A stretch of DNA of 64,000 nucleotides from Monocercomonoides exilis PA203. Taxonomy: Eukaryota; Protista; Preaxostyla. Location of the stretch: the NCBI GenBank assembly GCA_001643675.2, contig LSRY02000011.1, positions 1,302,001 to 1,366,000 of the forward strand, read 5' to 3'. Under the pieces are notes generated by a model. That model saw only the letters and a list, made by a program, of their open reading frames with translations, was not told the origin of the DNA and did not search any database. The translations under genes were made by a program, and so were the position numbers. Shown piece after piece: positions 1 through 64,000 of this stretch (positions are counted from its first letter, which is position 1; each line of letters opens with the position of its first letter).

Positions 1-2
1 CT

Positions 3-3000
3 ATTGTTTCTCCTCCAATCGTCACACAACCTTCTCCTCCACAAGGCATTTCTGATGAAACAGCTGCCTCAACCACAGCTTCCACTGCTTCTGCAACCGA
101 CCGCTCCCCAACCTCACATTCAGTTCACACTGTGTCCTCTGCCGCTTCTGCTTCTTCTGGCTCTGTTTATTCCCCCGTCTCTGCTAATTCCGCCTCTTCT
201 ACTGCATTAGACTCACAAATGGGGTCACAAGTGAAATCTCTGAGTCCCACACTCACATCTTCTGCGATGTATCAGCTCACAACCCCTCCAACAGCTGTGT
301 TGAATGGCAGTGTAAGTTCAATGAAGCAGTCTCCATTGCTCAATTCCGGTGAAAAGCACAGTGAAGGAGAACAAGTGTTTGTGTCCACACTCAACTCGCT
401 CCCGTCAATCACTGCGTGGAACGTGCTGCCTTCGCCTGATGCAGATCTGTCTGCTCAGAAGGAAAACATCAATCAAAGAGAAAGTATCAACATCACTGGA
501 GGTATCAGCGGTATCAACAGTATCAGCAGCAGCAGCCATACTCTTCCACCACAGCCCAGCCAGTACATGAAGTATGCTCTCCAGACCCCCTCTGCCTCTC
601 CACTGCGCCCGTCTTCCTCTGGCTTCTCCACCACTGCCTCTTCTCGTGCCTCTCCCTCTCGTCTCTTCTCTGTAACTGACTCGTCTGAGCCAAACACCCC
701 TACCTCTGTCTCTATCCCTCCTTCATATGGTACAAAGCCTCCATCGCCCACTCCTCCATTCATGTTTGCTTCAATCAACGGCTCCCCGCCAGATGCACTG
801 GGCAGCAGTGGCAGCAGCAATAATAACAATAACAATAACAATAGCAGCAGTAATAGCATTAATAACATAAATGGCAATAGCACAACTTCACAGAGAAGCC
901 TCGTCCCTCCTGTGATGAAGTACATCATGGGCCTTAAAAGAATCCATTCAGACGCCTTTTCTGATGCGGGTAAGGCAAACAGCTCATCCAACCAGATAAG
1001 CCCATCAACGTATGCTATCCAGAGCCAGAACCAGAACCACAGCAAGACGTTTTCTAGTCTCTCGGGGCATCCAAGTCACATGTCAAATCCAGAGCTTCTG
1101 CATGTGCATGCGCTGAGTGATAAAGACAGTGACAAACAGCTTCAGCTCAACACTCTGAATGAAAACTCTCCTTCCCCCACGCCTTCCTCCACATCCCTCT
1201 CTTCCTCTTCCTTTGCTGGCATTGAGCAGTTCTCCGAAGCCAAAGAGCATCTTCCCCAGTCTGCCAAGCAGCCCCGCTCGCACTCAGTCGCACCTGGTTC
1301 CACACTCCCCACAATCCCCAGCGTCTCCTCAGGAGCCTTCCACAAATCGCAATCGTTTGCCATTTCTTCCCTGCGCTGCACAGATGACAGACACATCCGA
1401 CATCATCTGCATCGGTTTCTGAGGAAGCATCGCCTGGCTACATCGATGCTATCACGTGATCTGCTCACTGAGATCAATTCTTGTGGAATCATCCGCCCAA
1501 CACTCAATCCGGGGCCTCTCCATCTCTGCAGCCCTTCTGTGCTCCCTCCTCTGCACTCATCGTATGGCGGGCCTTTTTACTCGTTTGTGAAGAAGGAGAG
1601 GAAGAAGAGAGCAGAACTGAGGCAGAAGAAAGCGAAACAATTACACACACAAACTCCATCTTCTGTGGACAAATCCTCAAAAAATGCAGAAGAAGACAAT
1701 GTTCCGTGCAGCCAGTCGCCTACTGTGAAGATCGGGGACATCGTCACTGAAGGCACCGATCTCAATCAAATGGGCTTCGACTTCGATTCTTCTCCTCTTG
1801 TCAGCTCACCCGGTGAGCTGCTACGTTCAATCTCGCCTGTTTCCTCTTCTTCCCCGTCCCGCTGCTGCGCCACGCACCGCAGCTCTTTCTTCGATGAGAT
1901 GCTGGGAGAGTATGTGGGCATCCAGTACAAGTTGCAGCAGCAGAGCTATGTCCCTTATGTGCACCTGCCTCCCATCCGCTTATCAGCAGCCATCCATCCA
2001 ACAAAGGAGAACTTCCATTCCCCTTGGTCTGAGCTCTGCTCATATGATCCGCTTGCCCTTCCTTCGTCTGCTGCCTCTATTGCACATCTCACACGAAGAG
2101 ATCTGAATAGTTCAGCATCTTCAGGTTCCTTTGCTTCTTCTTCTTCGACTTCTTCTTCTTCCTCTTTGCCTTCGTCTTCGGCTGTTGTGCAGCCGTCTCC
2201 CTCTGCCAAATGGAATGCAAGCTCGCCTTTTGTGTCTCGTCCGTCTTGTTCAGGCACTGAGCAGCTGATCCCTGCAGAGCAATATCCAACCACTCCATAC
2301 AAAGGAAGAGGAGGAGGTCACAACACACTCACGTTAGACGATGATGATCAGCAGAAGCTGATGTCCCCTGCCTCTTCATTAGGAGCAAGTCTGCATCATT
2401 TGGGTGAAGCTACCCCCAGCACGTTTCCGTATGTGGTGATTGGCCAGCCGTCTGCCCAGCAGCTGAGAGCAGACTCGGCGCTGTCATTTTCGCAGCTGCT
2501 GCAGCAGGAAGATGAGAAGATAGCGACAGCACAGCAGTTGAATGGGCAGAGCAATCAACATAACCAGCACAACCAACACAATCAACATGGTCAGAATAGC
2601 ATAAGTAGCCAGAACAGCCAACAAAGCCACAATCAGAAGCAGTCGCACGAAGCCACTTTCCCTCTCATCCACCCGAAATACCATTCAAACACTCAGACTC
2701 CTTCAGCCCCTGCCCGTTCTGACATCACTCACACCACAGCCACTCCTCTTCCGCATCTTCATCTCAAAAGCCTGAGCATTTCTGATAAGCCTTCCACGCC
2801 TCTAACCAGCCCCCACAAGCCTATCCCTGTGCGCCCGCCTGCTCCTCTTCCTCTCCCAGTGAGCATTGCTGCTAATGGCCAGACACAGCAGATGCCTCCA
2901 CTACAACCTCTTCAACCTCTTCAGACTCTCCAACCTCTTCAGCCACTTCAATCTATGCAATCCATTCAATCCATTCCTCAATCACAGTCTGATCTCCCTT

Positions 3001-6000
3001 CATCTGTACATCCCCTGCCTCTTCCTGTTCTCGATTCCTCTGCTTCAGATGCATCAGTGATGGTGGTGCTGCCCAATGGCAAACAGGGAACATTCACTTC
3101 ACAGACACTTCAGCCATCGCCTCTTCCTCTCCTCTCTTCCATTTCATTGGCTTTGTCTCCTTCTTCTACTAATACACCATCTTCCTCATCTGCCTCAAAT
3201 AATCAGGCTAATGCCACACAAGACACTGCAAATGCAAGTAGTTTGCCTGATTCTTCCTCATCTTCTTCATCTTCCACTTCTTCTGGACCATCTTCGTCTG
3301 CTACTGCAACATCAACTGCAAAAACAACTGTTGCATCGCCTTCCTCTTCCACTTCCTCCTCTGCTTCTTCTTCAACACCTTCCACTTCAACTGAATCTAA
3401 TCAGAATGTTGTATCATCATCATCATCATCACCTTCTTCTTCTTCTTCTTCTTCTGCCAATAACCACTCTGCCCTGCCCTCTCAACCGAGGCCTGGCTCT
3501 GTGGAATCAATGAGTTCTGTATGCTCCTCTACCTCTTCTGCTTCATCATCTTCTTCTTCCTCTTCTTCCTCTCCTCCTGTTTCTTCATCTGCTTCTTCTT
3601 CTTCTGTTTCTGCAGCAGGCACGCCAACACCTTCAAGTGAACCTGTGATGTCTGCCTCACGTTCCTCTTCTGTTAAACAACTGCCTCCTTCAACATCTTC
3701 TTCCTCTTCTTCTTCTCAACCAAATCAAACAACTCAGCAGAATGCACAATCAAGTTCGGCTTCACCTTCATCATCATCTTCTTCTTCTTCTCCCACTTCT
3801 TCTAATACTAACACTAAAACTGCTTCTGCTTCTGTTTCTTCTTCTCCATCAACTGCAGCAGCTTCGACATCTGCTTCTTCTTCCTCCTCTTCTTCCTCTT
3901 CTTCTTCTTCTCAAACTCCAACTTCAACATTGCATGTGCCAAGAGGTAAAAAGCTCTTGCGTTCCATTGCCACACAAACACTTCCTGTTCAAATTCTTCC
4001 TGTCTCTTCATCATCATCATCTTCTTCTTCTTCTTCTTCCTCCTCCTCCTCCTCCTCCTCTTTTCCTTCCTCTTCCATTTCTCCTTCCTCTCTCCCGCAA
4101 AACCCAAACTCCACTCCAATCATCGACGGATCCTGCTCCCCCGCCACATTGTCCTCTTGTTCCTCCCCCATCCCTCCTCCTTTGTTTCCCTTGTTCAACC
4201 CTTCCACTTCTCAGCCATTGCGTTCATCACTCCTCACACTCATCGAGCACTTCAGCACATCTGACGTCACTCAGCTGCAAGAACTGACATCGCAGGTGAT
4301 GGGACAGCTGTGGGACCGCTTTGAGCAGCTGATCAGGGCTATCTTGAACTTCTTTGTGTGCCAATTCGACGAAGAGCAGATGAAGCGCAGTTTGAGTGCG
4401 AATGTGAGCTCGTTGAAAGCGGATGGCAGTGGAGGGTTGCATTCAGCTGTGGGAGGAGGAGGAGGAGGAATAGGAGGAATAGGAGGTATGGGTGGAATGG
4501 GAATGTATTCATCGCTTGGCACTGGACTGGGCTCGGGGATGGGGTCGTATGGATATCCGCTCTCTGGCAGTGGTTCAGTCGCTGGGGCAGGCATCGGTGT
4601 TGGTGTTGGAATAGGCACTGGACTGGGCATTGGCATTGGGTCAGGCATTAGCAGTGGTGCTGGTTTTGGTGCTCTGTCAGGTTCTTCGATGTCATCCCCA
4701 ATGGGAGGTGGGATGGGCCTCTCCCACTCAGCTCTGCCTATTTCTGCGCACTCTTCCTTCACCCCTATCCAATCTGCCTCGTCCTCTTTGTCTTCTCTCT
4801 CTCGTTCTTCTTCTCCTTCCCCTTTCCTGCAGCACAGCTCAGCCTCGCTGTATTCTTCCGCCAGCAGCCAATCGGCGTCGGGTGAAGGGCAGCTGAGCAG
4901 CTCGCAGAGGAGAAGCATATTGGAGCAGCTGACACTGGACATCATTGTGCAGTTGAAGGAGGTGCTGCATCAGAACGAGGATAGGATGATGAATGCGCTG
5001 TCGACGGTGTTTGCAGAGAAGGAAGGGGAGCATCACACAGCAGCACAAGTACAACAGCAACAGCAGCAGCAGCAGCAGATGTTGATGCAACAACAACAAC
5101 AGATGATGCAGCAGCAACAGCAACAGCAACAACAGAGCCAGCAGATGGGGATGATGACAACGACGGTGGGAGCGCAAGGAGGAGCAGGATCTACTGGGGG
5201 AAGATTACCTTCTTCCTCTTCTTCCTCCTCTTCCTCTTCCTACTCATCATCTTCATCTTCATCCTCATCAAGACCCAAAACCAGCACAACCCCATCTCCA
5301 CAAGTCCAGTCATCAAAGCAGACAACCTCAGAGTCCAAGAAGATGTCTCCAGCGATCAAACAGACGCTTTCACGCACAAACACACAGAACTCAACCATTT
5401 CGACTGCTTCAAGCGTGTCTCCGCCTTCTCCTTCTCCTTCTCTTGCCAGTCAGTCTGCTGCTGCTGCTTCATCTGCATCTGTCAGTGCTCGTGAGAATGC
5501 GAATATTCCGACGCCGTCGTCATCACCTTCTTCAATGATTAATCCGAATGTGTCTTCTTCTTCTTCTTCTTCTGCTTCCTCCTCCTCTTCCTCTTCTCTA
5601 TCTGAAAGTGGTGAGCCCATCAATGCCACCAGCAAATCGCAGTTAAGTCCAAATAAACTGAGTACAAATGAAACATTAAAGAAGACGAAATCTGCTGAAA
5701 ATGTAGTCAAAACAGAACAAGGCAGTACAGAAAAGGCTTCCTCTTCTTCTGCTGCTGCTGCTTCTTCTTCTTCAAAAGTTGAGAATAAGAACAAACAACC
5801 AGATGCACGTAATTCAAAGATAGAGAATGCAAACTCTTCAGCTATCGCTTCTTCTTCTCCTTCTTCGTCCCCCTCGTCTTCTCCTTCGTCTTCAGTTTCC
5901 GCCATTTCCTCTTATTTTGCTTCTTCTGCTGAACCATCACCCAAAGCAGCACCAAAGAAAGTTATTTCCTCTCCATCTTTTTCCCCTGCATCTGCATCTG

Positions 6001-7409
6001 CAACTGAAAAGCGTCCTGATTCTTCCTCTTCCTCTTCTTCTTCTTCTGGTTCTGCCTCTTCTCTTTCTTCTTCTTCTTCTTCTTCTGCATCCAAGCAACC
6101 TTCACTGACTGCACGTAACAAGACTTCAGCTCTTTCATCAAATCCTCCATCAACATCATCCTTACTATCAACAGTTGCAACAGCGCCTCATTCACCCACC
6201 CAGTCCATGTCCACCCCTTCCTCTCCTTCTCCTTCCCCATCCCCATCTCCTACCTCTTCCCCCACCATCTTCCAAGACATGGCCCCTCTCATCGAAAAGC
6301 TCTTCGGCCCTGAGCAATCACGAACACTGCTCTCCTCTTCTGAGACAATCGACCTCCCCATCAAGGCCTCTCGTCCGCCTCTCATTCATTCTTCTTCTTT
6401 CCTCTCTAAAAACACTCGTTCTCTTCCTCCCACACCTTCAAATAACAGCCCGAACAACCGGCTTTCGGCGCTTTCGAAGGCGCAGTCGCCGTTGAATCCT
6501 TCGTCGCTTTCGCGTGCTTCTACTGCTTATGCTTCTACTTCTTCTTCTTTGTCTTTGTCACATACTTCTTCCTCCTCCTCTTCATCATCATCATCTTCTT
6601 CTTCTTCTGTTCCTTTTGATGCTTCTTCCTTCTTCTCTCCCACTCCATCTCCTTCTCTTTCATCCTCCTCGTCCAACCGAACTGATCCAATGACCCTCAC
6701 CCCCCACAGCAACAGTAATACTAACACCAACACTAACACTAATGCTTCTGCTAACACTAATAGCATTGCAATTCCTTCCACATCCTACACAACCAACGTC
6801 GCTCCAACCGCACAGCGGAGCATTTCTGCAGGCGGTGTGCGGTCTCTGTCATCTTCTTCTTCCAGCTCCTGTTCAAACTTTAGAGGAATGACACATTCGC
6901 CCAGGCATCACAGCAACAACCGTGCAGATGCACCTTTAGCGCCTTCTGCTCCTGCCGCACAGACGTTGTATTCTCCACTCATGAGCGCTGACAAATCATC
7001 AGTAGCACATTCAGGTGCTGGTATCACAGTACCTCGCCCAAGTTCTTCCATACTCAGCACGAAAAAACCGAACATGGCATCAACATTGCCTACGTTCTTT
7101 GCGCCTCCTTCTTCTACTTCTCCTTCTCCTTCTCCTTCTCTTTCCTCTCCTTCTCTTTCCTCTCCTTCTTCTTCCTCTTCTATCTCTTCCTCTTCTTCTT
7201 CTTCTTCTTCTTCTTCTTCTTCTTCTTCTTCCTCTGTATCTCCTTTACAAGTCCCCTCGGGTGCCAATCTGTCCCCTGAGATTTCGTACCCGACATCTTC
7301 CATTCCTGCCGAAAAGCAGCCATCGATCTTGTCAGAAACGCAGCTTCCGTTCTTTGTGGAACACGACAGAGGAGTGGCGCTCTCAAAGGAGAGTCACCCA
7401 GCCCTTTGA
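3..7409 (+). CDS. Very large Ser/Pro/Gln-rich low-complexity protein, 5' end lies outside the window; function unknown
   Basis: Frame of ORF 132..7409 stays open back to position 3 (IVSPPIVTQ...); over 2400 codons without a stop; polyS, polyQ, polyN and Gly-rich tracts; ends at TGA followed by AT-rich sequence; no domain recognised. Confidence 0.8.
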   Translation: MVSPPIVTQPSPPQGISDETAASTTASTASATDRSPTSHSVHTVSSAASASSGSVYSPVSANSASSTALDSQMGSQVKSLSPTLTSSAMYQLTTPPTAVLNGSVSSMKQSPLLNSGEKHSEGEQVFVSTLNSLPSITAWNVLPSPDADLSAQKENINQRESINITGGISGINSISSSSHTLPPQPSQYMKYALQTPSASPLRPSSSGFSTTASSRASPSRLFSVTDSSEPNTPTSVSIPPSYGTKPPSPTPPFMFASINGSPPDALGSSGSSNNNNNNNNSSSNSINNINGNSTTSQRSLVPPVMKYIMGLKRIHSDAFSDAGKANSSSNQISPSTYAIQSQNQNHSKTFSSLSGHPSHMSNPELLHVHALSDKDSDKQLQLNTLNENSPSPTPSSTSLSSSSFAGIEQFSEAKEHLPQSAKQPRSHSVAPGSTLPTIPSVSSGAFHKSQSFAISSLRCTDDRHIRHHLHRFLRKHRLATSMLSRDLLTEINSCGIIRPTLNPGPLHLCSPSVLPPLHSSYGGPFYSFVKKERKKRAELRQKKAKQLHTQTPSSVDKSSKNAEEDNVPCSQSPTVKIGDIVTEGTDLNQMGFDFDSSPLVSSPGELLRSISPVSSSSPSRCCATHRSSFFDEMLGEYVGIQYKLQQQSYVPYVHLPPIRLSAAIHPTKENFHSPWSELCSYDPLALPSSAASIAHLTRRDLNSSASSGSFASSSSTSSSSSLPSSSAVVQPSPSAKWNASSPFVSRPSCSGTEQLIPAEQYPTTPYKGRGGGHNTLTLDDDDQQKLMSPASSLGASLHHLGEATPSTFPYVVIGQPSAQQLRADSALSFSQLLQQEDEKIATAQQLNGQSNQHNQHNQHNQHGQNSISSQNSQQSHNQKQSHEATFPLIHPKYHSNTQTPSAPARSDITHTTATPLPHLHLKSLSISDKPSTPLTSPHKPIPVRPPAPLPLPVSIAANGQTQQMPPLQPLQPLQTLQPLQPLQSMQSIQSIPQSQSDLPSSVHPLPLPVLDSSASDASVMVVLPNGKQGTFTSQTLQPSPLPLLSSISLALSPSSTNTPSSSSASNNQANATQDTANASSLPDSSSSSSSSTSSGPSSSATATSTAKTTVASPSSSTSSSASSSTPSTSTESNQNVVSSSSSSPSSSSSSSANNHSALPSQPRPGSVESMSSVCSSTSSASSSSSSSSSSPPVSSSASSSSVSAAGTPTPSSEPVMSASRSSSVKQLPPSTSSSSSSSQPNQTTQQNAQSSSASPSSSSSSSSPTSSNTNTKTASASVSSSPSTAAASTSASSSSSSSSSSSSQTPTSTLHVPRGKKLLRSIATQTLPVQILPVSSSSSSSSSSSSSSSSSSSFPSSSISPSSLPQNPNSTPIIDGSCSPATLSSCSSPIPPPLFPLFNPSTSQPLRSSLLTLIEHFSTSDVTQLQELTSQVMGQLWDRFEQLIRAILNFFVCQFDEEQMKRSLSANVSSLKADGSGGLHSAVGGGGGGIGGIGGMGGMGMYSSLGTGLGSGMGSYGYPLSGSGSVAGAGIGVGVGIGTGLGIGIGSGISSGAGFGALSGSSMSSPMGGGMGLSHSALPISAHSSFTPIQSASSSLSSLSRSSSPSPFLQHSSASLYSSASSQSASGEGQLSSSQRRSILEQLTLDIIVQLKEVLHQNEDRMMNALSTVFAEKEGEHHTAAQVQQQQQQQQQMLMQQQQQMMQQQQQQQQQSQQMGMMTTTVGAQGGAGSTGGRLPSSSSSSSSSSYSSSSSSSSSRPKTSTTPSPQVQSSKQTTSESKKMSPAIKQTLSRTNTQNSTISTASSVSPPSPSPSLASQSAAAASSASVSARENANIPTPSSSPSSMINPNVSSSSSSSASSSSSSSLSESGEPINATSKSQLSPNKLSTNETLKKTKSAENVVKTEQGSTEKASSSSAAAASSSSKVENKNKQPDARNSKIENANSSAIASSSPSSSPSSSPSSSVSAISSYFASSAEPSPKAAPKKVISSPSFSPASASATEKRPDSSSSSSSSSGSASSLSSSSSSSASKQPSLTARNKTSALSSNPPSTSSLLSTVATAPHSPTQSMSTPSSPSPSPSPSPTSSPTIFQDMAPLIEKLFGPEQSRTLLSSSETIDLPIKASRPPLIHSSSFLSKNTRSLPPTPSNNSPNNRLSALSKAQSPLNPSSLSRASTAYASTSSSLSLSHTSSSSSSSSSSSSSSVPFDASSFFSPTPSPSLSSSSSNRTDPMTLTPHSNSNTNTNTNTNASANTNSIAIPSTSYTTNVAPTAQRSISAGGVRSLSSSSSSSCSNFRGMTHSPRHHSNNRADAPLAPSAPAAQTLYSPLMSADKSSVAHSGAGITVPRPSSSILSTKKPNMASTLPTFFAPPSSTSPSPSPSLSSPSLSSPSSSSSISSSSSSSSSSSSSSSSSVSPLQVPSGANLSPEISYPTSSIPAEKQPSILSETQLPFFVEHDRGVALSKESHPAL

Positions 7410-7712
7410 AGTTGGCAAAGGGGAAGCAAAGCATTTCTTTATGAGAATAACTTTATGTTATAGTCGTGTGTATTTTTTCTTGTACTTTGCTTTTTGTTAA
7501 TATTCTTTTTCAGTTATGTTCCATGTTTACGTTCAGTTTGAAACTTCTTTCCTGAAAATGATTAATGTTATGTTGACTCGTTTTAATTTTAAATCAAATG
7601 TTCAATAAATTTTTCATACTAGCTTAAAAAATAAGCAGTAGAGGAACAATTTGAAATCAGCTAAAATTAAATAACTAATAGCACATTTTTTTCAAAACAA
7701 AAATGAAAAGAT

Positions 7713-8556
7713 CTATAAATTACTGATAGAAAAACAATACAAAATAAATGCCAAAATAAAAATAAAAAAGACAAAAGAAAGAAGGTTTGTAAAAACTTCT
7801 AAGCAATGAACGTCAAAGGTTTGATTGGTTTGGAATCTATGTGGCAAATCTTGATACTCACCTTCACCTTCATCTTGTTCGAAATACCTCGGAAAATGTG
7901 ATTCACCATGGTGCCTCCCTATTTCGTCAAACACTGGGAAAGATGAAAATCTATCAAAAACATTGGTGTGTGAAGGTAATCTGTTGTATGGCAATGTTGG
8001 TGGATTCAGTGAAGGTCCAACTCCAAATTGATTTGATTGTGAATCTGATAATGCGTTAAAATTCTGAATAGTATGAGGTTGTTGGGTGTAAGCCTGTAAT
8101 AATGGTGTCATAACGCCTTGCATGGTTGGTTGTGATGGAGAACTTTGTTTGTCACTTTTTTATTGTATATACATTGAAATAAATAATTGCAACAAAGAAT
8201 GCTTCCACAAAATATTTGTGCAAACATCAAATGTTTATGTACTTTTCCTTTAACATGAATTGGTACTATTTCGTTAATATTACATGAAGCATTGCATAAA
8301 GGGCAAGTTTTTCTATTTTCCAACCACTAAAAAAAGAAGAAGAAAATACAATATTTTCATGTTAATAATACAGAAGAAATATTATAAGCAATAAAATGAA
8401 TACCTCCATCAAGCAGTTCCAGCAATAAAGATGGCCACATTGAGTTAAAACAGGATCGGAAGGAACATCAAAGCAAATGATGCATTTAAATGAACAATTG
8501 TTTCTTTCGGTTTTATCATCATTCTTAAATGTGTTACCAGTCAAATTACTGTTCAT
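7713..8556 (-). CDS. RING-HC E3 ubiquitin ligase, RNF5/RNF185/RMA1-like, with C-terminal TM anchor (spliced)
   Basis: CIICFDVPSDPVLTQCGHLYCWNCLME / GT-AG intron 8403-8327 / WLENRKTCPLCNASCNINEIVPI; probable second intron near 8240-8155; hydrophobic C-terminus LLSFVFFIFILAFILYCF. Confidence 0.8.
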
Positions 8557-8746
8557 TCTACATTAAATACTTTTTAAATACGTGAAAAACTTTCTTTCAA
8601 AGCAAATGGCTCTTCATAAAAATTTCCTGTCACCCATTTTAGTTGAAGTTGTCTATCTTTTTTTATTATGTATATCATCACTTTTTATTTCTAACAGACT
8701 CATGAAAAAAAATATAAATAATCGAATTTTTTGATCAATTCGATCA

Positions 8747-11233
8747 ATGCATAATGCTGTTAAAATGGAAAGAGGTTTAGATTCTGAGCACCCAATTCTT
8801 TTAGAAGATGGTTTGTTTAATTTTATTTCTTTCATCTATAATAACAAATTTATAGAAGGTGAAGAAGACAGCTCACATCCTTTATCAAAAGTGAAGCTAT
8901 CTTCTAAAAAGAAATCTGAACTTAAAAAAGTGGAAAAGAAACGCGAGTCAACCCCTAAAAAAACTAAAAAGGAGAAAAAATTGAAAATTATAATGCCTGA
9001 TACAAAACCCACAAAAGTTGTTTGAACTCTTTATTTCTTTTTTTCAATTCTAAGAATCATGATGTAAATATTTTCTGGAAATATAAAGGTCAATAAGCCA
9101 TTGGAATTTCATCCATCTCTTCCTCAACAAAAACCACAAAATCAAATAGTTTCCCAGAACAAAACAATTCCAACTCAGAAAAAGAAACATATTCACAAGC
9201 AAAAGCAATCACCAATGCCACTTCCTGATCCAAGGAAAATTTCATTGAGAAATTTTATAAATTTATTGAATGAAGCTTTAGAGCTAAGCATTGAAGATGC
9301 TATAAAAGAAGGCGATGAAGAAATAGAGAAGCATGGCGAAGCTTCTGAACAAATTGGAGTGACATTATTTAAACTTCGTTCGTTTCGTTTTTCCAACGTA
9401 AAATCTTCGTTAGAACAACACAGCGCGCCTGAAACCCGTCCTTTGGATTCTTTTTTGCCACAGGCTTCGCCAATCATATTGAAACTGGCGAAATCATTGG
9501 AAGACGCATTGCATTCGAACTACGGGCTTCCAACGGACGAAAGATACAAGTCTCAGTATCGCGCTCTTCGCTTCAATATGTGTGACAAAAAGAACACTGG
9601 ATTTAGGAGATCTGTCCTTCTTGGGACAATCCACCCCGATGAAGCGGCAAAAATGTCTTCGTTTGATATGGCATCTGCTGAAAAGAATGAGGAAAGAAAG
9701 AGGTTGGAATCACAAGCAATAAAAATGGTGGTTTTGGGGAAAGAAGACGATGCGGGTGGAATTGTTGGGCTGAAGGCGAAAATTGCGCTTGGAGGCCAAG
9801 CTGAATTGAAAGAAGAAGAAAGACTGAAGGAGATGATGAACGAAGATACACAATCTGAACACCCATCAGATGTCAAACAAACTTCATCAACAGCTATTGC
9901 ACCATCTGCTTCTGCTTCTGCTTCTGCTTCCTCTTCCTCTTCCTCGGCTTCTGCCTCTGCCTCTGCCTCTGTCTCTGCAAATCCGCAAAAGCCTGGTTCT
10001 GTTTCAAAAGAGCCCGGAAAGCTGCAAAATGTGAGTGCTCTGATGGTTCATGCCCCTCACTCGTTTCCGTTGACTGAGTCTGTCCAGTCGCCCTTTGAAG
10101 GCTTCAGCGTGCTTTCTCTTCTGCAGTCGTCGTCGCAGCAGGACTCTTCTCTTCCTGCCTCTCTTTTCTCGTCTCCTGTGCTCTCTTCAGCCAAAGCAGC
10201 TGTCCCGCTGGCTGAGCTTGCTGCATTGCCGGCACACCGCTCGGGGGTCTCAGACAAACAATTCGATGTTTCTGCCCAGCAGAAAAGAGCTGAGACAAAA
10301 ATGGCTCAATCAAATGAGAAAAAGGAAAGTGTGATTGACTTGACAGCTCCTGAGGATCCAGCATCGTCAATTGATTCTTCATCCTCTTTGTCTTCTTCTG
10401 CTGCTACTTCTGCTTCAATGTCTTCTTTGACTTCTGCATCTTCTTCAACTTCTTCAACTTCTTCAGCTTCTTCAGCTTCTGTGTCATTGTCAATACCATC
10501 ATCTTCTCCATTATCTTCTTCTTCTTCCTCCTCCTCCTCCTCTCAACCCAAACATCCTGATTCTTCAACCTTAGCATCATCATCATCATCTATCCAATCA
10601 CCTCACATATTCCACATTTCACAATACTCTGAAACCTCAATTCAAACCATGCCACCATCGCTGTTCTGTCAGTCTTCGCTTATTCTTCAGCCTCTCTCTC
10701 CAATTCCTGTCTCGTTAGCTCTTATGTTTGGAAGGCCGCTCCACGATTACATTCCACAATCTCTTCATTTAAAGGCATATTCAAACAAAGATGCGTTTTG
10801 CTCGACTCTGCAATCGTTTTTCACGAAATGGGAAGGTTCTGGTATTTCGAAAGCAAAAGAAGATATTTCCATTCAGTCTAGCAATTCAAAGCTTCCTCAA
10901 CAGCCTAAAACTCCTAACGGTTGTTCAATTTATGTTATTTTTTCTCAAAACAAAGAAGAAACCACAATTATAAAGGCGCTGAGTTCGTTTTTCGCTCAAC
11001 ATCAAAAGCTTGGTGCAACTGTTCTATCTCTGCCATCTAATTCCCAATTACAATCTAGCAATGATTCTCCTACAATTTTGCGTTCTTCGCTTACAATGTA
11101 CATTGTTCCTTCATTTTTATTTTCATCGTTGCCAAAAACTGTATGTCAAGCAATTGAAAAGACTAAATTAATTTTAAAATTGAGTGATTCTGATTCTTTT
11201 CTAATTGCTGTTATATTTTCAGTTTCTGAATGA
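8747..11233 (+). CDS. TFIIS central-domain (TFIIS_M) protein, PHF3/DIDO/Bye1-like, possible C-terminal SPOC-like region; 5' exons spliced
   Basis: LAKSLEDALHSNYG...RYKSQYRALRFNMCDKKNTGFRRSVLLGTIHPDEAAKMSSFDMAS matches TFIIS domain II; Lys-rich 5' exons at 8747-9020; exact splice structure inferred. Confidence 0.75.
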
Positions 11234-11413
11234 TTTATCAGAAATATTACTTTTTACAAATTAAGACGTTATGTTTTACGTTATTGTTGATGTTGAAAAC
11301 AAAAAAATAAGAAATTTAAAAAGATCTTTCGCAACAAATTTTTCCAAACATCAAAGTTTAATTAATAATTTTCATTAAATTCATTTACTGATTTAATAAT
11401 CATTCAAAAAATA

Positions 11414-11498
11414 TGCAAGCAGTGGGATTCGAACCCACGCACCCATACGAGTAGTAGATCTTGAGTCTACCGCCTTGGACCAGCTCGGCCATGCTTGC
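11414..11498 (-). tRNA. tRNA-Leu(CAA)
   Basis: Reverse complement GCAAGCATGGCCGAGCTGGTCCAAGGCGGTAGACTCAAGATCTAC...GGGTTCGAATCCCACTGCTTGCA: paired acceptor stem, anticodon loop CTCAAGA, long variable arm, TTCGA T-loop. Confidence 0.95.
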
Positions 11499-11734
11499 TT
11501 GTGAAAAAACCACTTTTGCAACTCGCAATTAAACATTTATTAATCGGAAGTATTCAACATTATTAATTTGTGAATATATAATTAGAAAAATTAGATGTGA
11601 TTGATATTCATTTATTCAACTGTTCATGGTTGATTCACACTTATATGAAAAATAATGTGGCTCAACATTTGAACCAGAACAAAATTCACAATTGTTAGAA
11701 GTTGACATTGGATAATTATTTCAGTTTGCGCAAA

Positions 11735-12115
11735 AAATACGGGACATCGCAAAAAATACCTGACAAGATCGATTTCTCAACAACCGCAAGAGGAATTATT
11801 CTGACAGTTTTCCTCAAAATACATTTCATTAATGCAAACTCATTTGATAAACAAGACTTACAAAACTTCCTCGTTTGTGCTCAGATAAAATAAATATCGA
11901 TATCTCGGCGAAACTCAAAATCCTATTTCTCCGAAATTTTAAATAATAAATCTTTCTATATTCAGTCTTCATGAAAATGGAAGTTTGATATGCCAAATAA
12001 GTTTGTGTTTATGAGATGTATTTTGAGGAAAATTGTCAGAATTTTTACTCTTGCAGTTTTTGTGAAATCGATCTTTTCCGGTATTTTGTGCGATGTCTGG
12101 TGTTTTTTGCCCAAA
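11735..12115. repeat. Diverged foldback (palindromic) MITE, same family as 51367-51766
   Basis: AAAATACGGGACATCGCAAAAAATAC...ACAAGATCG at left and inverted CGATCTT...GTATTTTGTGCGATGTC at right; centre TCTCGG...TCTCCGA as in the 51.4-kb copy. Confidence 0.7.
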
Positions 12116-12129
12116 CTGTTTAATTAATA

Positions 12130-12390
12130 TTGGGTGATTTTTATTGAAATCATAACTTTTTTCGGAGTGTTCATTTTTTAAAAGGTTGTTTGTCACTCGG
12201 AAGAGATTTTGTCTGTAATTTGAGTATTTATCACAACACCTTAAAAAACAAATGAAACAGCACAAATAAAGATGTCGATGCTTTTTCTTGGTCTTTTCAC
12301 TCTTCACTGTTCTTTTGTTGACATTCAAGAAAATTTTATGAACCGAAATTTTTGTATGAATAAATATGATTTCTGACATAATCACCCATA
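12130..12390. repeat. About 260-bp MITE family A (termini GGGTGATT..TTGAAATCATA / TATGATTTC..AATCACCC); other copies near 16420-16680, 25152-25408, 26134-26390, 51092-51350 and a reversed, interrupted copy 12393-15540
   Basis: Shared internal motifs TTTTTTCGG.GT.TTGATTT, GATTGTTTGTCA, CAGTGTTC..TTGTTGACATTCAA and GAACCGAAA.TTTTGT recur at all listed positions. Confidence 0.8.
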
Positions 12391-12471
12391 TATTATTTCT
12401 TTCAAAATTTTTGATTCGAAATTATGTTTTGAATATCAACAAAAGAACACTGAAATGTGATAAGGTTTATG

Positions 12472-13920
12472 GGTAAGAATGGACTCAGCCGATACTTTTT
12501 ATAATCGCATTTTTGAGTATTTTTGATTCAAAACCTTAAAATAAAGAAATTATTGTTGAGAGAAAATGTTTATTAGCTGTTATTTGAAAAAATGAAACGT
12601 TAGACAAAAAAAGACACAATAAGAAATTTCTATTAGTGATCTTCTTTGTCTTCGGATGCACTGGCTCCGTCTTCAATTTCTGTTGAATCGGAATCATAAT
12701 AGATAGAATCCTTAACAATAGATAATTCATCTAAACTTGATTCTTCATCTGTATTTTCAGTATCACTATTATCTTTTTTTTCATTATGGGTTTCGATATC
12801 GTTTAAAATAGAAAAATTTATTGACAAAATTTGACGAAATTCAGATTCTTTCTTTTGTTAGAAATAAATTCCGCAATTGTATCATATATGAACCGATCTC
12901 TGATACCTGTTGTGGATAAAATTTTCCTAAATTGCGACCATATTCCTTCAATCATATTTGTATACACTCCGTCTTCAGTTCTGCAACGATGCTTGTGACA
13001 CACTGTTTTGTGGGAATATCCATATTCAGGAAATGATCAATATTCAGGCCATTCATCGGAGAAAATCATGCTTTCTTTTCTTATGTTTGTAATAATAATT
13101 GGTATTAGGATTTCTTTTTTTCTATTTCTCGCTCTGACAATCGTTAAATTACCTTGTTTGCCCAGATCATTCCTTTCAACCATTCCAAAAAGCAAAATCT
13201 GTTTTTTCCTTCTTCCTCTTTTGAACTTTCTTCGACGAAGCAACATTTCATCAATTTCTTCAATCATATTTTTCCCTCCAAGCCACAATGATTCCGACAG
13301 CAATGACTTCAACCTTTTTCTTCGAGCTGCATTTGAATAAAAAGAAACGGGAGATGGGTTCACGTTAAGAAAAATAGACATTTTGAGTTTTATTTAAACG
13401 AAGGAAAAGAAAAAGTTGAAACATCAATAATTTTGAAATCTGCAATTTTGAATGATAATTAATCAAATTGGCAAATGGTGATTTTCTTCTTTTTCATTTA
13501 GGACAGCGAAGAATAAATGATGATATTGAATCTCTTCCAAGAAACATAAATGAACAACATGAACTGCACTTTGTTTTTGATGCATCAAGAATTTGAATCC
13601 CAAACCATCCCCAACAACAACTGTTATCATTAAACATTCGAAAATATGTCGATAATTCAACTTTATCTTTCTGAATGCTCTTGATAAGAAAAAAAAAACA
13701 ATAAATTATTCAACCATTTTTTCAAAATAACATGGATCAAAGGATTGAAAAGTTATTTTTTTATTTTTTTATTTTTTTTTTATTTTTTTTTGTTTTTTTG
13801 TTTTGAAAAATAGCATTTATTTAAGAAATACAATATATTAATAAACTTATAGAAAATAATTATCCTAGATTTAAATAGTTTTTATAAAGATCAAAGGTGT
13901 CGATTGATTCCTCTTTTACC
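12472..13920 (-). mobile_element. Merlin (IS1595/ISXO2-like) DNA transposon, defective, 1449 bp
   Basis: 8-bp TSD GGTTTATG at 12464-12471 and 13921-13928; imperfect 24-bp TIRs starting GGTAA; disrupted DDE transposase pieces EEIDEMLLRRRKFKRGRR, FSDEW, VYTNMIEGIWSQFRK and an acidic tail (ORFs 13037-13381, 12818-13003, 12633-12827). Confidence 0.9.
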
Positions 13921-14013
13921 GGTTTATGAAAGACATCTTTGGTTTAAAGTCAGTTTGAAGCTTTTGTTTTTGAAACAATTCTGATGAATTTACCATTTTT
14001 GTCCAAAATCTCT

Positions 14014-15462
14014 GGCATGAGCAGAATATACGCGTACCTCTCAAATTAGCTTGAAACTTTTGTGAATGATTTATTATTAATTGTTATTAACATATGTGCA
14101 AACCTGACCTTGCGTAAACGAGTTGTTGATAAATTATGAATTTTTTATTTTGGCAATTTTTTCTCAAAAAATGGGTGAGATCAAAAATCTTTAATAAAAA
14201 AAATGTCAAAGATACCAGAAACAAAAGACGTGATCTCAAACATGAATTACTTGTTTGCTAATTTGGAACGTACTTGGAAGTGGATTTTCGAGCATAGACT
14301 TCTTCCTGATACTGGGGAATGAAAACACTGCAAATTGAAAAAACTATTGTGCAAAAGAGACAACGCATATTTTCTAAAGTGCAAAAAGTGCCTGAAAACT
14401 ACATCTGTATTAAAAGGAACAACATTATCAAAGGCAAAAACAACAGTTAATAAGATTATGCATGTGTTTCTGCTGTTTTGGCTGGAATTAAGCATTTAGC
14501 AAACTTGTTTTTTGTTATATCTGGATAGAAACACCGTTTCATACTATTATAATATTTGCAGGGAAGTTTGTGTTGATGTGCTATTCAAGAACCCAATAAA
14601 AATTGGAGGAGTGGGGAAGGAGGTGGAAATTGACGAAATGTTGTGGAGAAGAAGGAAATACAACAGAGGAAAAAGGAAAAAGCAAGTTTGGATTTTTGGT
14701 GGTGTAGAAAGATCTGAAGAACGTTACAAAAGATCTTTTATGGTGGTTGTTCCAAGCAGGAACAAGGAAACTCTACTAGCAGCTATCAAAAAGCACATTT
14801 TACCTCAAACAACTATATACAGCGATGAATGGAAGGCGTACAATTGTCTAGATGAAGAAGGTTTTATTCACAAAACTGTTTGCCATAAGAGACATTTTGT
14901 CAATCCGGAAAATAAATCAGTATATACAAACACAGCGGAAGGTTTTTGGGCGCATTTTCGGAAATTTCTTCCCAGATTTGGAATCCGAACAAGATTTCTA
15001 CAACAATATATAGCATCTTTCATTGTTCGTTCGATGGGTTTACTGACTTTTAATCAACTCGTAGAATCTGCAATTCATTTGAACATTGAAAACGAAGAAA
15101 TGGTTGCAGAGGAAGAAGAAAATGATCCAGAAAAGGCTAACGAAGAGGAAGAAATCCCTGATATGGATAATCTTCCTGATGATGACACAGATTTTGGTGC
15201 AGATGATGGAGCAGACGCATCAGAATGGTCTGATGACTAATTCTTTTTAACGATTTCATACACTTTTTAGAAAATAAAAAATAATTAAAAAATATTTTCA
15301 CCCATTTTTTTATTCAAAATTTGCAAAAAAAATTATTCATAAAAATACAACAAGCTATTTGCGCAAGATAAAAATACGATAGAATGATCGAGTATTACAA
15401 CACCTTTCGTCATGTCGATTATGAAGTGTTTTCTTTAGGTACGCGTATATTCTGCATTTGCC
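14014..15462 (+). mobile_element. Merlin (IS1595/ISXO2-like) DNA transposon, 1449 bp
   Basis: 8-bp TSD AAATCTCT at 14006-14013 and 15463-15470; 26-bp TIR GGCA(TGA/AAT)GCAGAATATACGCGTACCT. Confidence 0.93.
14203..15240 (+). pseudogene. Merlin DDE transposase interrupted by two in-frame stops
   Basis: ATG 14203 is in frame with ORF 14512; TGA 14320 (in a xKHC, Cys-like position) and TAG 14497; intact motifs VEIDE, WIFGGVER, IYSDEWKAY, HKTVCH, YTNTAEGFW. Confidence 0.88.
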
Positions 15463-17067
15463 AAATCTCTTCACAATGACAAACAACCTTGGAAAAATCA
15501 ACATTTTGAAAAAAAATATATAATTTCAAAAATTATCACTCCTATCGGTTGTTCTTTTAAAAAATGAACAAATGATCTATTTTTTGGTTCATTGAAATTT
15601 CATATTTTTTATGAATTTTTTCTATCGATCTGAACAATATCTCATTCAAACTAATTGAGAAAACAAAAAATCTTCATAGTGTGTTTATTTTTTTAATCAA
15701 ATTTGATAGTTTTTTTTAAATTTTTGTGAAAAAATGAAAATTTTCAATGAAGCTGAAAATCTCACATTTACGGATTTTCAAAAAAAAATGTGTTTAGCAG
15801 ACAATAACCTTAAAAAATATTGCGGTTCATTGAAAATTCTTTATGAAAATAACTGAAAAAAAGAAGATTTTTCATTTGCCTTAAATTTTTTTCGAATAAT
15901 AAATTTTCACCAATTATATTTATAAAGAATGAAACATATTGTTAAGCAAAAAAATACAACTCGTCTTATGTTCCTGACTTAAGAAACGAAATCGTTTTTT
16001 CTGTTTGCATTTTGTGAAAAATGCGTGAGAAATAGTGGAAACATATTGTTTAATAATTTGTGTGACGATGGATATTTTTTTTCAACAGACTACTAAATAC
16101 AAATAACTTTATTCACAAATAAAAATTTACCACCTAATATTGACAACTGTTTGAACACACTTATTGAAAATAAACACAGTCTATTCCCAAAAAATGGTGA
16201 TCTGTCCGTTTTTAATGTCGATCATTCCTCAAGTTAAGATTTTTATTGGATGTCATTATTGATTGGCGTTAATATTATTGAGTTTCTAATTATAGCTACA
16301 TTTATCATTTTTATTCCTTTTTTCAAAGCATGCAACAAAACAAAAATATATTTCATGTATTGTTCACTCTTATTATGAAATTATTCTTTTTATTATTGTT
16401 ATTATCACTTTCAAAATATGGGTGATCATTTTTGAAATCATATCTTTTTTCGGTGTGTTGATTTAACAAAGATTGATTGTTTTTTGAAAGAAATTATTAA
16501 TTCGAAAAAGAAGAAGAATGACAATTGTTTTAATAAAATAAATGGTTTTTCCGAATCAAAGATAAAAATGAATAAATAAGCCTTTTCACTTTTCGATTTT
16601 TGTTTATAGATATTCAAGTTATATTTTTACACCGAAATTTTTGAATGAATCAATATGTTTTCAAAAATAATCACCCATATTAAAGCACAATGCATTATCT
16701 TCTTGTGCAGTGTTTTCCAAATCTCATGGATAAAAGCGAAGAGGGCCTCAGAATTGCATTTTCATAAATCTCCGAACCTTTGCCAATCAAAAAATAACCA
16801 CATGTGTCAGAAATATCTAAAGAAATAATGTGTATTTAGGTTTGTTGTTTTTGATGTCAAATACACCAATTAACGAATATTCCTTTGTATTTCGTTGTTT
16901 GTGGCGTAACGATTTTCTTTCATTAGGATATTTTGGACTTTGTATTTTTAATCTTTGTTTTTTAATGTCTTCAGTTTCAATTTTTATTTTTCATTGGTTT
17001 CAATTATTTCGAAACTTTTTTCCAACAAATATAAAGTCTTTTTCAAATTTTTTTCATCGATCATATA

Positions 17068-20000
17068 GGGGAAAATATGGCACTTCAAGCGTTTTCAGTG
17101 AAAAAATTTGCAACTGAAAAGAAATGATTTCTAAGCTTGAGAAATGAGTTTCGAGAATTTATTTATTTGAAAAATTTAACTTTGCAATAGAAAAATTTTC
17201 ACAACTTTCGTTTCTTGAATATTTTTGAATAATAATTTGAAATCTTTATTCAAAACAAAGATTCTAAATAAACTTCGCATTTTATAATACATGTTTATAT
17301 CAAAAACCATATATCTTAAAAAAGATTGCATTATAAACTGATTTCCAAATTAATATGAGGAAGGTAATGAGTCACAATTGTTATAAAGGGTTATTGAAAA
17401 TTTTGAAATTTCAATTTGAGAACACCTATAAAATTTTTGTGAATTCTCGGAATCAGTTAAGATTCTCGAAGAATAAAGATATGATAGTGAAATAGCAAAT
17501 TAGTTTTTGAAATTGCCTGAGTCTGTTTTTTTGATCAGCAATGAAAATCAGTTTTAGAGGATTATTCATCAACAAAAGGAAATTAAAAATAAAGTTTAAA
17601 GTTTCAATGTGTTTGCTATTTCTTTTTTACGTGAATTAATTTGTCAACCTCCAATTTTTTGAAAAGAGAAAAGAAAATATAAAAATCTTTATAATTTCAT
17701 TTTTGAATGCGAATATATGTTTGCTCATAATAAATATTTTTCAGGTATTAATAACGATAGTTCAAAGCATCTCATTTTGAAATTTTCGTATAGGAAAGTT
17801 ATCAAAAAGGATATTCTTTTGTTTTTTTTGTCAGTATTTCAAAAGAGAACTGGATGCCGAGATGCAATCAGAAGATGGAAGTTGCATGTTTTTAATATTC
17901 AGTAGGAACATGGGATGAAAATAAATTCAATTTCAAAGCATTTGGAAGAGAGGGAAAATTGAAGAAGAATGCCAACAATTGGACAGCTCTTGGAAAGAAA
18001 AATGCAGAAATATTTTTTTGATGAGGAAAATGGATGAAAACATAGAAAGAAGGATATTTAAGGAGAAAAAAGGAAGATGGAGAAAGGAGCACAGGGAAAC
18101 AATGGAAAAGGAGATTGACTGCATTAATGATTGAACAATTCTCTGCTTTTGCAATAGGGAAGGACAGGTCTTCTTTTTTAAGGAATTTTCATAGTCGATG
18201 CAAAACCAATTATTTTCATATTATTATTTCTTTAATCATTTTTATATTCCGACCAACAGCATTTTTTATGTTGAGCGCTATTGCCAGGAACAATTCATTA
18301 AAAGTTGCATTTTTGCGAATTATGTGGTTTCTTCTTCTTCTCCTCCGATTTCTTTTTTGACGATATTTTTTTTTAAATTTGGCAGCTGAAAAGAAGGTCT
18401 TTTTCGTATTTGAGAATTTATCGTTTGAATAGCCATCAAATTCTCATGCAGCAACTTAGAATGAGTTTGCCATTTTTGTGATTCAAACGGCAAACATCTG
18501 TGTTCAACTGTTTTCCACTATTTCCTTTTTTTTCAATTGTATTTGTTGGCTAATGAAAATTTTACCAGAGAGAAGTGCCTTTTATTTTCTATCACACACC
18601 AATGCAACTCTGCCATCCTTGTTTTGCCTTCAGGAAAGAAAGCCAACTTTCTTTTGTTCAACTTTTTCAGTTTTTTTGTAAATTGTTTTTTCAACTTTCA
18701 AAGCATCCAACTGTTCGACCTATAAAAATGATGAGTTTTCTTCTTCCTCCTCTTTTTTGTTCTCTTCTTCTTCATCTTCTTCTCATCCTCCTCTTCATCT
18801 CCATCTTAAGTACCTTCGGCTGCTTCATTAGCATCCACTTTTGATCTTCGATCTGCACATATTGTTCCAAACTCAGGTGGTTTTGGTGGATTATGCGTTG
18901 CGGAGGGGATCGGGAATATAAGTGAAGGAGGGAACTTGGATGAGAAAACGGGAAGGCTGTACATATTAACAAACGACTGCTCAAAAATGCTTGATTCAAC
19001 TGGTTTGCAACTTTTGTTTAATAGAATTTCATCGTCATTCTCTGTATTTTATTGCAAAAAAATATTTCTTTTTTGTATTTTTCAATTAAAATTTATCCAT
19101 TTTCATTCAGTATCATTGTTTTTTTTTTTTTTTTTTATTTCAGCATATTTCATTTCACTGAATGCGCAGATAGCTGCCACGCACAAGCGAGGGACAACAG
19201 AACTGTTAACCAACCAGCATTTGGAAGCAGCAACAGCTGTGCGCATGTTGTTTTCAACAGCAGCGCATCAAAATTTTGTGTGCTGAGATGCCATGATAAA
19301 GCTTACTGTGTCAAAGCAGCCGACATTTCATTCATCGTGGGCGCAGTGAATCCGCTGTCCAGGAAGTCGGAGAAAGACCAATTCAGGGAACGGAAGAGGT
19401 GGCGTGAAAACCCGCATTTCGAGGTATTCAAGAGCAGCTAAAAGAAGGAGATGGAAGCGGAGGGAAACTTGGGGCAAGGACGTTGAAGGAATCGATGCTG
19501 CCAAAGATGATTACAACGAACGAGGACGATCTCTTAGCGGATCCGAGAGAACAGTTGTTGAAGCAGGCGAAGATTGCTAAAAATTTGCTTTACAAATATG
19601 ATTGCATTGAAATTTCAAATGTTTTTCATAAATATTTCATTATTTCACGCTTTGTGCAAAATTCATTTTCATGGTTATCAAAACCTATTCTTCAATTTGT
19701 CAATTGTTTTGTTGTTAAAACAGCTCACAAGCTGATGAACCCCTTGAAAGAGACAGAGAAACGCTTGAGAACAAACTACGGGCCTGAAGATGCAAAAGAA
19801 GAATGAGCTAATTTTTTTTGCATCCTTTGGAATGTGCCATTCACATCGAAAGAAACTTCCACTTCACACAAACTATCTCATTTCAAACATTTTTTTAATG
19901 GAATTATTTGTTATGTGTGTTGTCATTTGTGAATTTTCAATGCTTTCTTTTTAATATGATAAATCCAATTGATGACGAGACTTTTCTCAGGATAATGATA

Positions 20001-23000
20001 GAAGAAAGGACATCTTCTTGTTCAACAAAAAATATCAACATATTTAAACAATCGGATTATTCAAAATTCCATGTGCATGAATTGAAATATGGATAACAAA
20101 AAACATCGTTCATCCAATTTAAATGATAACAATTTAATTGATGCAAAGATTAAAAAAATAAACAATAGAACAAAATCTCTCACATAATGATGGTTAACAT
20201 TAAAAAAACCAAGAAAGTTCTTATGAAAATGGAACAAATTTAAAGCTGACCATAATTAACAATCGGATTGTCTAAAGTGCTTATTCGTGACAAGCCATGA
20301 AGACCAGCCTTTGTCAAGTCTTCTTTCTCTCGCGCGCTTTTCACAAGCCCACCCCCAAGCCCAGCCAACCTCCCCAGCGCCGTCCCTCTTGCCACAGCCC
20401 CGTTCTTTCCATACACCCTCTTCTCGATCCTTTTCTTCTCTTCCCTGCTCAGCTCAGAAACAAACGCACAGTGCAGCATCTGCACTGCCACCGTCTCCAG
20501 CGCTCGCTCTGCTGTCCGCGCCGCAAGTTCCACCGACCGCTCTCATGCAACAAACCCCACAACCCCCGCAATGAGATGCCCGGCCAGCTGGAACAGAACA
20601 CCGCACTTCCCCTCAAAGTCAAACGTGATGTTGTGCTCCTGACAGTTCGAAAAGAACTGCCCGTGCGGCACACGCGACAGCTCCGGCTGGTAGAACGGCT
20701 GCACAATCACAAAGCTGCGTGTCGCTGCTGGAGAGAGACAGGCACACACCCGTGCAGAGGCGCTGGCTGAGCCACACGCCGCCTGAGGGGACACTCTCTC
20801 CACACCTGCCACCTGTCGCGGCGAGGCCGACCTGTGTGCTCCGCTCGAACAACCCTGAGGCCGAGCACAGGCAGAATGCGCAGAATCAGAGGACGGAGCA
20901 CTCACATGCAAAGCGCCTGTGCCGCCGCGGAGCGGAAGGAGGTAGTTTCCAGACGCAATCTCGATACCCCCCTGCAGCAGATACGACATCCACCGGAACA
21001 CCAACAACGCTGCTTGCGGGCCCACAGAAAGATCCACCACTCACATCCGCAGCGACTCCCACTCGTCCACAAACACACAATACGAAACACTAAACACCCC
21101 AATCATCCCTTTCCCGTGGCACACTTGCCCGATCGCATACGTCGCATCCCGCAGAGCGATCGACGGCACACTTTCCTGCGGCACAACCTCCCCTATCGCA
21201 ACAAACTCGTCCATCCTCTCTCTCTCTCTCTGCCTGTCCGAACTCAATTGCAACGACACTCCATCCGATGCCAAACATCCACCCCCACCCCAACTCTCTT
21301 CTCTTCTCTTCTCTTTCCTCAAAAGCAGTCTTTCAACAATTAATGTGACGCTCATCGTCCCGTCTGGCTGTATCATCCCTTCCACAACCGGCTTCCCCAC
21401 AATCCACTCCCGCTCCGCACACAGCTCCACCAGCGCCCCCGTCACCGTCATCGTCACCAGATAGTCCCGCCATCTCCCATACGCACTCTCGTCAACCAGC
21501 ATCACACACTCCGGATGCGCAGGAACACTCAGCAGCGATGCCACATCCAGAATCTGCCCCTCTTCTTCTTCTTCCTTCTCCAAATCAATCGAACTACCCT
21601 CTCTCCCTGACTCCTCATTCATCCCCAAACCATTCGCAGACATTTCCACTTGTTCAACATCTTTCACCGCTCCATCTGAACTTTCATCGAAAGTTATACC
21701 CAAAGACCCATCTGCTGCTTCTTCTTCTGCTCTTGATATCTCCTGTTGGATGCCGTAGGCTGATGAAGTGCTGCACACTTAGGGTTCAACTGAATGCTGC
21801 TTGTCTGAACCTGCCTAAGCCTCTGCCTTCACAAACCTCAGCCAACTCAGCCCAAGCGCCTCCACAACCAGCAGCACCATCGCTTCTTCCAGCTTCCTCT
21901 GTTTCTCTTTGATTCTCTCCACAAAATCTCTGTGAGCAGTCTGATACCCGCCTTTCTCCTCATTCCCATCACCTCTCTCTCTCCCTCCCTTTTCTTCTCC
22001 ATCTTCTTCTCCCTCTTTACCTCTCCTTTCTCCTTCCTCCACCTCTTCCCGTTCCTCCAGCTCTGCCAGCGCAATCGCTGCATGAAACAGAACCACATCC
22101 TCCATCCTCAGTCCCGCTGCCGACAGCCCCTTCTCCACAATCTCCCCCACTTCACGCACTGCAACCCCTTGCTCCTTCACTTTTTCACCCAGTTTCGTCC
22201 CTCAGCACGCATATTATTCGGAGATCCAGGCACCAGATGTGCAATTACGAACGAAATCCTCAGAAGACTAGGTTCATTTTTGTTAAGTTAAATATAATTC
22301 ACTTCCTCAGCCCTATGCTCTGCTTCTTTCATGATTCAATATCCCTCAAAACAGACTTTTTCACATAAGGGGAATTAGAAGAAGAGTGAAAAAGAATCTC
22401 CGAGAACTTCACATTGTTCTGCAACATAACACTTTTGATCAGTAGAGTGCGCTTTATCACAATGTTTCTTCAACATTGCTTCTCGAGCTCATTGTGATGG
22501 CTTCTTTTGACTTGCACAAATTCCACCTGCATCTGGCAAAGAAAACTTCAAAGGAATTTGATAATGTTCATCATTCCTTCCCATGCGAATGAAGCAGTCA
22601 TCGTTTACAATCTTTGCGTATGAAGTGTGAGAGGAAGTGAAGAATATTCATCCTTTGATATCGATGCATCTGACTTACCAGTTTTCTTTGCATCGGAAAT
22701 GGCGAAAAGAGAAGGTTTGTTGTGTATTGCGAAGAAGAAGGGGAGAATAAAGAGAAAGATTATGAAGAAGATGAAGAAATTGAAAATACCAAAAGAAGAG
22801 GCGATTAGTGAGATGTCTTTTCTGCAAGACTATTTTTTGAGATAAACCTTCATATCAGACAGAAGCTCCATCAGAAGTATAAGCACTATATTAACATTCG
22901 GATAAGAAAGGAAGATCAGCCGAAAAAGCTCTCGTTAATTGGCAAAAGGGCAAAAAGATCAGTTGTTTTTCAAGTGAAAAGAAAAAATGTGAAGAGGTGA

Positions 23001-23531
23001 AGTTGGCAATGAATGAATTACTGTTTGGCACCGACACCACATAATCAAATGCTTATAAAGCGAACAAATCAGTCTAAGAAACATAGAATGCTGCAGTTGC
23101 TGCTTTCTGCTCATCTGTGATTTTTGATAAAAATTGACTTTCATATTATCTCATTTCACATTTCTTTGCTTCCTTATTAAAGCTCAGGTAATTGTGCGAA
23201 ATATTTTGAGAGATCATTGCCCACTAATTATTCAGAAAGAAATATCTTCATAATTTCCAAACTTTTTGAATTTTTTGAGTGATAATAAAAAGCATAAATA
23301 TGTTTCCAAGAGTGGATTAGTTATTTTTCATCGTATTTTGAAAAAATCAAAATTTAAATCTTTTGTGGGAATGATCAAAATTTATAAATGTTCAATAACA
23401 TTTGAGCAAAGAATAATGTGACTGAAAAAAGTGGATTGCTTTGTTCAACTTTGCGAACTCCGTGCAAATATGAAATAAAAATTTTTTCAACAGGTCGTGC
23501 ATAAAATGCTTGAAAGTCCATATTTTCCCCC
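17068..23531. mobile_element. 6.5-kb segment bounded by left and right ends of MITE family B (Pack-type or interrupted element)
   Basis: Left GGGGAAAATATGGCACTTCAAGCGTTTTCA and right ATAAAATGCTTGAAAGTCCATATTTTCCCC are inverted repeats; they match the respective ends of the about 270-bp elements at 25623-25891 and 52250-52517. Confidence 0.55.
20240..22180 (-). pseudogene. Decayed C-terminal fragment of an IQCH-like gene
   Basis: ORFs 21815-22180, 21041-21778, 20543-21040 and 20240-20533 are one frame broken by stops; GEVVPQESVP..LRDATYAIGQVCHGKGMIGVFSV..FVD..RM*VVDL and QPELSRVPHGQFFSNCQEHNITFDFEGKCGVLFQL resemble the IQCH C-terminal region (recognised from memory); GC-rich island in AT-rich surroundings. 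Confidence 0.65.
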
Positions 23532-23689
23532 ATATAAATATTCAAAACATTTTCATTTATTGCTCATCTTTCTGATATCTTTGTTTCAGAAAAAATCGAA
23601 AAAAAACTTTATGAAATAAAAAGGATATCAATTGTTTTATTTGCAAAAAAAAAGTCGGAAACAATTAATTAAAATGACAAAAACTTGTA

Positions 23690-24810
23690 CTAGTTTTTTA
23701 ATAACCTGCACTTGTGGACAGATAACATTTTTGACGTGAGTAATTGTTCTTCTGACCTCTCTTGGAGAAATCTCTTTGAAAGTTTAAAGAATAGTGAAAA
23801 TAAAGTGGTTTTCACCTTCCCAACAAAGAGATTGTTCCTCCACTCTCTTTTTCCAAAAACCGAAAACATTCTCAATCGGATTCAGAATTGGAGAATAGGC
23901 TGCATTGAACAAAATATGATTGCCTGCATCCTTCACAATTTCGTCTGTTTGAATGTGGTGAATTGTTACGTTGTCCAAAATGATGACACAAGAAACATTT
24001 TTTTTATTAAAAGCAGAATTTTTTTGAGGTGGACATCAAATGATACATGGTTTGCTTTTCCAAGTTCAATTTCTGAGTGGAGTATTCCTTTTGTTGATAT
24101 TGACGTGATAGCTGTCAAACACTGATGAATAGGAAACGGTGGAATCAACACCTTTTCACCCCTTTGTGACCATCCATATTTCCGAATGCATTCAATATTT
24201 CAGGACGTTTCGTCAATGAGGAATGTCATAGCGCCATCTCTTTGATATTCGAAAAGCTTTTCCACAAAAGCAATTCCAATGGATTTATTTTCCTCTGTAT
24301 TTCCGAATGAAAATCTGACTGTTTTTCTTTTTAATGAAAATTGTGGATATTTCTGAGTATTTTCGTATTTTTCTGTAAGCAAACGATGAATTGTTGTTCT
24401 TCCTATTGTTCTTCCTGCAATTGACATCTCTTTTGACAATTTCCTAATAGGTGTTAGAGGATCTTTTCGTAGTTTTTCTCTGATTATCTCGTTGAATTGT
24501 TGATTGAATGCTTTTTGCTTTCTTCCTTTTTGATTTTACGGGAAGGAAATGTCAATTCAGCTTCTCAATTTTGAGAGACACATTGATGTGGTTGTTATGG
24601 TTAATGCTCATTCGCTAGCGTACCATGATTCTGATTTTTCTTGAACGTATTTCCAATAGAGAAAAGCAAGTTTCATTCTTTTATCAAGAGTTACAGGTGT
24701 GTAAGAATATCACTTTTTTCGTTTTCCAATGCATTCTTCATTTCGCAGCTCCTCGTCTTTTTCTCTCTCTCTTCCTTTTCCTTTGTTGAGGCTTTTCCTC
24801 TTATCATTTG
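23690..24810 (-). pseudogene. Tc1/IS630-family (DDE_3) transposase relic
   Basis: Fragments FLIDETS, YGWSQRGEK, and DNVTIHH...NAAYSPILNPIENVFGFWK with stops and frameshifts; TIRs not identified. Confidence 0.8.
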
Positions 24811-25622
24811 GTGGATTAATTCTTCTAAAGGATGAATAATAGGGCAAATAATTGATACCACTCAAATTTTTTCAAACAGTGGGGGCACTGTTCTTGATAT
24901 TTGTTCCTTATTTTAATATTTAGTGTGAACATCCAGTGCATGAATATTCTCATTGCTCATTGTTTTTTAATAAACCTTTTCGACAAGAATAATTTTGAAG
25001 ATATGTGTTAGTCAAAAAAGAAAATATGAAAAAAGATGTATTTTTCTTTTTCTTTCTTTTTTTATTTTTCTTTTCTTTTTTTTTAATGATAATATTGAAT
25101 TTTAATTCTGTTTCTAAAAAAAATAAATGCTCACAAAAAAGAGTATCCATTTGGGTCATTATTTTTAAAATCATATATTTTTTCGGGGTATTGATTTTTC
25201 TAAGATTGTTTGCCTTTGGGAAGAGATTTTGTATCCAAATGCTAAAATTATCACAACTGTTGCAAAAGCAAATGCATCATCTGAAATAAAAATAAAGAGG
25301 ACTTGAATGTGCCTGTTCACGTTTCAGTGTTCATATGAAGATATTCAAAAGAAATTATCGAACCGAAAATTTTGTGAGAATAAATCTGATTTCAAAAATA
25401 ATCACATATTTGACAGATATAACTTTTCAATGAACTGATCTTTTCAACAGACCGACATTTGTCGTTCGACTGATCTCGACAAAGATTTGTATAAACAAAT
25501 TGAAAATTTTTTATATATTTTAATATTCTATTTTTGTGTTTTTGTTGATTGGAAATTTATTATTAATAATTCAAATAATAAAATTATTGAATAACAAATA
25601 ACAATATTTATATTTTTGAAAT

Positions 25623-25891
25623 GGGGCAAAATATTTTGCTTCTGCCATTTTCATTGAAAAATAATGCACATTTCATTGACTTTTTTGTCTCATTAAAACA
25701 CAATAAAAATAGTTCCATTTTTTGACATTCGTAAAATGTTAAAAAACTTTTTGTTTTGGTTTCAAAGATGCCTGTTTACAGATATCAAAATCAAAAATTT
25801 TTTTTGAAATCTGAGGCAGTGAAATAAAATTATAAGTGAAGCAATTTTTTAGTGCTTTGCGCAAAAAAAACTTGAAAGTCTGTATTTTCCC
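25623..25891. repeat. About 270-bp MITE family B (second copy 52250-52517), followed by abutting MITEs at about 25898-26133 and 26134-26390
   Basis: GGG.CAAAATATTTTGCTTC...CATTTTCATTGAAAAAT...CACAATAAAAAT.G.TTC...TTTGACATT...CAGATAT.AAAATC...CTTGAAAGT.T.TATTTTCCC shared by both copies. Confidence 0.75.
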
Positions 25892-26669
25892 TTATATGGG
25901 TAATTCTTTTTGAAAAGTTGCAAATGTTCATTTTTCAAATAATTCAAAAATTTTATATTTTCCTCAAATATTTGTTAACATACACCAAATTTCACAAAAA
26001 TAAAATCTTTTTCTTGATAATGCAATTTCATTCATTCTTTAGAAGATTCATTAATGGAAACAGAAATTTGAGCAAAATATGTAAATTTTGAGTTATTTAA
26101 AAAATTAAATATTTGCGACTTTTCAAAAATAATTGGGTGATTATTTTTGAAATCATATCTTTTTTCGTGTTGTTGATTTTTTATAGGTTTTTTGTCATCA
26201 AGAAAAGATTTTGTCATTGAAAGCTGAATTCTTCACATCTGTGTCATTGACAAATGTTTTTACTCAAATAAAGATGATGATGTCATTTGTGAGTCTTTTC
26301 ATTCTTCAGTGTTCTTTTTTTGGATGTTCAAGTGTAATATTCGAACCGAAAAATATGAATGAAAAAAAAGATTACGAAAATATTCACACACTAACCTATA
26401 TCAATTCAGAATTCACGTGATTTTTTCTTAATCTATAACAGAAATATTATCTAACAATTTTGTCAGTGATTTGTCGAGATACTTCGTTAAAAGTCGGTCT
26501 GTCGCAAAGGTCTAATTCCTTTATCTGAATTTCATAAAATCGGATATTTCTGACAATTTTTATTTTAGGGATGTTCAAAATTTTTAAAACGAAAAGATCT
26601 ACATTTTATATAACAGACTTAATAATTTAATTTATACATAAATATGAGTACAAAAAGTTCGTCATCCAA

Positions 26670-26742
26670 CTCGATGTAGTCTAGTCGGTTAGGATTTAGG
26701 ATTTTCACTCCTGAGACCCGGGTTCGATTCCCGGCATCGAGG
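26670..26742 (+). tRNA. tRNA-Glu(TTC)
   Basis: CTCGATG...CATCGAG acceptor stem; D-arm GTCTAGTCGGTTAGGAT; anticodon arm TAGGA-TTTTCAC-TCCTG; T-arm CCGGG-TTCGATT-CCCGG. Confidence 0.93.
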
Positions 26743-27853
26743 AATATTTTTGAAAAATTATTCTATTTTTTATCTCAATTACCAAAAAATACATAACAAG
26801 TTAAATTGGAGAATTTGAGAGAATAATTGGAAGAACACGATTTGATCATTTCATGCAAGGACTTTGCGTAATGCTTGAAAGGATAACATCTCAAACCCTT
26901 CATGCGTTGAATCTTGGTTGAAAGGTTTTATTTTGAAAATAACAAAAAAAATATTTTTGACATTCAATGTTATTTTGTTCATTTAACCAATTTAAAAAGG
27001 GGAAGGAATGATTTTATGTTGTTTTATTGATTTTTTGTTTTAATGTTTTTCTGTCTTCTCTTTATTACGTGCTTTTGTTCAAAATTTAAGGAGAAAATGA
27101 GGTTTACGATGCGAATTTGGTTTTGTTGTAATGAAAGTATTTATTTTTCAAACAGAAAATTGTTTATGTGTGACTTGCAATTAATTGCTTTTAGCACAAC
27201 TTTCAATTTCTCTTATTGCTGGAATTGAAATATTTTTGTTGATGAGGTGACCGGATTACATGAAAATTGTCTGATTGTATTTCGTTTTTGGAATTTTTGT
27301 CCAAAAAAATTTTTTTAGAATTATTCCCATGGTATTGAGAATAAGCAAATAATTTCCAATTATGACGAACATCACGGTGAACATTTTTGACAATTTTTCT
27401 TAACAATTAAAAATTGAATTTTCATGTTTCGAAAATTTGCTAAATTTTGACTTTTCACAGAAGAATAATTTATGTAATCATTTTCACAAAAATCACTTTA
27501 AAAGAAAATGCTCAATTTATCATATTTAATTACAAAAACTCTTGTTTTTGACTGCTTAAGATGCTGTTAAATAAATTCTTTTTTTCCATTCAATAATGTT
27601 AAATAGCAACTTATCGTTTTTCAGTATTTTGAAATAAAAATTAAAATCAAGAATTTCATTTGCTAGCTAAATGTTAAATATATAAAAAATTTTTTCCCCA
27701 AATGAAAAAACTAAATAATAATTCAATAAGCTGTGCTTATCACGTGAAGTGAATTAGTTGATGTTGTAAGTCTATATTTTCGAAAACAATGAACAGCTGT
27801 TCCAATAGAAGCAGTTACACAAAAACACATAAACAAAAAAATTGATTGAAGCT

Positions 27854-29255
27854 TCACTGGAAATGATGGAGATAATGAAGGCAGTCTGAAGTGAGAAGAG
27901 CTCCGTGGAATGTATCATTGAATTGCTCGAGAATTTCTTTTGCAGATTTTTTTGTCAACTTTGCGAAAATTTATCAAATGTTTCAAACAAAATCAAAGAA
28001 TAATCGTTAAAATGCTATCAATATTATTAATTATTTTGAATCATACTTTTTTCCATATGCACGCAATAAACAGTCCAGTTCGTCCAGTTCCAGAATGACA
28101 ATGGACACAAACGCGCTTTCCTTCCTTTATCAGCTGGGAAAAAAAATTGTAATAAATTACATTTTCAAATGCAAACAGCACAAAAACAGATGAAAGAAAT
28201 TCGCAAATAAAAATGTTTTTTTCAAAAAAAAAAAGGCACACGTCAATGATTTCATTAACCAAACGGCCATATTCTTCGAACTCTGGCGGAACGCTCATAT
28301 CATCCACCTCATAAACATGAATTGGAATTTTTAGACTTTCATAATAAGGCAGGAGTTGCCTATTTGTATGATATTCCAATTCCTAATCAATACGAATACA
28401 AAAATGATTATTAAATAAAAAATGTTAATTTATGATAAAAAAATTATATCAATGAGAACATTCAAACTTCCTTGTGTGCAAGAATAACAATAACATCAAA
28501 ATGAAGCGCTTCAAATTCTTCACGTATTGTACCTGCTGGATCAAACATTCGTGATATGGGCATGGGGCAGCGCCATATCGGTTTTTCAATAACGGGCAAA
28601 ATAATTTCTTGTACTTTTCTTCCAACCTTAAAAATATATTCATTAATAACAGGAAAAAAAGAAAATGAAGCAAAATCAAAAGGGAAATGACAACGAATTT
28701 TATAAAGTATTTCTTCACAAACTCCCCAATCATCAGTGTTTGGTATCTGACCTTTTTTCAATTCTCTATCTATTCGAGGTTCCCAGAGTATTGTTTTTGA
28801 TGGGTCAAAATCATCCAGTACAACATATGTGTATCTAAGATTTGTATCTGGAATCTGCAATTTGATTGTCCAAAAAGCTTTTGCAGTGTAAATCATTCGT
28901 CTGAAAAAACAGTATAAATAAAAGAAAAAGCAATATGGAAGCAAAAATAAAGTTTGCAATGAACATCCAAAAATTGTTAATTTTATAAAAGTATAGAATG
29001 AGCTTTTTGCTTTTAGAAAATGAGAATGAAATGTGTCAAACAATGATGGATTCGGCCGCCAACATCCAAGTTCCTTTCCTTCTCCTAAAAAATGATGTCG
29101 TAAATAAAATACAGTTTCATTGAAATGTAACAACGAGATGATAAATAAAAATCTTTGGGTAATCGGTAATCACTCAAACCAATAACATAGCAATTCTGCC
29201 CCCATTTCGATTCAAAACGCAATGAAAACACATATTCCCGAAGGGGTGTTTCCAT
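27854..29255 (-). CDS. CBM20 starch/glycogen-binding domain + dual-specificity phosphatase (laforin-like architecture), multi-exon
   Basis: Spliced reading METPLREYVFSLRFESKWGQNCYVIG/EGKELGCWRP...FWTIKLQIPDTNLRYTYVV...LWEPRIDREL...DDWG (CBM20-like); then HVYEVDDMSVP and VCVHCHSGTGRTG (CX5R); last exon LTKKSAKEIL...HHFQ*. Confidence 0.75.
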
Positions 29256-29815
29256 TTATATATATGTTTCAGTAAAAGAAAAATTGAGACTTACTGCCAC
29301 GCCAAAAGAAAGTCAAAGAAAATTGATCTTTTTTGACAGGCCCAAAGTACGTATATTTGAAGAAAAATGTTTTGACAAACTTATAAATTGCTCAAGCGCA
29401 TGTATTTTGAATGGAAATCAACATCAAACAACATGTAATTTTAACATCATACAAACAACTTTGAAAAGTAATTCAGGTAATTTTTCTCGATTCATCAGAA
29501 TTAATTTTACACTTGACAAATAAAAGGATGTGGAAGAATGAATAAAGTTGAAAAAATCATCAGTAGTGAAAAGAATTCTAAAAAAGCACAAATAAAATTG
29601 GCAATTAATTTAAAAGGAGATGCAACGTATAAAGTTATGTTGTTATGAAAAAAAAGTATTACATATTCATTGAAAAAAAAGTAAAATTAAGAAAATTATT
29701 TGCTAATCATCAGGTCGCAAGCCAAGGATCCTCAGCCGCTTCAAAAAATACATCCATTTGGATTATACTGCTTCCTATTTGCATTTCGCTCAATCATCGC
29801 AATCCTTCAAGCGCC

Positions 29816-32208
29816 TCACTTCTTTGCCGACTTCCCTTCTTCCTCAGTCGCACCAGCCCCCGGCAGATCCAGTGTGAACGATTCACTTCTTCTGGTTCCT
29901 GCGCCTGCTGTCTTTGTACCCGCAGCTTTCGTCGAAGGAGAAGAAAGGCGGGCGGACGCTGTGCTGGGCGGGCTGGCGGAGGGTGTTTTGAACTGCTGGT
30001 CGCTTGAGAGGCGGCGGAGATATGTTGATACTCTCTTTCTCCCAAAGGCAAGCGACTCAGCTGACTCGTCCTCGTCGCTTTTCTTTGCATCTGAAGAAGA
30101 AGAAGAAGAGGAGGAAGAGGACGATGAAGGTGTTGCGGAAGAAGAGGAGGAGGAAGAAGGAGAAGAACCATCTTTGCCTTTCGAAGACGTGCCATATGTC
30201 AGCTCCTTCGCTGCCTTCTCAGCTGCCGAGTCGCTCTTCGTAGAAGGTCTTGCCAAGTTCGGCTTATCGACTTCCATCGCCCTCTGGAACGAGGAAAGCG
30301 CCTCTCTGATGGCTGTCTTCCCTCCAAGCAGCAGCCCCTTTTGCAGTGTGCCGTCTGAAAAGCCCTTCAAAAGCACAACTGCCTCATTTTCTTGCCTGAG
30401 TGTCTGGAACATGCCACACAGACGAGCAACTGCGTGGATTTTGGTGGTGATCTCCCCACGGCGCGCTGCCAGTGATGTGTCTTTGTCTTCGCCTTCGCCG
30501 GGTGCTGATGTTGAGAAGAAGAAGAATGATTGTGAAAAAAGCAGCAAAATTTAATAGGGAAAGATATGATGAACAGATATAAGCAAAGAAGAAATAATTG
30601 ATATAAATGAATTGTGATAATTAAAGAAAGAAAGAGAGATAGCCTAAATATGCAGACTTGAGCAGAACTTGAGTATTTCCAGGAGCATGGATGCGATGTT
30701 CTCCGCTACGTAAGGGAGAGAGAGATGGAAGACGTCGATGAAGTTGGGCAAGAAATACGGGTGGGGCGAGGCAGAGAACTGTCTGAAGTGGATTTTCTCT
30801 TTCTTCACAAGCAGAATGGCAGCCTGGTTTTTGAAGGAGTCCACATAATTGGGGCAAGAAAACAGGGTGATGACAGTCGGGAAGGGGTTTGTGCCGGAAC
30901 GAGGGAATTGCATTTCGAATCCTGTGTCTTTGCATTCGTGGCCACGCACAAGAGCCACAAGAGAGTTGGCTCGGAGAAACTGGCGGACGGCGGTTGCTCT
31001 GAGAACAGGGAGAAAAAAAAAATAGATAAATGAGAGGTGGAACGGATGAAGAGGACAAGGATATATTCAACAGATAAATGATTAAGCAAGTTAATTTTTA
31101 AATAGAAACATTTCAAAATACAAACCCGTAATAATACGAGCAATTTCTTGCAGAATTATCAATGAAAGTGACTGTGTTTGAAGGATCAAGCTCTGCTGGA
31201 ACTGGATCAGACCACAGCATGTCTGTCACCATTCCTGTGTCCGGAATCTCTCTGAACCTGTTGATGCCATTAAGAGCATCAATCTGAAGAAACAAAAGTT
31301 AAACGTGAATTGAATAAAGTTTTACAAAGAATTATAAAAGAATTCATAAAAAACGCAATCCAACCTTTTTCAACTGAGGTGATATTCCTGCATGCACGCA
31401 AAAGAATCTCTTTTCTCCAATTAAAGCAGCAAATGGCATTGTATCGAAAACAGACAAGAAAGCATAGTACACATCACTGTTATATTTGTAAATACCTACA
31501 AAAATATAAAAAATAAAAGATTACAATAAAAATAAATAAGTATAGCAAACATTCACGCTTGAAGTTGAAATGTTCGGTGAGGTGTTTGCTTTCATGGTTC
31601 CCACGAATCATGAAAAAGCTTGTTGGATAGTTAATTTTCAAAGCAAGCATGTGAATAAGAAGTTCACATCCAAAAAATCCACGATCCACATAATCTCCGA
31701 GGAACAAATATGAAAACTCGGAAGGATCTCCACCAACTTCAAGCAACTTTAGAAAGTCATAATAAGATCCTTTAATTATAAAGAATAAATATTTTTTTTT
31801 TATCACAAGAAAAAAAAAAATATGAACATGGCAAATTATATTGCAATTCAAATGTGCAATCGATAAAGTAAATCAAAGTTCAAGAACAATGAATATAACG
31901 ACACTTTTTAAAATACAAAACAAACCATGAAGATCTCCAGCAACTCGAACTTCTCCGCTAATATCAAGCACATTAGGTTCTGTTCTGAAAATTTGTGCAG
32001 CCATGTTGACTATAGTTGTAATGTCCGAAATGTTAATTCTACCCTCTCTTACAAAGTGTTCCTTTAAAGCAGGGATATTGATTTTATTTGGAGCCATGAA
32101 CAGGACGGAATGGTCCAAAATATCTTTTGCTGGTTCAGGAACATCTGAGCAAGGACGGCTAATTGTGTCAAAAGATTCACCAATGTCGACTGCTGGAGCA
32201 GAAGTCAT
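29816..32208 (-). CDS. Calcineurin A (PP2B catalytic subunit), multi-exon
   Basis: [39 protein letters not shown]; CnB-binding [21 protein letters not shown]; CaM-binding [16 protein letters not shown]; autoinhibitory-like [12 protein letters not shown]. Confidence 0.93.
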
Positions 32209-32268
32209 GAAAATAAAACAATTTTAAATATTATGTTATGCATTTGATCGTAATAATTAAAAAAGTAA

Positions 32269-32664
32269 ATGGAAGATGTAGAGTTTTTCCAAATGCTTGA
32301 AGAAGCTTCAAAAGTTAATAAATTAGTTAAGTCTGTTATTGCAAGTGCTGAAAGAACTATTGCAGATGGAAGAGAAGGTGTTAAACACTTTTTTTTTGAG
32401 TTTAATTTCTCTAACATTATATACTGCGCAAAAATAGAAATACGAGCTCAAAAAGAATTGTCCCAGCAATTCAAGCCGTTTTTAGGAGAAGGAGCTCAAC
32501 GAAAACTTCCATCCACAACAAAACACGAACAAATAACTTCTGCCAGTCAAAGGGCAAAGGAGACAGCATCAAGCGATGAAAAGAAGCGGCATCAGAAACA
32601 AAAATTAGAAGAATCTATTTTAAGTGATGCTTCATCTTCAGAAGATGCACTTCCATCGCGATAG
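32269..32664 (+). CDS. Small hypothetical protein (probable in-frame intron near 32378-32437)
   Basis: ATG-initiated charged helical ORF, head-to-head with calcineurin A; no domain recognised. Confidence 0.5.
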   Translation: MEDVEFFQMLEEASKVNKLVKSVIASAERTIADGREGVKHFFFEFNFSNIIYCAKIEIRAQKELSQQFKPFLGEGAQRKLPSTTKHEQITSASQRAKETASSDEKKRHQKQKLEESILSDASSSEDALPSR

Positions 32665-32951
32665 ATCAAATTTACATTTCAATCACTTCACAAATCATTT
32701 CGCAAAAAACGTGAACGTTGTTTTATTTGAATATCAAAATTCGTCAATAAAAATATTAAAAAACATTAAATGTATAAAGCCCTCAAGAAAAGTACATATG
32801 ACTAAAAGAAGAGTGAAGATGATCCCACTAAATGAGGAAATTATAAAAAAAATAATGACTAATATCAAAAGATGCTTCGCTATAAAAGCAAACACTATCG
32901 TGATAAATTATTTTTAATGAAAAGAAAGCGTTCTGCTGAAGTGATTAAATA

Positions 32952-35900
32952 TTACGCCTTGTGCTGTCCATGAATTAATTTCCTATGGAACAAATCGTGA
33001 TGTGGTTGAATAACTTTTCCATCGTGATCTAATACTGAGATCGCAACTGCAGCAATAAGAAGAAACAAAAGGACCACGAAAAGAATCCATTTAATCGTGC
33101 GCTTAACTCTCTTTTTCCGAGGAACCCAGCGTGGGCGTGTGGTTGCAGGAGTGTAAGTTGTTTCTCCGGTTTCAGCCAATTCGGCTTTTCGCTTCAAAAT
33201 TAGATCGTATTCTTCCTTCAAAACATCCGCCGCCCACTTCAGCTGCTCTCTTGTATGTGATGCTGAAATAAAGAAGCGAATTCTAGCCTTTCCTTCCTCG
33301 ACAGCTGGAGCGTAATATGGTGAGGCTTCTATTCCACGGTAGTGGATGGCTTGCGCGAGTCTAAGAGTTTCTTCTGAAGTATGCACGATTGCAGGAACAA
33401 CCGCAACACCAATAGCATCACCCACATCAAACCCACGTTCAACCAGCAAATCTCTGAAGTACAAAGAATTATCCTGCAACTTTCGCACTCTCCACGGCTC
33501 CTTCTTCATCACCTCAAGCGCTCCCAAAGCAGCTCCTGCCTGTGCAGGTGGCATTCCAGCAGAGTAAATGAATCCGGGTGAAGTTCCTCGCAAAAACGTG
33601 ATTAACTCCTGCTTCCCTGCGATATAACCACCACACGAAGCAAACGATTTTGAGAGTGTGCCCATCCACAAATCAACATCTGAAGGGTCGATGCCGAAAT
33701 GCTCTCCAATTCCTCTTCCAGTTTTGCCCATCGTTCCAATTGAATGTGCTTCATCAATGAAAAGAAGGCAATGGTGCTTTTTCTTCAGCTCAATCAGTTC
33801 TGGAAGACGGCAAGCATCTCCATCCATAGAATACACACCTTCAGCCACAATCAGGCACTTCCTGTGTTTTGTTCTGTTTTCAGTTAAAATTGCGTCCAAG
33901 GCTTCTGTGTTGTTGTGCGGGAAGGAAATTGTTGTTGAGTGAGAGTTCTTGTTACCTTGGATGATTGACGAGTGGCACAGCACATCATACACAATAAGAT
34001 CACTTTCCTTCATCAAATGGCCGATTGTGGATTCATTCGCCATGAAGCCACCAACATACAAAATCGCGTCCTCAGCGCCAACCCACCAGGCCAGTCCTCT
34101 TTCCAGCTGGTAGTGAATGATACGTGTCCCTCCCACAACACGCGATCCAGAGACAGACGTTCCATAGCGAGCAATCGCATTTTGTGCAAATCGCTGGACA
34201 CGCTTGTCTCCAGAAAGGGAAAGATAGTTGTACGAAGTAAAGTTGATGAAGTCTTTGCCTTCCATTTGTGTTTCGTCATCATTCACACCGTCGTTGATAC
34301 GCAGATATGGCATATCATTATCCACAATCGATTTCATGAAGTCCAATCGTCTTGTTTCTTTGACGACTTCAGGCAATTTCTCAATCACATACAAATCTTC
34401 AGTCATCACGTATTCTTTTTCCTTTTTCCCTTTCTTTCCTTTTCCGTGTCCGCTGCTTCCGCTGGGATGTCCTGTGATCTTTTCAGACAGATCTTCAGCA
34501 GCTGAGCGAATAGAATCATACTTAGCAAGTGCCTGTGCAGAGACTTCAAACCCAACGATGGATGAAAGTGATGATGCAATGCTGATGGATGCATTGGAAT
34601 CAAGCCCAACATCACCAAGTGACAGATCATCAGTAAGATTCTCTGGCAAGTCTGACACATTCTGACGGAGCAGATCAATGATGATATCTGACATGCGATC
34701 TGCATTCATCATTGAATCATCGTCATCATCATCGCTGTCTGAATCAGATGAGTCGCCGCTGCTTCTCCTATGAGAGCGATGGCTGTGAGACTTCCTTTTC
34801 ATCTGACTGCTTCTGCTTCGTTTGCTCACCTTAACTTTGGCTGAGGCGATTTCTTCATCTCCGCTCTCTTCGTCATCAAACAGCACTTGCATGACATCAA
34901 TCTCACTTTCGCTGAGTTTGCTGGCTCCTCTAACATTAAGGACAGGATGAGTGAATGTAATTTCTTTGTCCTTTGAAGACTTAGCAGATTCTTTATTTGC
35001 TTTTCCTTTTTTGATTGCAATTTGTGTGGCGTTGTCTTCCACGTCTGCTTGTTTCAATGAAGTTTCAATGCGAAGAATGTGCTTTCCACCAGATGAGAAG
35101 CTTGGCAGAGTCACCTGCTTGGCTGGTGCAACAAGATGTGCGACCATCGAAGGCGCAGAAAGGAACGGCAAAATTGGAGACGCTACTGCTTTGGCTGAGA
35201 CACCAGGTGTTTGAAGTGCCAGATCTGTGCGGAGCATTCCTTGTGTTGTCTTTCCCACACGCGACCAGTCAACATGGCACACGACAAGCTGTGAATGGAT
35301 CATTCTTGGCGCGACTGTACCGTCAGAGCGGGGCAGTAAAGAGAGAGGAATCGCAATATCTTCATTCTGATCATCGCTTGAGATGTCATAGTCGCCTCTC
35401 TTCAGTGTCAATGCTTCGCTCACAAACCGTTCCATGACTTTCAGAGCATCGCTGATTTCAAGTGGAAGGACACCTTCTTTTGCCAGCTGTGGAAGAAGAT
35501 CATTGTTTGCTCTCTTTGAAGAGAACATACCTGCATTTGTTGGACCAAGATTAAGTGAGAGGTAAAGTGGAGAGGAAGGCACAGAAGATTCAGAAGTGTA
35601 AGGTTGATGAGAAGATGCTGCAATCGAATCGAAGAATGCATTTGCTGCAGAATAAGTTGCCTGTCCAACTGAACCAAACAGTGAGGCAATTGAAGAAAAC
35701 ATCAGCACAAATTCGCACTTCGCTCTGTCTTTTTGCTTCATTCCATCGATTGCTGCTTTGATGTTGATAAGTCCGAGCACTTTTGGTTGCATAACAGCGT
35801 CAATATCTTCCTTTGTGGCTTCAACAAACAGTGAATCTCTGAGTAATCCTGCTGTGTGGATAACACCTCTCATACAGCCAAATCTTTCATCGTTCAGCAA

Positions 35901-38900
35901 GTTTTTGATCATCTTGCGAACGGGATATTCCTGTGTCAGATCGCACTTGATCACTTCGATGATTGCCTTCTCGTGAGGATGAGCGGTGTTATAGTTGACT
36001 CCCACCTCTTCCAGTCGGTGTGCTGCTTCTGGTCTGTCTGTACGTGAAAAGATGTCGCTGCATACGATTCTTTTTGCTCCGTTTGCGAGTAACCACTCAA
36101 CAACACACAGTGCAACGCCACCAAGTCCACCAGTGACGAGATAGAAGCCATCAGAGTGGAAGAGTTGTGAATGAATAGAAGTTGAAGAAGATGCAGAAGA
36201 TGAAGGAGATGATATTGTGATTGGAGGATGAAGCGGTGAAGGTGTCTGAAGAGGCGATGAAGCAGGCACGCGATACATTCTTGGAGAAAAGCGTGTGCCA
36301 TCTGCAGCAATTGCCACTTCAACCTCAGTTCTGGTCTTCTCCTGCACTGCCATTGTGGCGATGGATGTTGGGTGGATCAGCAAGAACTCGCGTAGAACCG
36401 TTTCATCTGACGATTGTGCGATTTGGTCTTTTTCAATCTTCAGCTGACTGACAGAATCGCGCGAGGGAAGATCCAACAGCCCAACTCTGAAAGTGGCTGA
36501 CATTTCCCGAGCGACCACTCGCCCCAATCCCCAGAGCATTCCCTGAACTGTTGTGGCAATATCTTTCAAATTCACTTTCACAAGTGACTTATTCTGTTCA
36601 CTTGACTCATCTTCACTTCCTTCTTCCTCTTCCTCTTCTTCTTCTTCCTCACTTGAATCATCGACTTCTGATTCGTGTTCATCCCAGCTTGACTGCTGGT
36701 GAGTTCCTTTCTTCACAACTGATGTGTTGCTGATCTCATTCGAATGAAGTCCTCTCGTAACCAACATGAACGGAGCAGGTTTCTTCCTTATTCCTGCTTC
36801 GAGCGACGTGATCGTCTTGAGGATTCTCTGTGGAGTGTTTGTGGTGAATGAGGAAACAACCTCAAACAGTGATGAATAATCTAATGACTCACGCTGCTCT
36901 TTTGTGAAGATCGTCGCCTGGTCTCTTTCAGAAATAAGAAGAGATGGATTGTGAGGCAGATCAAGACACCACATGTATATCACACCAAGCAATGGAAGTG
37001 TTTTTGGAGCTGAAGAAGAAGATGATGATGAAGACGAAGCTGAAGCTGACTTTGGTGCAGCGCTGCTCTGGTCGTGCATAGCTGCAATGATTGCTTCACG
37101 CACAGACTCATCGCGCATTGGATTGGCGTAAATGACTCTGATCGAAGAAGACTGATTGCCAACTTTGAATGTATATTGCGTTTCTTTCCCATCTGCAATT
37201 GCATCTGCTACGTTCTGAATTGCAGATGAATCTTGTTTTCTCTGCTTTGACTTCGATTTCATTGGAGGAGCAGCCGATGCCTGGCTAAGCGGATCGACGT
37301 GGTTTGAACGAATGACAATCACTTTCCCGTTCTTCTTCATCATCTGCAGCTGCTTTGCAACATTTATGCCGTCTTCGCTTTCAGCTTCCGCAAACACCAG
37401 CCACACACCTTTTTCATCATCTGCTTCGTGATGCAATGGTGCCAGTGCTTCACTCAACGGTGCATCTTTCTTCTTGTTCTCTGCCTGTTTCCCAAGCTGA
37501 GCCTCGCCCCACTCAAGTGAATACAACGCCTGTCCAATTGTGCTGTTCCAGCCGTCTGTCACATTCTGCTTCATTTGCTGTTCAGTTGCGCGGCGCACTG
37601 TGAAGTTGTGGAGCACGCAAATCAATTCCATTTGAGAATCTGCTTGAGGAGCCGATGGCTTCACTGGTGAAGCAAACACCTCTTTCCTTTTGACTGTAAC
37701 AGAATCATCAGAAGGAGAAGAAGAAGATGATGATGAAACGGCCACGATTGAAAGGTCAGCCGATATCTCTTCCGGTGGTTGAGTTCCTTCGATGTTTGTG
37801 AGCTGTGGCGAATGAACATGGACATACAGCTCTTTCTCTTCCACACCTTCGAGGAAGGCTGATCTGAACAGCTGGACTGACTCTATCTTTGTTGGAAGAT
37901 AGAGACATGGGTTCAATTCTTCTTCCTCCTCGTCTTCTTCTTCTTCTTCAACTTTCTTCTTTCCTTTTCCTTTCTGGTCTTTCTTTGCCTGCTTTGGTGA
38001 TTTCTTGTCGTCGTGGAAGACAAGACTGAGTGCAGCAACAGCGTGGAAAGACGCATCCAACAGAGCAGGGTGGATGAAGAAGGACTCTGCATTTGGAGTC
38101 TGCTTCGCACGGGTCGTGTCCAGCACAGCCAAAACCTCGTCTCTGCAGAACGAGATGGAGGACACGCCTTGGAAGTGGTATCCGTAGTTGAGTCCAGCAC
38201 GTGAGAACAGAGTGTAAAGTGCGAAGGCTGGCAGACTGGATGCCTTGCAGCGCTTACGTACATCGCTGAGGGAGACTGATGGATCGACACCAAGCAGAGG
38301 AAGGGTCGACAGGATGGAGGAGAGAGAGGCTAATGAAGAACTGGAGGCAGACGAAGAGGCAGAAGCAGACAGTTGAGGAATTGCTAATCCCTCACCAGCC
38401 ACACTACCTGGATGCATTGCAGGGCTCATTGCTGCATCGAGAGCATCAGCGCCTTCTGGAATGATCACAGCGCTGGCGTGAGTTGTCCAGAGATGTGATG
38501 GAAGATTGGCTGCTGCTGATTTATGGAGCATCGCAGCATTCTGTGCATCTCCTCTGCTGCGAGGATGTCTCAAACGAGCTGCGATCTTCACAGTTCCCAT
38601 TCCCATTGGAAGATCAGAAGAGGATGAAGAAACAGAAGAAGACGATTCTTCGTATGAGGCCTTCAGGCGGATTTGGCGTTGGAGGCCAAGAGTCAGCATG
38701 CGGTTGAAAGTGACAGATGTCAGATGAAGAGGAGATGCTGAGTTTAAAATAACAAAATATTACATTAAAATAAAAATATAAAAAAATTCAAATGAAGAAA
38801 ATGAAACTTAAAAATTTAAAATAATTTAACAACAGAATACCTTTTCCTCTTTTCGATGTGAATTGTGATGGGTGAGTGATTTGTGCGTTTCTAGCAGCAA

Positions 38901-41900
38901 CAGCAAGCATCATTTCAACATAAGCAGCGCCAGGAAGAACAGATCCTCCCAACAATCCATGCTCCAACAAGAACGAAGTGGGTTGAGAAGTGTAAAGTGC
39001 AGGTATCGGAGAAATAGCAGGGGACGGAGAATTAGGAGATGATGGCTTAATATCGTGCATGTCAAATAGTCCCTTCCACGTGGCTGAGAAATTGGATGAA
39101 TCAACAGCCGCCTTTGGTAGTAATGGGTGTGTTGTGTCTTCCCAGTGCTTTTCTTTCCTCAGCGAAGGCGATCCAGCGCTTCCCTCAGCCGGGTCAAAGC
39201 CAGCAAACGGTCTCAACCGCGCGCCTCTCCTTCTGTGCCTCCTCTGTGAATCCTCATTGTCGCTGTCCTCCTCAGACTCATCGTCGCTCTCTTCGTCAAC
39301 GTTGTACCAGCAGAACTGGCCGTTCCACTGATAACTTGGAGTCAATGTGCAGTATGAAGCGTGCTGGGACATGAGAACGTTTGGGGAGTCCCAGTTGATG
39401 CTGAAGCCAGCACAGAACAGTCGCCCAATTGCGCGTCGGATGAATGAAAGCTCGTCTTGCTTCACTTTCATTGTGGATACAACAAACAGAGGCGAAGATG
39501 CAGCTGACAGGAACGCTGCGGAAACAGGCTGTCTCTTCTGCATCTGGTTTTTGCCTTTCCTTTTGTCTTGTGCAGCAGACATTTTTGCCTCGTTCTTCTT
39601 CTTCTCCCACTCCTGGAAGTTCTGCTGGATGGCTGAATTGAGCACTGGTTGTGATGCTACCTCGACGAATGCCTTGTGCCCGTCGTCGATCATCGTCTTC
39701 AGCGCCTCGCCAAATCTGACACACGAGCGGATCTGTGCTGCCCAGTAGTCAACAGTCAGCTGCTTTGACGGGTCTTCTATCTTTTTGCAGAGTGTGGACG
39801 AGTAAAACGGAATGGCGTATGAAGAGAAGAAGTGAGCTGGAGAATAGCCGTTGGCATTTCCAGCGGATGGGGTGGATGAATGCGACAATGGAGTGATTTG
39901 AGGGAAGTGCTCCACAAACGAGGGAAGAATTGACTGCATCGCTGCGCTGTGGAAAGCATACTCCACACGGACATTCTGCACAGTCAGCGGCTCTTCATCA
40001 TCGTCATCATTGCTGTTATTGGCATTTGCTGCTTTGCTCTTTTTCTCTCCTTCCTCTTCTTCTTTTCCGTTCGATCCATCTTTTTGCTCTTTCTTCTGTT
40101 GTGCTTTCTCCTTTCTGAGTGCATTTTGGATGTATTCAATGCACCTTCCCACGCTGTTTTCGTCTCCAGACAGAACCATCGTGTGCTCGCTGTTGATTGT
40201 TGCAACAGACACAGAATCAGGATTTGGATCAACAGAAGCAGACACTGACAGTGATTCAGTGTTACTTTCAGAATGCTTCTTTGATTTAGCGCCTTCCTTT
40301 TTGGAGGATTTTGAGTGATGTTGTGTGCTTTGTTCTTCGGCTGATGAATCTTCTGCTTCCATTCCTTTCTCTTTCCTGTTCCATTCCTTCACAAGATGCT
40401 CAACTTTCTTTCCGTTCAGCTCCACACCGCCAGATGACAGCTGCCTCATAACACCTTTTGGCGCCTGCTGCATCGCCAGCCCGCGATGGCACACAAGCTT
40501 CACTGCGTCTTCCAGAGAGAGAGCACCGCTGATGTGAGCTGCAGCTATTTCTCCGATGGAGTGGCCCACAACAGCGGATGGAATGATACCCCATTCACGA
40601 AGCAGGCGGCACAATGATACTTGGATGGTAAACAGAGCTGGCTGGGCAATGCATGTGTCAGCTAATGTCAGAGGATGAGATGGCAGAGGAAGTGTGGTGG
40701 ATGAAACAAGAGGAGATGATGCTTCGGTTGATTGGCTGCGCTTCTGCTTCTTTGAAGGAGTCGAAGGAGAAGCTGATTCTTTCTTCTTTGGTGTGTCTGG
40801 TGAGTTCATCTTTGGCGATGATTTTTTGGGTGTTGCTGGAGAATCGTCGCGTCTTGACTTCTTCTTTTTCGAGGTTGTTTGTTCGTGTGAAGACTCAGAT
40901 GAATCTGGTGTCTGGCTAACGTGTCTCTCACGTTTTCCTTTGCTTTGTGTTTGTTCTTCTTCTTCTTCTTCTTTCTCTTCTTCTTTCGGCTTGGCAGCAG
41001 AAACTTGCTCGGCAGACTGATTTTCCACAGTAGATGGGTCCTTCGCAAAGAAGTCGAGAATGGAGATGCCGCCCAGATGCTTCTTGATCAGTCTGTCAAT
41101 CTCCAAGCAGCTCTGTCTGAACACTGGCTCCTCTTTGAACAGGTGGAATGCCATGTCCGGACGCTGGGCGCCTTGCCCCGAAAAGATGAATGCAGGTCCC
41201 GTTGATGCGTTTGGCACAAAGCTCATCACGGCTTCAGAATTGTTTGAAGCTGATCCCTTTTTCTTTCCAGCTGAAAGAGACAGCTCTTTCATCTCGTCCA
41301 GAACAGCCTGAGGAAGTGGCTGGACTCCGCTGAGTGTCTGTGAAAATGTCTTCGATTTGGCAATCTCCTGCAACTCTTTGATAGCTTCAGTGTGAGTTGA
41401 GAACACAGCTGTTGCTCTGTATGGAGCCAATGCCTCGCGCTTCTGTGCAGCTGAGTAGCACAAATCGCGCAGGAACTTCAGAATGGAGCTGAGAGCTGCT
41501 GGCGGAATTTCGGGGTCTGTGCGAGATGATGATGATGAGGATGTCTCAAGTGAAGGAGTAATTGAAGGTGATGGGGATGGGGATGGAGATGGTGTGGGTG
41601 AAGGAAGAAGAGGAGGAGAAGGAGACGGTGCAGGAAACGGAGATGCTTCATCAGATGAGCCATTCTTCTTCATCGCAATTGTTGCCTGTCTGATTGCCTG
41701 TGATGCAAATCGGTTGATTGTGTCAGCGTATGAATGAGCCAACGCACACAGCGAAGCAGACGAGCGTGCAGAAAGTGGAAGAATAAATCTTGAAGGGATT
41801 TCCTCCAGTTCTGATTCAGCCAACTCTGCTGCCGGCTCGTTCTGCACCTCGCGCTTCCGCAGAGACGGCGGGCAGTCAGCCACAATTGCATGAGCATTCG

Positions 41901-44900
41901 TCCCACCGAAGCCAAACGCACTTAAAGCGCACACTCTCCGGAGGCAATTCTCGTTGTTGGCATCGCCACGTGGCTTGGCGCTCCACACCTGGTTCGTGTC
42001 CTGCACTTTCACATGCAGCCGCTCAAAGTCGATGTGTGGGTTTGGCTGTTGGAAGTGCAGCGACCGCACAAACATCCCGTTGTGGAGGCAGAGCGACACT
42101 TTGACAAGACTTGCAACACCAGCTGCTCCTTCGAGATGGCCAATGTTCGTTTTCACAGATCCCACACGCAATGGATTTGGCTCGCTGGAGGCGCTCTTCG
42201 TCGCTCGCAGCTTCTTTGCGTAGACAGTTGCCAGTGCTTCCACTTCAATTGGATCACCCAATTTGGTTCCAGTTCCGTGGCATTCGACGTAATCGATGTC
42301 TGAGCCGCTGCGAACAATCCTCGCTCCGTTCTCGTCTCTGACGTGTGATGCGTCTTTGAGGCACTGACGAAGCAGCATCTCTTGTGAAAGTGGAGACGGA
42401 GCTGTCAGACCATTGGATTTCCCGTCCTGGTTGACTGCTGTGGCGAGGAGAACTGAATAAATGCGGTCTCCATCAGCGACAGCGCGTGAAAGAGGCTTCA
42501 GGAATACCACTCCGCACCCTTCTGATCGCACATACCCGTTTGCTCTTGAGTCGAATGTTTTGCAGCGCCCGTCAGGTGACATGAAGTTGGCGTGCGACAT
42601 CGACACAGTCACAGCAGGATTGAGGATAAGACTGACACCACCAGCAACAGCAGCAGAGCATTCGCCCCGGCGGATGGCGTCCATAGCCAGATGCACTGCG
42701 ACAAGAGAAGAGGAGCAGGCAGTATCCACAACCATTGAGGGTCCTACAAATCCGAATGAGTAGCTCACTCTGTTTGCAAGAATGGAGAGCGCTGAGCCAG
42801 TTCCTGTGTAGCTGTCACACATCTCCACTTCCTTCATCTGCAGCGAGCTGTAATCAGAGCCCGTGCATCCGAAATACACACCCACATTCTTTCCTTTCAG
42901 CGACGATGGAACGACTCCGCTGTCTTCGAGTGCCTCCCACACGCACTGCAGTGCCAGACGCTGCTGTGGGTCCATACGGCTCGCCTCAGCAGCAGAGATT
43001 GAGAAGAAGTTGTAGTCAAAAGTGCACACCGATCTCCCGTCGATGAAACCTCCCCATTTTGTGCTCATTTTGCCTGAGCCAGATGCGGTGGGGGTTTCTC
43101 CGGTGCCGTCGTAGTACTCTTCCACAGACCAGCGATCAGCTGGCACTTCTGTGATGGAGTCGACGCCTCTCATCAGATTCTGCCAGAACTGCTTCGGAGA
43201 CGAGGCTCCGGGGAAGCGCAGGGCCATACCGCACACTGCAATTGGCTCAGAATACGCGCTCTGAGAAGCTGACGAGGCAGAAGTGTCTTCCTCATCGGCA
43301 TCAGCTTCTGCAGCTTCGGCTTCCTGTTGCGCTTCGTCTTCGTTTCTCTCCGAAATTGCCTTTTTGACCTCGTCGATCAAGAACGGGGCAAGCTCAGTGA
43401 TTGAAGGATATGAATACGCGACAGTCGGTGAAACCGTAATTTTGAGTACTTTTTCCAGTTCTCCAGCGAGCGGAACGGCTTCCACAGACTTCACTCCGAT
43501 GACTGAGAAGTTTGTGTTATCTTCAATGATCGAAGGATCTCCAATCTCCAACTCATTTGCAAGAACAATTCGAATGAATTGGCAAAGAGATTCTTTCTTT
43601 GGAACCTTCAGCTGAGCAGAATCAGAAGCAGAAGACGATGAAGATGCAGAAGATGTTTGGATCTCGTCCTCATCCCATTCAATCGCTGGAAGCGGAAGAG
43701 TAACAAACTCATATTGGTCGTTTGATCCTTTTCCCTTCTGACCAGCCAGTCCATGTGCTCCTTTCAACCGCCCTGCTCCGTATTCTGCTGAGCCTGTGCC
43801 CACCCATTCGTGGACAACAGCACCATCCTCTTTGAACTTCCCCATTTTCAGCCCAAGTTCTTTCACTTGGCTTCGCTGGATCTTTCCAGAAGATGTTTTG
43901 TATATTGAGCCTTGCTTCAGCAGCACTACGCGATTCACAGCAACATCAACCTCCTTCGCCACTGAGGCCACAATCAGCTCCACCAGCTTAGGATACTCAG
44001 TTGCTGGGCATGTGTCGCGTACTTCCTGCACAACGGTGATGTTCTCTTCTTCTGTTTCCTCAGCTTTGATCTCTTCGGCTCCCCCAGCTTTCTTTCCTTT
44101 CTTTTTTCCCTTTCCACTCTCTGCTTTTTTCCCTGCTTTGTCTGCCTCTTCGTTGTCGAGGATCTTTTTCATAGAAACGGTAAGGGAAACAGCAGCAGAG
44201 CAGCCTGGTCGCAGGTGAGGAGATGCATCTTCGCTTGCTCTTTCAATGTCCATCGGATAGACATTGTGGCCGTGAATGATAATCATATCCTTCAGCCTCC
44301 CAGACACGAACAGGTGCCTGTCGTACACAAACCCCAGATCGCCTGTTCTGAGGAACGGGCCTCTGCCATCAGCAGTGTAGCAGCAGAACGCCCGCTCTGT
44401 CATTTCTGGCTCTCTGAAGTATCCCTTTGCCACAGAGCTTGATTGGATCCAGATTTCGCCCACTCGATCGGGTGGTCGCTCTGCGTTCGTTGCGGGGTCC
44501 ACAATCAGAACAGTCCATCCGATTGGGTCAGGTATCCGATTCTGTGCTGCAGTAACAGGTCCGCAAATGTATCCAGTTCCAACCAGCTCTATTGAGTCGT
44601 CTTCCTCGTCTTCCTCGTCCTCGTCATCGTCATCATCGTCTTCGCTCTCATCATCTTCTTTCTTTTTCTTTTTGTCTGCTACTGCTTTGCCTCCGTTGGC
44701 CAATGCAACAACTCTATGATCAGAAAGAGCACTTTTGCTGAATGTGTAGACTGGCATACCATGTGATGATGTTACCATCAATGTTGTCTCTGCCATCCCA
44801 AAGCAAGGTGTAAAGTGTCCTCCAAATCCAAACTTTGCAAATCTCTCGTTGAAGCGTCGCAAAGTCCTTGCCCTAACTGGCTCGCTACCGTTGAAAGCAT

Positions 44901-45810
44901 TGTGCCAGTTTGAGAGATCAATTTTCTTCGACACAAGCTCCTCGTCTTTCACTTTTCTCAATACCAAATCGTATCCAAAGTTTGGCCCACCACCAGAATA
45001 GGCTTTCGTGACAGAAAGCAGTTCTATCCATCGAATGGGCGATTTTAAAAAGTCTAGAGGTGACATAAATGTGATATAGCCTCCTAGATAGACTAACTGA
45101 AGAATTTGTCCTATCAGTCCCATATCGTGATATTGTGGAAGCCACCCAGCTGCAGAAATTTCAGGATATTCATCATAAAATTTATGCTTAAATTCACGAT
45201 AAATGTGTCGTTCATTTTCCATAAGATTATCATGAGTTACCATGACACCTTTTGGATCGCTTGTTGAGCCTGATGTGTATTGCAAAAATGCAATTGTATC
45301 TTTTGTGATGTGAGGTTTTTTGTAACTTTCTGCCTTTGAATCAGGAATAGAATCAACAGTAATCCATGTAGCAGTTTTGAAAGATGGGAACAAATGAAAC
45401 ACGCCAGAAGACAATTCTTTCATGTCACTTGTTGTAACAATGATAGTAGCACCTGATTTCGTCATAATTGCTTCCAAACGTTTTAATGATTGATGCATCC
45501 TTGATGGATCAGGAGGATAAACAGGAACTCCAATAACTCCAGCAAACATACAAGAAAGATATGCAACAAGAAAATCAGCACTTGGTGGAAACAAAAGGAT
45601 TGCTGAATAACCATATGCACCGCACTCATTCAGAACGGATCCTACAGCACGACATCTGGTTAGGAGCTGTGAAAATGTGTATTGTGAGATCTTTCCATTG
45701 AGATCGCCTGTATGAAGGAATCTGATGGCAGGGTGATTTGGCCTTGCTAAAGCACGTTGTTCTATGACTTCAACAAAAGTTTCTTCTTCACCGATTTTGT
45801 GCAAAGCCAT
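32952..45810 (-). CDS. Giant type I PKS-like protein FAAL-ACP-KS-AT-DH-KR-ACP-AONS/SPT(PLP)-TM, about 4251 aa; exons 45810-38841 and 38737-32952
   Basis: FAAL: FLQYTSGSTSDPKG, WLPQYHDMGLIG, FLRTGDLGF, KTSSGKIQR. ACP1 GVKS. KS: DTACSSS, HGTGT, KTNIGH. AT: GQGAQ, GHSIG, YAFHS. DH: HGLLGGSVLP, HPALLD. KR: TGGLGG, HTAGLLRD, YSAAN. ACP2 GLDS. AONS/SPT: SYNYL, EGVYSMDGD, DEAHS, GTLSK. TM WILFVVLLFLLIAAVAISVL. Phase-1 GT..CAG intron 38840-38738 joins the two ORFs in frame. Confidence 0.93.
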
Positions 45811-46834
45811 AGAAATAAGATCGAAGATCAGAACCAATATTACGAAGGTTTTTTTAAATACTAATTGATTGAGAAAAACATTTATAATATGAACGGTTGT
45901 GGTATTTTTCGTCAAACTACGATTATTGTGACAACAATGAGTTACTCCTTTTCCGTGCATAATTTCTGATTATTAAAAGGAAATTATTCATATCCAATGG
46001 ATGAAAAATAATATTCGGAAATTGTTCGAATATAATTTATATGTTGATATTGAAATTTGGAAAATAAAGAAGTTCATTTCAAATAATAATTGTATTTGAA
46101 AGAAGAGACACAAATTCTCATGTTTTTATTTGCAGGTTGAATAAACAAAAAATAGTAATTGCATTCAAAATAATGATCATGTGTTTATTGTTTTATCTTT
46201 TTCATAGGGATCTGTGACTTTTGAAGATATAACACATTTTTTTTTCTGTTGCATCGAAACGGTGTCTCAAACACAAGCGTTAAATTGTGTCAATGATATT
46301 TTTGTTTGTTTCAAATCTCTTCTGCAGATTTTGAATATTTTCTTTGACGGTACATATTTTTTATTTTATGTATATGAACAAAGTCTGGTTTAAGTACTGA
46401 TTCTCTCAAATAAATATTTTTTCAAAATTTGGCGAAATGCACAATCAAATCAAAAAATATTGCAATAATAAAAATTACTTTGACAAATAAATCTGGAGTT
46501 ATAGGGAAATTAATACATTTGAATTCTTGGTAATTAAAAGTTTCTGTTCCATCGAATTCACCTTACACTTGACCACAAAACAAGCCGTGAAGTGTTGCAT
46601 CCTTGAAGCAGATAACAATTAATCACAAAGTTTCCTACTCATAAATATTGTCATGCGTAAACAGTTCAATTTCCGTTGTTAAATGTTAAAGCTTATCGTT
46701 CAATATCGCTGTTAACGAATATCCAAATTCATTCAATAAAATATTGAAATAGAAAATTCTATCAAACGGTTCAATTTTTAGTGAACTTTTATTGATAGAT
46801 TCGTTTTGAAGCGAATTTCATAATGATGATAGCG

Positions 46835-48034
46835 TTAATTACCGATGTTAGCATCTTCACCATCTTCGTCTTCTCCGTCTTCATCTTCGTTATCTTCATC
46901 TTCACTTTCATCTTCATCTTCAAATTCAATTTCAATTGCAGGTTCTAAATCGAATTCTTCATCTTGCTTATGTACAATTGACTCCTCTGAAACCATCAAT
47001 TTCCTGCAAATCGGGCAGTGGACAATGCCCGCGTTAAACATCTCGTTCACACATTTTAGATGCATGTAGTGCCCACACGGAGCGCGCCAGCTGGGATGCC
47101 GCGTGGAGAACAAATCTTTGAAGCACACTGGACAGTTCTTTTTCATTGCATCAGGAATGCATTTGTGCCCTGCGGCAGTCGCAGCAAATAGGCACACGTT
47201 GCAGCCATCACAGTGGATTACTTCTTCTCGAGTACCCACTCGACAAAACCCGCCTAATTTTATAAAAAAAATGTTGGAAACAAAATATATGCAAATTTGA
47301 AGAAATAAAAAAAAAATAAAATAAATAAAAAAATAAAAAAAAAAATAACTCATACATTTATCGCAATGAAAAATTTTCATTAACGGATTTCCGTTTAAAA
47401 ATTTACATTTATCACAAAAGTATGTCGCAAATTCAATTCCACAGTGAGCGCATTGCCTTTGGAAAGGACCTATTTTTTTACACTTGTAACACCAAACTTT
47501 ATTTATTTTATATCTATCTATTTCATGATCAGCAATTTTATCGTGGCAAATTCTGCAAGGGAAAAATCGTTGACATTCTTCACAGCATATTTTGCACTCT
47601 CTTAGGTAATGTTTGCATCCATGAAAAACTCCTCCATCTATTGAGTGCCATTCTGGTTCTGCAGATTCATCCGTAGATGAATCAGATTTATCATCAGTTT
47701 TATTGCTTGAATTGTCGTCATTTGTTGTCGCACCTTCGTTGGAAGCATTTTCAATTCTCTGATCAGCTTTTTGTTCTCCAATATCCGGCCGTTGAATAAG
47801 TGGATTAATCTGTTCTGCATGAACATCGTGTACTGTATTACATTCTTCAGTTTTACATGTTTCTGAATCCTGTTTTTCTGTAGGCTGTGTTGGAGAAGAT
47901 GCCTTTGATTCTGAACCAAGGACAGTTTTAACTTCTTGAATGGCATCATTTTGAGTGAGTAATATCTTTCTTTCTTCGTTTTTTGTTGGTGTTAATTTTG
48001 AAGTAATGCATCCCTTACTGTTATACCATGACAC
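46835..48034 (-). CDS. RCHY1: RING finger and CHY zinc finger protein (Pirh2/RCHY1-like); 5' end uncertain, in-frame intron near 47258-47350
   Basis: GCKHYLRECKICCEECQRFFPCRICHD (CHY), YFCDKCKF..FHCDKC..CRVG..HCDGC (CTCHY), NCPVC..APCGHYMHLKC..CPICRK (RING-H2). Confidence 0.88.
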   Translation of the reverse strand: MSWYNSKGCITSKLTPTKNEERKILLTQNDAIQEVKTVLGSESKASSPTQPTEKQDSETCKTEECNTVHDVHAEQINPLIQRPDIGEQKADQRIENASNEGATTNDDNSSNKTDDKSDSSTDESAEPEWHSIDGGVFHGCKHYLRECKICCEECQRFFPCRICHDKIADHEIDRYKINKVWCYKCKKIGPFQRQCAHCGIEFATYFCDKCKFLNGNPLMKIFHCDKCMSYFFFYFFIYFIFFLFLQICIYFVSNIFFIKLGGFCRVGTREEVIHCDGCNVCLFAATAAGHKCIPDAMKKNCPVCFKDLFSTRHPSWRAPCGHYMHLKCVNEMFNAGIVHCPICRKLMVSEESIVHKQDEEFDLEPAIEIEFEDEDESEDEDNEDEDGEDEDGEDANIGN

Positions 48035-48415
48035 TGTTTTTAAAAAAAAAAGAATTGTTTTGTTAAAATAAATATTGTGTACAAAAAATAATTCTCAAAC
48101 AAGAAACGAATGAGGGAGAAAACTCCTCGTTTTCATTATAATCAAATGATATTGATGGCCTTGAGCTTAAAAATGAAGCAGGAATATCAGATAGATTATT
48201 TATTTGTGACATAAATATTATTATAATGGGATTTGATCAATGACAAAGATAAATTATGTTTTTTTGTTAAATGTCATCTCTTTTTCAAAACCATTCTTTT
48301 TTGGGAAAATAAAGAATATACTGGAAACACACGATCATTGATCTCAATAATTAAAAATTGCGTTTAATTCGAATTTTTTTTTATGTCGAATGATTTTTTC
48401 GAATTATGCAAGTTC

Positions 48416-50623
48416 ATATGTCAAAATTTTTTTGAAAAGTTCCATTTGCTTAATTTTCAAAAAACAAAAAAATTTCATATTTTTATCAAATTTTTGTTTC
48501 CACTCACCAAATTTTGCTGTCATTGATAAACATCTGCGTCACATGCCTTCTGACGTGAACATTTTTAGGAGTGACGTGACGTGAAAGAAAAAAATTTTTA
48601 TTCACTTATTTTTATTATATTTCTTTTGTCAGAAATTTAAATAATTAAAATTAATTGATATGTATTTATCTTTAATAAAATATAATTAATACGGTGAATA
48701 TATAGATTTTTATTATTAAAATGTTCATTTTCAATTTTCAAATGAACAATGGGTTGTGTCGTGATCATTTTTTTGTGGTATAAATACCACGGCATTCACG
48801 TCACTGCCTGTCACTGACGTAATTCTAGTCAATAAGGCATTTTTAACAATGTTTGTGTTTTTTCAGGTTGAAAATATCCTTTTATAAAATTTTTAACTTC
48901 TCGAAATCAGACAATTATTGTTTGAAAATAATTTTTTATTTTTTTCTGAATTTTTCTTTTATTTTTTTTATTCATTCAAATTATTAGAGCTTGTTTTTCA
49001 CAAATAGCTGTTACAAACTGACGAGATGCTTCTAAAGACATAAACAGTTGTTAGAGTTCGGAGCCTGAGCGTCAGGAGCGAATGGCTGTTCGGTGGAAGG
49101 TGGTGTTTTCATCTTCTATGGCGGGGATCAGGACAGAGCGGTTAGCATGCAAGGCGCTGGCATTTGCGGAGGAGCATCTGGACAACGAGGCGAAGAAGAC
49201 GTGACATGTGGAGGTGTCTGCTCTGATGTTTACGAATGGGAGCTGGATACAGGGTAAGCGTAAGAAGCTGATGTTGGTGGCTGAGGAGTGAATTATGATA
49301 GGGACAGAGCAGAGCAAGAGCAAGCCGGACGCGATTATGGGGTGAGAGTGCGTGTGGAGAGGAAGAATGATGGGGCAACAAGCGAGTCCTTTTTTCCTGT
49401 GCAGAGCTGTGAGATAGATCATCGATGGGAATAAACAGCTAGAGCTCGTATGGAAGGAGCTGCGATGCGCTGTTTTCACTTCCTAAAACCTGTGTGTGGA
49501 GAAAATTGAGGAGAGCAGATTGTGACACACCGTTTTGATCATTCAAGGAAGATCACCGAAAGTCAGGGAAACAGGAGGATCTGGCAGGAGGTGATTGAAA
49601 AGAGCGAAGCAGAAGAGGAGGAGGTGGAGCGGGTTGGAGGAAAAGGTGAAAAAGGGAAGGAAGGGGAGGAGAAAGAGGAAGGATGAAAGTATTATGAGAC
49701 ATCAGCGATTGTGCCGAAGGGAAAAGGGGAAGGGGCAGGCAGGAGGCAGAGTCTGCATGAAAGGTGTTGGTGGCCGAACATCCTGTTTATTGGGATGAGA
49801 TCGGCGGAGGTGGTGGTGCTGTTAGTGACCGTGGAGTGCTGTGTGTGGCAGCAGCATCTGGTGGAGTCTGGGAAGATGGTGCTGGGGTTGAACTGGGAGA
49901 TGCAGGAGGCGGCGTTTGAGTGGATGAAGCTGTACGGGGAAGAGGTGGCGGAGGTGTGGGATGAGGATGCGGAGGTGGGTGTGCTGCTTTTTGCGCTGGT
50001 GCAGGACAAGGTGGCAGCAGTGACAGAGTGGAAGATCAAAGCGGAGGAAGTGGAAGATGAAGAGGAATGAGAGGACGAAGCAGAATGAGGGCTGTGGAGA
50101 AATCTGCGGCTTCAGTGATTTTTTTTCAAACAAATTCATAATAAAGTGTTTTTAATTTATATTCATTGATAATAATTCTCTCATGTCAATAACACACAGA
50201 ATAACATATCTAAAGTTTTTTTTTTATTTTTATAAACAATTGATAAATTAAAATGTAAAATCGTCTTATGAGAATTGCAAAAAAACAATAAAAAAATCAT
50301 GATAATTATGTCAATTTTTGTAAAAACTTATTTAACATGAAAAATATATAATGTCATAATCTTTATAAAAATGAAAAATGCTAATAATGTGAAAATAAAA
50401 ACAAAACTTCAAAAGCATTAACAAGGAAAGTGAAGAATATTGATATTAATTTGCTTTGAATGATATGACTTCTGTCAAAGCGTAAAATAGTTTTTGAATA
50501 AAAAAGATTTAATTAAGGTTTGTTTATGAAAAATCAATATTTTCTAAACAATCAGATTTATTTTCAATATTTGGTAATTAATTATTGTCAATTAAAAATA
50601 AATATTAATAAGTTTGTTTTTAT

Positions 50624-50685
<62 letters not shown>

Positions 50686-50883
50686 GCCGGGCACTGACTG
50701 ACGGGAGCCTGACTTTTTAAAGGTGACGCAGATGTTTAGTCATTGAAATAAATCCTTGTCAAAGTTATTTAATCCGTTTGGGTGTAATTTCGTGAGTGAA
50801 AACAGAAATTTGAAAGAAATATGAAATTTTTTATTTTTTGAAAATTTAACAAATGGAACTTTTCAAAAAAAATTTTGACATAT
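48416..50883. mobile_element. About 2.5-kb segment bounded by 130-160-bp inverted repeats, carrying a decayed GC-richer gene fragment (about 49070-50140, minus) and an A59 tract
   Basis: 48416 ATATGTCAAAATTTTTTTGAAAAGTTCCATTTG...AAACATCTGCGTCAC is the inverse of 50722 GTGACGCAGATGTTT...CAAATGGAACTTTTCAAAAAAAATTTTGACATAT. Confidence 0.6.
50625..50683 (+). repeat. Poly(A) tract, 59 nt
   Basis: Direct reading. Confidence 0.95.
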
Positions 50884-51366
50884 TGGACTAAATGTGAATA
50901 TAACGTTTTGCATTGAAAAATAAAGGTGATGGTTCTCTGTTAATTAAATTTTTTTATTTAAAAATTAAAGAAAAATTTTGGAAAAATTGCCTTGAAATGA
51001 TGATCTTCTTCAATTGCCCTTTTTTGTTCTTATTCATTCTTTGGAGGTGCACTTTTGGGGAAAAAATTTAATTTATTTTTTGGAAGATATAAGTCATTAT
51101 TTTTGAAATCACACCTTTTTTCGGGGTATTGATTTTTCAAAGATTGTTTGTCATTGGGAATAGATTTTGTGTTTGAATTGTTGAATTACCACAACTGCTA
51201 TCAAAACAAAAAATTTTCGTAGAAATAAAAAGAAACATTTTTTGGATAAGCCTTATCACTTTTCAGTGTTCATTTTGTTGACATTCAAAAAACTATTTCG
51301 AACCGAATATTTTGTCAGAATAAATATGATTTCAAAAAAATCTAGGATATTCACAAAAAATATCAT

Positions 51367-51766
51367 TACAGATATTGGATAAAATACGGGACATCGCACA
51401 AAATACAGGACAAGATCGTTTTCTCAATAACCACTCAAACAGAAAATCTGATAATACACCTCTAAAGATATCTTAACTAAACTAACTCATTTGGCATATC
51501 AGACTTTCATTTCGGTGCAAACTGAATATTAAAAAAATAGTTTTTGAAATCTCGGAGAGATTTGATTTTGTGTTTCTCCGAGATTTCAAAAACTATTTTT
51601 TTAATATTCAGTTTGCACCGAAATGAAAGTCTGATATGCCAAATGAGTTAGTTTAGTTAAGATATCTTTAGAGGTGTATTATCAGATTTTCTGTTTGAGT
51701 GGTTATTGAGAAAACGATCTTGTCCTGTATTTTGTGCGATGTCCTGTATTTTTCCCAATATCTGTA
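51367..51766. repeat. Near-perfect foldback MITE (192-bp arms, 16-bp loop), TA-CAG...CTG-TA ends (Tc1/mariner-like)
   Basis: Arms 51367-51558 and 51575-51766 are reverse complements with about 3 mismatches near the ends; flanked by TA. Confidence 0.9.
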
Positions 51767-51775
51767 TATGTATTT

Positions 51776-52233
51776 CAGTCAAAACCGGATCTAATCACGT
51801 CGAATATAATCACATTCGTTAAAAGTCACATTTTTTTTAAGCACCAACATTTTTATCCAAATTATCATTCATTTTTCATCGTATATAATCACAGGGATGA
51901 AAATATATAATCACATTTTGTTTAACAATGTGTTTGTTTTTCAATTAAAAATCTGTTTTTTTGATCGATAATCTCCATTTTTTGATTGTTCAAAATATTG
52001 TTATAATTAGTCTGAAAGATGCAAATATATAATAAAAATTGTTGTTTGTGTTGATAAAAGTGCATGAGTGAAGAATTTTCAAAAAATGCAAAAATTGACT
52101 ATTTATTAATTAATATATTTTTAATTTTTAAATTTATTTTTTCATGTGTAATGTGACATCGCTTCTAATCACAATCGGATATAGTCACAAAAAGTTGTGC
52201 AAAAACAGATGTGATTATATCCGATTTGGACTG
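51776..52233. repeat. MITE with CAGTC termini and internal ATATAATCACA repeats
   Basis: CAGTCAAAACCGGATCTAATCAC ... GTGATTATATCCGATTTGGACTG; related fragment at about 52655-52740. Confidence 0.65.
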
Positions 52234-52979
52234 CATTTTGAAAAAATCTGGGTCAAAATATTTTGCTTCAAGCATTTTCATTGAAAAATTAAACACTTTT
52301 CATCGACTTTTTGAAAACAAAAACCACAATAAAAATGGGTTCATTTTTTGACATTTGTGATATATTACAAAACTTTCTGTTTTGATTTCAATGATGTTTG
52401 TTTTCAGATATGAAAATCAATTTTATTTTGGTATTTTTATAAGTTAAAAAATGTTATAAGTGAAACAATTTTTTAATGTGTTGTGCATAAAAAGCTTGAA
52501 AGTATATATTTTTCCCCAATTTTCAAAATTTTTCTATTTTATTGAGATGCTTTGCTTGACTTAATATGAAATATTTGCCAGAAAAATTCGGAACAAATAT
52601 TAATACTCTTTTTTATTGCATAAAATTAGCCCAATACAAAAAACTTTATGCTCGTTGAAATCGAACGTTATCATCATCGGATATAATTTTTAGACAAGTT
52701 TTAAAAATGCAGATGTGTTAATATCCGGATTTGATTGTGAACTTTTTTTTGAACCAACATTGTGCATGCTTTTTTCATTCGATTTATTTCTTTAGAGATC
52801 ACGGGTCAAACATTTTGGACTAACCTTTTTGAAATATTATTTTTAAAAAATTATTCGATTTCTTTTTTTAACAAAAATCTGATGAATTGATAAAATTAGA
52901 TAATAAAGATTTTTCCAAAATTTGTTCATTTTTACAAAATCTTTCACTTTGAATTTTGAAACGACGAAAAAAAAGAAAA

Positions 52980-53040
52980 AGAAAGACAGAAAGACAGAAA
53001 GACAGAAAGACAGAAAGACAGAAAGACAGAAAGACAGAAA
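52980..53040. repeat. 8-bp tandem repeat (AGAAAGAC) x about 7
   Basis: Direct reading. Confidence 0.9.
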
Positions 53041-53514
53041 CACTTGTCGAAAGACTTCGAGAACGAAAATAATTGAAACGACTCATCGAAAATAAGAAAA
53101 TTTAATACATTAACACCCCTTCAATTAATATTTTATTTAAAGCAAGATTTCTCAATTTTTATCGAACATTTTTGATCAAAAGATCAACTTTTATTTGGAA
53201 AAAGAATCGATTAAATGATATTATTGTGTGATTTTTTCATTGAACCCTCTCATTATAATCGACAAATAATCAAAGAAAAATGATTAAAAAATATCGTGTT
53301 ATGAAAAATGAAACGTTAGCCAGATATGATTATTTTCAATGAGAATAAAAATAGTTTTCCAAAAACATTGCAAAAAGAATTTATTCTTTAAAATAATATT
53401 AATAATTATTAATAACTTTTTGTACAACTGAAAGAAAAATGTTCATCATATATGTTTGGAGTTGCTTCAAAAATTTCAATGTTATCTATTTATCTTTTGC
53501 AACAGCTTATTTAT

Positions 53515-54502
53515 AGGGTCATATTTTTATTAGTACCCCGTTTTTTATTAGATCCTTAAAAAATTTTTTCTTATATTGCTTTATATAGAAGCTTATACAC
53601 AATGAGAATAATTTTAAAACTAATAATATATTATTATAAGGTTGTATACCAAATATTTTTGTATATTATTTCTTTAAAAAAAAGATCTGTATTTTTTTAA
53701 GTTTTATTTTTTGATCAATGTTTTGCTCGTGTTTCCACGAGTTTTTGAAACCAAGCATTTTCCTTGTTAGCAATATTTTTTAACTTTTCTTTTTAACATT
53801 TTTGGTTATTTTATAACTTGAGGAACTCTTTTTTTTGAACAGTTTTCACACCTCACCTTTTTTTCGTAAAACTGAAATTTAGAACGAACATGTTGTTTTT
53901 TATTTGAAATTATCATACGCGTAAAATAAATAAATAAGTGTATCAAATAATAAATGTGATGAAAAATTGAATTGAAAAGTAATTCTGTTGAAAAATGAAA
54001 AAGTTGATATTTTGTTTTTCTCGTTTTATTTTTCATACACATATAAATTTCAAAGAAAGCTTAAATATATAATATCACATAAAATAAAGCATCATTGAAA
54101 AACAAGCAATCTTGTTAATAACAATTTTCTTTGTTGAAATTTCAGTTTTACGAAAAAAAGGTGAGGTGTGAAAACTGTTCAAAAAAAAGAGTTCCTCAAG
54201 TTATAAAATAACCAAAAATGTTAAAAAGAAAAGTTAAAAAATATTGCTAACAAGGAAAATGCTTGGTTTCAAAAACTCGTGGAAACACGAGCAAAACATT
54301 GATCAAAAAATAAAACTTAAAAAAATACAGATCTTTTTTTTAAAGAAATAATATACAAAAATATTTGGTATACAACCTTATAATAATATATTATTAGTTT
54401 TAAAATTATTCTCATTGTGTATAAGCTTCTATATAAAGCAATATAAGAAAAAATTTTTTAAGGATCTAATAAAAAACGGGGTACTAATAAAAATATGACC
54501 CT
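53515..54502. repeat. Long inverted repeat / foldback element: 366-bp arms, 256-bp spacer
   Basis: 53515-53880 is the reverse complement of 54137-54502 with no mismatch noticed; non-coding. Confidence 0.9.
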
Positions 54503-54808
54503 GCATAATAGAATTGATTCTATCATTTGAAGGATAATTTTATTGTATTCTCAAAAATTAACAGTCAAACATACATATACATATACATTATCATAAAGAA
54601 AAAAAAAAAAGAAAGAAAGAAAAAGAAAGCGTAAAAGTAGAAAAAATCATTTGTAAATTGAATATCCATTCAATACACAAAAAATCAGTTTGTAATTCGA
54701 GCAACATTCCAAAAATTTGTGCAAAATTAATTTCAACAAAAACATTTTTTGTAACCTAAAAATTTTCATTTCACAAATCAAAATGAATGCATCTGGTGCT
54801 ATTATCAT

Positions 54809-57144
54809 TTATAATATCAAAGAAACAATAATTGTTGAGGAAATTGTTCCAGCAAACAATCCAATGTTCAAAGATGCAGACATAAAACTACCTCCAATGA
54901 TCTTTTCTTTTTCATCCGTGAGATCTTCGCAAGCCAGTGCCCTATCAAAATATTGAGACAAGAATAATTTAAGAAAAAACATATGAAATTATGTAAAGCG
55001 GAAAGTTATAATTTCATAAACATTTGTAAAGCATTTTCAAAAATTTGAAAAATGAATGTTTTGTTTTATGTAAAAAAACAAATTCTTTTTGCACACATTA
55101 TTAATGTTGAATGATAACCATTCGTAATTGCTAACAAAGATTGGAAAACAATGGGGTACCACAAATGTTGACATGACTCAATATATAATGATAAGAAAAG
55201 TAATGCAGCAATTACCTAAGTATTCACATATTTTAAATTGATATATCAAATAAAAACAAATTATTTATTTATTTAAGAAAGAAGAAGGAAAAAAAAGAAA
55301 GAGAAGAGTAATTTATATACGCGTATATGCACATTTGCACACATATAAAAGAAAATATTAATTCTCAAATCAATAGCTCTTCAAAAAGTTCTCAGAGAAA
55401 TCTTTCTTTCATGAAAACATACCAATCTAAGTAGTGAAACAACGTTCATTGCAAGCACTGATTTATAAAGAGGAAAGCATGTGGGGAAGAACCGAACAGC
55501 AAAGTCAAGCACGTTAAAAATGTTCAACTTGATATTCTGAATTTAAAAAGCATGGAAAAAAAATGATCGTATTTTCAAAAGGGCATATATTTGCATTCAG
55601 CATGGAAAATTCAAGAATTAAAGACAACAATCCTTAAGATGTGTTCAAATTAGTATTCCAAAATGGAAAACTATAACGTAAATCAACTTCTCACATCAGC
55701 TCAAATAAAAATTCTAAAGAATAACTTTCATGCCGGTATCCCTCTCAAAATTAAATGCTTACGATACACACCGTCCACAATTCATGGCCCCATTCGTCTT
55801 CAAACATTCCTTTTGGAGGTGGGACTGCAATGATGATGTTTGGGAAGACAAGAAGCGAAACGAAAAAGCAAAGAAATCCCGACAATCCCCACCAAAATTT
55901 CTTTTTCGCGATATGAAACATCTGAATAAACTGAGAACGAAGAGAACCGCAAAGAGTTTCATTATTTGCAACAGTTAACGAAGAATTTGTGGAAGAAGGC
56001 GATGAAATCAAGGAAAGTTGACTATCTATTTGAAAAGATGAATCCAACAATGGAGAAGATGATTGAAGTATCTGATTATCCTCAATTTTTTGATGGCTGT
56101 CATAAGACGATTGAACTAGATTGTCAATATTTTCATTTTTCATTTCCTCTTCGTTCTTTATTTCCGATATCTGTTCATTTCTGCCATTCTTTCCTTCTAT
56201 AGGTTCAGAATTAACTTCTTCTTCCTTCAAATTCTCGCCATGCGTTTCTTCGTCACGTTTTGTATCGACCTCTAAACATGTCACGTCCAATACAGAAAGC
56301 TCAACTTCTTGAGCAGCTATCTTTCCATTTTGCTTTGCTTTCGTTTCTTCATTGATTTCGCTTCTAGCATCATCAACTCCAATTTTTTTTGATGATCGTA
56401 ACTTTTCCTTTGAATAAGGTAAAATTGTCAAAATCCAATAACCCACAAAAGCTAAGGCATTTATTACTGCTGAGAATGCAAAAAATATATATCCTATCAG
56501 ATCTGTGTTGTCTCCTGGCAACGAAATATGCAAAATTAACGGTACTAAACTTATTAATCCATCAAGAGCTTGGCCAATCATCGTTGATTGCGTGTGTAAA
56601 GGTGAAAGTTGACTTGAAAGCCCAAAAATCGTGACATTTAAACATCCAGTTATTATTCCGAGAAAAAACGAAAGAATAAGCATCAATACCACAGCAGCAA
56701 TGGTTCCATCGAGAAAGGTGCAAACAATTGGAATTATAATCATTATCAACACTGATATGAAAATTGGAATTGGGACTGCATAATTTCGATTAATGTGACC
56801 AGAAATTCCAGTGCAAATAAGTAAAGTAGGAAGTGATCCAACATGATAAGCAGCCAACATAAATGACATATTATTATTTCCAGGGAGCCTTTTCAAAAAG
56901 AAATTTGCCTTTGAAGCATGCAAAAATACAAGATTAGTTACATTTATTCAACGAATCATAGATTATATGGTAATTAAACATACAGAGCTTATTATTCCAT
57001 TCCATGCAGAAAGAACTGCCATTCCCAGAAGAGCACATAATATCTTTGTAAAATGAAACTTTTATAAAGTTGTTATAGAATTATACAAGTATTAGATCCT
57101 GATTATACTTTATCTGAATTAGCATTAGTTTTTATTTTTTTCAT
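54809..57144 (-). CDS. Equilibrative nucleoside transporter (ENT/SLC29 family), multi-exon
   Basis: TM1 ILCALLGMAVLSAWNGIISS; FGLSSQLSPLHTQSTMIGQALDG; large hydrophilic loop; FFVSLLVFP; ITNGYHST; final TM IGGSFMSASLNIGLFAGTISS*. Confidence 0.85.
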
Positions 57145-57574
57145 TCAAACATTTATTAAAAAAAGGATGCATCAGATCAATTGTTACTAATTTTCATAAT
57201 AATTGAAAAAATTCTTATTTCACAATTGATTTAATTAAAAAGTTGGAGTTCGCATTTGAATAGCCTTAAATCTTTCCAGTTATCAAACGAAACAAATTAT
57301 TATATTTTTGTGAAAAAACTTTCGTATTAATACTTTTGTTCAATCAACTGGTTTATTAAAGTTTAAAAAAAAGAAAAAAAAATATTTATTTCACATTTAT
57401 TTATAATGCTCAAATTTTATTTCAATAACTTAAAGACAATGCAAAAATAAAGAAAAACTAGTTAGTCTTTGAAATGACAGCTTCTGAAATGAACAATATT
57501 GGAAACACAAACGAATATTTCAAATATAAAACTACAAATGCTTCTTTGAATCTACTAACTTTTGATGAAAAGAT

Positions 57575-58678
57575 TCAAAGTTGAACAACCATCACTGATA
57601 TATTATCAGTACTTCCAGCTGTAAGAGCTTTCTGCTTTACTGCTTTTGCTGCCTGTTCGCATCCAGATGCTTTTTTTTCTGTAACTATTTGCGCAACTTC
57701 ATCATCACTCAACACGTCCCAAACACCATCGCATGCAATAATGATGTGAGTATCATTTTCTGGATCAACTATTGTCTCTGAGACAAATGGATCGCAAATA
57801 ACATATTTTTTCATCTCAAAATCTCCAAGCGCTCTGGAAACGGCAAGTATTCCTTCAAATAATAAACATGATAAACACAATTTTATTCAAAAAATATATA
57901 ATTGAGTTTGCACGATAAAAAGAGAAAAAAAGAAATATATATTTGAACCATTCACTCTTCCCATTGAAACAAAACCGCCAGCTCCACGAATCCTTTCTTG
58001 TTCTTCTGTTAAAGTCGGCTTATGATCATATGAAAGGCGTAAGCCTCTTCCATTCCTCCTTGATTTTCACAATAAAAGCACATATAAAGCAAACAGTAAC
58101 TTATTTTGAAAAATCCATACACAAGAATTGATCTAGCATCTCCACAATTTGCAGAATAAATTTTTTTAATAATTTTTGAATCCTTTTCCTCTTTTTTAAT
58201 ATATATAACAGCAGCCGTGCACCCGTCAAAATCTATGTCAGTTTTCTCCATCTTTTTATCTGTCATTTTGAATGTATCTGCTAAAATTGAGGGCATAGTT
58301 GCTGAAGGATTTGCTGCACACATATCCAAAAATATCTATTGAAAAAATTAGTTAAAACTTTGATTTTAATTAAATCTTTATAACCTTGTGAATGTTATCT
58401 CTCGCAAATTGAGCAGCAGAGGTACCTCCATGGCCATCAAAAACTCCAAGAAAAATGTTTTCTTTTTCTGGTCCAGCATCTTGGACATATAAATGTGTAT
58501 CCTAAAGTGTTACATGTTTTTAATGTGCATTTCAAAGACAATATTGTTTTTCATTAATATTTGAATAAATATTGTGATATATTGATGTTAATACTTCCAT
58601 AGACGATCTGTACATATAGTTTTCATCTTCTGCAAATCCGTAATCACTTATAAGACTAACACTCGAAGGTTGTGCCAT
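57575..58678 (-). CDS. Protein phosphatase 2C (PPM family), multi-exon
   Basis: [51 protein letters not shown]. Confidence 0.93.
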
Positions 58679-58936
58679 GAATATTTTGGATATTAAAAAA
58701 CAAAACAGAAAATTATTATTATGGTTATTGACTCTAACTTTTTTTAATCAACACAGAAGATGCTTTTTGAACAATTATAAACTTCAGCAAAAACTTCTAA
58801 ATACACGATCTTTTCAAGAAATTTAGCTAAACTTTTTTAAATTTCCCAAGACTATTAATATTTACTTTACAAATAAATCTGAGAGAAATGATCTTCGAAA
58901 AATGGTAAAAATAGCAATTATTTTTAATGAAATGAA

Positions 58937-59427
58937 TTAATGTGCTTTTCTTCTATATCTAACACCAGTTGTCAGACGAGCTTTTCCTCCAGTTGGAGTG
59001 CAGATAACATTGGCGCAGTTTCCGCAAACAACTGTTGAAGTAGCATGACTGAAAACTGTCATTCTATAATTTCATGAAATAAAAATAATGAAATAAGTTG
59101 TTTAAAACAAAGAAACAACAGTAGAGAAAGATTACGAAAAAAAAAAAGAAATAAAATGTTGAAACAATTTAAAAAAACAAATTAAAAGAATCAAAAACAA
59201 AACGGCAAACATTTTCTGGCAATTGTGGCACTTAACGTCCATGAAATAGCTATTGGGGGACTGCACAAGGCGTTTAAGTTTGTAGCTTTGTCTTTCAGAC
59301 TTCTTTGAAGGATGAAGGAGATCAACTTTGAATTGATACTGAATTTACGCAAATGTTTAGCAACAATAATTTATTTACGAAATACAGCTTCGATAACAAA
59401 AAGCAAAACACGAACCTTCTTGACCAT
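58937..59427 (-). CDS. RPS27: 40S ribosomal protein S27 (eS27), three short exons (absent from ORF track)
   Basis: MVKK / [42 protein letters not shown] / [41 protein letters not shown]. Confidence 0.95.
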
Positions 59428-59579
59428 TTCGATAAAGCTCAGATTACTGATCTGAAAATATACCTCTTTTGGCAATAAGCCATAACAAAATAAAATATAT
59501 TTTCAAATTGGTTAAAAGTTTTGTTGAGAAGGTGAAATTTTTGTTTTTAATTTTATTGTATTATTATAAAATTTAAGTA

Positions 59580-61660
59580 ATGGACGATCCTTTCAAAAGC
59601 TCTTCTCGGCAATCATATGACACTTCCTTACTCCCAAGCTCAAGAAGAGGGCAAAATTTTACAGTCCAAGAACCTTCACGTGTTTCTATGCTTGATTTAC
59701 CTGTTCATCCTTCATCATTTTATACGCCAGAACCCCAACCAGAATTTTACAGAAATCAACATCGATTTTCTCAAAGTGGTTACATGGGTATCTTTTAAAA
59801 ATTTTTTATTTCAATTTTTATCCAAAACTATTTTTCGATTTTCAGAAACAAAATATAACCCTTGTAATGATCCTCTTGCATTTGCATTTGCAAATCCTTC
59901 GACATCTTTTCTTCCTCCACCACCGCCTCCTCCTCCTGTTGCAAAATATTCTTCACCAGTTAAACTTGTTCCGATAACGCCACAGATGGTGGCTTTATCC
60001 TTAGAGAACTTTTCAATTACCGGAGAGCATAATAAGAATCAGAATAAAATAGATCATGGAGATGGTTACAACAAAGAAGAATATGAAGAAGAAGAAGAGG
60101 AGGAAGAGGAAGAAGAAGAAGAAAATGAAGAAGAAGAGGAAACGCCTTATCAGATAGAAAAAGAAGAGAAAAATCATAAGGTACATAATGATGACATTGA
60201 TCGTGAAACGAAAAAAAGGACTGACCATGCAAAATCAAGCCATCATCATCATAAACATAAACATCATCATTCAACTCATCATTCACACAAAATAGATGAG
60301 CATTTGCAAGACTCGAAAAAAAGTCACCACCATAAACATCATTCATCTAAACGCAAAACAGATAATACTGATGTTTGTAGTTATGAAGATGAATTGACTC
60401 TTTCAGAGAGCCAAGAACAGGATTTAGCAGAAAATGAAAATGATGAAAAGGAATTAGCACTTCAGATCGAACTTTTAAAGGATGCAAAAGAAGAAGAGGA
60501 AGAGGAAGAAGAGGAAGAAGAAGGGGATGAGGCTGAGGAAAGTGGCAATGATTTTGAGAAGAAGAACGAAGACGACGACGATGACGATGATGATTATGCG
60601 GACGGGAGAACAATCATCTTTTCAAAGAAGAGCAGACAAAAAGGAGGGCGGCACATTCTTGGAACGTGGCTGAATGATCAGCGGAGATTCCCAAAGAGGA
60701 GAAAGACGCAATCTGCAGCATCCAAAATGAAGGCGAAGAATCAACGCTCAAAAGGAGATTTGATGGATCTCAAATCAGATTCCGCCAAGCTGACTGGAAA
60801 AGAAAAAGGGAATAAAACGCCTGCAAGAGAGAGAGAGAGAAGCAAAACAAAGAGAGATTCTGAGGAAGATGCTGAAGACGAAGATGTGCTTTCTGAAGCT
60901 GATCAAACATACAACACACCAAATTTCTCGAGAAGGGTTGGATTTGGCACACGTGGCGGTGCATCTTCGTTGAGCCCTTCTAAGAAAGATGAATTAAGAA
61001 CAGAGAATAGAAAGGGAAGCGCTGATTATGAAGGAGGAGAAGGAGAAGAAGGAGAAGGAGAAGAGGAAGAGGAAGATGAAAATGAGAATGTGCAGGAAGA
61101 TCAAGACGAAGATTACGATCACGGGAAATGTGAGGGCAGAATGCCAAGCCAAGCACGCAGAGATGAGCATTTTCATAACCCTTCAGAGCTTCTTCGCCCT
61201 CGTTCCTCTTCGTCATACATCCATCCCAGGCCGATCCAGTCCAGAAGAAGAAAGATGAATCCGGTTGACCTGTATCACCGCTACCAGCGCCAATGGACTT
61301 CCCACCCATCCACCCACATCATCACTGGATCCAGGCGGCCAAGTGTTATTTTGGGGAAGATGCCTTCTGCTGCTCCATTGCCTTTTCAGCCTCCTGAAGA
61401 AAGAGAAGGAATGGATGCCGTGGACGCATCGCAGTGGCTTGGTTCAGGTAAGGCGAGAAAAGGAAGAAGAGTACCAATGCCCTCGGACTATGTTGTCCCA
61501 TCAACAAAAAAAAGAGACAGTCTTGTTTGGAAAGTCAGGGTTTGATATATTTTTCTCATAATAATTTTCAAATATTTTTTTTTTTATGTTTATCAAAATT
61601 AATTTATTTTCACTAAAATTATATTAGGAACATATGAATTCAGTTCCATCTGAATATTAA
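59580..61660 (+). CDS. HYLS1-like centriolar/basal-body protein, with an acidic, His-rich disordered N-terminal part
   Basis: C-terminal RKMNPVDLYHRYQRQW and DYVVPSTKKRDSLVWKVR resemble the HYLS-1 box; introns near 59788-59845 and 61540-61627. Confidence 0.65.
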
Positions 61661-61786
61661 TTCATTTCATTCATTTTTTGTTTATTCAAATAAAGAACTA
61701 TTTTTTTCACATTTACATTATTTTTTTTATAACAAATATACCCTTTATTCTATCTCTTTCAAACTCCTTTTATCAACTTTTATTTC

Positions 61787-64000
61787 ATGGGTTGTACCCA
61801 AAGTAAAAGTGTAAATGCACCAAAAAGTCCAGTTAAAAAGAAAGGAAATGGAACAGAGACAGGAACAGGAAAAGAGAAGGATCGAGGCATGAAGCCAAAC
61901 GAAAGAGACACGCTTGATGAGCCTGGCACTGTGCCCACCGTCGAGCAAAATGCAAATTCACCACATTTCACAAACACTTCAAATCACAGGGACAGTACAA
62001 CAAGCAGCCAGCTGAGTCCAAGAGTTCAGACATCGCCAGGCGCAAAGGAACACAGTAAAGAAAGCCACGGTAATCCATCACCCTCATCGCCACCACTTAG
62101 AGATGAGCCAATCATCCCAACGGTAGAGCTTCCAAATCTTCCAGACTTGATGCATTCTCCTGGTGAAGAGGATTTACCGCCAGCCCCTGAACTTCCATCT
62201 GATAAAAAAGAAAAAAAGAAGGACAAGGATAAAAAGAAGAAGAAGAAGGAAAAAAAGAAGAAGAAGAAAGAAAAGAAGAAGAGGAAGAAGGAGAAGAAGA
62301 GAAGGAAGAAGGAGGCGCTGCTGCAGGCAGGGGGAGTGAAAGAAGAAGAGTCATCGTCATCTAACGATGATAGTGATTCAGACACTTCGGTCGACCCGGA
62401 CGATCTCCCGCCTGCCGGAGCAGCGCAGGAAGATAGCAGCGAGGATGACTCGAGTGACGACTCAGACTCGGATTCAGATAGCGATAGCGATAGCGATAGT
62501 GATTCGGAGTCGAGTCCGACGAGTGTGAGCAGAGGGGGTGGAAGGGCAGGGGCAGACGACGAAGAGACGAATCTGAAGCTGGTTGAGGATATGGAGCGGA
62601 TGCGGCTGACGGGGACAGGGTTTGTGATTCCGGAGGGGATGAAGAAGACGCAGAAGGAGAAGGAGGCAGAGCTGAAGAGGCGGAAGGAGCAGAAGAAGAA
62701 GGAGAAGGAGGAGAAGAAGCTGCGGAAGAAGCTGAAGGCGGAGAAGATGAAGAGGCTGCGGGAGGAGGAGGAGAAGGCGCGGCAGATGGAGCGGGAGAAG
62801 GAGGAGCGGGAGCGGCGGGAGCAGGAAGAGCGGGAGCGGCGGGAGAGGGAGGAGAAAGAGCGGCGGGAGAGGGAAGAGAAGGCAGCGAGAGAAGAGGCAG
62901 AGCGGGTGCGGCTGATGATGCTGAAGAAGGAGGAGGAAGAGGAGGACTCGTCGAGCTCGGAGGAGTCGAGCAGCACAGACTCGTCGGAGGAAGGAGGAGG
63001 AGGGGGAGGGAACGAGGAGGAGCGGAAGAAGAAGAAGAAAGAGAAGAAGGAGAAGAAAGAGAAGAAGAAGAAGGAGAAGAAGGAAAAGAAGAAGAAGAAG
63101 AAGGAGCAGATGACAGAGGCAGAGGTGATGGAGTATCGGGCGAAGAAGCAGCGGAAGTATCTTGAGAAGCACGGGGGGAAGATTGTGCGGTCTGAGTCGG
63201 CGTCGCCGATGCGGCGGGTGGACGGGGCAGTGCTTCGTCGCACAGCGTCTGTTGGGTCAGCATCATCATCCTCTTCTTCTTCCTCTTCCTCTTCATTGTC
63301 TTCGTTGCGCCCACTGGAGCGGGGCAGAGAGGGGGTGGGGCGGTCGTCGCTGGCGAAGTCGATGGTGCCGGCGAAGCGGTCGGAGCTGGCAGAGGAGCTG
63401 GAGGAGGAGCTGGACCAGCTGGGGCTGCTGATGTCGATGGGAGACCTGGACGGGGCGGAGCCGATCGCGCGGGGCATCTGCAGCACAGTGCTGAAGTGCG
63501 AGTGGCGGGGCACGACGGTGGCGGTGAAGAAGTTTGACGACGAGTTTGCAGACGACCCGCGGCTGGTGAACGAGATCGACATCATGCTGCGGTTCCACGG
63601 GGAGAGCATCATCCCGTTCCTGGGGGCGTCGCTGAACCCGCCGTTCCTGGTGATGGAGTATGCGGAGCGGGGGTCGCTGGCGTCGGTGCTGTACGGGGAG
63701 GACCTGCGGCCGGCGGTGTCGGGGCCGGGCGGGCAGCTGCGGGAGCCGATCAAGGCGAAGGAGCTGGTGTGGGCGACGAAGCTGAACTTCAGCCAGCAGA
63801 TAGCGACGGCGCTGTCGGGGCTGCACGCGGAGAAGAACTTCCACGGAGACCTGCGGGCGTCGCACGTGGTGGTGGAGCGGGACTGGTCGATCCGGATCGC
63901 GGGGTTCGGGACGCCGGCGCGGCTGAACTTCATCAAGACGCGGAAGGACAAGGGGGACGAGGGGCGGCGGGACGAGGAGATGCGGGGCCGGCGGCCGGTG
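61787..64000 (+). CDS. N-acylated (MGCTQS) charged coiled-coil protein with TKL-type kinase-fold domain, probable pseudokinase; runs off the window (absent from ORF track)
   Basis: Open frame from ATG 61787; WRGTTVAVKK, NEIDIM, FLGAS..PFLVMEYAERGSL, HGDLRASH, IRIAGFG. Confidence 0.88.
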   Translation, partial: MGCTQSKSVNAPKSPVKKKGNGTETGTGKEKDRGMKPNERDTLDEPGTVPTVEQNANSPHFTNTSNHRDSTTSSQLSPRVQTSPGAKEHSKESHGNPSPSSPPLRDEPIIPTVELPNLPDLMHSPGEEDLPPAPELPSDKKEKKKDKDKKKKKKEKKKKKKEKKKRKKEKKRRKKEALLQAGGVKEEESSSSNDDSDSDTSVDPDDLPPAGAAQEDSSEDDSSDDSDSDSDSDSDSDSDSESSPTSVSRGGGRAGADDEETNLKLVEDMERMRLTGTGFVIPEGMKKTQKEKEAELKRRKEQKKKEKEEKKLRKKLKAEKMKRLREEEEKARQMEREKEERERREQEERERREREEKERREREEKAAREEAERVRLMMLKKEEEEEDSSSSEESSSTDSSEEGGGGGGNEEERKKKKKEKKEKKEKKKKEKKEKKKKKKEQMTEAEVMEYRAKKQRKYLEKHGGKIVRSESASPMRRVDGAVLRRTASVGSASSSSSSSSSSSLSSLRPLERGREGVGRSSLAKSMVPAKRSELAEELEEELDQLGLLMSMGDLDGAEPIARGICSTVLKCEWRGTTVAVKKFDDEFADDPRLVNEIDIMLRFHGESIIPFLGASLNPPFLVMEYAERGSLASVLYGEDLRPAVSGPGGQLREPIKAKELVWATKLNFSQQIATALSGLHAEKNFHGDLRASHVVVERDWSIRIAGFGTPARLNFIKTRKDKGDEGRRDEEMRGRRPV

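Follow-up and report, generated by a model that had tools for sequence, protein, structure and literature searches.

We have found that a single expressed nuclear gene of Monocercomonoides exilis PA203 encodes a megasynthase with the domain order FAAL-ACP-KS-AT-DH-KR-ACP-AONS and a single membrane helix near the C-terminus. It lies on the minus strand of the window, i.e., the whole stretch of 64,000 nucleotides analysed here (contig LSRY02000011.1, positions 1,302,001 to 1,366,000). We lean slightly towards reading the protein as a bacterial-type FAAL-PKS-AONS assembly that would load a fatty acid, add two carbons to it and couple the chain to an amino acid, taking the place of LCB1/LCB2 and delivering a base to TLC proteins. 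The substrates, a single (not multiple) extension round, the product and the use of the megasynthase in sphingolipid synthesis are what we infer from it. In eukaryotes sphingolipid synthesis is regarded as beginning universally with LCB1/LCB2, which use acyl-CoA. If our reading is right, lateral gene transfer would here have clearly replaced a core lipid pathway of a eukaryote, and the PKS-derived sphingolipid route, demonstrated in Pseudomonas only in 2025, would reach eukaryotes.

The minus-strand open reading frames at 38788-45960 and 32952-38699 are a single gene, as the preliminary description had proposed, with a coding sequence of 4251 codons (45810-38841 joined to 38737-32952). Exon 1, which lies under RNA contigs, holds 2323 codons and one further base, the first of a split Ala codon; exon 2 holds the final two bases of that codon, 1927 codons and the stop. 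At the junction the minus strand reads KRGK g|GTATTC...CTCAG|ca TCT CCT, where g+ca codes for Ala and the frame continues into SPLHLTSVTFNRML. The GC content of the intron is 13.6% vs 47-49% in the exons, and its retention would bring a stop 17 codons on. The RNA evidence comes from four RNA-seq runs, all of one study, each of which contains a 4259-nt contig that aligns to 36655-38737 and 38841-40938 and omits exactly 103 nt. The gap ends in CT..AC on the plus strand, i.e., GT..AG on the minus strand. Moreover, the depth of the bin 38805-38975 was, in all four runs, the value expected with 38805-38840 uncovered, and therefore no intron-retaining contig had been assembled in any of them. The splice suggested for checking in the preliminary description, which had placed the intron within DH with the reading frame kept, was thus seen in four out of four runs. 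The Met at 45810 fits as the start because the alignments with bacterial FAALs begin at residue 4-11; going by record lengths, the RNA contigs probably end near 45812-45817.

The domain order read from the letters in the preliminary description agrees with the Pfam matches (AMP-binding, PP-binding, KS N and C, AT, PKS-DH, KR, Aminotran_1_2) and with the motifs. All the catalytic motifs of the megasynthase, including those it had named for KS, AT, DH, KR and the PLP Lys, are intact and verified by coordinate (Table 1). The type I PKS module has the Cys-His-His of the KS, an AT in cis, the carrier Ser and both DH and KR motifs. The KR is B-type by the L-x-D in HTAGLLRDS, the AT is predicted to use malonyl, and no Pfam match to an ER domain or ADH_zinc_N was detected anywhere in the 4251-residue protein. 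The C-terminal membrane helix, also announced beforehand, corresponds to one strongly hydrophobic segment that sits 25 residues ahead of the stop codon and is missing from bacterial homologues, the alignments of which stop short of it.

Table 1. Features of the megasynthase gene (positions in the window).
Feature	Position	Strand	Evidence
Coding exon 1 (FAAL, ACP1, KS, AT, N-terminal part of DH)	38841..45810	-	ORF, Met, FAAL alignments
FAAL domain, acidic low-complexity expansion at the putative site of the FAAL-specific insertion	43861..45810	-	Pfam, NCBIfam, bacterial identity
ACP1, loading carrier; Ser in GVKSV at 43474-43500	43387..43575	-	Pfam PP-binding
KS; DTACSS Cys (42709-42726), HGTGT His, KTNIGH His	42052..43248	-	Pfam E 2e-89, motifs
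AT; GQGAQ, GHSIG, YAFH; interrupted by three low-complexity inserts	39631..41190	-	Pfam Acyl_transf_1 E 4e-46
DH, split by the intron; HGLLGGSVLP 38932-38961, NYGYHFQG, DASFH 38043-38057	37536..39033	-	Pfam PKS_DH_N, PS-DH
Spliceosomal intron inside DH, 103 nt, GT..AG, phase 1	38738..38840	-	sequence, composition, RNA contigs
Coding exon 2 (remainder of DH, KR, ACP2, AONS, TM)	32952..38737	-	ORF, Pfam, motifs
KR catalytic subdomain; TGGLGGVA, HTAGLLRDS, YSAAN	35598..36149	-	Pfam KR E 3e-38
ACP2; GLDSN at 34593-34607; immediately upstream of AONS	34476..34703	-	motif
AONS, SPT-like PLP domain; HSSIIQG, DEAHS, GTLSKS with PLP Lys 33645-33662	33222..34253	-	Pfam Aminotran_1_2 E 2e-46
Single C-terminal TM helix, tail-anchor-like, IKWILFVVLLFLLIAAVAISVL	33030..33095	-	Kyte-Doolittle 3.33, sole such segment

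The first domain matches AMP-binding and AMP-dom_DIP2-like in Pfam. It can be assigned to the FAALs by the NCBIfam models, among which those for FAALs score 262-354 bits (PRK05850 with 354 and FadD32 with 328 being the highest) vs at most ~122 bits for acyl-CoA ligases, and by the ACP1 that comes next. All the FAAL-model scores are below the curated cut-offs because inserts interrupt the domain. An additional stretch at residues ~345-412, a candidate for the insertion by which FAALs prevent the conformation that binds CoA, can be aligned with a similar addition in a bacterial FAAL-like protein and is enlarged by an acidic low-complexity run. The Ser in GVKSV of ACP1 has its alignment counterpart in the GL(S/N/G)S of bacterial FAAL-PKS ACPs.

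The AONS domain belongs to the AONS family of PLP fold type I, with full-length homology and the PLP residues. Its best match in the PDB is the serine palmitoyltransferase of Sphingobacterium multivorum (3a2b, 8guh), with 255 bits and E 9e-75 over 362 aligned residues (25-386), and 3a2b has the PLP-binding residues (His, Asp-x-x-His and Lys) at the same aligned positions. As a reference, other solved structures scored 195-211 bits (LCB2), 161 bits (E. coli BioF) and 98 bits (SphA). The Sphingobacterium enzyme differs in being stand-alone (398 aa), and the M. exilis domain stays below the SPT-CFB cut-off. In fact, it passes none of the NCBIfam cut-offs (score/cut-off of 342/426 for bioF, TIGR00858, 325/640 for SPT-CFB and 296/460 for Kbl). 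Bacterial AONS linked to PKS or FAAL gave much higher scores (~390-420 bits) vs ~210 bits for LCB2. The nearest solved structures are thus bacterial serine palmitoyltransferases.

Every domain is bacterial in type, and the megasynthase appears to be of bacterial ancestry. The KS is 50-54% identical to that of bacterial FAAL-PKS proteins vs 38-43% to the own PKS paralogs of M. exilis, the AONS is ~51% identical to bacterial proteins and the FAAL 38-39% to bacterial FAAL-PKS proteins. No eukaryotic homologue was present among the matches listed. The preliminary description knew of no characterised eukaryotic protein with the full architecture, and none of the matches listed was a eukaryotic protein of this layout either. 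However, judging from their domain layouts, bacteria have many near-equivalents (FAAL-ACP-AONS, FAAL-ACP-KS-AT-ACP-AONS and an operon FAAL | ACP | PKS-AONS), so the kind is known and the layout would be a variant of an arrangement that bacteria already have. The combination of KR, DH and AONS without ER also recurs among bacterial proteins.

The bacterial FAAL-ACP-KS-AT-ACP-AONS proteins (~2150-2270 aa; P0085, P0099, P0137 and the P0017 cluster, Clostridia MAG) share the order with the M. exilis enzyme, from an adenylating loader to a terminal AONS that would release the chain by decarboxylative condensation onto an amino acid, being 46-50% identical in AONS and 39-46% in KS. However, they are about half its size and have neither DH, KR nor membrane anchor, and therefore a 3-ketoacyl chain would be passed to the AONS. 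Theirs is the layout that we take to be the RedL/PigH type of the prodiginine pathways, devoid of reductive domains; in contrast, the M. exilis enzyme inserts DH and KR between AT and ACP2. None of the bacterial proteins of this layout that we found is characterised. The best matches of ACP2-AONS (42-50% identity) were tridomain FAAL-ACP-AONS proteins of Planctomycetota (~1120 aa), which lack the PKS module. Finally, a Myxococcota operon FAAL | ACP | KS-AT-ACP-KR-DH-AONS (L035, P0009) has the same eight domains, with KR and DH and without ER, but in three genes and with a different PKS domain order. Its low identity (KS 32%, FAAL 27%) and other layout indicate an analogue and not the donor.

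In the mechanism that we propose, the FAAL would adenylate a free fatty acid and put the acyl on ACP1 without CoA. The KS would then join this chain to malonyl-ACP2, the malonyl coming from the AT, and the B-type KR and the DH would convert the 3-ketoacyl to (E)-2-enoyl-ACP2, where it would stay in the absence of an ER. A 2-enoyl thioester is therefore predicted, and with serine the outcome would be a 3-keto-4-ene sphingoid base made without using oxygen. In a decarboxylating condensation the PLP-dependent AONS would join the enoyl thioester to the amino acid, for which L-serine is the most likely candidate, and a 2-amino-3-keto-4-ene long-chain base would be released at the membrane. Once its 3-keto group is reduced, this base would go to two ceramide-synthase-like TLC proteins. 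The megasynthase would in this way substitute for the LCB1/LCB2 serine palmitoyltransferase, apparently missing from the genome. We know of no demonstration of AONS enzymes accepting 2-enoyl thioesters.

The gene content of M. exilis is consistent with this proposal. Searches of the whole genome with the AONS protein, TIGR00858 and NF047600 found AONS-family sequence only at the megasynthase locus, and the remaining PF00155 matches were Asp/Ala aminotransferases and C-S-lyase-like genes. The preliminary description had recommended looking for LCB1/LCB2; none was found in the genome by a six-frame, exon-by-exon search, which intron-rich genes can escape. The genome search gave no ORMDL either, so that a single AONS-family locus stands where the canonical LCB1/LCB2 heterodimer with ORM/ORMDL would be. 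The sole AONS-family gene and the lack of detected LCB1/LCB2 suggest that sphingolipid synthesis may start here non-canonically. Two other components recommended for the search were found: an Sfp/AASDHPPT-like PPTase ORF (at G000:C51) and, as ceramide-synthase-like candidates, the two TLC proteins, which carry the Lag1-type HH...HDxxD..ME..K motif and one of which is named in its source "putative sphingoid base N-palmitoyltransferase [M. exilis]". The earlier proposal, in which a fatty acid grows by C2 and leaves as a 3-keto long-chain base (sphingoid or other amino-lipid) in place of LCB1/LCB2 or alongside it, is thus favored by the SPT-like AONS, its sole locus, the TLC and PPTase genes and the failure of the genome search to detect biotin synthase (BioB), but it needs correction in the donor, which is predicted to be 2-enoyl and not saturated. 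Literature searches for sphingolipids of M. exilis gave nothing.

Known systems provide precedents for several parts of this proposal. In Pseudomonas fluorescens MYb115 the iterative type I PKS PfSgaA and the AOS PfSgaB, which has SPT activity, make sphinganine, i.e., the start of sphingolipids from a PKS-bound acyl and L-serine through an SPT-like AONS has been shown experimentally (PMC12134224). However, this bacterial system consists of two proteins without a FAAL loader, builds its chain iteratively de novo and gives a saturated product. With the canonical LCB1/LCB2 (SPTLC1/2) the M. exilis enzyme shares the PLP fold, the reaction class and the membrane location, and its AONS aligns full-length with LCB2. 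The canonical enzyme, in contrast, is a heterodimer with one Lys-less subunit, an acyl-CoA donor, N-terminal TM segments, small subunits and ORM/ORMDL, whereas here we find a single domain of bacterial homodimeric type with an in-cis ACP feed and a C-terminal anchor. Among eukaryotes, dinoflagellate SxtA, in which a single polypeptide includes both an ACP and the aminotransferase domain (PMC3097229), is a precedent for the condensation of an ACP-bound acyl chain by an AONS-class domain, but its order is methyltransferase-GNAT-ACP-AONS, it lacks FAAL, KS, AT, DH and KR, and it uses acetate and arginine for the precursor of a toxin (saxitoxin). The fungal pairs of PKS and AONS, Fum1/Fum8 and SphB/SphA, are further eukaryotic precedents for ACP-acyl and AONS (PMC12134224), although their AONS is a separate protein and SphA is distant from that of M. 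exilis, as its score indicates.

We consider as a more speculative extension, rather doubtful in its full form, that a laterally gained FAAL-PKS-AONS replaced a lost SPT complex of the endoplasmic reticulum and that DH and KR without an enoyl reductase supply the trans-4 double bond of sphingosine independently of O2. If replacement took place in this manner, the double bond would be made during chain assembly, given the domains present and the absence of ER. The genome had no match to the FA_desaturase family above the cut-off, as expected for an anaerobe, and DH plus KR without ER would provide a testable answer to how such an organism could have 4-unsaturated sphingoid bases without an oxygen-dependent desaturase. 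If true, an anaerobic, mitochondrion-less gut protist would make unsaturated sphingoid bases in an O2-independent way.

The alternative that survives best, possible although we rate it clearly below the sphingolipid reading, is that the same chemistry makes a specialised amino-lipid instead of a precursor of membrane sphingolipids, any sphingoid bases for the TLC proteins being salvaged from ingested bacteria or from the host gut. Such a product could be an analogue of sphinganine, a 1-deoxy base made with Ala or Gly, an amino ketone used in signalling or a metabolite for defence. Most bacterial FAAL/PKS-AONS proteins are found in secondary-metabolite-like surroundings, five other type I PKS loci give M. 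exilis a polyketide repertoire, and the fungal PKS and AONS (fumonisin, sphingofungin) yield SPT/CerS inhibitors instead of lipids for membranes (PMC12134224). In addition, the genome search did not find head-group transferases (SMS-like PAP2_C, GlcCer synthase), the sphingosine/ceramide kinase fold, the S1P lyase fold or ceramidase. Against it, this is the sole AONS-family gene in a genome that has retained two ceramide-synthase-like genes, the eukaryote-specific anchor would set the release of the product at the membrane, like in SPT, and the gene is outside any gene cluster, its neighbours coding for a calcineurin-like phosphatase and a CHY/RING protein. Even with a specialised product, the gene would stand out among eukaryotes as a rare case of a FAAL-PKS-AONS fusion that is expressed and has a membrane anchor. 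The enzyme could also be of use in enzyme engineering and in tracing gene transfer into Preaxostyla.

It is improbable, in our opinion, that the PKS works iteratively from a short or medium starter, as SgaA does, and makes most of the chain before the AONS receives it, perhaps with an enoyl reductase in trans, giving a saturated or polyunsaturated product in place of a 4-ene base extended once by C2. Iterative working is known from single-module type I PKSs of protists and from the SgaA system (PMC12134224), and phylogeny does not reveal the chain-length preference of FAALs (PMC12820801). However, a FAAL-ACP loading didomain is typical where a preformed fatty acid starts the chain, the KS-less bacterial FAAL-ACP-AONS proteins indicate that this AONS clade normally receives FAAL-loaded fatty acyl chains, and Pfam detected no ER.

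A biotin 8-amino-7-oxononanoate synthase fused to a pimeloyl-making PKS is very hard to defend: bioF was nominally the top NCBIfam model, but well under its cut-off and nearly equaled by SPT-CFB, the solved BioF structures score far below the SPTs, BioB was not detected in the genome and FAAL loading with a single KR/DH cycle yields no pimeloyl. That the gene is a bacterial contaminant or a dead relic of lateral transfer, for which one could cite the bacterial best matches of all the domains, can be rejected as far as sequence goes, with hardly any reservation, by the spliceosomal intron removed in RNA, the AT-rich flanks and the neighbouring genes, both of them eukaryotic, on a contig of 1.9-Mb scale, the low-complexity inserts typical of the host and an open frame of 12.75 kb with all its catalytic motifs intact.

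The evidence that the megasynthase is the product of a single gene comes from the splice junction and from the transcripts crossing it. Exon 1, on the minus strand, has ...AAA AGA GGA AAA G as its last bases, the intron follows as GTATTC...AAACTCAG, and exon 2 opens with CA TCT CCT CTT...; the split codon G+CA encodes alanine and the reading frame runs on into SPLHLTSVTFNRML after the splice. The intron (38738-38840) has 103 nt and 13.6% GC, against 47–49% GC in the exons, and if retained it brings the frame to a stop after 17 codons. Its length and GC content are consistent with those published for the M. exilis genome, i.e., introns averaging 119 bp and 27.6% G+C (PMC8767320). Illumina-derived RNA contigs were mapped over the stretch 36240-41340. 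Each of four RNA-seq runs (belonging to one study) contained a 4259-nt contig lying on 36655-38737 and 38841-40938, and in all four the gap was exactly 103 nt, with ends CT..AC on the plus strand that correspond to GT..AG on the gene strand. The depth of the bin 38805-38975 was in every run that of the contig multiplied by 135/171, indicating that 38805-38840 was uncovered and hence that there was no assembled unspliced contig. The in-frame alanine codon and the exact skip thus bear out the preliminary description, in which the two ORFs were taken as one gene fused by this intron. Further RNA joints near 37031, 37917 and 38617 were read as artefacts, since their sides are of ~20 nt and fall in GAA/TCT low-complexity runs. 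The coding sequence, whose span in the genome is C5:1334952-1347810 with the intron included, amounts to 6970 + 5783 nt, or 4251 codons. Judging from the record lengths and positions of the adjoining contigs, which extend beyond the mapped stretch, the transcript would run from ~45812–45817 down to ~32406, fitting a start at Met 45810 and a 3′ UTR of ~0.5 kb.

Open reading frames, catalytic motifs and neighboring features of the megasynthase gene (positions in the window)
Feature	Position	Strand	Details
ORF A (exon 1 side)	38788-45960	minus	2390 aa
ORF B (exon 2 side)	32952-38699	minus	1915 aa
KS motifs			DTACSS, HGTGT, KTNIGH
AT motifs			GQGAQ, GHSIG, YAFH
DH motifs			HGLLGGSVLP (30 residues ahead of the intron), NYGYHFQG, DASFH
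KR motifs			TGGLGGVA, HTAGLLRDS, YSAAN
ACP2 motif			GLDSN
AONS motifs			HSSIIQG, DEAHS, GTLSKS
Calcineurin-like (PP2B-type) Ser/Thr phosphatase gene	30621-32208	minus	multi-exon, directly downstream of the megasynthase
Exon of this phosphatase	31480-31851		nearest structures calcineurin A, E 1e-30
Dual-specificity phosphatase exon	28041-28379	minus	
ISXO2-like (IS1595-family) DDE transposase domain	14512-15240	plus	242-aa ORF, Pfam E 5e-21, AT-rich stretch
Long open frame	132-7409	plus	2425 aa, strongly negative GC skew, no Pfam match
Biased-composition block	62000-64000		59.7% GC, GC skew +0.35, AT skew +0.36; overlapping long minus-strand ORFs in several frames

Pfam models, run on each exon separately, placed AMP-binding, PP-binding, the N and C parts of KS, acyltransferase and the beginning of the PKS dehydratase in exon 1, and the remaining dehydratase, KR and Aminotran_1_2 in exon 2; neither an enoyl reductase nor a methyltransferase was detected by Pfam in the megasynthase. 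All the catalytic motifs listed in the preliminary description were found at verified coordinates, and the L-x-D within HTAGLLRDS is characteristic of B-type KRs. ACP1 carries GVKSV in place of GxDS, its Ser aligning with that of GL(S/N/G)S in the carrier domains of bacterial FAAL-PKSs. This alignment was made with a longer FAAL-ACP-KS stretch, ACP1 alone having no BLAST match among the retrieved proteins. Residues 1-700 scored 354 bits with the FAAL model PRK05850 and 328 bits with FadD32, both below the curated cut-offs, compared to 122 bits or less with acyl-CoA ligase models. The sole strongly hydrophobic segment in the whole megasynthase, IKWILFVVLLFLLIAAVAISVL, is found 25 residues from the C-terminus, and the bacterial homologues stop short of it. 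About one quarter of the megasynthase consists of low-complexity inserts, which accounts for its large size.

With this domain order, a free fatty acid would be converted to fatty acyl-AMP and loaded as acyl-ACP1, which would give in succession 3-ketoacyl-ACP2, the (3R)-hydroxyacyl and (E)-2-enoyl-ACP2 intermediates. Decarboxylative condensation of the latter with serine would yield a 2-amino-1-hydroxy-3-keto-4-ene base, which for a C14 starter would be 3-ketosphingosine. The combination of KR and DH without ER ahead of an AONS is recurrent in bacterial proteins and suggests that such 2-enoyl-to-AONS chemistry is real. If the predicted product is true, the 4-ene would be placed without oxygen; the genome contained no gene of the FA_desaturase family above the cut-off, as expected of an anaerobe. 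The reaction logic is that of the RedL/PigH-type loader-PKS-AONS synthases. It is shared as well with SgaA/SgaB of Pseudomonas, a route to sphinganine (PMC12134224).

Among solved structures the AONS domain was closest to bacterial SPT (3a2b/8guh, E 9e-75), followed by a Thermus BioF/KBL enzyme and then by plant, human and yeast LCB2 and KBL, with E. coli BioF well below. The M. exilis genome (82,301,135 bases in 101 contigs) was searched in six frames, exon by exon, a procedure that intron-rich genes can escape. Nothing but the megasynthase locus was matched by the AONS protein or by either the bioF or the SPT model, and the remaining class I/II aminotransferase loci were Asp and Ala aminotransferases, C-S-lyase-like genes and class I aminotransferases. 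There was no match to BioB in the genome; ORMDL and ceramidase were not found either, in searches that had no positive control and prove little. The preliminary description also named an Sfp-type PPTase and a ceramide synthase as genes to look for. A PPTase of this type is present (G000:C51), and for the ceramide synthase there are two TLC proteins (P0418, at G000:C16:740006-740581, and its paralogue P0419) with HH...HDxxD..ME..K, the signature of Lag1-type enzymes. One TLC gene of the genome was 100% identical to a protein recorded under M. exilis. Because of these motifs the pair are candidate ceramide synthases; one is labelled sphingoid base N-palmitoyltransferase by its source, and their best solved match, yeast LAC1, is weak. 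The most economical reading of the sequences is that the megasynthase would supply the long-chain base to these two putative ceramide synthases. No match was found in the genome to sphingomyelin/IPC-synthase-like PAP2_C, GlcCer synthase, the sphingosine/ceramide-kinase fold or the S1P-lyase fold, so that the sphingolipid toolkit looks unusually small. That head-group transferases, kinases, lyase and ceramidase were not found in these searches favors a serious rival, namely that the megasynthase makes a specialised metabolite and that sphingoid bases are salvaged from food bacteria instead. The hypothesis that the megasynthase stands in place of the canonical SPT is open to direct testing.

A search with the AONS domain against 1.84 billion representative proteins gave 4317 matches below 1e-30, the best 150 of which were 44–52% identical and mostly C-terminal domains of multidomain proteins of up to 2632 aa. 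The named relatives were bacterial MAGs of Myxococcota, Clostridia and Planctomycetota. Domain mapping of the top matches revealed three layouts: a FAAL-ACP-AONS tridomain, very frequent in Planctomycetota and including the best matches to ACP2-AONS, FAAL-ACP-KS-AT-ACP-AONS (~2200 aa) and KS-AT-ACP-KR-DH-AONS. FAAL, KS, AT, DH, KR and AONS did not occur together in any single protein among the matches listed, not one of which looked eukaryotic. The KS was 50–54% identical to KS domains of bacterial FAAL-PKSs versus 38–43% to those encoded elsewhere in the M. exilis genome, at five PKS loci, indicating that the megasynthase is not a recent paralogue of the latter. In a FastTree phylogeny of 297 AONS domains, M. 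exilis fell on a long branch amid bacterial sequences, joined to another long branch, a pairing that provides no reliable sister and allows no donor lineage to be named. From these comparisons we conclude that the ancestry of the megasynthase is bacterial, the gene being possibly a mosaic, and that the intron, low-complexity inserts and membrane anchor were acquired after the transfer.

The higher scores of the top FAAL matches (P0164, P0165, P0166 and P0126) arise only from their having two adenylation domains or stretches; the gene of P0164 lies within a bacterial operon. In one Myxococcota MAG (GCA_039024635.1, contig JBCCQA010000013.1, 7925-20364) a FAAL-like gene and an ACP gene, each on its own, stand ahead of the KS-AT-ACP-KR-DH-AONS gene, and beyond the operon come genes for fasciclin, SpoIIM-like and LpxR (lipid A deacylase) proteins, a gene content that hints at an envelope amino-lipid pathway. 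This operon was rejected as donor, with its FAAL only 27% and its KS 32% identical to the megasynthase.

Bacterial contamination is excluded by the intron, the expression and the eukaryotic setting taken together. The neighbors are a calcineurin-like phosphatase, a DSP phosphatase exon, a CHY/RING protein, TFIIS, a nucleoside transporter and HYLS1, separated by AT-rich DNA; as these are ordinary eukaryotic genes, a biosynthetic cluster was also rejected.

A eukaryotic precedent for an ACP-AONS fusion is dinoflagellate SxtA (PMC3097229). Literature searches joining M. exilis or Preaxostyla with sphingolipids, SPT or polyketides gave nothing beyond a passing mention, "Preaxostyla (FAAL-PKS)", in a 2026 survey that describes neither the AONS end nor a function (PMC12820801), and no paper was found joining "fatty acyl-AMP ligase" with "oxoamine synthase". 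Three points are new: the complete FAAL-ACP-KS-AT-DH-KR-ACP-AONS-TM chain, the fact that a eukaryote carries and expresses it, and the finding that no other SPT-like gene turned up in the M. exilis genome.

Besides the megasynthase gene, M. exilis has five type I PKS loci (G000:C28:714808-720831, C28:1019581-1025538, C2:1835520, C23:891536 and C31:868495), which were just 32–43% identical to it and contained no AONS. Two are bimodular, their open frames (5325 and 5237 aa) beginning with FAAL-like domains, and three are KS-first and of ~3500–3700 aa. Within the window, the transposase-like ORF may be an element derived from a bacterial-type transposase, and the long open frame at the opposite end from the GC-rich block may encode a large lineage-specific or low-complexity protein. 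The block itself looks less like several genes than like a repeat or coding region of biased composition.

What the first reader, a model, noticed from the sequence alone, without database searches (positions are those of the whole stretch)
35500..39130. DH+KR without ER: possible oxygen-independent route to trans-4 sphingosine
Seen: DH and KR (B-type-like LRD motif) are present, and I see no ER domain between them. Established: KR+DH without ER gives a trans-2-enoyl-ACP, and condensing trans-2-enoyl with serine gives 3-keto-sphing-4E-enine. In aerobes the delta-4 bond is made by the O2-dependent DES1 desaturase. Inference: C14 acid + malonyl + Ser would yield a d18:1(4E) skeleton directly, letting an anaerobic gut protist make unsaturated sphingoid bases without O2.
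Basis: inference. Interest (0 to 1): 0.85.

Follow-up and report, generated by a model that had tools for sequence, protein, structure and literature searches.

The report
Oxymonad all-in-one sphingoid base synthase
This mitochondrion-less gut protist seems to have replaced the usual enzymes that start sphingolipid synthesis with one giant bacterial-type assembly-line protein that lacks the double-bond-removing step, so it may build the sphingosine double bond without oxygen; no one has yet measured the product.

Summary
Observation confirmed. The stretch is the DH-pseudoKR-KR part of one expressed, two-exon gene (45810-32952, minus strand, about 4,250 aa): FAAL-ACP-KS-AT-DH-KR-ACP-oxoamine synthase (AOS)-membrane anchor. 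DH His/Asp and KR LRD/K-S-Y-N motifs are intact. No ER: 131 aa between pseudoKR and KR landmarks against 460-511 in five ER-bearing paralogues. The Streblomastix strix orthologue keeps the same ER-less, DH-intact design. The genome (size matches Monocercomonoides exilis) holds no other AOS/SPT, no DES1 or SUR2 family gene and no stand-alone MDR reductase, but has a KDSR-like reductase and three Lag1-type ceramide synthases. So this is probably its only de novo source of sphingoid bases, and a directly built 4E bond is the simplest reading (about 0.5). Not supported: C14 preference (d20:1 from palmitate is as likely) and enrichment in anaerobes (ER-less bacterial relatives are cyanobacteria and Myxococcota). 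About ten steroid-reductase/TECR-family loci could still reduce the enone. Closest known: Pseudomonas PfSgaAB (PKS + AOS giving saturated sphinganines) and fungal sphingofungin/myriocin lines. The scan noted this same gene in another window and five paralogues elsewhere, not this delta-4 claim on other DNA.

The parts
32952..45810 (-). Whole gene, two exons, about 4,251 aa from the ATG at 45810 (an upstream in-frame ATG at 45960 exists; homology starts at residue 5 from 45810)
43830..45810 (-). FAAL (fatty acyl-AMP ligase) loading domain
   Evidence: Pfam AMP-binding + DIP2-like; NCBIfam FAAL models; best PDB 7r7e-g E 4e-103
43387..43575 (-). Loading ACP; Ser kept but motif is GVKS instead of the usual GLDS (D in 86 of 92 homologous motifs)
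   Evidence: Pfam PP-binding E 9e-7
41719..43248 (-). Ketosynthase, Cys-His-His intact (DTACSSS, HGTGT, NIGHLE)
39650..41190 (-). Acyltransferase, GHSIG and YAFH (malonyl-type fingerprint), with low-complexity insertions
   Evidence: same motifs in S. strix
38841..39129 (-). DH N-terminal part with catalytic His (38961-38959)
   Evidence: Pfam PKS_DH_N
38738..38840 (-). 103-nt GT-AG intron inside the DH domain, phase 1
   Evidence: joint 38737-38841 in RNA contigs of 4 runs
37590..38737 (-). DH C-terminal part with catalytic Asp (38057-38055)
   Evidence: Pfam PS-DH; PDB DH hits; model
36267..37412 (-). Structural pseudo-KR subdomain with acidic/Ser-rich insertions
   Evidence: alignment A1; model
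36150..36266 (-). Short Ser/Pro-rich linker (about 40 aa) where an ER would be inserted; ER absent
35484..36149 (-). Catalytic KR, B-type LRD fingerprint, K-S-Y-N intact
34494..34682 (-). Module ACP (GLDS)
33210..34307 (-). PLP-dependent alpha-oxoamine synthase, SPT-like; all catalytic residues present; Ser at the amino-acid selectivity position
   Evidence: best PDB S. multivorum SPT 3a2b E 7e-75
33030..33089 (-). Single C-terminal transmembrane helix (tail anchor); also present in the S. strix orthologue
   Evidence: hydropathy 3.3

Best explanation
The gene is the organism's only de novo sphingoid-base synthase. The FAAL activates a ready-made long-chain fatty acid and loads it on ACP1; KS and the malonyl-type AT add one C2 unit; the B-type KR and DH turn it into a trans-2-enoyl chain on ACP2; with no ER the double bond stays; the fused, membrane-anchored AOS condenses it with L-serine and releases 3-keto-sphing-4E-enine. 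The separate KDSR-like enzyme reduces the ketone to a 4E base (d18:1 from C14, d20:1 from C16) and Lag1-type ceramide synthases N-acylate it. One protein would thus replace LCB1/LCB2 and the O2-dependent DES1. Shown: domain order, intact catalytic motifs, absence of ER, expression and splicing, conservation in a second oxymonad, gene content of the genome. Inferred: substrates, single turnover, product, fate of the enone.
For: Architecture and motifs. ER absent while five paralogues keep it. S. strix orthologue (AOS 66% identical) has AT-DH-KR-ACP-AOS on one contig, DH His and Asp, LRD, K-S-Y-N kept although flanking identity is near 30%, 148 aa between landmarks, no ER score: the DH is being maintained. 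Only one AOS-family gene in the genome, best solved relative an SPT, Ser at the selectivity position as in SPT and AONS rather than Val/Thr of glycine enzymes. KDSR-like L031, best PDB hit TSC10; three Lag1-motif TLC genes L011, L012, L014 (one M. exilis gene is annotated ceramide synthetase in PMC10703272 supplement); PPTase and acetyl-CoA carboxylase-like genes. No PF00487, PF08557, PF04116. Bacterial members of the same AOS group sit beside CerR-like epimerase (35 loci) and GNAT (34 loci) genes or KDSR-like SDRs, the gene types of bacterial ceramide synthesis (PMC9386255). A plain FAAL-ACP-AOS fusion, common in these bacteria (78 cases), would suffice for a saturated base, so keeping KS-AT-DH-KR without ER suggests that the modification is the point. 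PKS-fed SPT chemistry is proven for PfSgaAB (PMC12134224).
Against: No lipid data exist. No characterised AOS of this group; NCBIfam SPT cut-offs are not reached and Ser at the selectivity site does not separate serine from alanine. An enoyl thioester is a poorer Claisen electrophile and the product enone is a Michael acceptor (own knowledge). About ten PF02544 (TECR/steroid 5-alpha-reductase-like) loci could reduce it (not read). The loading ACP has K for the conserved D. No head-group enzymes of the usual families (PF14360, PF13506) and no sphingosine kinase, S1P-lyase family or alkaline ceramidase hits were found, so the downstream pathway is incomplete or divergent. Negative genome scans are exon by exon with a loose first filter and can miss intron-rich genes.
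Confidence: 0.5

Rival explanations
1. Same synthase, but the double bond is removed in trans, on the ACP or after release, by a TECR/steroid-5-alpha-reductase-like or SDR enzyme, so the cell ends with saturated sphinganine and dihydroceramide; the PKS module only lengthens the chain.
For: 15 PF02544 matches at about 10-12 loci; these families reduce alpha,beta-unsaturated carbonyls, and a delta-4 3-keto base is such a substrate (own knowledge); 35 SDR candidates, only 18 scored; most PKS-AOS relatives are fully reducing (102 KS-AT-DH-ER-KR-ACP-AOS) and PfSgaAB makes saturated bases (PMC12134224).
Against: No stand-alone MDR or FabK; TECR acts on CoA esters and has its own role in the elongase cycle; losing a cis ER only to replace it in trans, in two genera, is less economical.
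Confidence: 0.17
2. The module is iterative or skips steps, giving conjugated di/polyene bases, 5-hydroxy bases (AOS captures the 3-hydroxyacyl-ACP before DH acts) or a shifted double bond.
For: PfSgaA is iterative (PMC12134224); fungal AOS-released PKSs leave programmed hydroxyls and alkenes (PMC13612406); sequence cannot tell iteration.
Against: A dedicated FAAL-ACP loading didomain in front of one module is the usual sign of a single extension (established for OLS, RedL and cyanobacterial lipopeptide lines; own knowledge); DH catalytic pair is conserved in two genera.
Confidence: 0.13
3. The AOS uses another amino acid (alanine, glycine, cysteate) or the product is a specialised aminoketone/amino alcohol, not the backbone of membrane sphingolipids; ceramide synthases then only salvage bases taken from bacterial prey.
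For: TIGR00858 BioF scores slightly above the SPT model (343 vs 326 bits); the same AOS group serves varied architectures, including RedL-like KS-only lines; no standard head-group transferases found; the culture contains Bacteroidota prey (PMC12308965).
Against: KDSR is needed only for de novo synthesis and has no other 3-keto base source in this genome; best solved relative is SPT, cysteate acyltransferase is far lower (256 vs 173 bits); membrane anchor fits an ER-located SPT role.
Confidence: 0.12
4. Part of the line is vestigial (for example the loading ACP or the reductive domains), and the AOS works as a plain SPT on acyl-CoA or acyl-ACP without extension.
For: GVKS motif in ACP1; long low-complexity insertions; bacterial SPTs accept acyl-CoA (PMC12134224).
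Against: All catalytic motifs of KS, AT, DH and KR are intact here, and those of AT, DH and KR in S. strix (KS and FAAL lie off that contig); insertions are a genome-wide trait.
Confidence: 0.08

Closest known systems
PfSgaAB(C) of Pseudomonas fluorescens MYb115 (PMC12134224)
   Same: Type I PKS feeding an AOS with SPT activity, plus a KDSR-like reductase; makes sphingoid bases without a canonical SPT.
   Different: Separate proteins, iterative, saturated C24-C28 sphinganines, secondary metabolite of a bacterium; here one fused, membrane-anchored, FAAL-primed, ER-less protein that appears to be the only SPT-like gene of a eukaryote.
Fungal sphinganine-analogue lines: fumonisin Fum1/Fum8, sphingofungin SphB/SphA, myriocin MyrB/MyrA (PMC13612406)
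   Same: PKS chain released by an AOS, then reduced by a KDSR homologue; PKS-made unsaturation is carried into a sphingoid-like product.
   Different: Highly reducing iterative PKSs with ER, AOS in trans using alanine or aminomalonate, toxins made beside an intact LCB1/LCB2 pathway.
Uncharacterised bacterial FAAL/PKS/AOS family (cyanobacteria, Planctomycetota, Myxococcota, Acidobacteriota)
   Same: AOS 45-55% identical; identical full architecture in P0084 (3,018 aa); ER-less DH-KR end modules in Nostoc L129 and Microcystis L173 (the latter followed by a KDSR-like SDR).
   Different: No membrane tail or introns; most members are fully reducing or have no extension module; no product known; donor not resolved by the tree.
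Canonical eukaryotic pathway LCB1/LCB2 + KDSR + CerS + DES1
   Same: Predicted end product (4E sphingoid base in ceramide); KDSR and Lag1 ceramide synthases are present.
   Different: LCB1/LCB2, ORM and DES1 not found; double bond would arise by dehydration before condensation, not by O2-dependent desaturation of dihydroceramide.
RedL of undecylprodigiosin synthesis (from memory, not tested)
   Same: Acyl ligase-ACP-KS-AT-ACP-AOS on one chain, one extension then AOS release.
   Different: No KR or DH; beta-ketoacyl + glycine cyclises to an alkylpyrrole, which a reduced and dehydrated chain cannot do.

Membership tests
Partially reducing modular type I PKS module (KS-AT-DH-KR-ACP) | KS, AT, DH, KR, ACP in order with catalytic residues | tested here: met
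Partially reducing modular type I PKS module (KS-AT-DH-KR-ACP) | No ER between pseudoKR and KR | tested here: met
Partially reducing modular type I PKS module (KS-AT-DH-KR-ACP) | Non-iterative action giving an E-enoyl-ACP | not testable with these tools
   B-type KR + DH usually gives E (established rule); needs assay
Alpha-oxoamine synthase family | Fold type I PLP motifs: stacking His, D-x-x-H, T-x-x-K, C-terminal Arg | tested here: met
Serine palmitoyltransferase (functional) | Score above a curated SPT model cut-off | tested here: not met
   NF047600 326 of 640 bits; NF047599 265 of 500; NF047603 193 of 670: not a member of the named bacterial SPT equivalogs, though it may work like one
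Serine palmitoyltransferase (functional) | Ser at the ThAOS-V79-equivalent selectivity position | tested here: inconclusive
   Ser present, but shared by SPT and AONS (PMC11906848)
Serine palmitoyltransferase (functional) | Condenses L-serine with a long-chain acyl thioester | not testable with these tools
   needs enzyme assay
Eukaryotic LCB1/LCB2 SPT | Heterodimer of a Lys-bearing LCB2 and Lys-less LCB1, ORM-regulated | tested here: not met
   single bacterial-type domain; no second AOS gene; no ORMDL hit (control did not ring)
PfSgaAB-type PKS/AOS sphingolipid synthases | Type I PKS plus AOS plus KDSR-like SDR | tested here: met
   (KDSR unlinked, on another contig)
PfSgaAB-type PKS/AOS sphingolipid synthases | Orthology to SgaA/SgaB; iterative synthesis of saturated very-long-chain bases | not tested
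   SgaA/SgaB sequences were not in hand; architecture differs (FAAL-primed, fused, ER-less)
FAAL loading domains | Best matches to FAAL, not acyl-CoA ligase, models; adjacent ACP | tested here: met
   Preaxostyla FAAL-PKS already listed in PMC12820801

The most novel reading that the evidence does not exclude
Oxymonads have discarded both the canonical SPT and the oxygen-requiring dihydroceramide desaturase and make delta-4E sphingoid bases for their membranes with one horizontally acquired FAAL-PKS-AOS protein, the double bond coming from dehydration: an anaerobic route to sphingosine, analogous to anaerobic unsaturated fatty acid synthesis in bacteria.
Probability: 0.45. Interest if true: 0.87.

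Novelty: new variant of a known kind. Interest (0 to 1): 0.74.

Why it matters
The 4E bond of sphingosine is made in known eukaryotes by DEGS1-type desaturases, which need oxygen. An intact, conserved, ER-less PKS fused to the only SPT-like domain of an anaerobic eukaryote gives a concrete, cheap-to-test candidate for an oxygen-free route. It would also be a eukaryote running a core membrane-lipid pathway on a bacterial secondary-metabolite-type assembly line. It corrects the picture of M. exilis lipid metabolism: the genome paper found no short-chain fatty acid synthesis and does not mention sphingolipids or polyketides (PMC6759080). It also gives a product hypothesis for a large uncharacterised bacterial family whose members vary only in the reductive domains before the AOS, and a possible single-enzyme route to sphingosine for biocatalysis.

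Tried and rejected
Hidden or split ER: rejected (profile score, spacing, RNA contigs, orthologue). Bacterial contamination: rejected (spliced intron; eukaryotic neighbours, a CHY/RING gene and an intron-rich PPP phosphatase; intron-bearing orthologue in S. strix using the TAA/TAG=Gln code). Two separate genes: rejected (intron joins the ORFs in frame inside DH). Biotin synthase BioF: rejected as a function (fused to a long-chain FAAL-PKS); the name is a database default. Pyrrole-forming RedL chemistry: unlikely with intact KR and DH. Enrichment in anaerobes: not seen. Donor lineage: AOS tree unresolved, query on a long branch, careful search unfinished. Searches that led nowhere: exon-1 FAAL and exon-2 homologue searches found no protist relatives (length limits); representatives and metagenome scans gave only bacterial-type hits; an alignment query timed out; two papers on bacterial ceramide synthesis and Sorangium lipids were not held.
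Full report
What is there. The finding lies inside one gene on the minus strand. Two long ORFs (45960-38788 and 38699-32952) are joined by a 103-nt GT-AG intron at 38840-38738; the arithmetic keeps the frame and gives 4,251 aa from the ATG at 45810, and RNA contigs of four runs (one study) show exactly this joint. Pfam on the two ORFs gives AMP-binding, PP-binding, KS, AT, DH, KR, PP-binding and aminotransferase I/II; NCBIfam and PDB identify the first as a FAAL and the last as an alpha-oxoamine synthase. A strongly hydrophobic helix ends the protein. The genome is 82.3 Mb in 101 contigs, which matches my recollection of the Monocercomonoides exilis assembly; the orthologue in Streblomastix strix confirms an oxymonad. 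I searched exon by exon; the joined protein was not searched or folded.

The observation. DH has its His (HGLLGGSVLP, 38961) and Asp (HPALLDASFH, 38072-38043); KR has GGLGG, LRD, K, S, Y and N. ER is absent by four measures: no Pfam hit; an ER profile built from homologues scores -0.8 bits with filters off; the distance from the pseudoKR landmark to the KR nucleotide-binding motif is 131 aa, against 460-511 aa in five ER-bearing PKS/FAS genes of the same genome and 98 aa in an ER-less module of one of them; and the model, though weak overall (pLDDT 50), places the KR about 40 residues after the last pseudoKR strand, with the best query TM-score among the leading Foldseek hits going to the KS-AT-DH-KR module CalA3. 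Because paralogues keep ER, its absence here is specific to this gene.

Conservation. A length-matched search with the AOS end found a S. strix protein at 66% identity, far above all bacterial hits. Its contig carries AT, DH, KR, ACP and AOS in order, broken by the gene caller into three models. Read with TAA/TAG as Gln, it has GHSIG, YAFH, the DH His and Asp motifs, LRD (across an intron), K, S, Y, N, 148 stop-free residues between the two landmarks, and no ER score. Flanking identity is near 30%, so the DH and KR catalytic residues look selected for. KS and FAAL lie off that contig.

Genome context. This AOS is the only member of its family found: PF00155 gave nine matches, the others being Asp/Ala aminotransferase-like and lyase-like; the domain itself and a bacterial SPT model each found only this locus. 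No PF00487, PF08557 or PF04116 match, so no sign of DES1 or SUR2; no ORMDL (uninformative control). Present are a KDSR-like SDR whose best solved relative is TSC10 (L031), three TLC genes with the Lag1 HH/HD motifs (L011, L012, L014), an Sfp/AASDHPPT-type PPTase and three carboxyltransferase-bearing genes. All five MDR matches lie inside the other five PKS/FAS genes; no FabK. Against a clean story: about ten PF02544 loci, unread, could reduce an enoyl or enone; and the usual head-group and turnover families were not found, although eleven PF04488 glycosyltransferase matches exist. These negatives come from six-frame scans with a loose first filter.

Bacterial relatives. The AOS belongs to a large uncharacterised group (45-55% identity) in cyanobacteria, Planctomycetota, Acidobacteriota and Myxococcota. 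Architectures vary: 102 KS-AT-DH-ER-KR-ACP-AOS, 78 FAAL-ACP-AOS, 38 KS-AT-ACP-KR-DH-AOS, a handful of DH-KR forms without ER, and one exact match, P0084. Frequent neighbours are an NAD-dependent epimerase-type reductase (35 loci, including all nine KR-DH loci), a 400-aa GNAT (34 loci) and KDSR-like SDRs 36-38% identical to L031. These are the gene types of bacterial ceramide synthesis described for Caulobacter (PMC9386255, PMC11324152), though I could not test orthology. ER-less DH-KR forms are scattered over the tree (8 changes for 8 rows) and occur in Nostoc and Microcystis; the loci from Butyrivibrio, Clostridia and Syntrophobacteraceae have no KR or DH. So loss of ER is not an anaerobe signature in bacteria. 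The tree does not place the protist sequence (long branch, unfinished search); a bacterial origin is likely, the donor unknown.

Mechanism. By colinearity (established PKS rules): fatty acid to acyl-ACP1, one malonyl extension, B-type reduction and dehydration to trans-2-enoyl-ACP2, then PLP-dependent decarboxylative condensation and release. With serine this is 3-keto-sphing-4E-enine; KDSR and CerS finish a delta-4 ceramide with no desaturase. The AOS has every catalytic residue, and Ser at the position that governs amino-acid choice, as in SPT and AONS and unlike the glycine enzymes KBL and ALAS (PMC11906848). PKS-fed SPT activity is proven in PfSgaAB (PMC12134224), and SPT can carry trans-unsaturated acyl chains into bases (trans-9, PMC11765627). 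From memory and unchecked: early work on Hansenula reported use of trans-2-hexadecenoyl-CoA, and KtmB accepts an enoyl-CoA that is reduced after condensation, a precedent that cuts both ways. An argument from economy favours the delta-4 reading: a FAAL-ACP-AOS fusion would do for a saturated base. Chain length is open: palmitate would give d20:1.

Comparison and novelty. FAAL-PKS proteins in Paratrimastix and M. exilis were listed in a 2026 survey without function (PMC12820801), and UniRef names the S. strix fragment serine C-palmitoyltransferase automatically. The oxymonad genome papers do not mention sphingolipids in their main text. I found no paper describing this fusion, its status as sole SPT-like gene, or a dehydration route to the 4E bond; the library lacks most subscription papers. 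It works like PfSgaAB and the fungal SAM lines but is not shown to be a member of either, and it fails the curated SPT cut-offs. I class it as a new variant of a known kind.

Verdict. Observation confirmed; interpretation partly supported and strengthened by genome context and an orthologue. That the gene makes the cell's sphingoid bases: about 0.8. That the 4E bond is installed and kept: about 0.45-0.5. Interest 0.74.

Noticed in passing
G000 C2:1835520-1843544, C23:884264-892294, C31:868495-876255, C28:714808-726771, C28:1018564-1031481 (L023-L027, L035-L042): Five more giant type I PKS/FAS genes, all with ER: three single-module ones followed by an AT/MPT-like domain and two bimodular ones ending in a thioesterase-like domain, in an organism reported to lack short-chain fatty acid synthesis.
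   Followed up: partly
L031 (G000:C64:188389-189012): KDSR-like gene is 36-38% identical to cyanobacterial SDRs that sit directly after the AOS in PKS clusters (L173, L093, L158, L186); it may share the bacterial origin.
   Followed up: partly
L173:24-12021 (Microcystis) and L129:2187-11146 (Nostoc): ER-less PKS end modules followed by an AOS (and a KDSR-like SDR in Microcystis): predicted delta-4 (and 6-hydroxy) sphingoid-like amino alcohols in cyanobacteria; no product known to me.
   Followed up: partly
L150, L155, L177, L184, L193, L200, L204: Myxococcota-type FAAL + KS-AT-ACP-KR-DH-AOS clusters with an unusual domain order, no ER, always beside an epimerase-type reductase.
   Followed up: partly
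L153, L178, L179, L189: Rumen/gut Bacillota (Butyrivibrio, Clostridia) carry RedL-like FAAL-ACP-KS-(AT)-ACP-AOS proteins.
   Followed up: no
L017-L022 (G000 C5, C6): Three copies of a carboxyltransferase fused to a pyruvate-carboxylase-like domain, each match with one in-frame TAG (intron or break not checked); likely malonyl-CoA source.
   Followed up: no
G000, 15 PF02544 matches: Expanded TECR/steroid 5-alpha-reductase-like family, about ten loci.
   Followed up: no
window 31300-32210, minus strand: Intron-rich PPP-family phosphatase (GDLHG, GDYVDRG, RGNHE motifs; calcineurin A-like) begins about 740 nt downstream of the synthase stop.
   Followed up: no
window 46835-48034 (-), 9101-11233 (+), 55751-56923 (-), 59617-61545 (+), 14512-15240 (+): CHY/RING zinc-finger gene, TFIIS-central-domain gene, nucleoside transporter, HYLS1-C-domain protein, and an ISXO2-like (IS1595/Merlin-type) transposase.
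   Followed up: no
window 132-7409 (+) and 62026-63951 (-): A 2,425-aa and a 641-aa ORF with no Pfam match.
   Followed up: no
L211:779-12583: The S. strix orthologue is split into three annotated proteins because TAA/TAG=Gln and introns were mis-handled; it is one gene.
   Followed up: yes
window 43497-43477: Loading ACP motif reads GVKS, with Lys where 86 of 92 homologous motifs have Asp.
   Followed up: partly
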